Part shown: one piece after another, positions 1 to 64,000 of the stretch
Numbering within the stretch: the first letter of the stretch is position 1
Layout: each line of letters opens with the position of its first letter
Assembly: GCF_036588685.1 (NCBI RefSeq)
Contig: NC_086373.1
Span: 15,314,001 to 15,378,000 of the forward strand
Direction: 5' to 3'
From: Mytilus trossulus
Lineage: Eukaryota
Length of the DNA: 64,000 bases
Translations under genes and position numbers: made by a program
Notes under the pieces: model-generated
The model's input: only the letters and a program-made list of their open reading frames with translations
Databases searched by the model: none
What the model was told of the DNA's origin: nothing

Positions 1-2041
1 TTCAAAAAAATAAGAAAACAATCCTCATTTTGTCTTCAGAAGTAGGCTGTTTTAATAGAGACTTCATAAAAGAAATTGTCAATATCCTCTGATCATTAAA
101 TATAGTTTTATTTTGCATTGCATATATTAAAAACCTTCACATTGTTTATTAAGCCAGGATAATATTTTTGTGGCAAAAAAAAAGCCACTTTTGTTATTTG
201 GTATCTAAATTTTTTGTATTTTTGAAAATGATTCGGACAAAAGAGAGTAAGTTAGGGAGAGAGTGAGAGTGATTTATTTATTAGACAATCTGTGAAGTTC
301 TGTAAAGTCTTATGACTTATTTGCTTGTGTGAGCAAGTCCACTGTGAGGGTGAAAATTGCAATTCAATATTAAATATTGAAGTACAGGATGCCTTGTTAT
401 TTGTATGCAGCCACACAAATCATTACTTCACCAACCCTAAATAATTGATCAAATGATTGGTAGATAAGAAGATGTGATACGGGTGCCAATGAGACAACTC
501 TCCATGATAAAGTCTCAATTTATAAAAGAAAAAAACGTTATTGGTCAAATTAGGTTCTTAAACTCAGAGCCTTGGCTCACACTGAACAGCAAGCTATAAT
601 GGGTCCCAAAAATGACTTGTATAAAAACATTCAAATGGGAAAACCATTGTAAATTGTGGGGATGGCCTGTCTTTGTGATAACATTTGAAAAAGATTTGTG
701 ATTTTGAATTGCTTTAAACATAGTTGTTAGAGTCAACTGTATTGGTCTAATCTATATGAAATTATATAATTTTTATTTTGTGAGCTTGAAGAATTCCATT
801 TTCTTTTTAGAAATTTGCATTAATCTAAAAATGAATTGGGAGCAAAATTGTGGGGAAGGCCTGTCTTTGAGATAACATTAGAAAAAAATTTGGGATTTTG
901 AATTGCTTTCAACATGGCTGTCAAAGTTGTTTGTCTTTTTTCACAAAGCATTTCCCTCGGGTACTACAAGGTGAAAATGTTTTGGAAACTAGATTGATGG
1001 TTGGAAATCCCTTTTGTCTACAAATGATTCTGATTTATTGTTGATCAGAAGGCAAATAGTCATATTGAAACGATATGGATCAACACATTCGTCTTCTGAC
1101 GAAATATGAAACTATGTTCAATTGATTTGAATGTGTTAGAGAAAAAATTTGAAGATATTATTTTGACACATATTGAAACTATTACTGGAAATAACCTCAC
1201 AATATTGACCTTGAACGAGAAGAAAGTTACCATATCTTGGGTTACGCTCACCGTTGTTGGAGGCACATTGATTTAGGTTTGTTTCAAATTGTCTGTTGGC
1301 TCAGGCTAAGCACATCTCTATTGGATCAAATGTTGGTAAATTGATGTGTGTCTTTTCAAGAGTTAGGTTACTCTGATCCCAATATAGTTATCTCTGATTT
1401 CTCATTTTTTGTCTGTTAGAAAAAATTACAAAAAAAATGATTTACATGACATGCTTTAAAGAAGATGTTTAATTAAAATGGGTTTTATTTTAAAAACAAA
1501 TCTATAATATAACATTCAAGACTTTTGCAATTGTAAACAAATATTGGTTTACTTTTTTTTTAAATTGTTATTTGGATGGAGAGTTGTCTCATTGGCACTC
1601 ACACCACATCTTCCTATATCTATTGGTTCACTATCAAACTTTTTATTAGTAGATATTTATTCAATTGGTTGGCTGCCTCTCTGGGCTAACACATAAAATA
1701 TTACAGGTGACCATTACAATATACAAGACATATTTTGATTGTCATTGAGACAAGTTCACAACTATCAACCAAAATTCAAATGAAGTGGATGAAAGCAATT
1801 ATAAACAACTATACAGCCTTCAACATTGAGAAAGTCCTATACCATGAGGTCTGCTTTAGCTATAAAAGACCCTGACGAGAGAAAAAATGAATTGAGAAAA
1901 CTATTCTCTGCCTAAATTATCACAAAACAAATATGATGGATATGAGCCAACGGATTACTGGGATATGCACACAAAAAATTGGGTAGGTGAATCTTGTTTG
2001 AAGGTGCCAAACCTTATTTTGTGATGATGGTGTAACAATAT

Positions 2042-2825
2042 AACTAGAGGCTCTTAAGAGCCTGTGTCGCTCACCTTGGTACGTGTGTATTAAACAAAAG
2101 AAACAGATGGATTCATGACAAAATTGTGTTTTGATGATAGTGATGTGTTTGTAGATCATGCTTGACTGATCATTCTTGCTACTTACAATTTTATCTATCT
2201 GTAATGAACTTGGCCCTTTAGTTACGGAGGAAAACATTTTGTAGAAACTTACCAAAATTTACCAAACTAATGAAAATTGTTAAAAATTGACTATAAAGGG
2301 CAATAACTCCCTATAGGTTCAACTGACCATTTTGGTCATGCTGACTTATTTGTAGACCTTAATTTGCTGAACATTATTGCTGTTTACAGTTTATCTCTAT
2401 CTATAATAGTATTCAAGATAATAACCAAAAACCGGCTTAATTTCTTTAAAAATTACCAACTGGGGGCAGCAACCCAACAACTAGTTGTCCAATTCATCTG
2501 AAAATTTCAGGGCAGATAGACATTTACTAGATAAACAAGTTGACCCCTTTGTAAGATTTGCTTTTAATGCTTTGGTTTCAGAGTTAACAGCCAAAATCTA
2601 CATTTTACCCCTATGTTCTTTTTTTAGCCAATGCCGCCATCTTGGTTTGTTTGGCGGATCACCGGACACAATTTTTAAACTACATACACCAATGATGATT
2701 GTGGCCAAGTTTGGTTAAATTTGGCCCAGTAGTTTCAGAGGAGAAGATTTTTTATAAAAGTTAACGACGACGGACGCCAAGTGATGAGAAAAGCTCACTT
2801 GGTCCTTTGGGCCACGTGAGCTAAA
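2042..2825. mobile_element. Non-autonomous Helentron-type element (HINE)
   Basis: One end has aactagaggctc-ttaa-gagcct and gctcacc; the other has a gacg microsatellite and the terminal hairpin gctcacttggtcc-ttt-gggccacgtgagc. Confidence 0.7.
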
Positions 2826-3439
2826 TATAAGTTGAAGGGGTTTTAATACTCATCAGATACAACATCTAACAAAAAGACTAAACTTGGGTCTTCATCTTTC
2901 AACAGACAAAAAACAGGTTTGGGCCGGAATAGTTACTGACAGCAAGTTCAAAGCCAATAAACTAATGAAAAAATTATGTATCTTTTAATATAAGACTAAC
3001 ATATAAAATTAGAAGGAATTCTATCTGTATATTATCCCAGGACTAAGTGCGTGTGTGTAATACAACGGACTTGCTGGAAAATAAGAAGTATAATCTATAC
3101 CTTATTTACCAAAGTTCACCTCTAAAAGAATGTGCGCAAATGTAATCAAAAGCTGTGCACAAGCGTGATGATTTATTTCACGAAAACGTATAATGGTAAT
3201 GAGCGCAAGTGCTAAAAAGTATAATGGTAATGAGAGCAAGTGCAATGCACCGGTTTCTCGGTAAACGAAACTTTTATGGATGGAACAATTAAATTCTGAC
3301 GAAAATTCTGACATTAGCTTCCTTGTCAGAGAGTTAACACTGGAAATTATGTTCCTCTTATGGTTATTCATCTAAGATTAAAGACTGAATCTTTGTTTTG
3401 AAATCACCTGCTATTCCAGTTGAATTTTAGAAAGCGTCA

Positions 3440-4530
3440 TGGTTGTTTAAAGGATAATACTCCCATCAACTCTCTTGTAGGGTTGTCATTTTCACCTGAT
3501 GAAAGCATGATGGGAAAGGATGACGTTTTTATGTTTTGTGTTCTCTTGCTTAGAAGTCTTGTATCCACTTGAGGTCTGTTTGATGCCTTTCAAGCAATAC
3601 ATATTGTATTCTCTTGCTTTAAATAGAAAGTTTTGCATCCAATTTAGGGTTATACTTCTTGTACTTCATAAGTTTTCAAATGAGGAATCTCCTATGGGGC
3701 AGTTTGTCAAAGCTTTAGGGAAATCTAGTCTGTTCTCCTTGCTTTTAATTCTTGCCAATTTTATCTAGGATTATAACGAGTTGTGTTTCGCAGGATCTGT
3801 TTGCTCTGAACCCGTATTGATGGTCACATATGATTTTGTGATGGTCAAAGTGATCCATAATGTTGATATGATAAATATATGCTATTGGAAGTCAATGACT
3901 GGTCGGTAGTTTGAAGCTTTGTGTTTTTCACTTTTGTGAAGACTGGTACAATGTTGGCAGCTCCGACACACAGGTACTTGTCTCAGAAAAAAAAAATTCC
4001 TTAAATAATACCTTAATGAGCAACCCTGGATTCTTTCTGTAGCTTTGCCTTGAGGAATTTTGCAACATCTCCAATCTTAAGGGTTTTCAGCTCTTTTAGT
4101 TTTTGTGTATACTCACTGTATGCTGTTGCTAATTTGTTCATCCAAGGATGACTGTTTCTCTCCTTTGTCTGTTTTGTAAGTATATATGTGGTCATTACAT
4201 TGTTGATGATGTTTTTGAAATTATTTTTACAGTGTGTTGATGTCACTGGACTTGGTGGTTTGAAATTCAGTGCCAATTATCAGCAAGACTTTTCTTAATT
4301 CCATCCATATCGGCATTTTTTTCAGAGATTGTTGGTTCTACTGTACGGTTTTGCTGCTATGTCTACTCTAATAGTACGATGTCGTGGTCGCTGTTAGTAG
4401 TCGGTTTACCACCAATTGTTGGACGCTTATGTCTGCAGTCATCCTAATGAAATCTAGATTGACCGGGCTAGTGACTTGATTGCTGTGTGCATATATCATA
4501 TGTTGTCCAATCGATGTCTGGGGGGTTAAA
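3440..4530 (-). mobile_element. Decayed non-LTR retrotransposon (LINE): APE endonuclease end plus RT fragment
   Basis: Minus-strand pieces SDHDIVLL (4392-4369), HPWMN, ANIVPVF..HKASNYRPV, CDHQYGFRANRSCETQLVI, and LDFPKA (LDFSKAFD-like); frameshifts and stop codons. Confidence 0.85.
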
Positions 4531-4538
4531 CTCACCTC

Positions 4539-5215
4539 CTATTTTGATATATTTTGAAACGTATGTTTGTTATCAAGATTACCTACTAGTTCATTTATAA
4601 AATAGTTAAAAAGAAGGGACTCACAATACGTCACTTTGTTTAACACCCCTTTCTGATAGGAATGGAGGACTTGAAACCCATTGGATAATTTTATTCTACA
4701 TACTGTATCAGTATACATTGAATAAATAACATTAAACATTTTTTGGGGGATATTATGTTTTATGAGTTTAGAAAATAAACCTAGTCGCCATACAGTATCA
4801 AATGCCTTTTTTAAGTCTATGAAGGCAGCAAAAACTTTTTTTCTTTTTTTGTCTATATTGATCAGTTATGGTCTTAAGAGTGAATATGTGGACAGCTGTA
4901 CGACTTTTCTCTTTAAAACCTATTTGATTTTTACTTATTAAATTTTTGATATCCATAAATTTTACTAAACGTTTATATAAAACTTTAAAAAGTTTACCCA
5001 GGTTGGAACTAATAGATATACCTCTATAGTTCCCTGGATCAAATTTGTCCCCTTTCTTATGCAAGAGAACAAGTAATCTTTCATTCCATATTGTCGGAAA
5101 TTGACCAGATTCGAATATGCTATTAAAGAGTTTATATGAAGTGGTTTTATTAAAATAGGGATTGCATTTTTCAACATATGATCACACATGTCACTGATTC
5201 AAGAGTCTGAGACCT
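4539..5215 (-). mobile_element. Second decayed LINE RT fragment (different family)
   Basis: HKKGDKFDPGNYRGISISSNLGKLF, QIGFKEKSRTAVHIFTLKTI, LKKAFDTVWR, GVKQ..SLLFNYFINEL; frameshifted. Confidence 0.9.
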
Positions 5216-5580
5216 AACTTTATGACTACGATTAGCAGTTTTATTGGACAGTATAAGACATAAAAAAGAAAACAATTAGCTAGTATACACGGAAAGTCAA
5301 GTAGTCATAACGATGTCTAACTTACATCTATGATCAACATGAATCTATTGTCAAACTATCAATTGATGAACTTTTACAAAATATCGCAGTGGGACTGGAA
5401 ATATATATCTCTATTTTATCTATTGGTCCCATTAATACTAATTAGAGTTAAAGGTGTTGAAACCAGAGGCAAAGTTAACATTTTCAAAATATATTTTCAC
5501 TTCATTAAATAAATCATAACTTTCACGGAATTACATGTTTATCCGATCGTGGTTTTGTTTTTACACATTCAACATGTGTT

Positions 5581-5590
5581 TCCGGAAATT
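5581..5590 (+). promoter_or_regulatory. ETS-type CCGGAA motif just upstream of the WDR18 start codon
   Basis: tccggaaat, with CCGGAA at 5582-5587, 8 nt before the ATG at 5596. Common in housekeeping promoters; motif match only. Confidence 0.3.
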
Positions 5591-5595
5591 TAGAA

Positions 5596-8500
5596 ATGTC
5601 AACAATGCAAGAAGTAGATAATTATTTTGTTTTAATACACATAGATCTTTATATTAAGACACTAATATGGATTTCACAACATGAAATCACTCCCTTATAT
5701 GCAACAGGTTTTATTTGTATAAGATGTCGATGTCCGCATTAGTAGCTATTCCAAATTTATAAGTTTTATCTGAGACTACTATTATAACTTATCACTATCA
5801 GTATAACACAGTTTATACAGTAGTCTTAGGTTTTACTTATACTGTTATATAAGTTATATAGATATATAATATAAGACGATGTGGTATTAGTGAAATCTTT
5901 ATTTTATTCAAAATGACTGCAAATAAGTTATCACTATAAATAGGGCCACCCATTATTGGCATATTAAAAAGTATTTGAAATTGAATGTATGGTATGATGA
6001 GCATGATGAGTTATATCTGAATTTAAAATAAGATTGATACACTAAATATTTTGACACTTTATTCTGTTTAAAAGTGTTGTTTAGACCTTTTGAGCATACC
6101 TGCCAACTTTTTAAAATGCACAAGGGTGGTTTTACATGCAAGATGGCTCTTACAATCCTAAAAAATCTTCAAGGGGGCCTTCAAATGTGTCTTAATGTAT
6201 TTTTAAAGGCTTCATACTTTTTTTAAGCCTATAGCCATTGTAAAATTAACTGTTTTATTTAAAATTGTGGACAAAATTACCTAGCTTCCATCGGGAAAAT
6301 CCTCTACAAATAGTGACAGTTGGCAGACCTGTATGTTTGAGTCTGAAATAATGATTATAGTAACTTATGTTTTAAAAGAGAATATGAGTGTAAGGTGCCT
6401 GAATGAAAAGAAAAAAAAAGATGAAACAATGCAAAAGATAACACAAACTGTCTAATGAATATTACAACAAGGTATCTGGTCTTTCCGTTTCAATGTCATT
6501 CCTGGCCCCATAATAAATGACAGTCAAACAAAGTCTATTGAACCAAAGTTGAAAAATCTTCAATCACATTCAACAGATAACAACATAACATTATATTGAA
6601 CCAGCTGGCTTGTCTAATAGATAAAAAACCTTTAAATTTGCACAGATACATTTGTAATTGACAGTATTTTTGATCATGGTCATGATGGTAGCAGGACTAG
6701 CACTCTTCAATATTTAATTTCAATATTTTATTTTTTACCACAAATGACAATTCTGTTTATCAAGGTATTGGTAACAAGTGATGCAGCGGGACAACAGTGG
6801 AATTCCAGTATATGGGACCCAGTGGCAGGAACCAGCTTGTTGACATTTAAAGGCAGTACATCTGCTCCACATACACTATCTATACTTAGCAATGAATATA
6901 TCCTCGGTGCTTTACCAACAAAGTCTGTCATTCAAGTCTGGTCTCTTCAGAAAACAGTAAGATTTTATACTAAGCACATATTAGTTTTTGTTATGGTTAT
7001 GAATATTAGCTTTAAAAAAATACCTGGCAGTAATTTGATAGTTGCCAATTTTAGACTTGGTATACAACAAATCGATTAAAAGTTCAATAGATTTCTTCAT
7101 TTTCTTGAGTAATTTGTCCATGTACACAATTTTAATTAATGTTGTCACTCAGTTCTATGGATATATAGGGAATAACACTGTTGACACTATTTTTTTTTAT
7201 ACACATGTAAGTATTAACAAAAAAATAAAATATATGCAAGACATTTCCCAACATTGAAGCACTTTATAAATTTACTATTCAAACTTAATTTAAAACAAAA
7301 ATGTTATCTTCATCAAAATGGCGATCCTTGACATGCTTGATGAAATCAAATGTTAATTTTGGTACAGGAATTTTAGTGAGGCAAGTTATTGCTACATTTT
7401 GTATGTCTCAAGTTAGCTCCCTGGATGACAAATAGAAGAAAAATAACAGTTCTTTGTCAGTTTGTCACAGATTTGTGTTTACTTGTTTGACAGAATGTTT
7501 TAGATATCCATCCACTATTTACAGGACAACACACAAATGCAGATTGTATGTCCTGGTAGAGTAACCTCCCTTACAACAACACCAGATGGAAATTATTGTA
7601 TCGCTGCAGTGTCAGAAAACATTCACATTTGGCAGGTATCTATATTTCTAATTTTAGAAGAATTTTTGTAATTCATCATGAATAATAAATACAATGAAGA
7701 AAATTATGAATTTACAATATTTATAGAGTTTTAAAGAAAACAAAAATAAACCCAAAATTCAATTTTCAAACTACTTTATAATGAATTTGATAAGTCTGAT
7801 TAATAATTGTGGGTTAAACTGGCATATTATTTTATGTTTGTAGGTGTGTACAGGACATTTATTGACAGTGCTGAGTCGTCATTATCAACAAATTAAATGT
7901 ATTAAATGTACAGATGATGGAACCTGTTTTGTCACTGCTGGTGATGATAATTTAGTGATAGCTTGGAATTTGGCAAAGTATGAACATTGATTTTAAAAAA
8001 TGAATTTTAAATTGTTACACCAAGGTCCTGGTGATGACAATTTAAGCATAGCTTAGATTTTGGCAAAGTATAAATTAAATAAAGGAATTTTGCATATCTT
8101 CACAAATGTTTAGAATGAAATTCCTGAATAATTTAAAGACTGAGACAGAAATGGCAAAAAGTTGAGCAACAAAGTAGTCAGTTATGAGAATATGATGCAA
8201 TTTTTATTTCAATAAATGTAAATCTCCTGTTTCAGCCACATATAGGCTTATGAAATGGTTTGACACTAAATACTCAGGTTTACAAATATTGCACTAATTT
8301 TCATAAGCTGTAGAAACGTTCCAGTGCAGAGTATATGAAAAAAAGTATAATTTATTTTAAAAAAAACAATAGTGTGAGAAAATATTCTTTGACCTCTTTT
8401 GTTTATGTTCTTTCTAACATAATCTGCTATAATTAATGAAGCTTCATTGCTTAGTTAAGAATTTTTTTTTTTAAAGATTATTTAGATTACTGACGCCTAA

Positions 8501-11500
8501 GCTATGTGAGCCTTCTGAAATATTTGTAAATAATATGATTTGTTTCAGAGTTTTAGCTGACTGTGGTAATCCTAGTCATCAAGTTGAACCAGACCATGTG
8601 TGGTCCCACCATTCACTTCCTGTCACAGACCTATTTATAGGATCAGGTGGAAACCGAGCTAGAGTTGTGTCATCTTCTCTGGACCAAGCTTGCAAGGTAG
8701 TTTTATAGAGGCAGTATAAATGATGTTAAAAAAACATTTGAGATATATTGATAGTTGCTTTATATCCAGTGGCAAATTCTGCATGCATGTTCTGGATTAT
8801 TGCCATTGAATAGAACAAATAACAACTACAAGAAAAAGCTATATAAAGCTATAATGGCATTGATAATGTAATTGCACTGGCAAACTATCAGTAAGAATGT
8901 GGTAACAATGCAAAATCTTTTGATATATGATTAATGAGACAAATATTTTTTTGGTTTATTGGTTTGCTTAAAAGCCTTTTGAATACACCTTATTGCTAAT
9001 TCCGGCTGACACGGCCACTTGAACATTTGACGCATTCAACAATCAAATTTCCATTATGGCGTCAGACATTTTGTTTTATGATGTCAAACTTTTACAGGAA
9101 CCTGTGTGATATCCAGTAATGGTGGACAAATAGCGATAAGGTGTATAAGAACAGTAACAAAGTTACATATCTGGTATGACAGTCAGTTGACTGCATTATG
9201 TATTATATGCAGGTTTCACTGTAGTATTGCATATTGTACTTGACATTAATCTCTTTGTTTGCACAGATGTATGACCTTGTCAGTGGTGACCTTCTTTGTA
9301 ACCTTGTATTTGATGTCAGTATCACATCTGTTACCATGGATTCAGCAGAATATCGTTTGTTTGCAGGTGGAAGCAACGGAGTCATTCACTGTATTGAGAT
9401 GTTTGAAATGGTAATAATTTTGAATCGAATATAAAAAATGTTATGTCAAACAAGTGGCAAACTTGTTTGTATTCCCCCTAACTTTATTTTGGAGAACATA
9501 TTGTTTTACCCCTGTCTGTTAGTCCTTCCTTCAGTTTTACCATCAACATAGGGTAAATGGGTTTGTACAGCTAATTATTCATTCACTTTTCCAAGCTATA
9601 ACTTTTACATTATGCAGAATGCTAGTAAATATACTATAGGTGTGCATATTATCAGGATCTTGATTTTCTTTTAATTTACACAAATAACATGATGTTGAAC
9701 TAAATGCTGAATAGAAAAGAAATGTGACTTCAAATACTACAAATTCCTATTTTGAAAGCATATAGAAAAAAACTAAACAATTGATGAAACTATACTAGAT
9801 TTAAATACCAAGCCTTTACAAAGAAAAATTATACAAGACATGTTAACTGCATGATGAAATTTAAATTAAATGATGTTTACCTATTTATTTTTGTCTAAAA
9901 GCCAGTTCAAAAAGAAAGACACATAGAAAAAGATTCAGAAGACATTACCTGTTTTGAAGGTCATAAGTAAGTGAATGTTAATTTAATTCTTTATTTATTT
10001 AAAGAGGATGCCAACAGCCAGAGGCTACATGTGGGTCTCCTCGTGAACGGTACTTACTAGTGTCAAAACTACTTGTAAATGTCGAGTTAAGGGTAGACTT
10101 GAACTACTGCAAAATAATATTTGTGTACTGCATCCTATTTTTAAGGTTAATTTGCATGAAATAGTGGATTTAGGATTTGACACTTTACATGTCACTCTCT
10201 GCCACCTTGTATATCCTGCCACTATGTGTAGCAATTGGCCACTTCATATAATGGAAGTTTACATTGCTTGTATTTACAGATCTGTTTTAATCTATATTGA
10301 CATTTACTACCTAGCATTATAAATAAACAGATTTGCAGGAGACAAAATAATTATTTTTTGTATGAAAAAAATTAGAGGTATTTTATGTTTGCCAATTTGC
10401 AATACCATCCTATTGTGTCTCCTGAAGATGATAGAAATTACATTTTGTATTTAAAACAAGTGTCTTGTTTATTAATATGACTCATGCTAATTTTATTTTT
10501 CCTTCTCTCCACAGAAAACAAGTGACGTGTTTGTGTGTGTCTATTAATGGTAATAAATTGATATCAGGTTCTGATGATTGTAATGTCAAAATCTGGGATG
10601 TTTTCAGTGGACAGTGTACAAAAACTTTAGATCATAAAGGTAAAGTTGAATAGTTGTACATAATATGGATCATATGAAAGATAAAACTATTTGTGTAATA
10701 AAATCTCTGACAAATAAGAAAAAAGAAGATAGGATGTAAAATCTCTAGACTGTACATGCAAGAGGAGACAAGGATTGACCAATTGGGGTCACAGTACTTG
10801 TTTTCATGCTACATACTAGGAAGTACATAACAACATAGTTAATTTACTGTACATTGTTTTATAGAGTAAAATTATCTGATTTATCTCCCCTGATATAACA
10901 AGTTTAAAAAACTAGTTAAAAGTCTTCAAGAAAATCAAAGAATAAATAATAAATAGTTCTTTTATCAAATGAATTCCGTTTCTGCATCTAATTTACTAAT
11001 TTCAGTAAAAAAAACTGATTTTTTTTTATATTATAGCCATATGTAATCAAAGATTAGTTTATGCCCCTGATGAACCAAATTGACTAATACTAAAACATGT
11101 ATCAAACCATCTATTTCAGGAATGTTAACAAATGTTTTTTTGATACCAACCCCTCCAGCACTGCTAGATTTAAACACTCCAAGAAATTGTATCATCAAAC
11201 CATTTCAGCGCCATCTGTACATACCTGGAGAACAAACTGATGAATCGGATGGCACTGTTACTATGATGTTTAATCATGCAGAAAAGGTACTAGTTAATAT
11301 TATTAATGCAAATGAAGCTGAAGTCACTAAACACTTTGTTTTCTTCCATTCTTCTGATGAACTATCAAGCTTACTTTTTGTTTATTTGTCTGTTTGTTCA
11401 TCCAGTGTTGATTCATTAATTTAAGTGACTATCGCTTTTTGTAGATTGCGGAAAAGTTATATGTTTTTGGTGGACATTTGATTTAGTGGAATTGCAAAAG

Positions 11501-14500
11501 TCTGTTTAGGGTTAACTTTGTGAAATGAATTTCAAAAGTCTGTTTAGTGTGTATTTTTGGAAACAATTTGCAAAAGTCTGTTTAGTGTGTACTTTGTTAA
11601 AAATTCAAACTTGTGGTTTATCTTTATCCACAAAACTCATTTAAATTGGTATCCATTGAATAAAAATGAATTCACAGTATCCTGAATGATAAGTATTTTA
11701 TTGCTGGTGTTCTGTTCTTCAAAGGGAGGCCTACTGGTTTACCTTGGCCTATAAATCTGTCTGTCAGCTCATCTCTGTGTCCACCTGTTCAAACTCTTGT
11801 CTGTCATATTTTTCTCAGAAACTTCAAGTCAAAGATTTCATTGTTTTTCATAAATGGCACCATTCTTCACAGTAATAGGTGATACCCATGACATGGTCTC
11901 AGTTCCTTGGCCATACTTTTTCTTTTTTGCCAAAAACATCTTTGAAACTTCATACACATATGAAATTTCTTCTGATTTTTATCTGACAGCCATGCCAAGT
12001 GATGGATACTTGATGTACAGCACAACTCATATTCATCTGCAAGCTTATGGCATACACTGTGACACATTTTCCCCATGCGGCTAGCCCGCTATCATGTCGA
12101 CCACGTCCCTTCTCAGCCGCAAGTAGCCTGATGAATTTTTTTTTTTTTTTTTTTTTCCCCCATGCGGCTAGCCCGCTATCAGGTCGACCACGTACCTTCT
12201 CAGCCGCGGGTAGCCCAATGAATTTTTTTTTTTTTTTTTTTTTTTCAAATGTCGAAAATTCCTTCCGGGCCAGAACGGCACACATGTTAGGGGTCTGATG
12301 GGTAGTGGGGATCGTCGGATCGAGGGGCGACCTTACCTGCCCATGCTGTGCCGTCTTTTAAAATTTAATTTTTTTTTTGAAATCTTGGAATCCCCAGACG
12401 TCGTGTGCAACTTCATATCATGGGAGCAGTGAAGACCCGATCTTCGCTGCCGGGATAGACGCGATAGTAAAGGAAGGTGAGAGGCATGCACTTGCCGGTC
12501 CCATCTCTCATCCATTCCACGGTTCCCAAACCAGTTGGTAAAGGCGACATAGTGGCTGCACGACCCTACGCCTCCGGCTACGGTCACTATGGCAGTCCGG
12601 GTACGATACACGAATGGGTCCAGAGACGCAGGCAAAAATCAGTCGCACGGTACTAGCGTTGGTATCATCGCATCTGACACGTCTCGCAAAGGTCGCCCCG
12701 GTCTCAACCAGGAAACGGCAGGCGCACGGAAGAAAGTTGTGTCCGCACATGGCCAGGGGACCGCACTCGTCTCAACCACGGGTGACCCCCCGACCAGTCG
12801 GCACAGGTTACACTGGAAAAACGATATAACCCCAACCACGACGGGACAAACGACGGTGACAGTAAAGCGGACACGGCCAAGGCTGGTGTCGTGGCCGCGA
12901 TCGGGGATGGAAGGGTGAGAAGTGTAGACAGCCATGCCAAGTTATGGATACTTGATGTACAGCACAACTCATATTCATCTGCAAGCTTATGGCATACACT
13001 GTGACACATTTTCGTATACTTTTCTGGGGGCAAAAACTTCTGTTAAATTATGATTACGATTTTTCATCAGATTTAGTCAACAACAAAATAAATAGAAGAA
13101 CAATGATGGTCAATATTTTTCTATTTAGTTACAGAAAACAGTTCCCCCTAGTTTTTTTGGTTATCTGACCTTGAGAGACCATAACAATCTGTAATTTTCA
13201 TCAAATTAATTTAAGTGTTTATAACTGGAATGTTTATGTACCTAAAATGTTAATCATTAATTTGTATGCAAAAGCCGTCTAGCGAACAGATTTACATAAC
13301 AGATTACTCAATGGTCTTGTAATAAATGTGTAAGATTAAATCATTTATGTGGGAGTTGTGTTTTATAGATTATTTGTCTTCATTCAAAGATGGAAAATGG
13401 AGAAAAAAATCTGTTGATGTTGAAAATTGATCTATTTACATAACTATGATAATTATAGGGTGACATTATAGATATTGATTATAGGCAGATAATGTTGGTT
13501 GTCAATTTTTTCATCTGAAACAATTGAATGTCAATTGAAGATAATTGATGTTATCTAGGAGAATAGATAAATATTGCATGAAAGGTGAAGGATTACATAT
13601 TCAAACTGCACTCTTCCATTTAAATTTCCACACAGTTTTAAGAACAATCTCTGGTTGTGTGATGATTTTAAAAAAATTATAATTTTTTGTTCTTTTTCCA
13701 AAAAATGCTTGATAAGTTTTTCTTTGATAAGCTGACTTCAGATTCTGATACACAGAACATTATTTAACACATTTCTAGGATCTATGTTGAGGGGGGATAG
13801 GACCTTTATCGGGACTCCAGGATTGGGTGATCTTAAGCTCGGGATTTCGGGATGGACACTTTTGGGATATGGGAATTTTTTTTCAAATTTCGGGACCTCA
13901 GGATTTCGTTTTTTTTAAGCCCGGGATTTCATGATTTCGGGATCAGTTCCCCTCCTACCCTCCCTCTATGTTGCATCAGATGATAATGTTTTAAATATTA
14001 AATCAATAGGTTTGGAAATCAAAATATTTTTGAGATTTATCTTTAGTTATTATTATTTGTTGAAAATGTGAAAGAATGTCACATGATAATTGACATGTTT
14101 TGTCTAGTCTTAAATATTTAATAAGTAATACAAGTCAATAAATCAAACAAATTCCATTTTGGATGTTACTTAAGGCCATTTTACTTAATAAATATTTCCA
14201 CTGGTTTTTATGACCGAGTTAAATTGATATATTGGAAAGCATTATATAAAAGTCTGCTGTTTTAGTATTTATGAAAATAAATCATGGCTTCTTTGATTTT
14301 AAGCTTAGATGCATGTAATGATCGGAGCCTTTAGCTGTTATTCTTTAATGCAAAGATATATTGATAGAATTGTAAATTGTCTGATATACCCAAGACCATT
14401 ATTACACAGATTACACAAGAAATGTATCCAAAACTGAAAAAGAGTAATCAGTCCTTATTCATGGAGATTGAATGTTATAAATCAAAAGAGAGAGGAAGAG

Positions 14501-17500
14501 AATAATGATCAGCCATTTGAAAGATTTGGAAAATTTATTTTCTGCCAGGAATTCAAATGATTAATATATTCAGACAATTAAGAGTAACCAGCTTACTAAT
14601 GATTTCAAAAAGTTGATAGTATTGGTATATCAGGGTATTACATATTTGTAGATTTGCATTATCAATTGGTTTTCTAATGTGGCAAATTTTGTTTACTAAC
14701 TATATATAATCTATGCTAGTAAACTTATATTTGCTACCTACAAATCTAAAGTTGAAGCCCAAAATCTTCAAAAATATATGGTTATCGCAATTTTAATACA
14801 ACCAAAAGAAAACACTAAGTCTTTTGAATTCTACAATAAAAACAATTACATGTACTTGATGGCTGCCCTTACACACACAATTTTCTTCATGCAATTATGG
14901 AATTGATGCCATAAAAATGTGACCAGTACAATTAACATTCATGTAAAAATATGCTGCAGTTATAGTTCTTGTAGTTTTAATTTGGTTTTATATGTAAGTC
15001 ATAAAAAAAATTACTGATAGTTTTAAATTTTGTATTTGATAAAAAATAAAATAAAAAAAAATGAAAATTAATAACTATAGAACAAGGCAGTATCCTCATT
15101 GTTATATATATATATATAAGAAGACAAAAAAGAATTTGCATAGTACATATAACATGTACTATATGGCATTCCTGAAACATCTAACTTGGGTAATTGTTTT
15201 CTTAACTTTTAATAAACTAATTGTAGAGCTGTCATGTATATTCCTGATGTTATGTTATACAATGACACAGAACATATACTAATTGCAAACTATAAGTTCA
15301 TGTTTGGGTAATCATTTAGGAAATATTTAAATTATTCAAATGAAATATGAGTCTTATTGGAAGAAATGTTGTAAGCTGTCAGATATTGATAGAAAACATG
15401 ATACATATAGTCACATACACAGTACAGGGAAAACTAATCCCATTACTTTTACTGTAGATAAAAAAGTCAATTAGGGAAATCAGATCCTTGTATCCATTTA
15501 ATATAGAAAGAAAATTGACTAGGAATTTATTTACAAATCCATCAGAAGATTAAATTTTAAACAAATTAGTTCAGAAATAGGAACGTCAGTGTTAAACCTT
15601 TGAGAGAGGTGTATTTTAAGGTCAGATCTTGGTACAGTGCTTGAAGCCAAGTTGATTTTAACGAAGTGAAACTCTGTATTAATAACAAGGCAAATGAGTT
15701 ATAGAATCTTTCATTCACTCCACATTTTATGCTTAAAACATACATCACATACGCTGTCACAGTGACCTTTGGTTGTCTATGTTGACTTTAATCACAGTCT
15801 GTCTAAAGTCAATGCTCGGGACGATTTATAATTTAATTTTTTCTGCCAATTATTGAAGGCCTTATTTTGACACCAAGATGTTTATTAGTTTGATAAATTT
15901 GTATTGTTGGTTTACTGTCAGATTGATTATTGTATCATGTACTCTTTTATTGATATTTATAGATTATAGTTGATCATCTCAACGAGATTGATTTTCTCGC
16001 TTGAGCTGGTACAGCGAAAGCGAGAATAGCAATTGAGTTGAGATGACCAATGATAATCTGTTTATCGCTATTTTACCTATGACGACGTTGTCAATTTCAT
16101 GTCAATTTCGTTAGCTTCATGTCAATTTCGTCAGCAACGCCATGTGGCCTCCTTAGTTTCTAGCAATAATTTTTCTATCTCAAGCGAGAAGCATGATATG
16201 AAAATTATCACAAAAAAGGATCAAAGGAAAAATGCACAAAATAGCGATAAAATGTGTTAATGCCCTTTCTGATAAGTCATTATCTGATTCATGAACTGCC
16301 TTGGACAACACAGCGAAGTAAGACTAACCTACATCCATTTAAGGGAGATCCATAATTGTCAACCATTTTCTAAAGTGTACAAAACATACTTTTTCAGAAC
16401 CCCCACCCTCCCTCAAAAAGTGTACATCAATCATTTTCAGATTTCAAGAAAAGAATCAATCATTCTTAATATAAAGAACATCCTGTGTATTGTAGTAAAG
16501 TTTAATAAAGAATTTTTTATTGGAAATAAACTCAAACATATCTGTCGTATTATTGTCGGAAATAAAATTAATAAAGTAAACAGTTAAAATGGTTTTTTTT
16601 CTAACCACCTCCCCCAAGTGTATGTTTTGTACACTTTGGAAAATGGTTGACAATTATGGATGACCCTTTACACATATACACCAAAAAAATGTTTATGAAA
16701 AGTCTTCAGTGGTAGGCGTGTGTCAATTCCAGATTTCAAGCTCTCTGAATATGCATAACCTAAATTATTTATGGAACAACCAATCGATGACCTGTTACAT
16801 GACTTGAGATAGGTGAACAACAAAATTAAATGTTCAACAAAGAGTAAATTTTCTATAGGCTTGTATGCAGATTTTGGCAAAACCATGACAACAAATATCC
16901 ATGAAAATACAATTTTTCATCAATCTATGTAAATAGGTGGCCACTAAAATAATAAAATCTACAGTAAGATACAAAGGACAAGATAATACGTTTGGTTATT
17001 TGTTACTAGTATCCTTGACTTATGACCAGCCATTAATTTACGATACAGCAATAATATACATTAAATAAGTATTTTATATCTTTAGTCATTGATGAGAGAT
17101 TTATTTAACAAACTGACACTTTCAGGAAAATTGATTTGATATTGGAGTAAATATTGTTACTTGTCTGATAATTATTAAGGCTTCTGTTAATGATGTTGAA
17201 ACATCCTGTATTGAGGGAATTTGATTAAATTTGCATTTGTTGATGTCTGTGAGAAAAAGTATGAACTACAAATATAGAAATAATATTATTTATCAGAGAA
17301 ACTATCCTTTAATGTCTGTTATTAATTAGTAATAGGTTAGGGCATTAAAATTGTAAGGACACATGTTCCTAACTAGAGGTACAGTATTACTATAAAGACT
17401 TTTAAATCTTACAATGCCAGGCAGTTTTTGGTCATCATTTTGTCTGTTCAACTGTCTTAGCCTTGTTACATGACTGTTCAACTGTCTTAGCCTTGTTACA

Positions 17501-20500
17501 TGACTGTTCAACTGTCTTAGCCTTGTCTATGACTGTACATCTGTTTTTTAAATTTGAATTAAGAAGCCAGAGGATACATTTCTTTTGTATATGTTATTTG
17601 ATTGTTTTCATCTGCCAAGGACCCTTAATATGCCAGACTACACAGGCACTTGTCTGAGAATTTTTTTTTTAAGTATATACCTTATAATATATATTAAGGT
17701 ATTTAGTATTATCCACCCCCCCCCACCCCCCCCCCACCAATATACCCAATGATATATATTAAGGTATATAGGATTATTTTTTTCTGGCGACAAGTGACTG
17801 TGCTTGACTTCCTGACATTTTGGTTTGGTTGGACAAGTCTATCCAATTGTCTGTCTAAATATCAAACAACTGTTTTCAAAATTTTTATGTAATCTTCATA
17901 TCTGCTAAATCATATTTTTGTCTGGCAAAATGTTAGAATTTGTGTGACCAGATATATAAGGCACAAATTTTAAATTTTCAAGAAGGCAGCTTTTGTCTTG
18001 TCTTTGTTATATGTCTACATTGGTTTAATCTTTGTAATTGGACTGTTTCTCTGTATTGTAAATCTAATTTGACTGTATATTGTGGAGGGCACATCTTTTT
18101 TTCCTTTTTATTTGACTGTACATCTGTGTTTTTCTGTATATGTGTCTATTTACCAGTCTTGTCCATATTATATTCTCTCTCCTTTTATTTGTCTGTACAG
18201 ACGTCTTGTCCATGCTATTTGTCAGTTCACCTGTCTCGTCCATGATATTTGTCTGTTCACCTGTCTCGTCCATGTAATTTGTCTGTTCACCTGTCTCGTC
18301 CATGTAATTTGTCTGTTCACCTGTCTCGGCCATGCTATTTGTCTGTTCACCTGTCTCGTCCATGTAATTTGTCTGTTCATCTGTCTCGGCCATGTTATTT
18401 GTCTGTTCACCTGTCTCGTCCATGATATTTGTTTGTTCATCTGTTTGGCCATGTTATTTGTTTTTTCACCTGTCTAGTCCATGCTATTTGTCTGTTCACC
18501 TGTCTCGGCCATGATATTTGTCTGTTCACCTGTCTCGGCCATGCTATTTGTCTGTTTACCTGTCTTGGCCATGTTATTTGTCTGTTCACCTGTCTGGTCC
18601 ATGCTATTTGTCTGTTCACCTGTCTCGTCCATGTAATTTGTCTGTTCACCTGTCTTGGCCATGCTATTTGTCTGTTCACCTGTCTCGTCCATGTAATTTG
18701 TCTGTTCATCTGTCTCGGCCATGTTATTTGTCTGTTCATCTGTTTGGCCATGTTATTTGTTTTTTCACCTGTCTAGTCCATGCTATTTGTCTGTTCACCT
18801 GTCTCGGCCATGATATTTGTCTGTTCACCTGTCTCGGCCATGCTATTTGTCTGTTTACCTGTCTTGGCCATGTTATTTGTCTGTTCACCTGTCTCGTCCA
18901 TGCTATTTGTCTGTTTACCTGTCTTGGCCATGTTATTTGTCTGTTTACCTGTCTCGTCCATGCTATTTGTCTGTTCACCTGTCTCGTCCATGTTATTTGT
19001 CTGTTTACCGGTCTCATCCATGTTATTTGTCTGTTCACCTGTCTTGTCCATGTTATTTGTCTGTTTACATATCTTGTCCATGTTGTTTGTCTGCCACCTG
19101 TCTTATCCATATTATTGTGTGTTTTCATGTCTTGTCCATGTTAATTGTCTATCCCCTGTCCTATCCTTCCTATTTTGTGTTTACATGTCTTGTCCATGTT
19201 ATTTGTCTTTCTCCTGTCTTGTCCTTGCTATTTTGTGTTAACATGTCTTGTCCATGTTATTTGTCTGTCATCTGTCTTGTCCTTTCTATTTAGTGTTTAC
19301 ATGTCTTGTCCATGTTATTTGTTTATCCCCTGTCTTGTCCTTGCATTTTTGTATCTACATGTCTTGTCAATGTTATTTGTCTGTCTTCTGTCTTGTCCTT
19401 GCTATTTGTCTTTATCTTTCTTGTCCATGTTATTTGTCTGTTATTTTGTCTATCGAAATAATTTAAAAAAATGTGGTGCACATGTTCTGTTAAACTGCTA
19501 CACAGGTTATTAAAGTGAGCTAATTTTTTATGATAATTCTTCATAAACCATAGAAGTTGATTAATTTCCTTGTACACAACTTATGACTATATATTTTAAA
19601 AGTTTATTTTACATTTGTTTTTGTTTTTCAGATGGAATCTGTTGTTGATTATATGTCAGACATTTCAACATATTTGTCACAAGTAAGTACAGTATGAATA
19701 TGTAGATTGGCAATTGATTTTTAACCAGATTTTTGTGACAAAAATGTTGGTTATTGATTTGGGGATGCTCGGCGGGCGGGCGGGCGGGCGTGCGGACGGC
19801 AATCAAATGTTGTCTGTGCATAAACTCATGAACCATTCAACCAAAGCTTTTCAAATTTTAATATGTTGTTACTGATGAAAAAATAGAGGTCAAGTTCAAT
19901 AATGATGATTTTGACTTTTACCGTTCAGGAGTTCTTGAAAGATCGTAAAATGGTGTTTCCATTCACGTTGTTGCATTTACTCACAAACTATTCAATCTAA
20001 GCTTTTCAAATTTTAATATGTTGATACTGATGACAAAATGGAGGTCAAATTTGATATAGACGATTTTCACTTCCACTAATCATCAGTAATGGTTCTTGTG
20101 ATATTGCCAGGACACAAATAAATGTTAATAAATCCGGTTTGCTGTTGTTGTGACAGCCTCTTGAATTATAAACACTGATTAAATTTTGTGATTTAGCCAG
20201 TTCTGACTTATTTCAGTGGTTAATGGTAATTATTTTAAAGAATCAATATAGCACTACTCTATATACATAAATTCTCTTTTTGATGTATTTATTTATTTTT
20301 CTGATCTTTAAGCCTGTAATTGCATAGTTAAAATTATGTTTTTGATCAGATTGTCTGATCTTACACAATCAATTAATTAGTAATTAACTTCATATTATTT
20401 TTATAATAGTTTAATGATATTTTAAAGCTTTTTAGATTTAGTTTTAGAAATCCTTATCACCAAAAATCTTGTTAAAATATAGAAAGTTGACTTAGCGGCA

Positions 20501-22611
20501 TAATTAGGTTATTGCAGTGCTGTTTAGGGCATTTTGATGCTCCCCATACCTTATTAGTATTTCCATAAGTTTTTGTCTGAAGTATACATTATGAACATTA
20601 ATGATTATTTTCAATGGAATCATATGTCAATATAGTATATTTCACCCTATAGAAGTGCTATTTACCATATTTGTAAGCTAGGCTAATGATGGTTTTTCTA
20701 TGAGAGAATTGAAAGGTGGAAGGTACCAAAGGAATATTCAATCTCATATGTTGAAAACAAATCAACAATACCGTTGCAAAAAATTAAGAAGAAAAAAGAT
20801 CAAAAGACAGTTTACAAAACATAACATTTATAACTAAAGACTGGGAAACAGGAACCAACTAAAAATTTAAAAAATATGAAAATGTGGTATGATTGTCAAT
20901 GAATAAACTATCCATGAAAGTTTAAATGAAGTGGATGGAAGTAGCTATAAGCAACACTACACCATACAGCCTTTCACAAGGAGAAAAACCCATACCCTAA
21001 AGTTGACTATAAATAAGATGAAACAATTCAATTGAGAAAACAAACTGCCCAAATTTAATAAAACGATAAATGAAAAACAAATATAACAGCCATGAACTAA
21101 CAACAACAACTGAACTACAGTCTCCTGGTTTTGGACAGACACTTAAAGAATGCGACAGGGTAAAACATTTTGTGGGGGTTGAACCTTACCCATAATCTGG
21201 GACAGTGTTGTTACAGCACGTTGAGCACAACACAAGAACAAACTATAATTATCAGTTGAAAAGGGCTCAACACATCAGATCAATACAAAGCAGATAAAGA
21301 TCTAACAAACACACAGACCAGACATTGCAGGGTATTTATAAACAATCAGACAACAAAAAATACTCAAAATACAGATTTGAGACTACTCACAATAACTGAC
21401 AGATATTTCAAAGTCTATACCATCTAATGAAAAAAATGTATCTATATAAGCAAAACATCATTTACATTTTGTGATATTAAAGCTTGTTACAGCACCTGAG
21501 AGTCTGTGTGCAAAGATAGAAATAATATCATTCTCTTTTGCAAGGTACAATTACAAGGGACATGACAAAATCATGCAAAATCATGATTGATGACATATTT
21601 GATCATAATTATAAGAAGATTAGTTTTGTTCATTGGCATGCATCTATACATGCTAATATTGGCTTTAATAAGGCAGAAAGAAGGCTCAATGTAAGATTAG
21701 TCTTTCATCTTTTTATAATTGATTAAGACAAATATTGTTGTCTGTAAAAAGACTTAATAATGGCCGACACATAGTCTATTATCTTCATCGAAGCTTGATA
21801 TTTAGCACATATATTAAGGTAATGGTAATAATGTCTCTTGGCATAACCTACTTTTTATTTGTCTTAATTGGTTTCGTCTGATACATGAAATAATATGGCT
21901 TCAGCAAACCAAGGCTATAAAGGAGTTATTGTGTTCAGAATTGGTTTCTACTGATACACCTAATGATATGGCTTCAACAAACCAAGGCTATAAAGGAGTT
22001 ATTGTGTTCAGAATTGGTTTCTACTGATACACCTAATGATATGGCTTCAACAAACCAAGGCTATAAAGGAGTTATTGTGTTCAGAATTGGTTTCTACTGA
22101 TACACCTAATGATATGGCTTCAACAAACCAAGGCTATAAAGGAGTTATTGTGTTCAGAATTGGTTTCTACTGATACACCTAATGATATGGCTTCAACAAA
22201 CCAAGGCTATAAAGGAGTTATTGTGTTCAGAATTGGTTTCTACTGATACACCTAAAGATATGGCTTCAACAAACCAAGGCTATAAAGGAGTTATTGTGTT
22301 CAGAATTGGTTTCTACTGATACACCTAAAGATATGGCTTTAACAAACCAACGCCATGTGATGTAGGAGCTATTATTTTTAGAAAATTTTTAAAGTCAGTA
22401 TTATCTTTATTACTAAATTTAATTTGTCCTTATAAAATCTGCCTCTTAGCTATTATTTATCTTTGTATGTTTACAGAACACAGAAATATCAGATCCTGAG
22501 GAAGAACTTGCCAAGTGTAAAGAAGAAATAGCCATGCTGAAGTCAGCCAACCATAAACTGTTCCAATTTGCTGCAAAGGGAATTCTTCATCAGGATGAAC
22601 AAATTACATAA
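5596..22611 (+). CDS. WDR18: WD repeat-containing protein 18 (IPI3, rixosome/5FMC subunit). Predicted coding exons: 5596-5613, 6765-6956, 7525-7635, 7844-7977, 8549-8696, 9267-9410, 9902-9966, 10515-10639, 11120-11286, 19632-19682, 22477-22611 (about 429 aa)
   Basis: Hand-spliced with GT-AG introns and consistent phases: MSTMQE|[30 protein letters not shown]...|[37 protein letters not shown]|[19 protein letters not shown]...|...[13 protein letters not shown]...SSSLDQACK|...FEGHK|[28 protein letters not shown]...|...KPFQRHL...|...[14 protein letters not shown]. The motifs (CPG, LSRHYQ, VWSHHxLPxTDL, C-terminal coiled coil) match WDR18 as I recall it. Confidence 0.93.
6093..6335. mobile_element. 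MITE with TIR (CA)TACCTGCCAACT; second, reversed copy at about 63578-63815
   Basis: catacctgccaact ... agttggcagacctg; internal homology to 63578-63815. Confidence 0.7.
11985..13013. other. GC-rich insert (12072-12926) flanked by 87-bp direct repeats (11985-12071, 12927-13013) in WDR18 intron 9
   Basis: The repeats differ at one base (aagtGatgg vs aagtTatgg); abrupt GC shift; two poly-T-ended subrepeats. Confidence 0.85.
13789..13966. mobile_element. Short MITE with G-rich/C-rich termini and gggatttc subrepeats
   Basis: gaggggggatagga ... tcctaccctccctc. Confidence 0.55.
15960..16250. mobile_element. Hairpin-containing repeat; related fragment at about 8985-9145
   Basis: catctcaac..ttctcgct / agcgagaa..gttgagatg, and ttatcgctattt / aaatagcgataa inverted motifs. 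Confidence 0.55.
16341..16669. mobile_element. MITE, possibly PIF/Harbinger-like
   Basis: TIRs aggg..atccataattgtcaaccattttc / gaaaatggttgacaattatggatgaccct, flanked by TAA/TTA. Confidence 0.7.
17444..17530. repeat. 28-bp tandem repeat x3
   Basis: ctgttcaactgtcttagccttgttacat(ga). Confidence 0.85.
18200..19440. repeat. 30-bp minisatellite (ctgtctcgtccatgttatttgtctgttcac), about 40 units
   Basis: Visible periodicity; accounts for the repetitive ORFs in all frames. Confidence 0.95.
19632..19682 (+). CDS. WDR18: Putative 51-nt WDR18 exon 10 ([17 protein letters not shown])
   Basis: Acceptor ttgtttttcag, donor gtaagt, phase 0/0, no stop codon. It brings the protein length close to that of orthologues. 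Poorly conserved region, so there is no homology support. Confidence 0.6.
19715..20165. mobile_element. HINE-like element with (GGCG)n microsatellite and internal tandem subrepeat
   Basis: ggcgggcgggcgggcgg; duplicated aagcttttcaaattttaatatgttg..actgatga blocks. Confidence 0.55.
21866..22350. repeat. 73-bp tandem repeat, about 6.6 copies
   Basis: atggct recurs at 21895+73n; near-identical units. Confidence 0.95.
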
Positions 22612-23524
22612 AATTGTTATACATTTAAATGTTTACTTGTTATTTTTTCACATAAGTTCATCAAAAACAAGACAACCCATGATAAAAAAAAGAAAGACCA
22701 AATGTTATCAATGCAGTACACAGAAAACTAAGGACATACAAAAAGTGGGGAAGGACCCAGGTGATCCAGTTCCTGCTTCCCTGGTGACACCCTCCTAATT
22801 GATTTGAGTAAAGAATCAACTAATATTCCTATCTATAAAAAACAAATAAGGAAATGATATGAGTGCCAATGAACCATCTTTAAAGAAAGTTCAATTAATG
22901 TGGATGAAAGCAATTTGAGGTCACTGTATTGCTTCTATTGGAGCAAAATGCATATTGTAAAGTGAGATATAAAAGGCAAGACAAAATAGGTAGCAATTCA
23001 AATGAGAAAACCAACTTTTATAGCAAAGCAAGACACAAAAATCGAATATGACAGACATTGACTAATAACAACCACTTAATTACTTGCATGCTTCTGACTT
23101 CCCTATGGACAGGCATACACAGAATGTAATTAAAAAAAAAGTTTGTTAGCCTTAGATGTGACAGTGGATTGATGTTTCAGCACAACATAAGAACTAACTA
23201 AAAATGTAAAATTTTGAGTTCGAAATGGCTTTACTTGATAGATTGGTACAAGGTACAATAAAAACAAAATCCAACACAAAGGTTTGTTCTAGTGTATTTA
23301 CATTCATTGAAAGCTAGTTCAAAACTATTTTTTCTCCCAGAGTTATCAGTCAGTAGGGTTTAGTGTAAAGACATCATACATAAAAAGAAAAGCGTGACAT
23401 TGTGCAATCTAAAAATATAAAAAAACTGTACCAACACAATTTTAAAAAAACCATACCTTTTCAAATCTGTAATATAGCTATATGTTTTGAGTTATATTTT
23501 AGTTTATCAAAATCAAAATCAATG

Positions 23525-24070
23525 TTATTTTTAGCTGTATTTGGCAAATCTTTTAGGAATTTTGGTTCTCAATGCTCTTCAACTTCGTACTTTATTTGGC
23601 CTTTTTAACTTTTTTTGGATTCGAGTGTCACTGATGAGTCTTTTGTAAACGAAATGCACGTCTGGCGTATATACTAAATTTATTCCTGGTATCTATGAGG
23701 AGTTTATTTACAACCACTGGGTCGATGCCACTGCTGGTGGAGATTTATTTCCCCGGGGGTATCAGAAGCCCAGTAGTCAGCACTTTTTGTGCTGACATGA
23801 ATTGTCATTGATATGGTTATATTTATAAATTTACTGTTAACAAAATTTAGAAATTTTTGAAATACTAAGGCTTTTCTACCTCAGGCATAGATTACCTTAG
23901 CTGTGTTTGGCAAAACTATTAGAAATTTTGGTCCTCAATGCTCTTCAACTTCGTACTTTATTTGGCCATTTTATCTTGTTTTGGATTCGAGCGTCACTGG
24001 TGAGTCTTTTGTAGATGAAACAGGCGTATATACTAAATTTAGGTCTGGTATCTATGATGAGTTTATTTAT
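23525..24070 (+). mobile_element. Retrozyme subfamily 2, about 1.5 units (period about 366 bp), mutated HHRs at 23631 and 23997
   Basis: Homology to the monomer. Stem II mismatch in the first core; CTGGTGA and a deletion in the second. Confidence 0.85.
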
Positions 24071-24214
24071 TACCAATTAAAACAATGCTTAAAATGTTTA
24101 CAGTGTTATATTGATCCTATAAGATTCAAACAATTCAATAATCAATAGGTGGACAATGACTATATAAATTTATGGGCTCCACAACCACCTTCAAGGTAAA
24201 AATTAGGATGTGAT

Positions 24215-24682
24215 GTCCTGTTGACAAAACTTTAGAAAATAACTGAGGATCTTTTTATCCCTGGAATAGATTACCGTAGCCGTATTTGGAACAGCTTTTT
24301 GAAGTTTTGGGTCTTCAACTTTGTACTTGTTTGGCTTCATCACTATTTTGACCTGAGCGTCACTGATGAGACTTACATAGACAAAACGCGCGAATGGCAT
24401 ATTAAATTTTAGTCCTGGTACCTTTAATAACTATTAACACCACTGGGTCGATGCCACTGCTGGTGGAAGTTTAGTCCTTGAGGGTATTACCAGCCCAGTA
24501 GTAAGCACTTCGATCTTGACATGAATATCAGTTATATGGTCATTTTTATAAATTTCCTTTGGACAAAACTTAGAATTTAATGAAAATAACTATTTTGATC
24601 TGAGCGTCACTGATGAGTTATGTAGCCGAAATACGAGTCTGGCGTAGATAATTATGATCTTGGTACCTTTGATAACTATTTA
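24215..24682 (+). mobile_element. Retrozyme subfamily 1, degenerate, internally deleted dimer
   Basis: Degenerate HHR motifs at about 24363 and 24610; accactgggtcgatgccactgctggtgg block present. Confidence 0.8.
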
Positions 24683-25039
24683 ATACATAAAGTGAAGTTA
24701 AGCCAAATGAAAATATTGTATCTACGAAATAATTAAGTAAAAGTATTAAAAAGAGGCATTATATATCTAGGTGGCATTTGTAATCCATAAGTCAAGAGAA
24801 ATTAACAAATAAAGGCGACAGTAGTATACTGCTGTTCAAAACTCAAAAATCCATGGACAAAAAACAAAATCTGGGTAACAAACTAAAACTGAGGGAAACG
24901 CATTAAATATAAGAGGAGAACAACGACACAACATTAAAATGTAACAACACTATAGCCAAAAAAAACCAAACCCCAACCCAAAACAATTGACAACAAAGAC
25001 GAACAACTTTACCTAACACAATACAGACAATTATAGACT

Positions 25040-25780
25040 GCGTGACACGAACTTGATCATCATAGGTGGTATCTCAAGTGATCGAAAAAAGAAAGGTAAA
25101 CAGATGGTGAGTATTTAAACCTGTACAAATTCAGCCACACTGGAGGAACATGGTACAGAACTGATATCGTTTGGAAAACATCGGTCGTAATCTGTCACAC
25201 TAACATTCCAACCTGAAAACGGTCGAAGGAATGACCCCAACTTGGAACCCTCAGTTTAATAACTGCATCATAAGCAGCAACTATATATTGGTGAATATAG
25301 CAACTGAATTATTCGGTTTACTTTAGGATCACAAATTGTTGGATAAAACTAGATAGTATTGTATGGAAAATGTTGCTGAACATGGTATTGATGATGGCAT
25401 TCGTAAAAGGTTCGAAGGGATGACTTTGTTGCTGAGCATGGTATTGATGATGACATTCGTAAAAGGTTCGAAGGGATGACTTTGTTGCTGAGCATGGTAT
25501 TGATGACGACATTCGTAAAAGGTTCGAAGGGATGCTGAGCATGGTATTGATGACGACATTCGTAAAAGGTTCGAAGGGATGCTGAGCATGGTATTGATGA
25601 CGACATTCGTAAAAGGTTCGAAGGGATGCTGAGCATGGTATTGATGACGACATTCGTAAAAGGTTCGAAGGGATGCTGAGCATGGTATTGATGACGACAT
25701 TCGTAAAAGGTTCGAAGGGATGCTGAGCATGGTATTGATGATGGCATTCGTAAAAGGTTCGAAGGGATGACTTTGTTTTG
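25040..25780 (-). mobile_element. Penelope-like RT 3' remnant containing a 47/56-bp minisatellite (8 units, 25375-25777)
   Basis: The minus strand gives LLLMMQLLN*GFQ and repeated KSSLRTFYECHH, resembling the LLLTRKLLNQxF..KLKSSLRKFYGRHH segment I recall from bivalve Penelope-like RTs. Confidence 0.55.
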
Positions 25781-28119
25781 CTCACACATTGTCAATTTAA
25801 TTGAATTGTATGCGATTTCAAACAAGTAAGGAGTTTAGCTACAAAACCAGGTTTAAACCAATATTTTTAACAAAGGAAATGTCTGTTCCAAGTCAAGTAT
25901 AAACCTGTTATTTTCATCCGTTTCTGAGCTTTTTATTTTGCATTTGGTTCAGGGACTTTCCGTTTCAAATTTCCAATAGAGTTCTGTATTTTTGTTATTT
26001 TACTTTTAAAATGTTCCATTTGGTTCAATATCGTCCCTGTAAGAAACAACCCTTCATCAATAAAATCATGATAGAAAACATACCATCTTGCACATTGTAT
26101 AAAGTTTAAGATATACTAGTACATACCATAGCTAGGCACTTTTGATACGTTGCTACAGACAGAAATGAAATCTACATTTCTATAGAAAAAATGCCCAACC
26201 TATCTCTATTTTTAATGTACTTTGAAACCTCATATCTAAATTTTAAATTGATGTGGTATATTGCATTATTTACTAAGTAATCAGATATTTGTATGACATC
26301 TCAAAACAATGTGCTTGCACTTAAATTGTGTAGTATTTAACTTAGTTTCTTGATTACTCACTTTATTTAAACCATTATCAAAAATGTTCATTAGGAAAAA
26401 ATAAACCCTTTTTTTCTATATATAAATTGTGGATGCACTATATGAATTGAATCCTAGCTAGTATCTCATACTTGTACGACAAGGCTTACTGTGTCTATTG
26501 CTTCTTTATTGAATAACTTTTTTTAATGTCACAAAAGAGCCATTACCATTGCAATTGTAATTTAAAGCACTAGCAGTGAACACAAAAATATATCTTTAAA
26601 ATCAAACTGAATTTCCTAGTGGTCCTAGTTCACGTCAGAATATCCTCATGACAGAGCATATGCATCTTTGATTGTTGGCATATTTTTCTATTTCTATCTA
26701 TGCATAAGCCTTTCTTGTGAATTCTTAATTTTGAAAATAAGAAATGAGACTAGTTTAAAGTTGCAACCATGAAACATCATTATTCTATCTTTTTGTGAAC
26801 CGTTTTTGCTTTGTAAAATAGAAAAACATTCTGGAAGCTGACATATTGTGACCTATAGTCGTTAATGTCTGTGTCATTTTGGACTTTTGTGGATAGTTCT
26901 CTCATTGGCAATCATACCACATCTTCTTTTTTATATATTGAGCTATTTTATTCGCCACTGGTACATTTGTTTTTAAATATGTTGCGTTATGATATTGAGA
27001 ATACTTCTTCTTAACGAACAATGAATATGTAATCTTAGGAATTATCTGACGGATGTCCGCTTTCTAATTGGTAATGTTTGAGGAACCTGTATATGATATA
27101 TTCATACCGCAAGTGATTTATTATTTTTCCAGAATATATTAACTACAGGTCATCACTTAAGAGATAACAACGACATTGTTAAATCAGTACAGTTAATGTT
27201 ATGGATTGATGTTAAGGTTTAGCATAATACCATATGGATTTGTATTCGAGTTTCCTGTACCCAATTATCAATGCATCATCAAAGCCACACTAATTGCTTA
27301 TTATACTTCAAAAGTCGATTAAAATATGTATCTCATCTAGCCTTTATTAAAACCAATTTATTTATGATTTGTTCAAATATATTGCATTCTCTGATTCAAA
27401 GCTTTGATATTTATTTAATGAGCTTTAACGCTAGTAGAGTAAGTCTTATGTCGGTACCTTGTGTATATTGATTATTAGTAAGTTGACTCGTGCCTAGTAC
27501 CGATTTATTCAGTTAACAAGTTGCAACTGATATGTTCTCAAATTGTGCAGTGACACCGTTCTTCCAGGTAAGCACAAGGGCTGAGTGTTCACAAACATGT
27601 TTAAACCCGCCAAATTCTTTTTCTGCCTGTTCAAAGATAAAAACCTGGTTTTCAGTGGTAGTCGTTGGTCCACGTCTGTCATATTAGTTTTTTTTCGTAA
27701 ATTACTTTGTTATAAATTAGACCGTTGGTTTTAAAATTAAATTGTTTCACATTTTCTATGTCTGGCCTTTTATTACGAGATGGCTTATTCTCATTGTTGA
27801 CGGCAGTACGGTTGCCTATAAGTTCTTGCAACCACCTCATTTGAACTTTGGTGGATAGTTGGCCTATTGGCGATTATTTTACATTTTTTTTTATCATTAA
27901 TAAATCTCTTGTAACCGAGACTTTTTTGTGGTTTCTACCAGGGGCGGATCCAACCATTTTCAAAAATAAAGATTTTCAACCAAGGATAAAAAGCGTGTGT
28001 GTGTGTATTCCATTCATTTCCCCCATTCAAATGCATTGATCGTTATAAAAAGGGTGATTCTAATCCCCTGACCCCTCTGGATATTCCACTGTGTATGCGT
28101 TTTTTTTTTTTATCTATTC

Positions 28120-28570
28120 AGATATAGGAAGATGTAAAATGTGCAAACGAGACAACTCTCTATCCAAGTAACAATTTATAAAAGTAAACCATTATAGATC
28201 AGGGTACGGCCTTTAACACGAAGCATTGCCTCACACCGAACAACAAGCTATAAAGGACCCCAAAAATTACTTGTGTAAAACCATTCAAACGGGAAAACCA
28301 AAAGTTTAATCTATACAAAAAAATCGAGAAACGAGAAACACTTATAAACCAAACAAACAAACAAAATCATTGAACATCAGATTCCTGACTTAGGACAGGT
28401 GCAAACAATTGCAGTGGGTTTAAACGTTTTAATGGTACAAAACCTTCTCCCTTTTCTGAAACAATATTATAATATCACAGCATAGAAAGACACACTATAA
28501 ATATTAATTGGAAGGTTTTACTCAATCAAAGCGTTGTTACAAAAATTAACACACAATGAACAAATACATT
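28120..28570 (+). repeat. Interspersed repeat family A (starts aagatgtgg...gccaatgagacaactctcc). Other copies at about 462-760, 1560-1622(-), 1740-2040, 20880-21300, 22850-23250, 26850-26930(-), 27590-27890(-), 30640-31037(-), 60350-60460(-)
   Basis: Mutually alignable copies within the window. Confidence 0.8.
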
Positions 28571-30639
28571 TGAGCTGTGATACAATGCAATTACATCGTT
28601 AATAAAAATAAGGGATGCATAATTAGATAAATAGGTTTAAACTAAGGTAAAAACCCACCACTTTTTCTTAAAATGCCTGCACTAAGTCAGTTAAATGGCA
28701 ATTGTTATCTTGTAATTCGTTTCTATGTGTGTTGCAACGTCGTTTGGTTTTTTGTTGCACTTCAGTGTTTCTTTTATTTCGTTATTTTCCTTTTATATTT
28801 GATGTGTTGCCTTCAATTTTAGTTTGTAACCAGGATTTGTTTTTTCCCAATCGATTCATGACTTTTAAACAGAGGTATACTTTTGTTGCCTTTATTTGTA
28901 ATGAATGGTAAGTTTTTCCTTACTGCTAATAACTTCAATTTCACTATAATTTGTAATCATTTGTTTCTAGTTTGTTTGTAAGCAACACCTCTCATATTAA
29001 GAAAATCATAATAGGGATACACACTTCAAGTGAGTCAATTCAAGAAGCAGATCAAAATGTAACTGTGGTATTCTCCAATTCAAATTCAATTGAATAGATG
29101 CGACACACATATTTGTCAGTGATAAAACATAGTATGATATTACCACATTTCCGAAAATTATAAAAAAAATCGCAGACACCCTCTTCACCAATTTCAATAT
29201 TTGCATGGTATATTGCATTATGTATTAACAAGTGTCTGAACTATATCTTTTAACAATGAACATACATTTAAATTGTCAAATATGTATTCATAATTTTAAA
29301 ATATGTTTCAAACCATTATACAATATTTTGTTTTTTTAGGAAAATGTTCAGATTTTCAAATAGAAGAAACATTTTTATAAATAGTAGACAGTATATTAAA
29401 TGCACCACTTGCAATGAACTCTGGCTAAAATTTCCTACTATTACGACAAAGACTGAGCATGTCGAAAGCAAATTTATTGTAGAAATTTTCTTTGATGATC
29501 ACACTATGAGTCATTTACCAAGGACTCCGTTCAATGGTAGCGGACACAAAAGACATATTTTTGATGTCAACCTCAATTTGCAAGTGCCCAAAAAAGAAGA
29601 AAAGCGAGTGCTTCTTTTTCATGTCCAATATATATTTTATATATATATATATAAAACTTAGAAAGAAGACGTGAATCTTTGCTAGTTGGCCTTTTCTTTG
29701 AAAGTGATCGATACAGGTCCTTTTGTTCGAAATTCTCCACTTCATACACAAAATGCGAAGTTTTGGTCACATGGCGCATAATAATACTGCCTTCTAATGA
29801 ACTGAACCACTGGTTTCTTTTTAAAAGAGATATACATTTTTGGTGTTGACATTTGAGCTGTTGAAACCGACGAACTTCTTTTTTTTTACCCATGGTCGTC
29901 GTGATATGGAGAAACGTCTTTGAAATAAATATTGAATACGTAACTTGATGACGAATCTGCTGACTGAAATGTTCAACAGTAGAATTGCCCTTTTCCTGAG
30001 TATTGATGTCGGAGTATTACCTGAATAAAGTATTTGCACATCGCATCTAATTTCCCCCAAGATCTTAACTCAGATACAGCGCCTTACTTAAGAGATTACA
30101 ATAACACTTTAAAATGTCCTTTAATATGAATCGAGATCATATTCAGCGTAATACCATATGCATTTATATTGCCATTTCCTATAACATGTTATCAAACCAT
30201 CATCGAAACTAGACTAATTGCTTATAATATATATGTTTCTAATGTTTCTTAAAGTTCCTCATCTCGCATTCATTTAAGCCAATTTATATATAATTTACTT
30301 GCATTCTTTGATTCATATTTTGTTATATTTGGTTGGGATATTAAAATATATAGTTTTAACAAAGATGCATATTATAATACACAAATAAATCATGGAATAT
30401 TCTATCAAGAAATAATCGTTAATATTTTCATATTTAAGTGTACCATGAATGTACTATCAAAATAAAAAGATTAAAGCGTCAATAATTGTACCACGAATAC
30501 ACTACCAAAAAAAATAAATAATAAGTTTCAATAATCACTATCCATTTTTGAATGTCAATGCTTTTGCCAAGTCAGGAATAAGGCAATAGTTTTGTTCCAT
30601 TCGTTCCGTTGATTGGTAGTCTTCATTGTGTAATCATAC

Positions 30640-31037
30640 GTTTTTTGATTGAGTTCAGCCTGCCAATTGATATTTTATCGTATGTTTTTCTATGTTGTGA
30701 TGTTATGCTATTGTTTCAGAAAAAGAGAGAAGGTTTGGATCCATTAAAACGTTTAATCCCGCTGCAAATGTTTGCACCTGTCAGGAATCTGATGTACAGT
30801 AGTTGTCGTTTGCTTATGTAATATATACGTGTTTCTCGTTTCTCGTTTTGTTTATATAGATTAGACCGTTGGTTTTCCCGTTTGAATGGTTTTACACTAG
30901 TAATTTTGAGGCCCTTTATAGCTTGTTGTTCGGTGTGAGCCAAGGCTCCGTGTTGAAGGCCGTACTTTAACCTATAATGGTTTACTTTTTAAAATTAATT
31001 ATTATTTGGATGGAGAGTTGTCTCATTGGCACTCACA
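30640..31037 (-). repeat. Family A copy, well preserved
   Basis: Reverse complement of 28120-28520. Confidence 0.85.
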
Positions 31038-33196
31038 CCACATCTTCCTATATCTATTTTAATATGTGTTGAAGTTCAGTATTTTAGTCATTGTAATTAC
31101 TGTTGTTGCTTAAAAAGTTCTTTATCTTAAAAGATGGGCTCTTCAAACTTTTTGAAACATTATTTTTATAAGTTATGAAAATAGCAAAAAAAACACAAAA
31201 AAAACAACACCGTAGGAATATACCAGTACGCAAAAGAATAGTATAAAATATAATGAATTAATGTGACCTAACCCATTTAGTGAGTCGGTTCTTAGTGCTA
31301 AGCGGGATTAATAAAATTCACATCAACATATTGTATATTAAAAGATAATCATGAATCATAACAAATGTATATAAGCCAATACAAAAGTATAAAACCCGTC
31401 TCCACTGTAAACGTAGTCATACAAGTAAAGGCAGAAATTAACAAAATACTAAGTTATCTGCATCCCAAGCCTTTGTTCTAGTGCGGAAAGTTGTCTTTAG
31501 CTAAAATGTCTTGGGTTAACAACAATTTGTGGTGGGGTTGAATCTGTTTACAGCAACAACATCCTCATGTGACAAAAGAAATCATTTATCGTAAAGACAA
31601 AATACAAAATCAAAATTAAAAGTATATCAATTTTTTTTTGATCTGATGATAATTGTTACTTCTCTTTTAACAATATTCGATCTATCAAAATTAGTCATAT
31701 CTTTTTAATGTTTTTGGCTTATGTTTCATGTCTGATAAAGTACTGAAAACTTGGTCTAAATTATGGAGAAGCAGCTAGGCGAATTGTTTTTTTCTGATTT
31801 TGTGTTCCAATATATTATTTTACGAAACACGTTATTAGAATCTATTTAATTTGATTACAAGAGTACAGAGGGCGAAAAATCAATTGCTTTGATCGGAAAC
31901 TCTTAGAAGTTTGAATAAGTTAATTATGCGTAGTATGTCACCAAACGCAGGAAGGATACCAACCAATACTTTTAATTAGTTTAATCTCGGTCTCTATCAT
32001 TCAGTTTTAATGGATTGTATGATAACATCAAGCTACTCTCAGATAGTCTAGATTCATATGAAACTACATCATCTTATCACCATAACTTAATCTGTTTCAT
32101 ACTCTTAACATCAAGACAAACTTGTATGCAAAGGAGTGATCTCAGTAAAGTATTATTGATATCATTAATATAAATACTGATCAAGTTAAAGTGTTCCATC
32201 GATTTGAAATTGCAATAACACTTGACAGATTAGTCTCAAATATTTGACAGTGTTCATTTCATGGTAATTCACGCTATTGGAAAAATAGTTCATAATATTG
32301 ATAAGCTGTACCAACATATTGTATCCCTGCAAGGAAGTCGAAAATATTCTAAAGGATAATTAATGTTTTACTTAAGTTGTTTGTATAAAACACTTTACCG
32401 AAGAAAAAAGTCGTTAAATCCAATAGAAATGAAAAGTCTTAGACATTTGCTGTACATTTTTTCTATTTTTGTCAAAATATACTGAAATCACTCCATCCAA
32501 TGCATTGTCGTGTTTCGTCTGACCTGGACATCTTCACTATAACAATCTAATCCAAAACTTTGGAAATTGACACTATTTATCATGTTTGCAGACTGATTAT
32601 GAAAATATCAAAATATGCGACTATTAAAAGACGAATTTACTTAATTATGCTAGTAGGTTAATTAGATATGTTAAAATCATTATTAACTGTTTCATGTTTG
32701 TGTGTTTACCAGGATTTGTAACTTTTCTACAGGAAATTAAAACAATAACCAATTTATAGAAGATAAAAAAAAATGTTTTGATGAAGTGGGGTCCCTACTT
32801 TTTCTTCAATAGTATCACAGGAAGGATATTGCAACTATAATTCATGTAATATAATAAGTTTGCTAACTGTGTATTCTGTAACTTGTAATTGCAATTTAGA
32901 TAGTTATTATAAAATGATTGGGATCATCAGATATGGGTATTTAATACGAGTAGCAAGATCAATTCTTCATCATCAATTTACAATTGACAAAAATGCAGAT
33001 TATCGCCAGTTTTGACATTAACAAATTTCTGTTTATGTTTACTAATAATACGTATATTTTCCATTTATTATTTTAAGAATAAGAGAGTGAGGGAAATCAG
33101 CAAATGACATATAATTTGATTTCAAATTCTAAAATATTTTCAAGATAATAACAGAAAATATCAATTCAATGTCGCATATCTAGAAACAAATTAATT

Positions 33197-33405
33197 TACT
33201 GTAGATTCATTAATATTCGTTGGATACCAATTTTCGTGGATTTCGTGGGTACAGGAAAACCACGAATTCATATGTTCAACGAAATACACATTTTTTAAAG
33301 GAATAAGTGTAGACTTTGCCAAAACCACGAAATTATATATCCACGAATATGTAAGTTTTCTTCAAACCACGAAAATTGGTACCCACGAAAATAAATGAAT
33401 CCACA
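33197..33405. mobile_element. MITE (ctgtagattcatt...aatgaatccaca) with ccacgaa subrepeats; decayed relatives at about 11440-11680 and 16880-16965
   Basis: Terminal inverted repeats and internal inverted subrepeats. Confidence 0.7.
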
Positions 33406-34082
33406 TGACGGAATAGAAAAACTACTAAGAAAGGTAGGCATTGAAAAAGTCAAATTTGTTTTTTCAATTAGATTTTATATCCTGAACACATACTTCATAA
33501 GTGTATGTTGTGCAGCTTATGACCTCACATCTGATACGTTTATTCCGTTTATGCTATTACTACCACATCTGGTGGATTGTTTGTCCCAAATGGTATCACC
33601 AGCCCATTAACCATCACCTCAAAACTGTCATGATAATACGGATATTGTTAATTGAAAATTTCTGTAAAAAATATTGGAAATTATTTGAATTTAAGGAATA
33701 TGTCTCCCTCGAGCATACCTCAGATTTGGCTTTACGTAAGGTTCATTTTGATTTGGTTTTCAATGTTTGAGTTAGTGTTTTAGATTTCAAATATAGTGGC
33801 CTTGAGCATCAATGATAAAACATTAATTGTCGAAATTAGTAAATTAAAATTTGTACCTTTTTAAGTGATTGGTTAATTTACACTACATAAAAGAAAAAAC
33901 ACATCTTTTTATATTTTTCATTGTTTCATAAACTGAGGAATGATTCTTTAAGATAATGATCACATTAGTGTTGGCATTAGTTAGAAGGCTTAGAAACATA
34001 TTTATGCACTATGCGGTGCAGTATAAAAATATGAAGATACATGGAGTTGGCAATGGAACAAAAAGTGTGTTTACCACTTATT

Positions 34083-34227
34083 GGAATTTCAGGTCCTCAA
34101 TACTCTTCAACTTTGTACTTGTTTGGCTTTTATAACTATGTTGATATGAGCGTCACTGATTAGTCTCATGTAGACGAAACACGCGTCTGGCGTATAAATT
34201 ATAATACTGGTACTATTGATAATTATT
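34083..34227 (+). mobile_element. Retrozyme fragment, HHR core mutated (CTGATTA)
   Basis: gagcgtcactgattagtctcatgtagacgaaacacgcgtctggcgt. Confidence 0.8.
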
Positions 34228-35707
34228 GAATATCTAGGGAAAGTTAATAAGGATTATAATTACTTTTAAATTTTCATTGAACAGAACGTCCATTATCCAT
34301 ATCAAGTCTTAAATAAATTAGCAAGGTCATGGTCAAACTTGACTCCTAGTTATTAACAATATTAGATAAGCTTGGCAGAATGAAACACTTGCTGATCCCC
34401 AGAGAGTTTTATATATGATGAATATCGTATCAATTACTCAGATCTCCTGTGTATAGGCTTTCATAATTATTTTTGTAATAAGAAATTTGCAGATGAGAAT
34501 CTATCCCAAATGCTCTTTCTTATTAGGATAATTTCTTAGAGCATTTGTTAACGTAATAATTCAACATTAATATGACGAACCAATTTAGATTGCCGGACCA
34601 TAATCTTTTGTCAGCATTCTCTTATTACCAGATCTACAATGTTAAAATAGACAATTTTGTTAACATTTAATCAATGTCCATTGCAATAATATCACTTGAT
34701 CTATCAAATAACCAGCCTCTCCAAATGCACTCATTTCCCATCAAACAGATTTGTTCTTAAATTACCGTACAATCTAGCTCAGATTACAGAAAACACGGGA
34801 TACAACTGTCTTAAAACAAATAAGTCAAAGTAAAAGTCGTCTTTCCAGTGATCTGGCTATATTGAGATGTTAATGATTCTAAGTTTTGATAAACGTTGAC
34901 GAGCTTGGCTGTTTAATCTGATTGTTTATAGAATTTATTACGATAAGACGTTGAAAATGAGTTGAGAAGCTTAGGGACGGTCATTTTTATTCTTAACGTT
35001 TAAAAGGGGGTATGTTGCAGATACAATATTCCTGTTCATCCATTGCTAAGCATGCTTTTTGTGTCCACGGGTCACTACACAATAATTTTCTGCATTCTGA
35101 GAAAATATTAGTGGTTTGTGGTTCTCTCTCCGGGTTATTCAACTTCTTTCACTATTATAAACTGGGCAACATGATGTAGAGTGGATAGCTTAAAGGCGCG
35201 TTAAACGCCAATAACTAAAACATATAGCTTCCCTCTTAGTTGCTTTGGTTATTGATGGGTCTTGATGGTTGTTTTAGTTTGCTGTGATAGTATCCGTCTT
35301 AGAAATGCTTATTAAGAGTTTGTCAGAAAAAAAAATCAATTTTTTTTTGAAAAGTATGAACAGAAAATGCAAGATGCAAGATAAAGGAAATCATAAATAA
35401 AAACAAAATCAAGTATCGTATTAACTTGGGTTGATTATACACCTGTATATATATTAGGAGGCCTGCATATATTTTTTACCATTAGGACTCTATAGAAAAA
35501 TATCATTTCGCAGTTTTATCGTGAATTTGGTTTGAAAATCAAAAGTATTGTTTTTGTAGGTACATAAATAATATGAATAATCATGCAAGTGAATATTAAT
35601 ATTAAAGCACATGTACAGTGACTTTACAATCCTCTGATGATATGTTTGTCACATGTACTGTTAGAGATGTTGGCTCGGTTAAATCTATATACCAATCTTT
35701 TTATCGA

Positions 35708-35835
35708 TCAATGCTCTTCAATTTCGTTCTTTATATGGCCTTTTTTCCATTTTTTTTTATTGGAGAGTCACTGATGAGACTTTTGTAGACTAAACGCGCA
35801 TCTGGCGGAATTACATTATTACAATCATGGTATTT
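35708..35835 (+). mobile_element. Retrozyme fragment (subfamily 2), degenerate HHR
   Basis: caatgctcttcaa...gtcactgatgagacttttgtagactaaacgcgcatctggc. Confidence 0.75.
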
Positions 35836-36934
35836 AAAAGGCAAAAAGGAGAATAAAAATTTAAATAACTTTTGTATGTGAACATTTAAGAACGTGATTG
35901 TTTTTGTAAGTTTTTAAGTTCTGGGTATAGAAAGACGTTTACACATTTTATGAAGACGAAGCAAGTACATACCTATAACTTATAATAAATATTCCTGTTT
36001 ATTACATATTATCATACTGTAAATTTTTAGTGACATCATTGGATTGTTTTGCCAGATATTTTATGTCTCCTGATTAACATATCTGGATGAACGCTACATT
36101 ATTACCAGTGGCGGATTCTGGGATTCCTTTATTTGGAAAAGATGTAGTTTTAGTATTAACTAGTCGAAAAAATATTTTGCCTCTCTAATCTCTCTTCATG
36201 TCTCTCAGAAATCAATAAAGTATCGTAATTAACAGGACACTTTTCTTCAACATTATATAATCTTGGGTTTCATGAGCGTTCCTGGTGTAGGTAAACTCAG
36301 AAAAGAGGTTGGAACGTATGCAATATCCCATGCGTAATTATCTATAACTTTATAGGCTATTTGAATTTTGACTCTAGCTCTCTTTTATTACATATGAGAA
36401 CAACCACCAACAGACAATAACAAGCGACGTTACAATGTACCCTTACATTTCATTCCGTTTCTATACATTTTGATGACAAACTAATACATACGAATACTTT
36501 CTATTCCAATTTGATATATTTGTTTTTTATAATTTGCCTTTGCCATGATTGTGCATTAAACAAATACCACTATTCACTAAGCAAATAACATATTGAACCT
36601 TCTTGTATACAGTTAAACGTTAAAAAGTGCAAAGGGATAAACATCATGACCAAATGTTAATACATTGATTGTTTTAACAATATTGAGTTACATAAAGATG
36701 ATAAAACAAAAATCAATTTGTAAGTTTTGGATATCTTAGTACTTGCCAAAAAGAGTGCATATCACATATGTTTTATAAAAAAGGTACATTTGTATATTCT
36801 GTATATCAACAAACCTCTACAATTACATGAATTGTTGTTTATTTATATTTATCATATGTTTAGTAGTAAATACAGTAGTTTTGCATATGTGATAAATAGG
36901 CTGCTGTTTAATCCATATCGCGCAACTTTGATGC

Positions 36935-37045
36935 GCACCCTTTATCGCATACCCTTTATCACACCCCTACCCTTTATCGCATACCCTTTATCGCACCCCT
37001 ACCCTTTATCACACCCCTACTTTTTTTTTTTTTTTTTTTTTTTTA
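36935..37045. repeat. accctttatc(g/a)ca subrepeats followed by poly-T
   Basis: Five accctttatc motifs, then a long T run. Confidence 0.7.
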
Positions 37046-37392
37046 CATAAAGACAGTTTTAATTTGTTTTAGCTCAAGAAAAATTTTCCTCAAAATTTTA
37101 TTTAATGACGTCATAGTTTGGTATGTGACGTCACGAACGTTGTTTTCACATTGTACGTCAAGTTTTCATAGTTTTTGGCACACTAAATGCAACTTTAAAA
37201 AACTTACAAAAATAAACAAAATATTTTTAAAACAACAGCACGCAAATTGTAAGGTAACCAAGGTGCTTCGGATTAGTAAATGAGCAGTTCTTTTAAGGCC
37301 TTTGAAACAAGACAAAAGTAGAACTGAAGGTAACCCAGTGCTATGGATCAGAAAACAGTTCATATAATACTCTTCTGTTGAAACATATGATA

Positions 37393-37538
37393 AAGAGTAT
37401 AATACATGGCAAAATCCGTATCACATGCCGTATCACCCTCGACCAATATCATCCCTCGGGCCTACAGGCCCTTGGGCTGATATTGATGTCTCGGGATGAT
37501 ACGACATATGTTACGGATTTTGCCATGTATTATTCTCT
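37393..37538. mobile_element. Foldback/hairpin MITE (about 146 bp)
   Basis: ataatacatggcaaaatccgta ... tacggattttgccatgtattat; nearly the whole element is self-complementary. Confidence 0.75.
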
Positions 37539-37682
37539 ATGTATCAAATAAAAAAAACCAGTCACATACCTGATATTGAGAAAGCTTTTTTTGTCTATCC
37601 TACTAATATTTTGGAGAAAAAATGCTGAAAATATGAGAAATGAAAGGTATAACATGTTCGAAAATAATATTTTCGAGTGATT

Positions 37683-38030
37683 GTTTTTGTCGAGCCTGCA
37701 ACTTTTGTTGCAGAAAGCTCGACATAGGGATAGTGATCCGCCGGCGGCTAACTTCTTAAAAGCTTTATATTTTAGAAGGTGGAAGACCCGGATGCTTCAT
37801 ACTTTGTATATAGATGCCTCATGTTACGAAGTTTCCGTCAGTCATATGTCCAATGTCCTTGACCTCATTTTCATGGTTCAGGGACCACTTGAAAAACAAG
37901 TTCAGTTTTTTTGTAATGTTGAATTCTCTCTTATTATAAGTTATAGGATAATTATATTTGGTATGTGCGTCAGACAGTTTTCACTTGACCTCGACCTAAT
38001 TTCATGGATCAGTGAACAAGGTTAAGTTTA
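37683..38030. mobile_element. Partial HINE-like element
   Basis: T-run followed by gtcgagc-ctgcaac..gttgcag-..gctcgac inverted repeats, a ccggcggc microsatellite and gaccttgacc core motifs. Confidence 0.6.
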
Positions 38031-40854
38031 TTAATTGTTATTTATATGACATGTATTACCAAAATAAGACTTAGTTGTCATGATTTAGCTATAAAATGTG
38101 GTCGCTATTTTGCGGTTCCAAGAAGTAATAGACTATGAAGTTTTTGTAAAAATGACATTGAAGATGAGATGCATTCTATTTATAAAATGTCCTACTTATC
38201 AAGGTTTTAGATCTTATTTTATAAAACCATATTATTGGAGAAAACCTTCTATGTATAAATATATATAATTAATGAGTTCTAATAATCTTAGAGAATTATG
38301 TAATTTGGGTAAATTTATGTTTCGTGAACAAAAGTTAAGATCTTACATGATTTCACACATTACTTTCTGCTATCTATGTATACATTGTGTAGTTTATATG
38401 TTGTTAAGCCTATAGCTGTTATGACTTTGGTAAATAAAGATATGATGATAGCAACAGATAGATTTCGAATTTTCAGTAAAGAATTGTCGGCACTAGTTTC
38501 TGAAAGTATTCTAGCTACATGTTGATTTATATCAGTCGTCGGATTTAGAGAAGTAACGAACAAAGGTTTCACGGAGTTCTGTGCTATTAAGTGATCATCC
38601 TTACTCTGTTTGACTACTTCCATGATGAAGAGGTAATGGATTTTTAGAAAGTTAATCATTCATATTTCAAAAAAAATAATGAGTTTTTGCCTCTTTACAC
38701 GATATTACATGCTAATATTTTGATCTCAAAGTCATAACTTATTGATACAGTTATTCAGTATCATCCTGATTAATGGAAGTCGTTTTGATCATTCATAAGA
38801 TATACATCTAGTGAGTGTAAGTTATAATAAGTCTAATGAGTTTACATTCAGTATCCACGATTAGATTTGCTTTTCAGCTATAAAATAACCCGTCTTGATT
38901 ACATCCCAAAATAAGAAGCTTTAAAAACTACCAATGATTGTGATCACTTTTACTTTGTATATCAACAAATAATCATTATTTTGCATTCTTTGATTAGTAA
39001 TCATATGCAGCTTTTTTAAGTATTGTTTATCTTTTTTTTTTCTTTTTTTTAATACCAATACCATAATTATTGAAGAGTTACGATTTATTGTGTTAATTTT
39101 TACTGTTAAGAAATTTGTTTCGTCAATTATAAAGGTTAAAAGTTGAAGGTTTGAAATTTCAAAAATGATTAATAATCACTAGGCTATAACCGCTATACGT
39201 TCATGATGACAGTTCTATTATACTCTCTGTTAAATTCATGAAAATGGCTTATGTCCTTCGATTCATGTAAACTTAAATGATATATTTTTCAAATACTAAG
39301 TAATGAGACATAGCGCCAAAATGTTTCCTTTTGTTACAAAATTCTCATAAACAATTATGAAATGCATATATGTGTGAGGCCAGTTGGAATAATCAAATAC
39401 AATTTATAGTATTATAAAACGCCTGAATGGACTGAAAAAAACGAGAAATATCGACTTAACCTACAGAATATAGCAAAAATTGTATTGAAAATCTGAAAGC
39501 CCTGTTTTTGAAAAATTAACTGAAATATTAACAAATTGTGCAAAAGGGTATTCAAGCAAACTAGAACAGTTAATTACAACTTACAACTGAAAGAAAATTG
39601 ATCGGCTCACCTATTTTCATTTAGTTTTAAATTATTCTACACGAAATTTGTTGGGAAACTCTAAGACTTAAGGAACAAAGAGATGGAAGGAAAATATTAA
39701 CGTTTTCATACCCAGAACAACAATACTCCTGAATCCAAATGTAGAAGTGTCCCTCTTAACATTCGCAATATCCAGTGTCAACTAAAAAACATTTGGTTTG
39801 GAAAAATAACACTCAAATAAATTAATCAAAAATAATATAAAGATTCAAATCAAAATTGAAAAATAAACGGGAATCGAAATCGTGACCCACTTGACATTAT
39901 TTGTTTAGTCAAGGAAACGGAAAATTTTAAAACGAGTAAAATACACATTTTGATCATAATCTGTCAGGTATTTTAGTTCAGATTTTTAATAATAATGTTA
40001 GACAAAAGAATGGAATATTAACTAGAAATGCATGTGACCAACTTTATTGTTGTATCAATATATATTTTGTCTTACAGTAAAAATTACTAATAAGTTTATC
40101 TTACTAGAACTTTTGAAATATTTTTGACGACAGAGATTGTGACGTTAAGTTCCTGATTGCAGAAACTGTGTATTATCCATCGCTTTGCTTTGAAGTTAGA
40201 AGATCTTATTAGTTAATAAAGAAATCAGAGTAACCAAATTTCACTCCGAAATTTACAGGTAACCTGTAGCTGCATGTTCACTTTAAGTTGTGGTTGTATT
40301 GTAAAACATCTTTCACCTTTGACTATAACTAGTGTGCTGTTTGTGTGCTGTCACCTCTACATCGTTTGTGACAACATGTTAGTGTATTCATGATGTTTTG
40401 TTAACTCTAAACCATTGTTTCAACGATAAAATCAATATAAAGCATACGTAAGGACAAAGAATCAATTCCATGTACATGACAGTGTACCAAGTATCTCGTT
40501 TTTGTTTTTGTTTCATTTCTTGTTTTATGAATGGAAATGCAGCGTTTTTAATTTAAAATTATACCTGATTTTTAGAGATAAAACTATGATGTTATTTAAC
40601 GAAAACGTAATCGGGGGTATTTTCTTTTCCTAGCAGCATATTTTTTGCAACAGATGGTACCCTATTGTTTTAGACAGACGCTTTCGGGCTGTTTTAGACG
40701 TATTGTTTGTATGTATAGGTTATTTCTGATAAAGTCCTTGTTTTCTCTCTCCCATTTATAATCAAACACCTACAAATATTTGTTTATTGTAAGTAGAGAA
40801 ATTTGTAAAGTGCCAAAATAAAAAGTGAAACCATGTATTCCATTATATTTTAGT

Positions 40855-41605
40855 TTTATCAAATACACCAGGCTTATAATTTTGTACGCCAGACGTGCGT
40901 TCCGTTTCAAAAGACCCATAGGTAATAGAAGTTTCAGGGCAAAATAAAATATGACGGTTGTTTTTTGTGTGTGTTTTTTTAAATATTATGTATGGCCAAC
41001 AATGCCAAAAGTTTTACAAAAAAGCTGAGGTTATCTATTCCAGGGAATGAAAATAAAATAGTATTTAAGATAAACTAAAGTTTTGTAAACAGTTTTTTAA
41101 ATTACAGTATTGATGTTTATTCATATCAGCACATAAGTGAATACTACTTGGCTGGTGATACTCTAAGTGAGGAAACATCCACCGGCAGTTGCTTCGACCT
41201 AGCGGTGGTAAAACCAATTCAAAGATACCAGACTTATATTATTGTACGCCAGTTGCGCGTTTCGACTACAAAAGACTCATTAGTGACACTCAAATATATT
41301 CGTTATAAGGCCAAATGAAGTACGAAATTGACGAACATTGAGGGCCAACAATTTCTCAAGGTCTTGTCTAGTATTTCAACCATACAAAGTTTTGTAAACT
41401 GTTAATTTCTAAATTACAATATGTAAATATTTCAAGTCAACAAAGAAGTAATACTACTAGACTGGTTAAACTCTTAGGGATAAAACATGCACCAGCAGTG
41501 GCATAGACCAAGTGGTTGTTAAAGCCATAATACAAGATACTAGATATATACATTTGTACGCAAGACACACTTATTGTCAACAAAAGACTCATCAGTGACG
41601 CTCGA
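40855..41605 (-). mobile_element. Old degenerate retrozyme tandem (about 2.2 units)
   Basis: Three HHR-derived motifs in reverse orientation at about 40890, 41250 and 41560-41600. Confidence 0.75.
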
Positions 41606-41739
41606 AACAAAATATTAAAGATTGAACATTAACAGAGTTATAGGTCAAGCTTTGGTTAGTGGTATATCAATTCTAATTTTTACCCACACATACTTTGTGA
41701 GACGATTTTCGATATGAAATCTTTTATTTCTCTTTATTT

Positions 41740-42030
41740 AAGGAATGACTTTCTGTCTATGAAGAAATAACATAACAAATTTGGTGCACACTGAATAACG
41801 CGCGTAGCGAGTTATTTAACAGTGTTCACCGCATTTTTAATGTTATTTCGAATAGACAGAAAAAAATATCACAGTCACTTCTTATAATTTGATTCTAAGC
41901 TCCATTTTCAACTGTAGAAAACCATAAAAAAACGTCCGTCACGGTCACATGACTAAATTATATGTATGGACAGATAACAAAATAACGTCAGCCAATCAAA
42001 AGATGCGTTACATCCAATATTAAATTATTT
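41740..42030. mobile_element. Hairpin-containing repeat (foldback 41741-41883)
   Basis: ttctgtctat..gaaataacat..gtgcacactg..aataac / gttatt..cagtgttcac..atgttatttc..atagacagaa. Confidence 0.65.
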
Positions 42031-44300
42031 CGGTTTAACATGTTTTGGTGACCTTCTGTTGTTGTTTTTTTCTCTGGTAGGGTTGTTGTCTCTTTGGCAT
42101 ATTTCCCATTACCATTCTTAATTTTATTGTATGTCCATTTTCTGTATGTGATGACTATGTTAATTACACATATTCCAATGACCTGAAGGATATTATAGAC
42201 TTGAATTCGTATGGTAGGTGATGCATATATGGCAGGAGACGCTTACCATGTCGAAGTACTCGGTCCCACGTCCTGGTTTTGTTTGTTACCCTGGTTTGTC
42301 TCTTCCTAATGGATTTACTAGATGTGAACACCAGTAAACTCATGTTAAATTATTTATACTGATAATTTGACTTACTTTGGCAGTTAACAATTAGTTACAA
42401 ACAGACTTGGATTATTCTTTTTCACATCACTTTAACATACCTTCATAGAATATTTTAAAACACTTATCTGTATTAAAATGATAAATTGACTGAGTTTTTG
42501 TTAATCAATTTTTACTCTTTAACATTGACAGAAGCAAGAATAACAAAAACTTCTTCCTAAAATTCCTCAATAGTAAATGCTGAATACAGCAAAATGAATA
42601 TGCCATCTTGACACCAGTTGCAAAGCTTGGAGTTCTTTTATAAAAAAAATTGAAGGACTGTTATGATGTTTTTTAAAGAAAGAACATTTCATATTTGTGT
42701 TCTAAATTAAGCGAAGATAGTTCTTCAAATGTATTTTTCCAATCACGTCAATGCTTGCTTCATTGGATAACAACCTGCAAATAGCTGTCCCACAGATAAT
42801 ACCAATCCATTTACCGAAGACTTAGTTCTGATTACAGAAACACAGTGCGTCATTAATGGAAATCTTAATTTGAAAAGACCAACCGCAGTAAGTTTTTGGT
42901 AGAGCAATAATCAAACTGACGACGGTGTATTGACATTTATCTTCAGCAAGGTTATATCTATGTATACAATCATACAAGTAGTTGTAAGTGATGGATGAAT
43001 TTAGCTTTTTTCAAACTTATTTATTAATATTCCTTCTAAAAGAAAACATTTAAATGTAACCTTTGTTTTTTATGACAAATGGCCAACGGTATTCATTGTC
43101 CGTGAAATGCAGAATGAAAAGGAGTTTGGAATTAATATGTTTAACATGAAAATCAATCGAAATTAAAACTTGGGTGAAACGTTATATATATATTACAAGA
43201 ATTCAATGTTTTGTTTTTGGCTCTACTTTTGGTCATTTGCCAGTTTGTCAACGTTTTGGAATTTAGATGATTCGACCAATAGCATCAATGAAGAGACATT
43301 ATTTGTTGACATGCACATCTTATGCTATAACATGAGTACCGATAATGCATTGAATTAAACTGTTTAAAGATTATTTATTGATTAACCTTCTAAAAAGAAA
43401 CCATTTAAATACTATTACTAGTAATAACGATTTATATAAAGTAATATTTTTATAAGAGTTTCGACGTCAAAGAGACTTATTCTTTCTTCTTCTTCCCATT
43501 AACTGTCGTAAAATGTTAAAGTTGAGAGTAACACACATTTAATGGACAGCAATCTGAACAATTACAATGATAAATCAACTGTTATTGATTGCCAGAAATC
43601 ATGGTTATTCTGTAACGTACGTAGATTAGAATAATTACAACATGGGTTTGCTTGCTTTCATTAGATATGATCGAAACCAAAAGCTTAAAAGCCAAATGCG
43701 AACAGAAAATCTTTATCGTGGAATTGGGGTTTCGGGTTGATCATAATTTGAAAGTTAAAAATTATTAATCCACTGCATCATTTAATCATGCTAGTTCTGC
43801 ACAAAATGATAATGGTGCACAGGGAATAACGGTCTGCTATCGGCAAGCAACACCGAATCAGTTGTTATGTAAGCATTATACACTGATACTAGTCTATCTG
43901 AAATTAACTTCATCTGCTTGAATAACAATAACACTGATGACCTGATTAATATTATGACCATGATACCATACCAATAGTCAAAAGAGGCAGATGCATTCTC
44001 AACAAAACGATACAACGATCATATAAAAGAAAAGATATAGTACCGAAGCTCAATGATAACAAATAGTAACATAGTTAACGACTAATAGTAACTTCCCATT
44101 CACAGCGTATGATTAACGATATTTTGTTGGGAATAATAAAACACAGGAAGTTGCCATTGTAAAATATGAGGACACTGCAACATATTGATACTGTAACTAC
44201 TTTATTTATTAATCGGGGACGTCGGAAAACATTACACCTAGAGATGTTTAAGAAAACGAAACGTACAACGCTAGGACGTCTCACGATAAGAAAACACATG

Positions 44301-44686
44301 CTAAACTATAATCCTGGTACCTTTGATAACTATTTACACCACTGGGTCGATACCACTGCTGGTGGACGTTTCGTCCCCGAGGGTATCACCAGCCCAGTAG
44401 TCAACACTTCGGTGTTGACAGGAATATCAATAATGTGGTCATTTTAATAAATTTCCTGTTACAGAATTTTGAATTTTTCAAAAAACTAAGGATTTTCTTA
44501 TCCCAGGCATAGATTACCTTAGCCGTATTTGACACAACTTTTTGAATTTTGGATCCTCAATGCTCTTCAACTTTGTACGTGTTTGGCTTTATAAATATTT
44601 TGATATGAGCGTCACTGATGAGTCTTATGTAGACGAAACGCGAGTCTGGCGTACTAAATTATAATCCTGGTACCTTTGATAACTAT
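44301..44686 (+). mobile_element. Solo retrozyme copy (subfamily 1): a 353-bp unit plus a 33-bp terminal direct repeat; intact HHR core at 44615
   Basis: Homologous to the array monomer. ctaaa(c/t)tataatcctggtacctttgataactat occurs at both ends. Confidence 0.9.
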
Positions 44687-45357
44687 GATATATTTGTTTA
44701 AAAAAAATTGAATCCGTCCCATGATTGAGTCTTATATATCATATCAGAAGTTCGTGCTTCTGATCATATACTCTATAAATGAAAAATTGCTGTATAAATT
44801 GATCAGATTCTTAGAAAAGATAACCAAGAAACTCTCAACCAGTCAACAAGGCAACTATTTATTTGGTCTCTGGTGAAAAGGTGTCTCATTGGTAATCATA
44901 CCACATCATTCTTATTTTTTATCAGAACAACAAAACGCAATAAATAAGTGTAGTGTTCATAAGCAAATAAGAGTCTATAATTTGTATGAATGAGTTTTAA
45001 ACTATTGTAGCTAAATTCAATAGAGAGTAAATGACATAAATTACAAGGAACAATTACATCAAGGATTTATAACATATAACGCAAACTGCTGAAATATCAT
45101 TTTAAGTAAACATCAGGGAATAAATAGATATTTAATAGTTCAGAGTACCGGTGAACAACGATTGCATTGGTGATGATAACTGTGATGAAGCACCAAGCGT
45201 AATAATCTAATTTTTGTCACGTCTCTAGAGCCATGTAATAGCACTACATCCGAAGATACCGTTGGTACTTTTCTAACATGTAAAATATACAGTTTCGAAT
45301 TGAAATGCCTTTATAAGCACCATGTAGAGTCGAATAGCACTTTTGCAATTTTGTATC

Positions 45358-45663
45358 AATAAACTCATCAAAGATACCAGGGCTAAATTAAGTAATACGC
45401 CAGACGCGCGTTTCGTCTACAAAAGACTCATCAGTGACGCTCGAATCCAAAAAAAGTTAAAAAGTCCAAAAAAAGTTGAAGAGCATTGAGGACCAAAATT
45501 CCTATTAGATTTGCCAAATACAGCTAAGGTAATCTATGCCTGAGGTAGAAAAGCCTTAGTATTTAAAACAAATCAAGTTGTAAACAGTTAATTTATAAAG
45601 ATAACCATATCAATGACAATTCATGTCAGCACAAAATGTACTGACTACTGGGCTTGTAATAAC
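45358..45663 (-). mobile_element. Retrozyme copy (subfamily 2), 5'-truncated; intact HHR at 45397-45440
   Basis: The reverse complement reads gcgtcaCTGATGAgtcttttgtagacGAAAcgcgcGTCtggcgt. Confidence 0.9.
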
Positions 45664-45738
45664 CTCATGTTTGTTTAAAATGTTTTACGTATTTGTAAAG
45701 ACTCTAAGTCTCGTTGCGATGTTCATCGAGAAGAGTAT

Positions 45739-48700
45739 AGTCTTATGTAGACGAAACGCACGTCTGGCGTATGAAATTATAATCCTGGTACTTTTGATAA
45801 CTATTTACACCACTGGGTCGATGCCACTGCTGGTGGACGTTTCGTCCCCGAGGGTATCACCAGCCTAGTAGTCAGCACTTCGGTGTTGACATGAATATCA
45901 ATTATATGGTCATTTTTATAAATTTTCTGTTTACAAAACTTTGAACTTTTCGAAAAACTAAGGATTTTCTTACCCCAGGAGTAGATTACCTTAGCCGTAT
46001 TTGGCACAACTTTTTGGAATTTTTGGTCCTCAATGCTCTTCAACTTTGTATATGTTTTGGCTTTTTCACTATTTTGATCTGAGCGTCACTGATGAGTCTT
46101 ATGAAGACGAAACGTGCGTCTGGCGTATGAAATTATAATCCTGGTACTTTTGATAACTATTTACACCACTGGGTCGATGCCACTGCTGGTGGACGTTTCG
46201 TCCCCGAGGGTATCACCAGCCTAGTAGTCAGCACTTCGGTGTTGACATGAATATCAATTATATGGTCATTTTTATAAATTTTCTGTTTACAAAACTTTGA
46301 ACTTTTCGAAAAACTAAGGATTTTCTTACCCCAGGAGTAGATTACCTTAGCCGTATTTGGCACAACTTTTTGGAATTTTTGGTCCTCAATGCTCTTCAAC
46401 TTTGTATATGTTTTGGCTTTTTCACTATTTTGATCTGAGCGTCACTGATGAGTCTTATGTAGACGAAACGCGCGTCTGGCGTATGAAATTATAATCCTGA
46501 TACTTTTGATAACTATTTACACCACTGGGTCGATGCCACTGCTGGTGGACGTTTCGTCCCCGAGGGTATCACCAGCCTAGTAGTCAGCACTTTGGTGTTG
46601 ACATGAATATCAATTATATGGTCATTTTTATAAATTTTCTGTTTACAAAACTTTGAACTTTTCGAAAAACTAAGGATTTTCTTACCCCAGGAGTAGATTA
46701 CCTTAGCCGTATTTGGCACAACTTTTTGGAATTTTTGGTCCTCAATGCTCTTCAACTTTGTATATGTTTTGGCTTTTTCACTATTTTGATCTGAGCGTCA
46801 CTGATGAGTCTTATGTAGACGAAACGCGCGTCTGGCGTATGCAATTATAATCCTGGTACTTTTGATAACTATTTACACCACTGGGTCGATGCCACTGCTG
46901 GTGGACGTTTCGTCCCCGAGGGTATCACCAGCCTAGTAGTCAGCACTTCGGTGTTGACATAAATATCAATTATATGGTCATTTTTATAAATTTTCTGTTT
47001 ACAAAACTTTGAACTTTTCGAAAAACTAAGGATTTTCTTACCCCAGGAGTAGATTACCTAAACCGTATTTGGCACAACATTTTGGAATTTTTGGTCCTCA
47101 ATGCTCTTCAACTTTGTATATGTTTTGGCTTTTTCACAATTTTGATCTGAGCGTCACTGATGAGTCTTATGTAGACGAAACGCGCGTCTGGCGTATGAAA
47201 TTATAATCCTGGTACTTTTGATAACTATTTACACCACTGGGTCGATGCCACTGCTGGTGGACGTTTCGTCCCCGAGGGTATCACCAGCCTAGTAGTCAGC
47301 ACTTCGGTGTTGACATGAATATCAATTATATGGTCATTTTTATAAATTTTCTGTTTACAAAACTTTGAACTTTTCGAAAAACTAAGGATTTTCTTACCCC
47401 AGGAGTAGATTACCTTAGCCGTATTTGGCACAACTTTTTGAAATTTTTGGTCCTCAATGCTCTTCAACTTTGTATATGTTTTGGCTTTTTCACTATTTTG
47501 ATCTGAGCGTCACTGATGAGTCTTATGTAGACGAAACGCGCGTCTGGCGTATGAAATTATAATCCTGGTACTTTTGATAACTATTTACACCACTGGGTCG
47601 ATGCCACTGCTGGTGGACGTTTCGTCCCCGAGGGTATCACCAGCCTAGTAGTCAGCACTTTGGTGTTGACATGAATATCAATTATATGGTCATTTTTATA
47701 AATTTTCTGTTTACAAAACTTTGAACTTTTCGAAAAACTAAGGATTTTCTTACCCCAGGAGTAGATTACCTTAGCCGTATTTGGCACAACTTTTTGGAAT
47801 TTTTGGTCCTCAATGCTCTTCAACTTTGTATATGTTTTGGCTTTTTCACTATTTTGATCTGAGCGTCACTGATGAGTCTTATGTAGACGAAACGCGCGTC
47901 TGGCGTATGCAATTATAATCCTGGTACTTTTGATAACTATTTACACCACTGGGTCGATGCCACTGCTGGTGGACGTTTCGTCCCCGAGGGTATCACCAGC
48001 CTAGTAGTCAGCACTTCGGTGTTGACATAAATATCAATTATATGGTCATTTTTATAAATTTTCTGTTTACAAAACTTTGAACTTTTCGAAAAACTAAGGA
48101 TTTTCTTACCCCAGGAGTAGATTACCTAAACCGTATTTGGCACAACATTTTGGAATTTTTGGTCCTCAATGCTCTTCAACTTTGTATATGTTTTGGCTTT
48201 TTCACAATTTTGATCTGAGCGTCACTGATGAGTCTTATGTAGACGAAACGCGCGTCTGGCGTATGAAATTATAATCCTGGTACTTTTGATAACTATTTAC
48301 ACCACTGGGTCGATGCCACTGCTGGTGGACGTTTCGTCCCCGAGGGTATCACCAGCCTAGTAGTCAGCACTTCGGTGTTGACATGAATATCAATTATATG
48401 GTCATTTTTATAAATTTTCTGTTTACAAAACTTTGAACTTTTCGAAAAACTAAGGATTTTCTTACCCCAGGAGTAGATTACCTTAGCCGTATTTGGCACA
48501 ACTTTTTGAAATTTTTGGTCCTCAATGCTCTTCAACTTTGTATATGTTTTGGCTTTTTCACTATTTTGATCTGAGCGTCACTGATGAGTCTTATGTAGAC
48601 GAAACGCGCGTCTGGCGTATGAAATTATAATCCTGGTACTTTTGATAACTATTTACACCACTGGGTCGATGCCACTGCTGGTGGACGTTTCGTCCCCGAG

Positions 48701-50432
48701 GGTATCACCAGCCTAGTAGTCAGCACTTTGGTGTTGACATGAATATCAATTATATGGTCATTTTTATAAATTTTCTGTTTACAAAACTTTGAACTTTTCG
48801 AAAAACTAAGGATTTTCTTACCCCAGGAGTAGATTACCTTAGCCGTATTTGGCACAACTTTTTGGAATTTTTGGTCCTCAATGCTCTTCAACTTTGTATA
48901 TGTTTTGGCTTTTTCACTATTTTGATCTGAGCGTCACTGATGAGTCTTATGTAGACGAAACGCGCGTCTGGCGTATGCAATTATAATCCTGGTACTTTTG
49001 ATAACTATTTACACCACTGGGTCGATGCCACTGCTGGTGGACGTTTCGTCCCCGAGGGTATCACCAGCCTAGTAGTCAGCACTTCGGTGTTGACATAAAT
49101 ATCAATTATATGGTCATTTTTATAAATTTTCTGTTTACAAAACTTTGAACTTTTCGAAAAACTAAGGATTTTCTTACCCCAGGAGTAGATTACCTAAACC
49201 GTATTTGGCACAACATTTTGGAATTTTTGGTCCTCAATGCTCTTCAACTTTGTATATGTTTTGGCTTTTTCACAATTTTGATCTGAGCGTCACTGATGAG
49301 TCTTATGTAGACGAAACGCGCGTCTGGCGTATGAAATTATAATCCTGGTACTTTTGATAACTATTTACACCACTGGGTCGATGCCACTGCTGGTGGACGT
49401 TTCGTCCCCGAGGGTATCACCAGCCTAGTAGTCAGCACTTCGGTGTTGACATGAATATCAATTATATGGTCATTTTTATAAATTTTCTGTTTACAAAACT
49501 TTGAACTTTTCGAAAAACTAAGGATTTTCTTACCCCAGGAGTAGATTACCTTAGCCGTATTTGGCACAACTTTTTGAAATTTTTGGTCCTCAATGCTCTT
49601 CAACTTTGTATATGTTTTGGCTTTTTCACTATTTTGATCTGAGCGTCACTGATGAGTCTTATGTAGACGAAACGCGCGTCTGGCGTATGAAATTATAATC
49701 CTGGTACTTTTGATAACTATTTACACCACTGGGTCGATGCCACTGCTGGTGGACGTTTCGTCCCCGAGGGTATCACCAGCCTAGTAGTCAGCACTTTGGT
49801 GTTGACATGAATATCAATTATATGGTCATTTTTATAAATTTTCTGTTTACAAAACTTTGAACTTTTCGAAAAACTAAGGATTTTCTTACCCCAGGAGTAG
49901 ATTACCTTAGCCGTATTTGGCACAACTTTTTGGAATTTTTGGTCCTCAATGCTCTTCAACTTTGTATATGTTTTGGCTTTTTCACTATTTTGATCTGAGC
50001 GTCACTGATGAGTCTTATGTAGACGAAACGCGCGTCTGGCGTATGAAATTATAATCCTGGTACTTTTGATAACTATTTACACCACTGGGTCGATGCCACT
50101 GCTGGTGGACGTTTCGTCCCCGAGGGTATCACCAGCCTAGTAGTCAGCACTTCGGTGTTGACATGAATATCAATTATATGGTCATTTTTATAAATTTTCT
50201 GTTTACAAAACTTTGAACTTTTCGAAAAACTAAGGATTTTCTTACCCCAGGAGTAGATTACCTTAGCCGTATTTGGCACAACTTTTTGGAATTTTTGGTC
50301 CTCAATGCTCTTCAACTTTGTATATGTTTTGGCTTTTTCACTATTTTGATCTGAGCGTCACTGATGAGTCTTATGTAGACGAAACGCGCGTCTGGCGTAT
50401 GAAATTATAATCCTGGTACTTTTGATAACTAT
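45739..50432 (+). mobile_element. Tandem array of non-LTR retrozyme units (356 bp x about 13.2) with 13 type I hammerhead ribozymes
   Basis: CTGATGA occurs at 46089+356n (n=0..12). Each is in the context GCGTCA-CTGATGA-GTCT(TATGT)AGAC-GAAAC-GCGC-GTC^TGGCGT, with loop variants in the first copy. Confidence 0.95.
46439..46482 (+). ncRNA. Type I hammerhead ribozyme (representative copy); predicted cleavage after C46476
   Basis: Stem I GCGUCA/UGGCGU, core CUGAUGA, stem II GUCU/AGAC, GAAA, minimal stem III with palindromic GCGC loop, GUC triplet. Confidence 0.93.
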
Positions 50433-51069
50433 ATGTATGTACAAATTTCTTCAAAAGTTTTACCCAACTGTAGTATGTATTCCTCTCTTCATACTGAACT
50501 ACTGTCATACATTTAAGCTAATTGATTCAGTAAAAGCGTTTTAGTGTGCAGTAAGCACAGTGAATACAAATAATGCCTACCATTCAAGTCTATATTTTCT
50601 AGGTCTATGTCAACAAGTTGAAATAACTAATAAGCAACTGTTTTATTAGGCATTTGCATTGTTTGTAAAGGTCTGACTTGGATATGTAAATTTCTCTCCT
50701 AATGAATTTTATGCATAATAAGTTCAAAGAAAAATCTCAATACATTGAACCCCTAAGAAAATTCAAAACGGAACGTCCTGAATTAAATGGCAAAATCAAA
50801 AGCTGAAACACATCAAACGAATGGACAACAACTGTCATATTCCTGTTTTGGTGCAGTATTTTCTTATGTACAAAAGGGTGGACTCAAATAAATTGTATAG
50901 CTAGCTAAACCTGCCAATACATTGTTCGGTTGGTCAATATGTTTTTTTAAAGGAAGCTATTGTGTAATTTAAATATGGATACTTTTTTTTCTAAACGATT
51001 ACTGATCTGGGGCATTAAAGGGAAATAATTTAAATTCAAGCATTGTACACATAAACCAAATCAAAATTA

Positions 51070-51340
51070 ACAAAATTATGAATTGGTATGCCATACGCAT
51101 GTTTGGTCTACCAGAGACTCATCGGTGACAATAAAAAAAGTCCGAAATGCCAAATAAAGTATGAAGATGCAGAGCATTATGGAAGCACATTTTTCAATCA
51201 AAGGCTGAGGTGAACAATTCCTGGGGTTGATAATCATAAGTATTTTGAATGATTTAAATTTTTGCAAACTAATTATATTTATATTTTGTGCCTTGTCAAT
51301 GATAATAAATGTAAACATAGAAGTACTGATGATACCCTCG
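51070..51340 (-). mobile_element. Degenerate retrozyme fragment
   Basis: gtctaccagagactcatcggtgac...aaataaagtatgaag...gagcatt. Confidence 0.6.
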
Positions 51341-52567
51341 TAATATATAGACGGATCTTCAAAACTTTAATTGTGTCCCTTGATACAACAGTTATTTAAA
51401 AATTTCACTCACCTTCAAAATAATTAAAAAAACAAAAAAAAACACATGATAAATGTTGAACAATTATGGAGATAACGTGAACAGCCCCTGCAAAATGTCA
51501 ATATGAAGGTAGTTAAAAGTTGACAGAACAAAATTCTGCTGTTTATAAAGTTGATTATTTCCGTTTGATATTAGCAAGTTATTAGCTGCTACAAAAATAT
51601 TACAAATGAAAACTTCTTAACAAACAAAGCAATAAATAATTGACAAACAAAACAATGTTTGGAACTAATTATTTATAAAATTTCATAAGAACAGATTTTT
51701 TCATATACAAATCAGACTTTTATAAACCAGTGCATAATATAAGAGTACGCTATTTTCTTATTTTCATTTCATGACACAGTTGATGAGTGTTGGCTTTTGT
51801 TTTTTGTTGCACTTCGGTGTTCCTGTTGCTTTTTGTTTTCCTCTTATAGTTGATGTATTTCCCTCTGTTTTGGTTTGTAACCTGAATTAGTTTTTTTCTC
51901 ATTCGATTTATGACATTTGAACACCGGTATACTACTGTTGTCTTTATTTAGAGACATTTCTGGACACGGATGGTAAGGATTATCCTAATTTCAAAGCTCG
52001 CACTTCACACTAACAACCTTTAACTGAAGCAATGTTTTACTAGATGCTTAGTTAATGTATAAGAATACATTATACAATTGGGTAAAACGTTTTAAGCAAA
52101 TGGTATAGGATAGCCAAAGCCTTCTGGATAACGACAGTAATATTCAGTATTCAAAAGGTTTAGACACAATATATTGTACAGTTGATATTGGCATTACTAC
52201 TTTCATTAAACCACTCATTTTACTTTTTTTAATGAGAAATCTTAAAAAGAACTTTTAAAAAATAAATCGTAAAATAGCACCTCAATCATAGTCGGTATGC
52301 CAAAACCATCGTATATATATCATGAATACATAATGAATATATATACCAAATGCACATGCAACTTGTACGAGTTATCATATACAAATAATAACAAGCATTT
52401 GGGGAAAAGTAGTAAGGAAAGGAGTAGTACTTTTTGCTGTTCTATGCGTCCTTTAATCATATTATTCAAAAAGTAGTATTAACTTAAATGTATCAATATT
52501 TTTTTTACACTTATTTACTGGCTTTTAGAGCAATTTACCTCATTATCAACGAATAGCTAGTGAAAAT

Positions 52568-52830
52568 CAACTTATCATAAATTCATGGATGACATTTTGT
52601 ATTTACGAACAGACGCGCGTTTCGTCTTAAAAAGACTCATCAGTGACGCTCGAATCCAAAAAAGTTAAAAAGACAAAATAAAGTACGAAGTAGAAGATCA
52701 GTGATGACCAAGATTCCTAAAGGTTTTGCCAAATACAGCTAAGGTAATATATTATTGAGGAACAAAACCTTAGTATTTAAAAAATAAAAATTTGTTAACA
52801 GTTAATTTATAAAAATGACCATATCGATGT
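52568..52830 (-). mobile_element. Retrozyme fragment (subfamily 2); HHR core intact, stem I weakened
   Basis: cagacgcgcgtttcgtcttaaaaagactcatcagtgacgctcg at 52610-52652. Confidence 0.8.
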
Positions 52831-53309
52831 TCAAAGAGTTATTCAAAAGGAAGAGCTTGATTTCGGTTTATTGGTTATCGAAGAGCACATAAATATTGAC
52901 GTACGTGTATCAATTCATCATCGCACTCATGATGAATTCCGTTATTTGATACATTTATTGATTCCGTTATCTTATATACTTATTCTATTATCTTATATAC
53001 TTGTGGCTATTTTCACAACATTACATACTTGTGAAATTTAATCTCTATCAGAGAAACAATCATTTGATAGTATAACCTTGACGTCATAGCAGATAAGACA
53101 TCGCAAAAACAGCAATAGTTTGTGCAAGCGTAAGGTTTTCGGTAACGTCCTTTACAAATGAAAATGAGTCCGTAAATTCTACGCATTAGCATAACTTCTG
53201 ACTCTTCCTAGGCCATCTTTTCAATTATAAACCAACATAGAAAACTTAAGACTGAGCAAAACAAACCCTACAAAACCCGTGGTTGATCTCAGCCGCACCA
53301 GAACAAATA

Positions 53310-53730
53310 TTTGATTCAAGTGTCATTTGTGAGTCTTATGTAGACAAAAAGCGCGTCTTCTATACTTATATTACAAACCACGTATATTTGATGAGCTTTT
53401 ACACTATCAGAGTCGAAGTAACCACGAGGGTATCACCAGCCTAGTAATAACTGTACTTTAAATTATATCAGCACTAAAGTTTTTTAATGCATACATAGCC
53501 TTTGGGACAACCTTGGAATTTTTTGTTTTCATACATACACGCTTGTAAGTAAATAGATACCAGGATTAAAAAAAAATGTTTACGCCAAGCCAGGCTCCTA
53601 AAGACTCATCAGTGATGCTCGAGTCTAAAAATGCCAAATAAAGTATGAAGCTTAAAAATGATTGACCCTTCAACCGGTTTTATTTGAGTGACACTGATGA
53701 ATCTAATATAGACGAATTTTTGTCTGGAGA
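53310..53730. mobile_element. Cluster of decayed retrozyme fragments in both orientations
   Basis: gagtcttatgtagac (53331), gagggtatcaccagcctagta (about 53427), gactcatcagtgatgctcg (about 53603), cactgatgaatc (about 53692). Confidence 0.6.
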
Positions 53731-54112
53731 ACAGTTGTCTCTGTGATAATGACATTGTCGGTGGACAGTTTGTGTGAGTATGTATCAATATCCAGTATCT
53801 AGCGCTCCTGACCTGACGTGAAATATCGTAAATGCGGTCGATGTAAATTTAATGTTCATAAAATATTAAAAATTATTGGAAACACTTCTGCATAGTTGAT
53901 CTTGACTAGCTTTGAAAATGAGAAATCAAATCATGAAAGATACCAAAAAGAGAAATTCAAATTCATAAGTTAAAAACAAACTGGAATACGATTAAAAGAC
54001 ATACAACAGTACACGAAACACAACATAAAAAACTAAAGGTAGAGCAAAACGAACCGGTGGTGATATCATGTTTCCATGAAGGCTAAACAGATTCTGCTCC
54101 TGAGATGAAAGA

Positions 54113-54250
54113 CAATTACTTACAAATGTTCTGTTCAATTACTTACAAATGTTCTGTTTAATTACTTACAAATGTTCTGTTTAATTACTTACAAATGTTC
54201 TGTTCAATTACTTACAAATGTTCTGTGCAATTACTTACAAATGTCCTGTT
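54113..54250. repeat. 23-bp tandem repeat, about 6 copies
   Basis: caattacttacaaatgttctgtt. Confidence 0.9.
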
Positions 54251-54520
54251 TGCAAGGATCTTCAACATCGTAATTGGTTTGACATTTAAACTTTTTTGAT
54301 TCAAGTGATAAAGGTGAGTCTTGATTTCAAAACTCGCATCAGGCACACTAGAATATAAGCTGAGAATAATTGACGAATTATGATATCAAACATCAGTCTA
54401 TTTCATTTTTTTTTTTGTAAAATTGTATAACGTTAGTACATATGGATAAAGAAAGACAGTTTAAACTTAACCTTTTTTTGTTTATTTCCTAATGACGACA
54501 AAATGCTGTAAAACAGATAT

Positions 54521-54524
<4 letters not shown>

Positions 54525-54551
<27 letters not shown>

Positions 54552-55250
54552 CAACTCGTCTAAACATCAACCCAACAATGTTAGATCTGTAAATTTGCTT
54601 TCGCAAATTTTTGGTTCTTCCCTCGCCGGGATTCGAACCCATGCTACTGTGATATCGTGACACCAAATCGCCTGCACTGTAGCCGTCCCGCTAGACCACA
54701 CGACCACCTGGGCTCTCAAAAAAAGAGCTTTCGGTGGCCATATGTTACCTTTCCACGTCAGTTTTTAATCTAGCGGCGTACTACAGTACATGATATATAA
54801 GGCATGAAGATGTTATTGTTACAGATCAGCTAAATTATCTATAGTAAAGGATCCTACAAATTAATGTAAGATACAGTCACAGAAAATAATTATATTCATA
54901 AGTACGTCTGAGTCAGTGACAACCCTACAACAGATGTATCCATCGGATCGCCATCGATGATGGTGATACATGGCTGTGTACATAATGTATATACAACTCG
55001 TCTAAACATCAACCCAACAATGTTAGATCTGTAAATTTGCTTTCGCAAATTTTTGGTTCTTCCCTCGCCGTGAAGAACCAAAAATTTGCGAAAGCAAATT
55101 TACAGATCTAACATTGTTGGGTTGATGTTTAGACGAGTTGTATATACATTATGTACACAGCCATGTATCACCATCATCGATGGCGATCCGATGGATACAT
55201 CTGTTGTAGGGTTGTCACTGACTCAGACGTACTTATATATATATATATAT
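54525..55250 (-). mobile_element. tRNA-derived (Pol III A/B box) repeat, 442-bp period, with a 165-bp terminal inverted duplication, inserted in (TA)n
   Basis: Minus-strand A-box-like TGGTCGTGTGG (54706-54696) and B box GGTTCGAATCC (54639-54629). Direct repeat 54551../54993..; inverted arms 54898-55062 and 55072-55236. Confidence 0.85.
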
Positions 55251-57753
55251 CTGTTTTATTTTTCTAAAAGCCAACTGTTAAAAATCAACAAATAAAAGCT
55301 GAAATATCGGAAATTCCTAATTTAATAAAAAAAAAAAAGCATATGTTTTCGTCCGACCAATCCAATTTTTATCTCCTATACCCTAATCAAACGTTTGTCA
55401 TTTTTCCATTAATCACAATTAGAGTCCAAATGCCTCCCAATAAAATTCACTTAGGTAAAACAGAGTACAATAACAAATAAATCATCACCTACCAGCAAAT
55501 AAATGTATATTCCTCCTTAGCGTTTACTTATAACCTAGTACATGTAAATGCAGAGTCCAATACAATATGCTTTAGAGTATTTGCTGGTGAAACTAATTTA
55601 AAAGAGGGGTGATAGATACCAGAGGGACAGTCAAAACCATAGATTGAAAACAAACTGACAACGCCATGGCTAATGTATATTGAGAAATATTTACACAATA
55701 AAAAAACTCAAAGATGCCGGGCGAATAATTGTGTACGTAATAGGCCTGTTTTGTCTACAAAAGACTCATTAGTGACGCTAGTACCATCAAAGAATCAAAG
55801 CCAAATATAAAAAAATAGCTGCAGATCATTGATTGAAATATAACCTCATTAAAGTCTGTAGTACCATTTTGTTTGTACCTCTAATCGGGGACTTTCAATC
55901 AAAAGAGTTATCCGTAATGTATCAAGCGCAAACGTTATTTGACATTTTATTTTGTTCTGATGCGTATTTAATCATTGCCCTTCGACATTTAAACCCTTCG
56001 GCTTTCCAAACTGTTGGTGTCAAGCATACCCGATGTATGTTATTAAAATTTACATTTCTTGTGAACAGGAAAGGGTGTTATAAGTTTGGTCTAACTTATA
56101 TTGGCTGTCTTTCAGTTCCCGAGGTTAATATTCGCCCAATAACCATTGACCCGATTTAAATTATAAAATGTTTCATTCATTAATATTTTAAGTAGAGTCA
56201 AAAGTAGTTTACTTGTGTCCAAATCACAAATCCAATAAATTCACAAAGAAGATAAAAAAAAAAAATACAGAATCGCCAGTACTTCAAAAGCAGGAGACCG
56301 GCACGGTACGTCACAGTTACTGTTTGCACATCATGTATCATTTGCATGTAAATCAACCATTAGTCAAAAGTCACATTTCGGAATAGGGACAAACTTGGTT
56401 TAAAATTAGAAAGCCAAAGATTTAAGACCGTGAAAACATTATGGTAATGTATTTTATCAAACACATATGTTATTGTGCAAAAACTACAACTCTCTCAAGC
56501 CATGTTGACATTAGACTGTTAGGGGGGAACTGTTTAATTTCCTTTGGTATTTATGATGTTTATCATCAAGCATTTTTTTTCATTGATGTGTTGAGCTTAC
56601 CTATTGATGTTCAATGTAAAATTGAGAATGGAAATGATGAATGTGTCAAAGTGACAACAACCCGACCATAAAGCAGACAACATTGATGTTGAAAGAACAT
56701 GATGATTTTTTTTCTAAGCAAAAATGTCGTGCTTAGTATTCTTCATTTCACGAAAGCATCAGTTGGATATATAACATTTTCTTATAAGAATCGTGTTGCT
56801 TTTATACTTAAGTTGCACATAAATACCAATCGACATAGCCAACAAGTGGCACTGTAATAGCTTGCAAAATCTTTAAATTCACATTTTAAAGTAGGATGTT
56901 TGAAAACTTGATAGGTCATTAATGTTAAAAAGTATCGATAAAAATGCAGATCAATATATTTTTATAAAACTTTGATATCACTCTCAAGAGAATTGGCGTC
57001 AAGGGTTTTAAGTGAACTACATTTCCTGTTATTTCAAAGAACAACTGTGTTGCTTTCTAGATGTGCTTTTAATTCTTTATACCAACTCTATTGTTGTACC
57101 ATATAAGACTTAGCCAAGCAATTTTCTCTGTGCTACTTTCAGGATATTGCACAAGACATATCATAACTGATAAGAGTTTTCAATTATAATAATTGAGCAC
57201 CTTTGTACAATGAGTAGTAAAATAACATATACTGAGTCTGAATGTTTACAATGATTGGCATAATGGGAAACTATACAAACATTGCATTTTACGTTTATCA
57301 GTGTTCTTGTCCAAGCAAAGCTTTTAGTAGCTAGTGGAATGAATAGATGTGCCTACTGATGCTGGGATGTATTGACAGCCTCTGATTGGCGAGAAATACT
57401 TCGTCAATTGATACTCATCTCTAGTTCGATAAAGAATAGTAACTACCATCGGGTCATCAATCAAGGAGTTTCACAAGTACCCATTAATAGAATATCTAAA
57501 CTTCAGTCTGGACCGGTCTACCTAGCACTACCACCGGATATTGATTTGATGTCGTATTGCAGGTAAAAATCACCTGTTAAACGCTTCATTTAATTGTACA
57601 TCAGACACAGGACTGTGTTTATGGAACTAATAGGACTTTTCATACAGTATTTATCATATAATTGTAGGCTTAATGTCATTGATTATCAGTAATTTGTGGA
57701 AAGTATGAGAAATATGATACGAAAACATTTTCATCATTCGAAGAATATGAATA

Positions 57754-58125
57754 ATGAGTAATTTTACTTTGGTTGTGTCTTATATTGTAATAAGTGTAAC
57801 AATAGTTATTTCCTATGGAAAACAAATACAATTAAGTGTTATCTGTGATGAATCATTATATAATCTTTGTGCTAAACAAGTGAGAACCTACGAGAAAACT
57901 TATCAAAGATCAACAAACTCTATTGACAATGTAGTATTTCCTATAAAGATTAAGAAAGGAACTAGTGATTTGTTGATAAATTATCAGCAGTTTAACGTTA
58001 ATGATGACTTTTGGAATATATTTGTAGTTTTTGGAGATGACGTGACAACAAATGCCGCTGCAATTGTTGCCACTACCTACCACATACCTATATTCCTGTA
58101 CACAACTTCACAGTGGCACAACAAT
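57754..58125 (+). CDS. First coding exon of a secreted or membrane receptor, possibly an ionotropic glutamate receptor/IR or other ANF-receptor-like amino-terminal domain; the gene continues downstream
   Basis: ATG, then a hydrophobic signal-like stretch (MSNFTLVVSYIVISVTIVISYG), 124 open codons and a perfect gtaagt donor at 58126. IFVVFGDDVTTNAAAIVATTYHIPIFLY resembles the AIFGP...xxIPHI region of iGluR N-terminal domains. Confidence 0.55.
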
Positions 58126-61100
58126 GTAAGTAGTGTTACAATTATTAGCATCCTATTATTTATATGCTGTCAACCCATTTTGAATACAAAGAAAGTTTTA
58201 TAAATACAGCTAGAAATTGCTTTGTCTGTACATGAAATGGTTATCTATATTAAGTTATAAAAACAATGATATAAACTAGAGACATGTCTCTGCAGCAGGT
58301 ATATATATTTTAAGTTATAAGTAAGAAATAAAAGAGAGAGAAAAAAGTAAATGTATTGTCAATTAGATTGTATAGTTAATAGTTGGTGAATCAGACAGAT
58401 CATAGAAGAATAAAAAAGTCAGCGTTGGGATCACTTACGATTTTCTTTTTATTCCAGCTTAAATGTTAGATTCTATTAATAGTCTTTGAAAACATTCCAT
58501 TGCTTTTGTATTTTAAAAGATCACTACGGGAATTAAATCGAAAAAAGCATTTAAAAAATCGAAATTATTTGAATATTGATAAATGAAGTAAAGCAAATCA
58601 ACAAAGTGGGTTAAAATCTAGGACTCAAACACAATTCTTTATTTGTTTTTAATTTTAAACGAAATTGAAATGGCCTCACCATAGTGATTGAAAAACTGAA
58701 GAGAACGGATGGAATATATTTTAAAAATTTTATAGCTATTTCCATTAAAGTACATAATTCATGTTAAAGAAACAAATATAGAAAGATTGTCTAAATCTGG
58801 CCATCTAAATCATTATATTCATTTGTCAATTCTCATTAGTAAATTGAAATCAGGCAGGGAAAATCAATAGAATAGCTATTTAAATTCAACCTTTATTCCA
58901 TAAAATTCAGGTAAAATACGTGAGGCCTCAAGAATCGTATTTACAAATGCCTATGCACAACTCTGATTTTTTTAGTATCATACAGTTCAATATTCATTGC
59001 ACTGGATCAAAAACATAAAAGAACAATTATTATGCAGTTATTGCAATTCTGAAAGATTATTAATCTCATTAGCAATTTTTTATTGAAGTAATTTAGACAT
59101 TATCTACATAAAATTGCAACACAAAACGCTTAACTGTTATCATAAATACCATTATTGTTAAAACAAGGTCATTTCATTGCATCAAAAAACAAACAAATTA
59201 TTTCATAGCTTCAAGAGTATTTTCTTTGGTAAATGGACAACACACCACATCTTCCTATATCTAAAAAGACAAATCGTGTTTTTTTTTCGAACCCCAATCT
59301 CCACACGATGGCCAATAGATTAGCAGATAAAATAAAATATATGGTAGCATAATACCATAGGTTAAGGTCTAACCTTCCCTTTTTACGTATCAAAAGTACT
59401 TTTTAAAATAGGGCTGATAATAGTAGCTTCGACAGCGATGATACTTATTTGAGAAACAGAAGTGGTCCAAAGAGTAATTACTCAGTATAATCATGGAAGT
59501 AATATTTCAATATTACTATTTCAATATTACTTCCATAGTATAATAAAGAACGGTCGGAAAAAAATTAGTCCATCGAAACACGTTTTTTTATTGAACGTAA
59601 ATTTTGACTTACCATTTTGTGAACAGGAATCAATAATCTAGAACCAACCAGTTCGTTCATGAATCTGATCTTAAAACCTGAATAAATAATTGTAAGTTTG
59701 ATAACTAAGCAATTGTCCAAGAATTGCAAAGGCGTGAAACAAATGAAATGTAGACAAACAAAAAACCTAACAAACATGAAAATGTACAATTGAGTGATCC
59801 ACTAAAACATTGAAGCTCCTGTTCCAGGAGGGTTGTAATTGCAGTAAACGGGAACACGGTCAAAATTTTAAAAAGAACAAAAATTTACATTGAAATAGAT
59901 TATGAAAAACCAAACACGTTTTAACTTATGATATTTGAATCGTAAAAAAATCTAAAAATGTAGACGCTTTCAAAATAAAAATTACATTAGAGAAAAAGGA
60001 AGTTCATGATTCGCAACTGCCTCATTTTCTATTTCTTTCATTTTTCAAATTCTCTGATTTCTTTTTGCAGGAAGTACTCATAAAATTTCATAAGTAAGGA
60101 TTTTAATGGGAAACTAGTACAAGAGAAACAAAAGATATTTAAACTCATAAGTCTAAATTTAACTAACAAGTCAATGGGGATGGGGTGGGGGGAATAGAAA
60201 AACGATAACAAAATCCAAAACAACAGAATACAAAACACAACATAGATAACACACAAATGAGTAACGCGAACCAACATCTTCGGATGATAGAAATATACGT
60301 TACTTCCATCTGCTTAATTGCCAGTGTATATAAAGCCAAAGGTCCTATACCAGACATTAGCTTTTGCTCATTATTGAAGGACGTACACTGTCCTGTACTA
60401 GTTGATTTCTGTGGCATTTGGTCTCTTGTTGAGAGTTGTCGCATTGGCAATCATACCAAATAGTATTTTTATGTTATAAATATGGTAGGCTACATGAGTG
60501 GAATGTTTAGAAAGTTACTGTCGAATCCCCCGAAAAGTTTGGCAATATTATTGCGAGAATTTTACATGCTCTTCCTTTAAATTTTATGTACTATTTGTCC
60601 AATTATCTTATAATTTCTCTTTGTTTTTTTTTATCTAGAATAAACAGGATTAAGTTATTATTAACTCGTTTGCGGTTTCGGCTTTCCACTAACTGTCAAG
60701 ATAAAAAGCATGATAAGCACTACTTTAAACAGAATGTCAGTCTTTAAAAATACTTTCAAACATATTGTTTTATATTTCTTTGACATCTGAAAAAAATGTA
60801 TTTGTTTGAATATAAAAGAATAAATGAAAACATTCATGAAAGGTAAACATTGAATAATTTTTTAGTGAATCTCGTTTTATTCTTTAAAATCTAAGATTTA
60901 TTTAAGCAGGCATTATACATTTGGCATGGATGGAATAAAAAAGCAAGAATACATTTGGCATGGATGGAATAAAAAAGCAAGAATAAATGTGTTAATCTAA
61001 TGAAAGTTGAACTAGGTTACTTCATGACGATAAAATTTCCATTTTTTTTATTCATGTTTTAGAATACTCCTTTAATCAGAACTGTACAGAACTTTTATGT

Positions 61101-63824
61101 GTTATTGTTCTATTCTTATTATTTACATATATTATTAGGTTAGACTGACTACTAATGTTTCTTTTCTCTTGCGTCAGAGAATGCAATCTAAAATGTCACT
61201 ACGGATTCAGCAAGTCTATACATTATACAACGTGATGATAGCTGGCTGATTTTATGTGCCTGCTGAATTGATTAAAAAGGAGATAAACATATACTTAACG
61301 AGGTTTTGTAAACTAAGGTTGTAATTCTGTGTAATAACCATTTCCCTAAACCGAGACTATCTTTCAATATTGCATTGTTTTCACCTTATCATGTTTTGTT
61401 GCTCTTCAATGGTTATTAGAATATAAAGGAAGAATCAAAATGCATTCATCCCGGAAGCTATATTCTAATTCAATTTTTTTGCTAAGAGATGCTTTCTTTT
61501 CTATTAGAGTTGGTGTAGGCATGTAGGGTCTTAAACATATTATTTGTCGTGAATGTTTAATCTGGCTCGATAGGTTGGTTGTTTCGTTTCGTTTTGATTT
61601 TTTGTTAACAGTATCTAGCATACCATCTGACTTGCTTCTCCGAGGTTTTGTTCTAGTAATTTAGTTCTTGGTAATTTAGTCTTCCACGCATAACTGATTC
61701 TTTAAAATCAGTTATGAATAAAAAGTGATAAATAAAAAGAGATGCGTGGATAAAACAGCACACCAACACACAAAACAAAAAAAAAGAGATCTAGTGACCA
61801 AGAATAGACAGGTGTCTATACGGAATATACATTGAACTTGTCCCGAAAAAGAGGTGAACTATTCAGGTATGTGACGGAATCATATCTGTTTTTGCACAAA
61901 CAGCAAATGATATGTCTCTTATTGAAAAAATAGTCCTTTACATTCAGCAAGTTCAGTTCTGTTGACTATAGAATAATAAATTATTCAGTTTGGGTTACTC
62001 CTGATTGAAAAACATTTGCACTATGGACTTTGTCGGTTATAAAAGCTCAGAGAGCTTATATTTATTTGTTATGTAACATGCCGAAAGCTTTGAATTGAAT
62101 TTGAATTTGAATTGACATCTGAATAAAATCTTACAGCAATGACTGATTAAAAGTATATCTGATCTTCGTCAACTATGAGTCGATTTTCTCTCTCTCTCTC
62201 TCTCTTGATCGATAATCTAAAAGTTTTTTAGTCAAACCGGTAATTGATCGATTTAGTTTGGGTTATTTTCTTAACAGTTTTAGATATTGCTGTTCTTTTA
62301 GACTTTGAGCTGAAATATGTATACGCTATATTCAATTAGTGTGTCTCCTATACGGATCATTATTTTTTTTCTGATTTTGGTCTGTTTATAAAATTTTGAT
62401 TCGAGTATGCTTTACATGAAACCTAATCTAATCCAACAAAAGACGCTGATGAGATTATATCCATAGAACTAATATACGTTTGCGTTGTAAGATATTGCTA
62501 AAAAAAATATTCTTTAAAGTAACAAAGTTATTCCTTACATGAAAATCTTAGAATTTACTAAAATTATATTATCACTGAATACGAAAATGTGGTTTTATAT
62601 AAAATATTACGAGGATGTATTGAGAGTTGACATAGTTATGCCAGCCTTTTGTTGGTTTCATCATTTCTTTCGACAAAATCAAAAGTTTGCGCACTAGGTA
62701 AATCTTTAGACTTTGTACTTTCGTTTTCATGCTGTAATACGCTTTGTGTGTTTATCTTTCAAAACTGTTTGTCTCGAGCGCACCTGCTGGAGATTATTCC
62801 GAATCACGCGTTAGGTGCATGGAATAGACATCATACATGTATTTTATTTTATTTTACGACCTAAATGTACTTGTGAAATCTGACGGACGCAAGATGGCTC
62901 ATTATAAAGTAAGCATCACTGCCAGATACCATGCTCTGTTTCACTTCTTACAGTACTTTATGAAAATCAAAGAAATAAATATTACGTCACGTATAATATG
63001 ATACTTAGTAAAAACAGTTTCTTCTCAAACCATGAAAGACGAAAAAATCTGATTTTGAAAACACGGATTATCAATCAATAATACGAAAACAATTACAGAT
63101 GGCGTCAAACCGGATCTAAATACTGTTTCAGCTTGTGTAAATAATAACAAGGTACTTATCAATCTAAAGCATACCAAAGAGATAAATAAATATCTCGCTG
63201 AGTAATCCAGTTGCACAATAAAATAAATAAAAAAACTCAATGCTAGTATTAAATACAACTTTTACTGCATTCTATGCGTGATGAGTATTAAATATAACCT
63301 TTGCTTTATTATGTGCGTGACGAGTAGAAGTTGCTTAATCAATCCAATCTTATAGCATGTAAGGCAATCGATTAATAAATCAAAAGTTTTGATGGACCAT
63401 TGATGTAAATAATCATTTAATATAATAACTAGGAAAAGGTCAACGAGTCTTCAACTATAGATAGAACAAACAAGATACTAATCCAGGAATATAACATTGG
63501 AATGAAAATGTTTTGGATTGAGCCTATCAAAACATGTTATTGTTCATGTGCATACATGTACCTGCCAACTGTCACTATTTGCGGGGGATTTCCCCATGGA
63601 AGCTATCAAATGGAAATTTTGTAAGGGCATTTTTGTCTACAGTTTTAAACAACACAGTAGTTTCATAATTGCTATAGGCTTTCAAAAGTATGAAGAAGCC
63701 AAAAAAAAAAAAAACCCATTAAAATACATTTGAAGGCTCCCTTGAAGGTTTTAAAGGACTACAAGAGCCACCTAGCACGCAACCCCCCTGGGCATTTTGA
63801 AAAGTTGACAAGTATCCAATCTCA

Positions 63825-64000
63825 TAAACATGTTTAACCCCGCCGCATTTTTGCGCCTGTCCCAAGTCAGGAGCCTCTGGCCTTTGTTAGTCTTGTATTA
63901 TTTTAATTTTAATTTCTTGTGTTCAATTTGAAAATTAGTATGCCGTTCATTATCACTGAACTAGTAAATATTTGTTTAGGGGCCAGCTGAAGGACGCCCC
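63825..64000. repeat. Interspersed repeat truncated by the window end
   Basis: aaacatgtttaaccccgccgc...cctgtcccaagtcaggagcc motif, shared with family A internal segments (e.g. about 27593). Confidence 0.5.

What the first reader, a model, noticed from the sequence alone, without database searches (positions are those of the whole stretch)
45739..50432. Homogeneous 13-mer retrozyme array: a genomic template for ~356-nt self-cleaved, circular RNAs
Seen: 13 type I hammerheads spaced exactly 356 bp apart, 12 with the identical core and a palindromic GCGC loop on a minimal stem III. Known: such minimal-stem-III hammerheads favour dimeric cleavage in tandem transcripts, and ~350-390-nt retrozyme circRNAs were reported in Mytilus galloprovincialis (Cervera and de la Pena 2020), so the class is not new. 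Inference: this long, near-identical array is a young and possibly active source locus.
Basis: partly seen in the sequence, partly recalled or inferred. Interest (0 to 1): 0.75.

Follow-up and report, generated by a model that had tools for sequence, protein, structure and literature searches.

The report
Mussel retrozyme carries Naiad retrotransposon signal
This is a 13-copy tandem array of a known kind of mussel self-cleaving repeat (retrozyme), and each copy carries a hairpin-like motif also found at the start of Naiad retrotransposons, which likely marks where the Naiad enzyme starts copying and so likely names the helper element these repeats depend on.

Summary
Observation confirmed: 13.2 units of 356 bp, 13 complete type I hammerheads, 12 identical. 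The class is known (Cervera and de la Pena 2020). 'Active source locus' is not supported: array alleles are 0-14% of family RNA reads in two runs (of another species label), none crosses into the flank, and a perfect 3-unit period shows later duplication. New: 11 of 14 family insertions in the window end at +29..+46 after the cut, just 5' of a conserved ~60-nt rod hairpin. A model of that rod hits an intact Naiad Penelope-like element right behind its own 3'-end repeat, and its core starts 12 of 54 published Naiad consensus sequences, including Mytilus. Likely mechanism: Naiad reverse transcriptase binds the rod and starts inside the RNA, so only circular or tandem RNA regenerates a whole unit. 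Binding and priming are untested. A general retrozyme-PLE link is in a 2026 preprint; the Naiad rod link was not found in print.

The parts
45739..50432 (+). Tandem array, 13.2 units of 356 bp; 5' end inside a hammerhead core (unit position +331), 3' end at +40 after the last cut site; no target-site duplication
46083..46126 (+). First complete type I hammerhead, two changes (stem II, loop III)
46439..46482 (+). Type I hammerhead, predicted cut after C46476; identical copies every 356 bp up to 50355-50398
46501..50045 (+). Perfect higher-order repeat, period 1068 bp (3 units), 3.3 periods
   Evidence: 2477 identical positions in a row at lag 1068
46833..47188 (+). Unit type with 6 changes (again at 47901-48256 and 48969-49324); other units have 0-2
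50084..50141 (+). Predicted rod hairpin (+48..+105 of every unit), homologous to the 5' start of Naiad elements; lies directly 3' of the point where insertions end
50143..50162 (+). Predicted UUCG hairpin (+107..+126 of every unit), 3 of 8 pairs with changes on both sides between subfamilies
50393..50432 (+). Last 40 nt after the final cut site; 50432 is the fixed 3' end shared by many loci
   Evidence: (loose ends)
44303..44686 (+). Dispersed 1.08-unit copy, 91% identical, from about +10 to +40
45367..45666 (-). Dispersed 5'-truncated copy of subfamily B, 80% identical, intact hammerhead core at 45403-45434
23531..24682 (+). Two neighbouring dispersed multimeric insertions (23531-24058, 24213-24682)
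40856..41639 (-). Old degenerate multimeric insertion, about 66% identical
51060..55832 (.). Five more dispersed fragments: 51060-51345(-), 52560-52824(-), 53310-53446(+), 54253-54358(+), 55708-55832(-); two further ones at 33563-33835, 34073-34227 and one at 35708-35835 (+) lie upstream
50725..50915 (-). Abundant repeat in the right flank that resembles the 3' end of a mussel Naiad (by eye only)
   Evidence: not significant against the L050 Naiad

Best explanation
The array is a tandem run of a mussel-type non-LTR retrozyme whose unit carries a predicted rod hairpin shared with the 5' start of Naiad Penelope-like retrotransposons, and it was likely copied into the genome by Naiad reverse transcriptase starting just 5' of that rod. 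Steps: (1) family RNA is made from the hammerhead strand (shown for the family, not for this locus). (2) Slow hammerhead cleavage and host RtcB-type ligation give circles and partly cut multimers (from PMC7229834, not tested here). (3) A Naiad RT-endonuclease would bind the rod, nick DNA and start cDNA 1-7 nt upstream of the rod, inside the RNA (inferred from the fixed 3' ends, the same geometry in Naiad, and internal initiation shown for another PLE). (4) Because the rod lies 3' of the start point it is copied only after a full round, so only circular or tandem RNA can yield a competent daughter; early stops give the 5'-truncated dispersed copies (inferred). (5) The first insertion had at most about 7 units; a 3-unit block was then duplicated twice, likely at the DNA level (period shown, cause inferred).
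For: Fixed 3' ends: 11 of 14 window insertions end at +29..+46, 5' ends are scattered; the best-kept ones end 1-7 nt before the rod; 161 and 52 RNA reads leave the unit at 50432 into mixed sequence, agreement 0.42 and 0.47. In diverged subfamily C the end is at +33 but again 5-6 nt before the rod. Rod more conserved than the body: 57/66 against 131/200; 92-94% of cells paired, 0 of 500 shuffles as high. Model R1, built from retrozyme copies only, hits L050 at 38 bits, E 2e-6 in a 2.2-Mb assembly. L050 is an intact Naiad: N-terminal GIY-YIG above Pfam's cut-off, CxC, GPKF, DKA, RT; its 91-nt terminal repeat ends immediately before the rod. The array unit aligns to it at +23..+140, score 50 against at most 46 in 200 shuffles, nothing once the rod is masked. 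The exact core CTGCTGGTGGA occurs 11 times in the 584-kb supplement of PMC8557442, each at the 5' start of a Naiad consensus, with M. galloprovincialis and M. coruscus among them; one more runs over a line break: 12 of 54 Naiads, 8 of 11 bivalve ones. PMC11167929: a Poseidon PLE starts inside its RNA, downstream of the hammerhead, needs about 55-60 nt 3' of the start, and does not need cleavage.
Against: No binding, priming or cleavage was tested. No full-length Naiad from the window's own genome was seen (no genome held; only a weak tblastn piece, E 0.005). Rod loci were found with rod patterns, which inflates conservation. Covariation is modest: 2 of 25 pairs with two-sided change in A2 (435 of 500 shuffles as high), 5 of 31 in A4 (84 of 500), 6 of 25 in a model-fitted alignment (11 of 500). 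The Naiad rod has the same predicted topology but ordinary stability (z -0.54). Some copies end 3' of the rod instead (L012, L015, window 53446). Internal initiation was shown for a Poseidon, not a Naiad. Reads cannot tell circles from tandem transcripts. No pile-up of read ends at the cut site.
Confidence: 0.7

Rival explanations
1. The rod is only inherited from a Naiad ancestor, or acts as an internal promoter or stability element; another PLE (Neptune or Poseidon type) or a LINE does the copying.
For: The core is conserved mostly as primary sequence; PMC8557442 mentions an internal promoter in the 5' region of Penelope; hammerheads are typical of non-Naiad PLEs; canonical C-terminal-endonuclease PLEs occur in the same assembly as L050.
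Against: 3' ends track the rod rather than the cut site across subfamilies and coincide with the Naiad unit boundary; no poly(A) or simple-repeat tail at the ends; no rod in 26 other RT loci apart from two retrozyme copies, a weak control since most lack their 5' ends.
Confidence: 0.15
2. The whole array grew at the DNA level (unequal exchange) from a 1-2 unit insertion; it is a young satellite and not a long cDNA.
For: Perfect 3-unit period; one unit type with 6 changes against 0-2 (P about 0.004-0.06); other family copies in the window are short; the rod alone forms a 23.5-copy satellite in L018; the 2026 preprint favours local amplification.
Against: Units 2 and 13 are identical across the array, and the ends are those of one retrotransposition event (+40 and 5'-truncated). 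This rival changes the history of the array, not the origin of the family.
Confidence: 0.3
3. One reading: this array is an active master locus that supplies the circular RNA pool.
For: 12 intact hammerheads, low divergence, likely polymorphic insertion; the family is expressed, 1956 of 8.7 million records in X21.
Against: Array alleles in RNA: 50138 11/739 and 1/129; 50218 12/486 and 0/47; 50339 12/326 and 1/36; 50401 11/513 and 10/134; 50324 38/306 and 3/21; 50296 53/387 and 10/68. No RNA depth on the unique flank. In DNA run X1 these alleles have 5-37 times (at 50296 over 100 times) the depth that 13 units could give, a rough bound, so they mark a subfamily and not this locus. 8 of 9 predicted Xenopus dimers did not cleave.
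Confidence: 0.25
4. The 3-unit period is an assembly or polishing artefact and the true array is shorter.
For: Three identical 1068-bp blocks; no read or contig spans the array.
Against: No indel in 4.7 kb points to accurate long reads; the 3' junction exists in run X1 (contig 50411-50662, 0 differences, only 22 letters on the array side).
Confidence: 0.1
5. A Helitron-like DNA element with a fixed 3' end, no target duplication and rolling-circle arrays.
For: Fixed 3' end, no duplication, tandem copies.
Against: Ends vary by several bases and do not read CTRR (motif recalled) in subfamilies A, B or C; homology is to a retroelement.
Confidence: 0.02

Closest known systems
Mytilus galloprovincialis non-LTR retrozyme (Cervera and de la Pena 2020, PMC7229834)
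   Same: 350-390-bp tandem repeats, type I hammerhead with 2-bp stem III, two similar families, RNA on the ribozyme strand, hammerhead not the predicted ground state in the circle.
   Different: Sequence identity could not be tested (supplement unreadable). The parts read do not describe a fixed 3' end, a rod or a partner; the 2020 review says these repeats show no conserved motif that points to the helper element.
Naiad Penelope-like elements (Craig et al. 2021, PMC8557442)
   Same: Same rod at the same position relative to the 3' end; 5' truncation, partial tandems, often no discernible target duplication.
   Different: Naiads encode endonuclease and RT and lack canonical hammerheads; the retrozyme encodes nothing and has a hammerhead. 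The passages read do not mention the rod.
PAc, Poseidon PLE of Anolis (Frangieh et al. 2024, PMC11167929)
   Same: Order hammerhead, internal RT start, required RNA 3' of the start.
   Different: Other PLE clade, autonomous; no sequence comparison was made.
Xenopus retrozymes as non-autonomous PLEs (Li et al. 2026, 10.64898/2026.07.22.740005)
   Same: Retrozymes related to PLE termini; arrays also grow locally.
   Different: Vertebrates, Neptune and Poseidon; no molluscs, no initiation site, no structured motif.

Membership tests
Non-LTR retrozyme | Tandem 150-450-bp repeats with a type I hammerhead in each unit | tested here: met
Non-LTR retrozyme | No coding capacity, GC below 50% | tested here: met
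   frame 1 peptide finds only 6 short proteins without Pfam domains
Non-LTR retrozyme | Transcribed on the ribozyme strand | tested here: met
   Family level: first mates on - outnumber + about 2-7 fold per bin in X21; reads run from unit end to unit start (226 in X21, 42 in X24)
Non-LTR retrozyme | This locus itself is transcribed | tested here: inconclusive
   Array alleles rare, flank uncovered, but RNA runs are of another species label
Non-LTR retrozyme | Self-cleavage and circular monomer RNA | not testable with these tools
   No end pile-up at the cut; shown for a mussel repeat in PMC7229834
Non-LTR retrozyme | Target-site duplication longer than 4 bp (optional) | tested here: not met
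   Longest shared flank word is 7 nt and lies far from both junctions
Rfam RF00163 Hammerhead_1 | Score at or above 34 bits | tested here: not met
   33 bits, E 1e-5, whole model matched
M. galloprovincialis retrozyme family | Sequence identity to MN642551-MN642576 | not testable with these tools
   Records and supplement not available
Non-autonomous partner of Naiad | Shared sequence with the autonomous element at the RT start region | tested here: met
Non-autonomous partner of Naiad | Fixed 3' end at the same point as Naiad, variable 5' end | tested here: met
Non-autonomous partner of Naiad | Intact Naiad in the same genome | tested here: inconclusive
   No genome held; Naiad-like 3' fragments by eye; Naiads listed for two Mytilus species
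Non-autonomous partner of Naiad | Mobilisation by Naiad protein | not testable with these tools
   Needs an in vitro assay
Naiad (for locus L050) | N-terminal GIY-YIG with upstream CxxC, KR block, CxC, GxKF, DKA, RT, no canonical hammerhead | tested here: met
Ambisense viroid-like RNA | Ribozyme on both strands | tested here: not met
   Minus-strand look-alike has core CUGGUGA and 1 of 8 stem I pairs

The most novel reading that the evidence does not exclude
Mussel retrozymes are circular-RNA parasites of Naiad retrotransposons. A rod RNA motif, conserved at the 5' start of Naiads from bivalves to hemichordates and a fish and absent from Rfam, is the RT loading and internal-initiation signal. 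Because it sits 3' of the start point, the parasite must be circular or tandem to be copied whole, which would explain why it keeps a hammerhead that its helper lacks.
Probability: 0.55. Interest if true: 0.8.

Novelty: new variant of a known kind. Interest (0 to 1): 0.6.

Why it matters
The array itself is ordinary. What matters is the partner: which enzyme spreads animal retrozymes has been left open, with the stated reason that no telling motif was known (PMC7761336). A shared rod at a defined start point names a candidate (Naiad), gives a minimal RNA and an intact protein for a direct in vitro test, offers a reason for circularity, and points to an undescribed conserved RNA element in Penelope-like elements, whose mechanism is barely known.

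Tried and rejected
Rfam at gathering: 0 matches in the window; rod region: 0 matches up to E 10. Antisense hammerhead look-alike at 45863+356k: rejected, it is the reverse strand of the rod. Whole unit is no more stable than shuffles (z -0.12 and -0.29). Collection scans: viral contigs 0 matches; genome contigs gave a chance hit L001 and 0 for the subfamily A/B hammerhead; 7 of 16 metagenome loci were unrelated chance matches. Protein search with a unit peptide found no partner. Subfamily C hammerhead absent from the window. AT-rich target preference not shown: flanks 0.65-0.90 against 0.67; (TA)n preference is not listed for mussel Naiads, so it is not used. Flank repeat against the L050 Naiad: not significant, 18 of 200 shuffles. 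One search used a mis-registered structure and is discarded; one search replaces it. One line (rod pair probabilities) was mis-indexed and is corrected. Earlier findings: nothing. Lunse 2017 was not held.
Full report
1. Observation. The array is real and lies where stated: 45739-50432, period 356, 13.2 copies, 98% matches. There are 13 complete hammerhead cores, 12 of them identical, with cut sites exactly 356 bp apart, plus a truncated half core at the 5' edge. Rfam Hammerhead_1 matches the whole model at 33 bits, one bit under its gathering score, E about 1e-5 (nothing at gathering). Stem III is two pairs with a GCGC loop; the 8-mer ACGCGCGU is self-complementary, -13.3 kcal/mol as a duplex against -5.7 for the monomer fold. 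Stem I has a predicted pairing probability near 0 in the circle and in a 2.2-mer, so cleavage is likely slow.

2. Class. PMC7229834 (results and discussion read, parts 2-4 of 6 of the main section; supplement unreadable) describes 350-390-bp hammerhead repeats in Mytilus galloprovincialis, cleavage of a cloned repeat at about 0.1/min, abundant circles and RtcB ligation. The unit fits that description. Identity to their sequences could not be tested, and the host is inferred as a mytilid mussel from content alone. The dimer rule is stated for short stem III in general (PMC4209133, passages), but PMC7229834 ascribes the need for dimers to amphibians.

3. Inside the array. The 11 variable columns repeat perfectly every three units over 46501-50045. 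Rolling-circle copying of one monomer cannot give that; two extra 1068-bp blocks were likely added later at the DNA level to an insertion of at most about 7 units, though a trimeric template or an assembly artefact is not excluded. The 7 non-redundant units differ by 12 changes in 2492 bp, 6 of them in one unit. There is no target-site duplication.

4. Expression and age. Of 24 runs listed, 4 were laid on 50050-50900. The family is expressed: 1956 of 8.7 million records in X21, mostly from the hammerhead strand, and 623 of 12.7 million in X24. Reads pass from unit end to unit start (226 and 42), which fits circles or tandem transcripts alike; no ends pile up at the cut. Neither run covers the unique flank. 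At six positions where the array differs from the expressed majority, the array allele makes 11/739, 12/486, 12/326, 11/513, 38/306, 53/387 in X21 and 1/129, 0/47, 1/36, 10/134, 3/21, 10/68 in X24 (41 of 115 rows were shown). In DNA run X1 the same alleles far exceed what 13 units could give, so they mark a subfamily. The RNA is of organism C and the best DNA holder of organism A, so the source-locus idea is unsupported and not refuted. X1 holds the 3' junction and may be the source sample; in X2 a 509-nt contig matches the flank only from 50431, likely an allele without the array.

5. Fixed 3' end. The window holds 13 further insertions. The best-kept copies end 1-7 nt before a predicted rod hairpin at +48..+105. 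RNA reads confirm many loci ending at +40 (161 and 52 loose ends). A cut linear monomer would give only 40 nt of cDNA from that point, so longer copies need a circle or an uncut tandem RNA (inference).

6. The rod across subfamilies. A metagenome scan gave 16 loci, 9 of them family members; genome scans added L018 and L019, likely host DNA in symbiont assemblies of deep-sea mussels by their record titles. Subfamily C has a different, minimal hammerhead but keeps the rod: 57/66 identity against 131/200 for the body, end at +33, 6 nt before the rod. These loci were found with rod patterns, which inflates the contrast. The structure is paired in 92% (A2, 16 rows) and 94% (A4, 10 rows) of cells, above all 500 shuffles, but pairs changed on both sides are few (2 of 25; 5 of 31) and within shuffle range by count of pairs. 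It has no Rfam match.

7. The partner. Model R1, built from retrozyme copies only, found 26 matches in the two assemblies: 23 in a rod-only satellite, 2 retrozyme copies and one on G002:C49 at E 2e-6. That contig (L050) holds a 1019-codon open frame with all Naiad marks listed in PMC8557442 section 6; close relatives are abundant (one cluster of 3599 members). Its 91-nt terminal repeat ends immediately before the rod, and the ATG follows the rod: the same geometry as the retrozyme. The array unit aligns there and nowhere else in the element. With the Naiad row fitted to the model, 6 of 25 pairs change on both sides (leans to the model); the Naiad rod folds to the same topology with ordinary stability. 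In the supplement of PMC8557442 (text searches and part 1 of 59 read) the exact core CTGCTGGTGGA occurs 11 times in 584,131 characters, each at the 5' start of a Naiad consensus (Crassostrea, Saccostrea, Tegillarca, Pinctada, both Mytilus, Gigantidas, three hemichordate families, one fish); Ostrea shows it across a line break. That is 12 of 54 Naiads and 8 of 11 bivalve ones, and no hit in the Chlamys or Hydra files on the given strand. A control over 26 other RT loci found only two retrozyme copies at E below 0.05, but most of those loci lack their 5' ends.

8. Mechanism. PMC11167929 (parts 1-2 of 4 read) shows that a Poseidon PLE starts reverse transcription inside its RNA, downstream of the hammerhead, needs RNA 3' of the start and does not need cleavage. 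Read across, Naiad protein would load on the rod and start just 5' of it. The rod is then copied last, after a full round, so the parasite gains from being circular or tandem. Shown here: array anatomy, family expression, fixed ends, homology and geometry shared with Naiad. Inferred: binding, priming, template form, DNA-level duplication. Confidence 0.7.

9. Novelty. The class is known, and a general retrozyme-PLE link is argued for Xenopus in 10.64898/2026.07.22.740005 (parts 1-3 of 5 read; no mention of initiation, mussels or hairpins). The review PMC7761336 (passages) states that no conserved motif points to the helper. Searches for retrozyme+Mytilus, Mytilus+hammerhead ribozyme, retrozyme+Penelope+target-primed, retrozyme since 2021 (38 of 43 listed, listings only), Naiad+Penelope-like+hammerhead, Naiad+retrozyme and Naiad+non-autonomous+bivalve gave no paper describing the rod or the Naiad link; subscription journals, Repbase and unread supplements are not covered. 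Verdict: an ordinary array of a known family, with a new and testable lead on its helper. Interest 0.6.

Noticed in passing
L018:4960-6716; also L008:921-1066, L015:1195-1340: The 74-nt rod module alone is tandemly amplified, 23.5 copies in L018, directly after a subfamily C hammerhead. L012, L015 and window 53446 end just 3' of the rod, a possible second start site.
   Followed up: partly
window 44303-44686; L010; L019; L068:2030-2377: Four copies are one unit plus about 25-40 nt and begin at +4..+10, just after the cut site; RT may run off a hammerhead-cut 5' end. Small, selected sample.
   Followed up: partly
window 50725-50915 (-) and 25836-26009 (+): Abundant repeat sharing several 11-16-nt words with the 3' end of the record before Naiad_Bpla in the supplement of PMC8557442 (by file order the M. 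galloprovincialis Naiad); compared by eye.
   Followed up: partly
window 46833-47188: One unit type carries 6 changes, 5 of them to A on the + strand; 8 of 11 variable columns in the array change to A. Not seen in the paralogs viewed; unexplained.
   Followed up: partly
window 45863 and every 356 bp (-): Minus-strand hammerhead look-alike without stem I; it is the reverse strand of the rod.
   Followed up: yes
window 4539-5181 (-): Two frames of a broken LINE-type reverse transcriptase (RVT_1).
   Followed up: partly
window 6636-7079 (+): Exon with a weak WD40 match; resembles the start of WDR18 (recalled, untested).
   Followed up: no
window 18185-19442, 21866-22350, 25486-25769, 54113-54250: Other minisatellites with periods 30, 73, 47 and 23 bp.
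   Followed up: no
G001 and G002 (L018, L019, L050-L073): These symbiont assemblies contain many animal retroelement contigs (13 and 38 RVT_1 matches), likely host contamination in a prokaryote genome collection.
   Followed up: partly
window 57751-58203 (+): 150-codon open frame with a hydrophobic start, no Pfam match; possibly the first exon of a membrane protein gene.
   Followed up: no

What the first reader, a model, noticed from the sequence alone, without database searches (positions are those of the whole stretch)
54525..55250. Circularly permuted tRNA-headed Pol III unit inserted in (TA)n with a Penelope-style terminal inversion
Seen: on the minus strand the element reads [post-B-box segment, 55070 down]-[body]-T7 (54724-54718)-[tRNA-like head with A box and GGTTCGAATCC B box]-[the same post-B-box segment]-(TA)n. 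The period is 442 bp. A Pol III terminator therefore sits directly before the Pol III promoter, so the putative transcript (head to T7, one unit long) was integrated in permuted order, with its 3' junction at an internal ...GTTGTATA fused to a TA microsatellite. The other end is a 165-bp inverted copy (54898-55062 / 55072-55236, 9-nt spacer) ending in (TA)n again. Known: ordinary SINEs integrate head-to-tail, whereas partial-tandem plus inverted ends and microsatellite targeting are hallmarks of Penelope-like elements. Inference: a SINE-like non-autonomous element copied from a circular (or end-to-end template-jumped) Pol III RNA by a Penelope-type RT, i.e. a ribozyme-free analogue of the retrozymes in this window. 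I do not know of a description of this, but cannot search.
Basis: partly seen in the sequence, partly recalled or inferred. Interest (0 to 1): 0.8.

Follow-up and report, generated by a model that had tools for sequence, protein, structure and literature searches.

The report
Penelope-type tRNA-headed tandem retroelement copy
This is one very young copy of an abundant, gene-less mussel jumping element: 442-base units with a tRNA-like promoter head and no hammerhead ribozyme land in TA-repeat tracts as tandem and mirror-image arrays, in the manner of Penelope-like retrotransposons, which gives a handle on how those enzymes copy RNA.

Summary
Window 54552-55062 (minus strand) is 1.16 units of a 442-bp repeat with A- and B-box matches and a T7 run just before the head. 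55072-55236 is a perfect 165-nt inverted copy behind a 9-nt loop. Both outer ends are fused to (TA)n.

It is one copy of a family with at least 5,700 insertion arms in this 1.3-Gb genome. The 3' ends are fixed at two internal TA-rich sites joined to (TA)n. The 5' ends vary, and arrays run from 0.1 to more than 11 units. About a quarter of loci have head-to-head inverted arms. Two intact C-terminal-endonuclease Penelope-like families in the same genome end in (TA)n with the same architecture. One locus joins such an element head-to-head with a unit array.

Stranded RNA-seq shows abundant one-strand RNA that is continuous round the whole unit, including across the T7, with no discrete ends. So Penelope-type retrotransposition is well supported. 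A ribozyme-less circular RNA template stays plausible but unproven: some long arrays are perfectly homogeneous, others are not. A head-to-T7 Pol III monomer is not the main RNA.

This scan had already reported the family on other DNA of this genome (s1-820576, s1-823567, s1-826765, s1-829946). I found no published description. I class it as a new variant of a known kind.

The parts
54509..54524 (.). Left flank of the target. TAAAACAGAT (54509-54518) recurs inverted beyond the right arm.
   Evidence: (I4).
54525..54551 (.). (TA)13 microsatellite abutting the 3' end of the left arm (target and primer site).
   Evidence: The same junction occurs 4,787 times genome-wide.
54552..54717 (-). Unit positions q1-q166: tRNA-like head plus the first 3' module, ending at site A (...TTTAGACGAGTTG|TATA).
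   Evidence: Site A is the 3' end of 49 of 77 arms in the census.
54688..54698 (-). A-box-like motif TGGTCTAGCGG (9/11 to TRGCNNAGTGG).
   Evidence: No cloverleaf found by ARAGORN or Rfam.
54629..54639 (-). B-box motif GGTTCGAATCC (11/11 to GGTTCGANTCC).
54718..54724 (-). T7 run directly upstream of the head. In the predicted RNA fold it is the loop of a GCUCU/AGAGC hairpin. RNA reads run through it.
54725..55062 (-). Unit positions q435 down to q98 (body). Holds an internal, unused-here copy of site B (54898-54912) and a second copy of site A (54988-55006).
   Evidence: (D3).
55063..55071 (-). 9-nt spacer, equal to q89-97 of the left arm (one mismatch at its end). It is the loop of the fold-back.
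55072..55236 (+). Inverted arm, unit q98-q262, 100% identical to 54898-55062, ending at site B (...CAGACGTACT|TAT).
   Evidence: (I1). The site-B junction occurs 934 times genome-wide.
55237..55250 (.). (TA)7 at the 3' end of the right arm.
55249..55258 (.). ATCTGTTTTA, an inverted copy of the left flank. It implies that the right arm was copied from the left arm through its (TA)n into the flank.
   Evidence: (I4). Not seen at 10 other head-to-head loci.

Best explanation
The stretch is one recent insertion of a non-autonomous retroelement family. Its 442-bp unit has a tRNA-derived Pol III-type promoter head (A and B boxes) and no hammerhead ribozyme.

An RNA of the head's sense strand that contains the T-run/head junction, so is longer than one unit or circular, is reverse-transcribed at a nick in a (TA)n microsatellite. 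The enzyme is the RT-endonuclease of a (TA)n-targeting Penelope-like element; two candidate families, here called PLE-A and PLE-B, have a C-terminal GIY-YIG domain.

Priming happens where the (TA)n DNA end meets one of two homologous TA-ended modules inside the unit: site A (...AGACGAGTTG-TATA) or site B (...AGACGTACT-TAT). Every arm therefore ends at one of these two internal points. Synthesis runs a variable distance towards the RNA 5' end, from 0.1 to more than 11 units.

About a quarter of insertions gain a second arm in the opposite orientation. This arises either by priming from the other DNA end (contiguous or heterologous junctions) or by the first cDNA folding back and copying itself (symmetric junctions). 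The window copy is of the fold-back kind.

Shown: the family anatomy, the target, the polarity of the ends, strand-specific RNA that crosses the T-run, and the presence and identical architecture of (TA)n-targeting PLEs. Inferred: which PLE supplies the enzyme, and the priming and fold-back steps.

For the form of the template my odds are about 45% unit-length circular RNA copied round and round, 35% linear multimeric read-through transcripts of existing arrays, and 20% repeated template jumping or a mixture.
For: **Family and ends**
- The genome search gave 95 matches at 96-100% identity out of 1,235 candidates, on all large contigs, as short arrays with 440-442-bp spacing.
- In 39 independent loci, 62 of 77 arms end at site A (49) or site B (13). 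Their 5' ends are scattered from q1 to q417.
- Genome-wide there are 4,787 site-A and 934 site-B junctions with (TA)n and 8,752 internal site-A copies. The control patterns gave 0.
- A third TA-rich stretch (q358-371) is never used as an end. The two used sites share an upstream module, TTGTNGGGTTG...AGACG.

**Inverted arms**
- 11 loci have head-to-head arms.
- Some are symmetric: q88/98 in the window, q187/187, q55/49.
- Some are contiguous: q274|q271 in L012 and q269|q253 in L023.

**Penelope link**
- Craig et al. 2021 (PMC8557442) describe 5' truncation, partial tandems, adjacent inverted 5'-truncated copies, (TA)n bias and loss of hammerheads for PLEs. They also describe multicopy head-to-tail non-autonomous derivatives.
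- This genome has many intact PLE ORFs.
- PLE-A and PLE-B have a C-terminal GIY-YIG domain behind a Cys-rich linker and end in (TA)n.
- 9 of 30 GIY-YIG loci carry the unit within 1.5 kb. Eight of these belong to the 13 loci of the (TA)n-ending families.
- PLE-A copies show the same inverted-arm classes. L054 is a direct head-to-head junction of a 5'-truncated PLE-A with unit q299, both outer ends in (TA)n and no TA between the arms.

**RNA**
- 4,401 reads of about 8.7 million records read from a stranded RNA run lay on the stretch.
- Depth was 870-1,950 with the first mate on the + strand against 9-94 on the - strand.
- Coverage was continuous over the T7/head junction, and 770 reads closed the unit.
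- No places where molecules begin or end were found, and no length change in the T-run reached 10% of reads.

**Template**
- L093+L094 is an 11.4 + 11.8-unit double array with 19 of 21 full units identical and T7 at all 23 junctions.
- T-run length is array-specific.
- Period-2 or period-3 variant patterns occur in four arrays.
- One unit folds with its ends paired, at -142 kcal/mol and z = -5.3.
Against: - No partner is proven. The similarity of the unit's 3' ends to PLE-B is only about ACT(T)AT plus (TA)n. PLE-A and the Naiad 3' regions share nothing with the unit.
- None of the 39 unit loci has PLE-A or PLE-B beside it. The heterologous junction is a single case.
- Co-location could reflect only a shared liking for (TA)n.
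- The library's strand convention was not calibrated, so 'sense strand' assumes the usual dUTP design.
- Against a circle: several arrays are heterogeneous. Mean distance within arrays is 0.84% against 2.1% between them, and L063, L017 and L020 are internally diverse.
- The RNA junction has the genomic T-run length. That is what read-through of arrays gives, and not what ligating ragged Pol III ends would give.
- 5' ends are enriched at q8-39 (10 of 58 arms), as a linear template starting near the head could produce.
- The RNA pool is dominated by a variant (q418C/q422C) that is a minority among the sampled DNA copies. This is unexplained.
Confidence: 0.75

Rival explanations
1. Ordinary LINE-dependent tRNA-SINE. 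It would insert head-first as a single unit and later be duplicated locally into tandems and palindromes by recombination, as described for some bivalve SINEs.
For: A- and B-box head and a microsatellite-like tail. Tandem-like and palindromic SINE structures are reported in bivalves (PMC11481361).
Against: Most arms do not start at the head; 5' ends range from q1 to q417. Arrays end at two internal sites rather than at a tail following the body. Thousands of independent arrays have the same end phase. A 23-unit double array is almost perfectly homogeneous across inverted arms. No LINE-like 3' tail is present.
Confidence: 0.04
2. DNA-level spread: a Helitron/Helentron-type rolling-circle transposon, or extrachromosomal circular DNA of a satellite that is amplified and re-integrated at AT-rich sites.
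For: The insertions lie in TA tracts and form head-to-tail multimers, and some arrays are homogeneous.
Against: The ends are polar: the 3' end is fixed and the 5' end variable. No 5'-TC or CTRR-3' plus hairpin termini are present. There are head-to-head arms, including a heterologous one with a PLE. Abundant strand-specific RNA is present. The same architecture is seen in RT-encoding PLE copies.
Confidence: 0.05
3. TRIMp3/Helenus-type non-autonomous LTR retrotransposon. A tRNA-derived promoter would sit inside an LTR, and arrays would be LTR-internal-LTR chains mobilised by a Gypsy integrase.
For: Helenus families with tRNA-like LTRs exist in Mytilida, and tandem arrays of such elements are reported (PMC10886601). 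The stretch from the last T of the T-run to q174 reads TG...CA.
Against: The 5' ends are variable and there are two alternative 3' ends. The junctions are (TA)n rather than 4-6-bp duplications. No TGG primer-binding site follows the putative LTR, and a pyrimidine run stands where a polypurine tract should be (read directly from the unit).
Confidence: 0.02
4. For this locus only: the inverted arm is an assembly artefact, for example a fold-back chimeric long read, and the real insertion is a simple 1.2-unit arm.
For: The arms are 100% identical over 165 nt with a 9-nt loop. I could not lay reads across 55063-55071.
Against: The right arm ends at the other canonical 3' site and in its own (TA)n, then continues into unique flank. 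Head-to-head arms recur at 11 of 39 loci with different junctions. They are a published PLE hallmark.
Confidence: 0.06

Closest known systems
Animal non-LTR retrozymes (Cervera and de la Pena 2020, PMC7229834; Li et al. 2026 preprint 10.64898/2026.07.22.740005)
   Same: Dispersed short tandem arrays of a non-coding unit of a few hundred bp. Highly expressed in mussel. The RNA is continuous round the unit. Thought to be mobilised by Penelope-like elements. HHR retrozyme arrays in this same window also have one fixed 3' end.
   Different: No hammerhead motif: Rfam gives no hit at E<=1 on young units or E<=10 on an older copy. A tRNA-like A/B-box head and a T-run take its place. Circularity is not shown. 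The retrozyme and this unit share no sequence.
Non-autonomous Penelope-like derivatives such as MRC1 of Chlamys (Craig et al. 2021, PMC8557442)
   Same: No ORF, pseudo-LTR and multicopy head-to-tail insertions, microsatellite targeting, no hammerhead, very low divergence.
   Different: Those share their 3' ends with an autonomous family and have no Pol III-type head. Here 3' similarity to a partner is at most about 7 nt plus (TA)n. The host is an animal whose candidate partners have a C-terminal endonuclease.
tRNA-derived SINEs of bivalves (PMC11481361, PMC4758252)
   Same: tRNA-related head with A and B boxes, 200-700 bp, simple-repeat 3' end, non-autonomous.
   Different: Insertions are arrays with fixed internal 3' ends, variable 5' ends and inverted arms, not head-first single copies with target-site duplications. 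The partner type is a PLE, not a LINE.
TRIMp3 elements (Cassandra, Helenus, Ajax; PMC10886601)
   Same: A small-RNA-gene promoter embedded in a non-autonomous retroelement that forms tandem arrays. Helenus occurs in Mytilida.
   Different: No LTR termini, PBS or PPT, and no fixed 5' end. The integration footprint is target-primed, not integrase-type.
L1 twin priming and RT snap-back inversions
   Same: Head-to-head arms whose junctions are either contiguous on the template or symmetric hairpins.
   Different: Here the frequency is far higher, the arms can be many units long, and both 3' ends sit in a microsatellite.

Membership tests
Penelope-like non-autonomous element (PLE-mobilised) | Fixed 3' end with variable 5' truncation | tested here: met
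   62 of 77 arms end at site A or site B, and 5' ends range from q1 to q417. 4,787 + 934 junctions genome-wide.
Penelope-like non-autonomous element (PLE-mobilised) | Partial tandem (pseudo-LTR) or multicopy head-to-tail insertion | tested here: met
   40 of 69 complete arms exceed one unit and 17 exceed two. The longest sampled arm pair is 11.4 + 11.8 units.
Penelope-like non-autonomous element (PLE-mobilised) | Adjacent inverted 5'-truncated copy | tested here: met
   Head-to-head arms at 11 of 39 loci, including the window. PLE-A copies L050, L051 and L059 show the same.
Penelope-like non-autonomous element (PLE-mobilised) | Microsatellite target shared with an autonomous PLE of the same genome | tested here: met
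   PLE-A and PLE-B end in (TA)n. The unit lies within 1.5 kb in 8 of their 13 loci.
Penelope-like non-autonomous element (PLE-mobilised) | 3'-terminal sequence shared with the autonomous partner | tested here: inconclusive
   Only about ACT(T)AT+(TA)n is shared with PLE-B, and TTTAGAC with a PLE-B relative. Nothing is shared with PLE-A or Naiads.
Penelope-like non-autonomous element (PLE-mobilised) | Dependence on PLE RT-EN | not testable with these tools
   One heterologous PLE-A|unit head-to-head junction (L054) is the only direct hint.
Animal non-LTR retrozyme | Type I hammerhead ribozyme in each unit | tested here: not met
   No Hammerhead hit in L009 or L001 at E<=1, nor in an older copy at E<=10. 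A CUGACGA...GAAA look-alike at the junction lacks the 15.1-16.1 pair and helix I.
Animal non-LTR retrozyme | Unit-length circular RNA | tested here: inconclusive
   Reads are continuous round the unit with no ends. Short reads cannot separate circles from multimers.
Animal non-LTR retrozyme | Dispersed tandem arrays of a non-coding unit of 150-600 bp | tested here: met
tRNA-derived SINE (LINE-dependent) | Internal Pol III promoter (A and B boxes) in a tRNA-related head | tested here: met
   B box 11/11, A box 9/11, 48 nt apart. No cloverleaf is detected, however.
tRNA-derived SINE (LINE-dependent) | Head-first single insertions ending in the tail, with target-site duplications | tested here: not met
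   Only about 2 of 58 arms start at q1. The ends are internal to the head-to-T-run unit.
TRIMp3 / Helenus | Two LTRs with TG..CA, PBS, PPT and a short TSD | tested here: not met
   Variable 5' ends, two 3' ends, (TA)n junctions, and no PBS or PPT next to the putative LTR.
Helitron / Helentron | 5'-TC ... CTRR-3' with a 3' hairpin, inserted at AT or TT without truncation polarity | tested here: not met
   The ends read ...GAGTTG and ...GTACT before TA. 5' truncation is polar.

The most novel reading that the evidence does not exclude
The family propagates through a unit-length circular RNA made without any ribozyme. On this reading the 5' and 3' ends of a tRNA-headed transcript are brought together by the long terminal helix and sealed, or processed and sealed, by host tRNA-processing or ligase enzymes. 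A (TA)n-targeting Penelope RT then copies the circle round and round, which gives homogeneous arrays of any length. It would be a ribozyme-free counterpart of retrozymes and a natural rolling-circle reverse transcription system.
Probability: 0.35. Interest if true: 0.8.

Novelty: new variant of a known kind. Interest (0 to 1): 0.6.

Why it matters
How Penelope-like elements integrate is still undefined: why they make tandem and inverted copies, and how they pick microsatellites and templates. This family is short, non-coding, very young and highly transcribed, and is present in thousands of insertions. It has two alternative, sequence-defined 3' entry points and both fold-back and two-primer types of inversion, so it is a compact natural substrate for in vitro target-primed reverse transcription.

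If its template is a ribozyme-less circle, then hammerheads are not needed for the retrozyme life style, and a second cellular route to abundant small circular RNAs exists in animals.

It is also practically relevant. At roughly 0.3-0.4% of a mussel genome, such arrays and palindromes are likely to be mis-annotated as satellites or SINEs and to disturb assemblies.

Tried and rejected
- **Hammerhead.** A CUGACG(A/U)...GAAA plus hairpin look-alike sits at the T-run/head junction. Rfam gives no hammerhead there at E<=1 (young units) or E<=10 (older copy). The 15.1-16.1 pair and helix I are missing, and core positions vary among older copies. I rejected it as a ribozyme; at most it is a relic.
- **tRNA gene.** ARAGORN finds none at default, 90% or 80% thresholds. 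Only forced intron models at 80-90% of threshold, or 70%, give inconsistent calls.
- **Naiad partner.** Eight 3' regions of N-terminal-EN PLEs contain no (TA)n and no similarity to the unit.
- **Shared 3' module.** A motif search for AGACG...(TA)n outside the family found nothing in the PLE loci held.
- **PLE next to arrays.** There is no PLE-A or PLE-B within the flanks of 39 unit loci.
- **Monomer bottleneck as a rule.** Within-array distances show it does not hold for all arrays.
- **Inverted flank duplication as a family trait.** It is seen only at the window locus.
- **Literature.** An exact 25-mer of the unit occurs in no paper of the library. Searches combining PLE, SINE, tRNA and tandem terms gave no description of such an element.
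- **Genome fetch.** I worked with smaller pieces.

Full report
**1. The observation**

Unit positions (q) are counted on the minus strand from the G that follows the T-run.
- The left arm runs from q88-98 (55062-55071) through q442/q1 (54718/54717) to q166 (54552), about 1.2 units. It is then fused to (TA)13 at 54525-54551.
- The 442-bp period is exact. Positions 54552-54620 and 54994-55062 are identical.
- A perfect B box sits at 54629-54639. A 9/11 A box sits at 54688-54698, 48 nt upstream of the B box on the minus strand. T7 is at 54718-54724.
- The inverted arm 55072-55236 equals 54898-55062 without a mismatch. It is separated by 9 nt that are themselves unit sequence (q89-97). It ends ...GACGTACT fused to (TA)7.
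- Neither ARAGORN nor Rfam recognises a tRNA, so 'tRNA-like' means the promoter boxes only.
- There is no other copy in the window.

**2. The family**

The window's genome (1.3 Gb; the window is C1:15314001-15378000) holds the unit on every large contig at 96-100% identity. It occurs as short arrays with 440-442-bp spacing. I mapped 39 independent loci onto the unit.
- Of 77 arms whose 3' end is visible, 49 stop at site A (...TTTAGACGAGTTG|TATA, q166). Another 13 stop at site B (...CTCAGACGTACT|TAT, q259). Nearly all are followed by (TA)n.
- The remaining 15 are internal rearrangements or arrays that run on.
- 5' ends lie anywhere from q1 to q417, with a mild excess at q8-39 (10 of 58).
- 18 of 58 arms are preceded directly by (TA)n, so a simple insertion reads (TA)n-[5'-truncated array]-(TA)n.
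- Arms range from 35 bp to more than 11 units. 40 of 69 complete arms exceed one unit.
- Exact-pattern counts give 4,787 site-A junctions, 934 site-B junctions and 8,752 internal site-A copies. Reversed control patterns give none. That is at least 5,700 arms and roughly 4-5 Mb.
- A third TA-rich stretch (q358-371) is never an end. Sites A and B share an upstream module (TTGTNGGGTTG...AGACG). End choice is therefore not mere TA microhomology.

**3. Inverted arms**

Eleven of the 39 loci have head-to-head arms, each ending at site A or B in (TA)n.
- Some junctions are contiguous on the template, as in twin priming. In L012 one arm ends at q274 and the other starts at q271. L023 has q269 and q253.
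- Others are symmetric: q88/98 in the window, q187/187 in L002 and q55/49 in L025.
- At the window locus the arms are identical and the loop is 9 nt. The right arm is followed by an inverted copy of 9-10 nt of the left flank (ATCTGTTTTA).
- I read this as follows. The first cDNA folded back and copied itself, slipped from site B to the (TA)n, and ran a few bases into the flank. No other locus shows this flank copy.

**4. Who moves it**

Craig et al. 2021 list the same traits for Penelope-like elements (PLEs): 5' truncation, partial tandems, an adjacent inverted 5'-truncated copy, (TA)n bias and, in Naiads, no hammerhead. They also describe non-autonomous derivatives with multicopy head-to-tail insertions.
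- A GIY-YIG search finds many PLEs with long open frames here. Some have an N-terminal endonuclease (Naiad-like) and some a C-terminal one.
- Two C-terminal families, PLE-A and PLE-B, carry a Cys-rich linker before GIY-YIG and end in (TA)n.
- Nine of 30 GIY-YIG loci contain the unit within 1.5 kb. Eight of these are among the 13 loci of the (TA)n-ending families.
- PLE-A copies show the same two kinds of inverted arm.
- In L054 a 5'-truncated PLE-A abuts unit q299 head-to-head with no TA between them, while both outer ends lie in (TA)n. This is most simply one insertion event that used two RNAs.
- Against a specific partner: 3' similarity is limited to about ACT(T)AT+(TA)n with PLE-B, and Naiad 3' regions share nothing. 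No unit locus has PLE-A or PLE-B in its flanks.

**5. RNA**

One stranded paired RNA-seq run of the same species label laid 4,401 reads, of about 8.7 million records read, on 54540-55000.
- Depth is 870-1,950 with the first mate on the + strand, against 9-94 on the other. This is real RNA of one strand.
- If the library is of the usual dUTP type, it is the strand of the head. I did not calibrate this.
- Coverage continues over the T7/head junction, at about 870 against 1,100-1,900 beside it. Part of the dip comes from four variant positions and a 1-nt indel nearby.
- 770 reads join 54987 back to 54546, which closes the unit.
- No position collects starts or ends, and no T-run length change reaches 10% of reads.
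- A head-to-T7 monomer is therefore not the main species. The RNA is circular or multimeric.
- 79-94% of reads carry q422C/q418C, a minority variant among the DNA copies I sampled.
- Contigs of runs whose library type is not on record, under three organism labels, hold 70-94% of the unit's 31-mers.

**6. Circle or multimer**

For iterative copying of a unit-length template:
- L093+L094 (C1:2825612-2835843) is an 11.4 + 11.8-unit head-to-head double array. Nineteen of its 21 full units are identical, and all 23 junctions have T7.
- T-run length is array-specific. L023 has T6 in both arms and L065 has T6 throughout.
- Arrays carry private variants shared by all their units.
- Four arrays show period-2 or period-3 patterns.
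- One unit folds with its ends paired in a long helix and the T-run as a hairpin loop, at -142 kcal/mol and z = -5.3.

Against:
- Several arrays are internally diverse. Mean distance is 0.84% within arrays and 2.1% between them, and L063, L017 and L020 stand out.
- The RNA junction has the genomic T-run length.
- 5' ends are somewhat enriched near the head.

My odds are circle 45%, linear multimer 35%, and jumping or a mixture 20%.

**7. Comparison and novelty**

The element works like an animal retrozyme or a non-autonomous PLE. It fails the retrozyme membership test on the hammerhead. It fails the SINE test on insertion form. It fails the Helenus/TRIMp3 and Helitron tests on termini (the sequence itself).

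The hammerhead retrozyme arrays in this same window (45739-50432 and 44301-44686) also share a fixed 3' end...GATAACTAT. They have no sequence in common with the unit.

I found no paper describing a tRNA-headed, PLE-type tandem element.

Earlier notes of this scan on other DNA of the genome reached the same reading. They are not independent evidence, and I tested the claims myself except the 'shared 3' signal', which I find inconclusive.

Verdict: a real feature and a new variant of a known kind.

Noticed in passing
window 54509-54518 and 55249-55258: The two flanks of the insertion are inverted copies of each other for 9-10 nt beyond the (TA)n (TAAAACAGAT / ATCTGTTTTA). This fits fold-back synthesis running into the target flank. 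It was not seen at 10 other head-to-head loci.
   Followed up: partly
window 45739-50432 and 44301-44686: A 13.2-copy array and a solo copy of a 356-bp hammerhead-type retrozyme both end at the same ...CTGGTAC(T/C)TTTGATAACTAT. Rfam reports no family at gathering score anywhere in the window.
   Followed up: partly
L093+L094 (G000:C1:2825612-2835843): An 11.4 + 11.8-unit head-to-head double array of the family. Nineteen of 21 full units are identical, with one private change per arm. The junction is q11|q263.
   Followed up: yes
window 54734-54762 (reads of run X24): The RNA pool differs from the window copy. 54742 A>G is in 798 of 850 first-mate-on-+ reads, 54738 C>G in 658 of 837, and one A of the run at 54762 is missing in 1,243 of 1,382. 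This variant is a minority among the DNA copies sampled, so few loci or a persistent RNA dominate expression.
   Followed up: partly
L038, L050, L054, L059 (PLE-A 3' ends): An optional 41-nt extension (ATTCTGTACACCGCTTGAAAAG...TTTTTGTA) lies between the PLE-A 3' end and the (TA)n. It is the same at different loci, so it is the published one-sided 'tail' and is element-derived here.
   Followed up: partly
L085, L086, L090, L092 (3' regions of 1056-aa Naiad-like PLEs): Long 3' UTRs built of internal ~250-bp repeats and containing a B-box-like GGTTCAATCC next to AGCTAGCTATAAAACC. There is no (TA)n at these ends, unlike what is published for Naiads.
   Followed up: no
L029 3093-3136 (-), L056 3128-3171 (+), L048 342-385 (-): Near-threshold type I hammerhead matches (33.2, 29.1 and 28.1 bits; gathering score 34) in elements lying beside unit arrays or PLE copies.
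   Followed up: no
window 54113-54250: A 23-bp minisatellite (6 copies, 95% matches) lies 275 bp upstream of the insertion.
   Followed up: no
unit q8-39 (window 54679-54710, minus strand): 5' ends of arms are about 2.4 times enriched here (10 of 58). This is the GC-rich 5' strand of the predicted terminal helix. It could be an RT pause site or the start of a linear template.
   Followed up: partly
L059 2286-3217 (locus coordinates): Three ~65%-identical relatives of unit q79-312, spaced about 400 bp apart next to a PLE-A copy. This suggests a much older related family.
   Followed up: no
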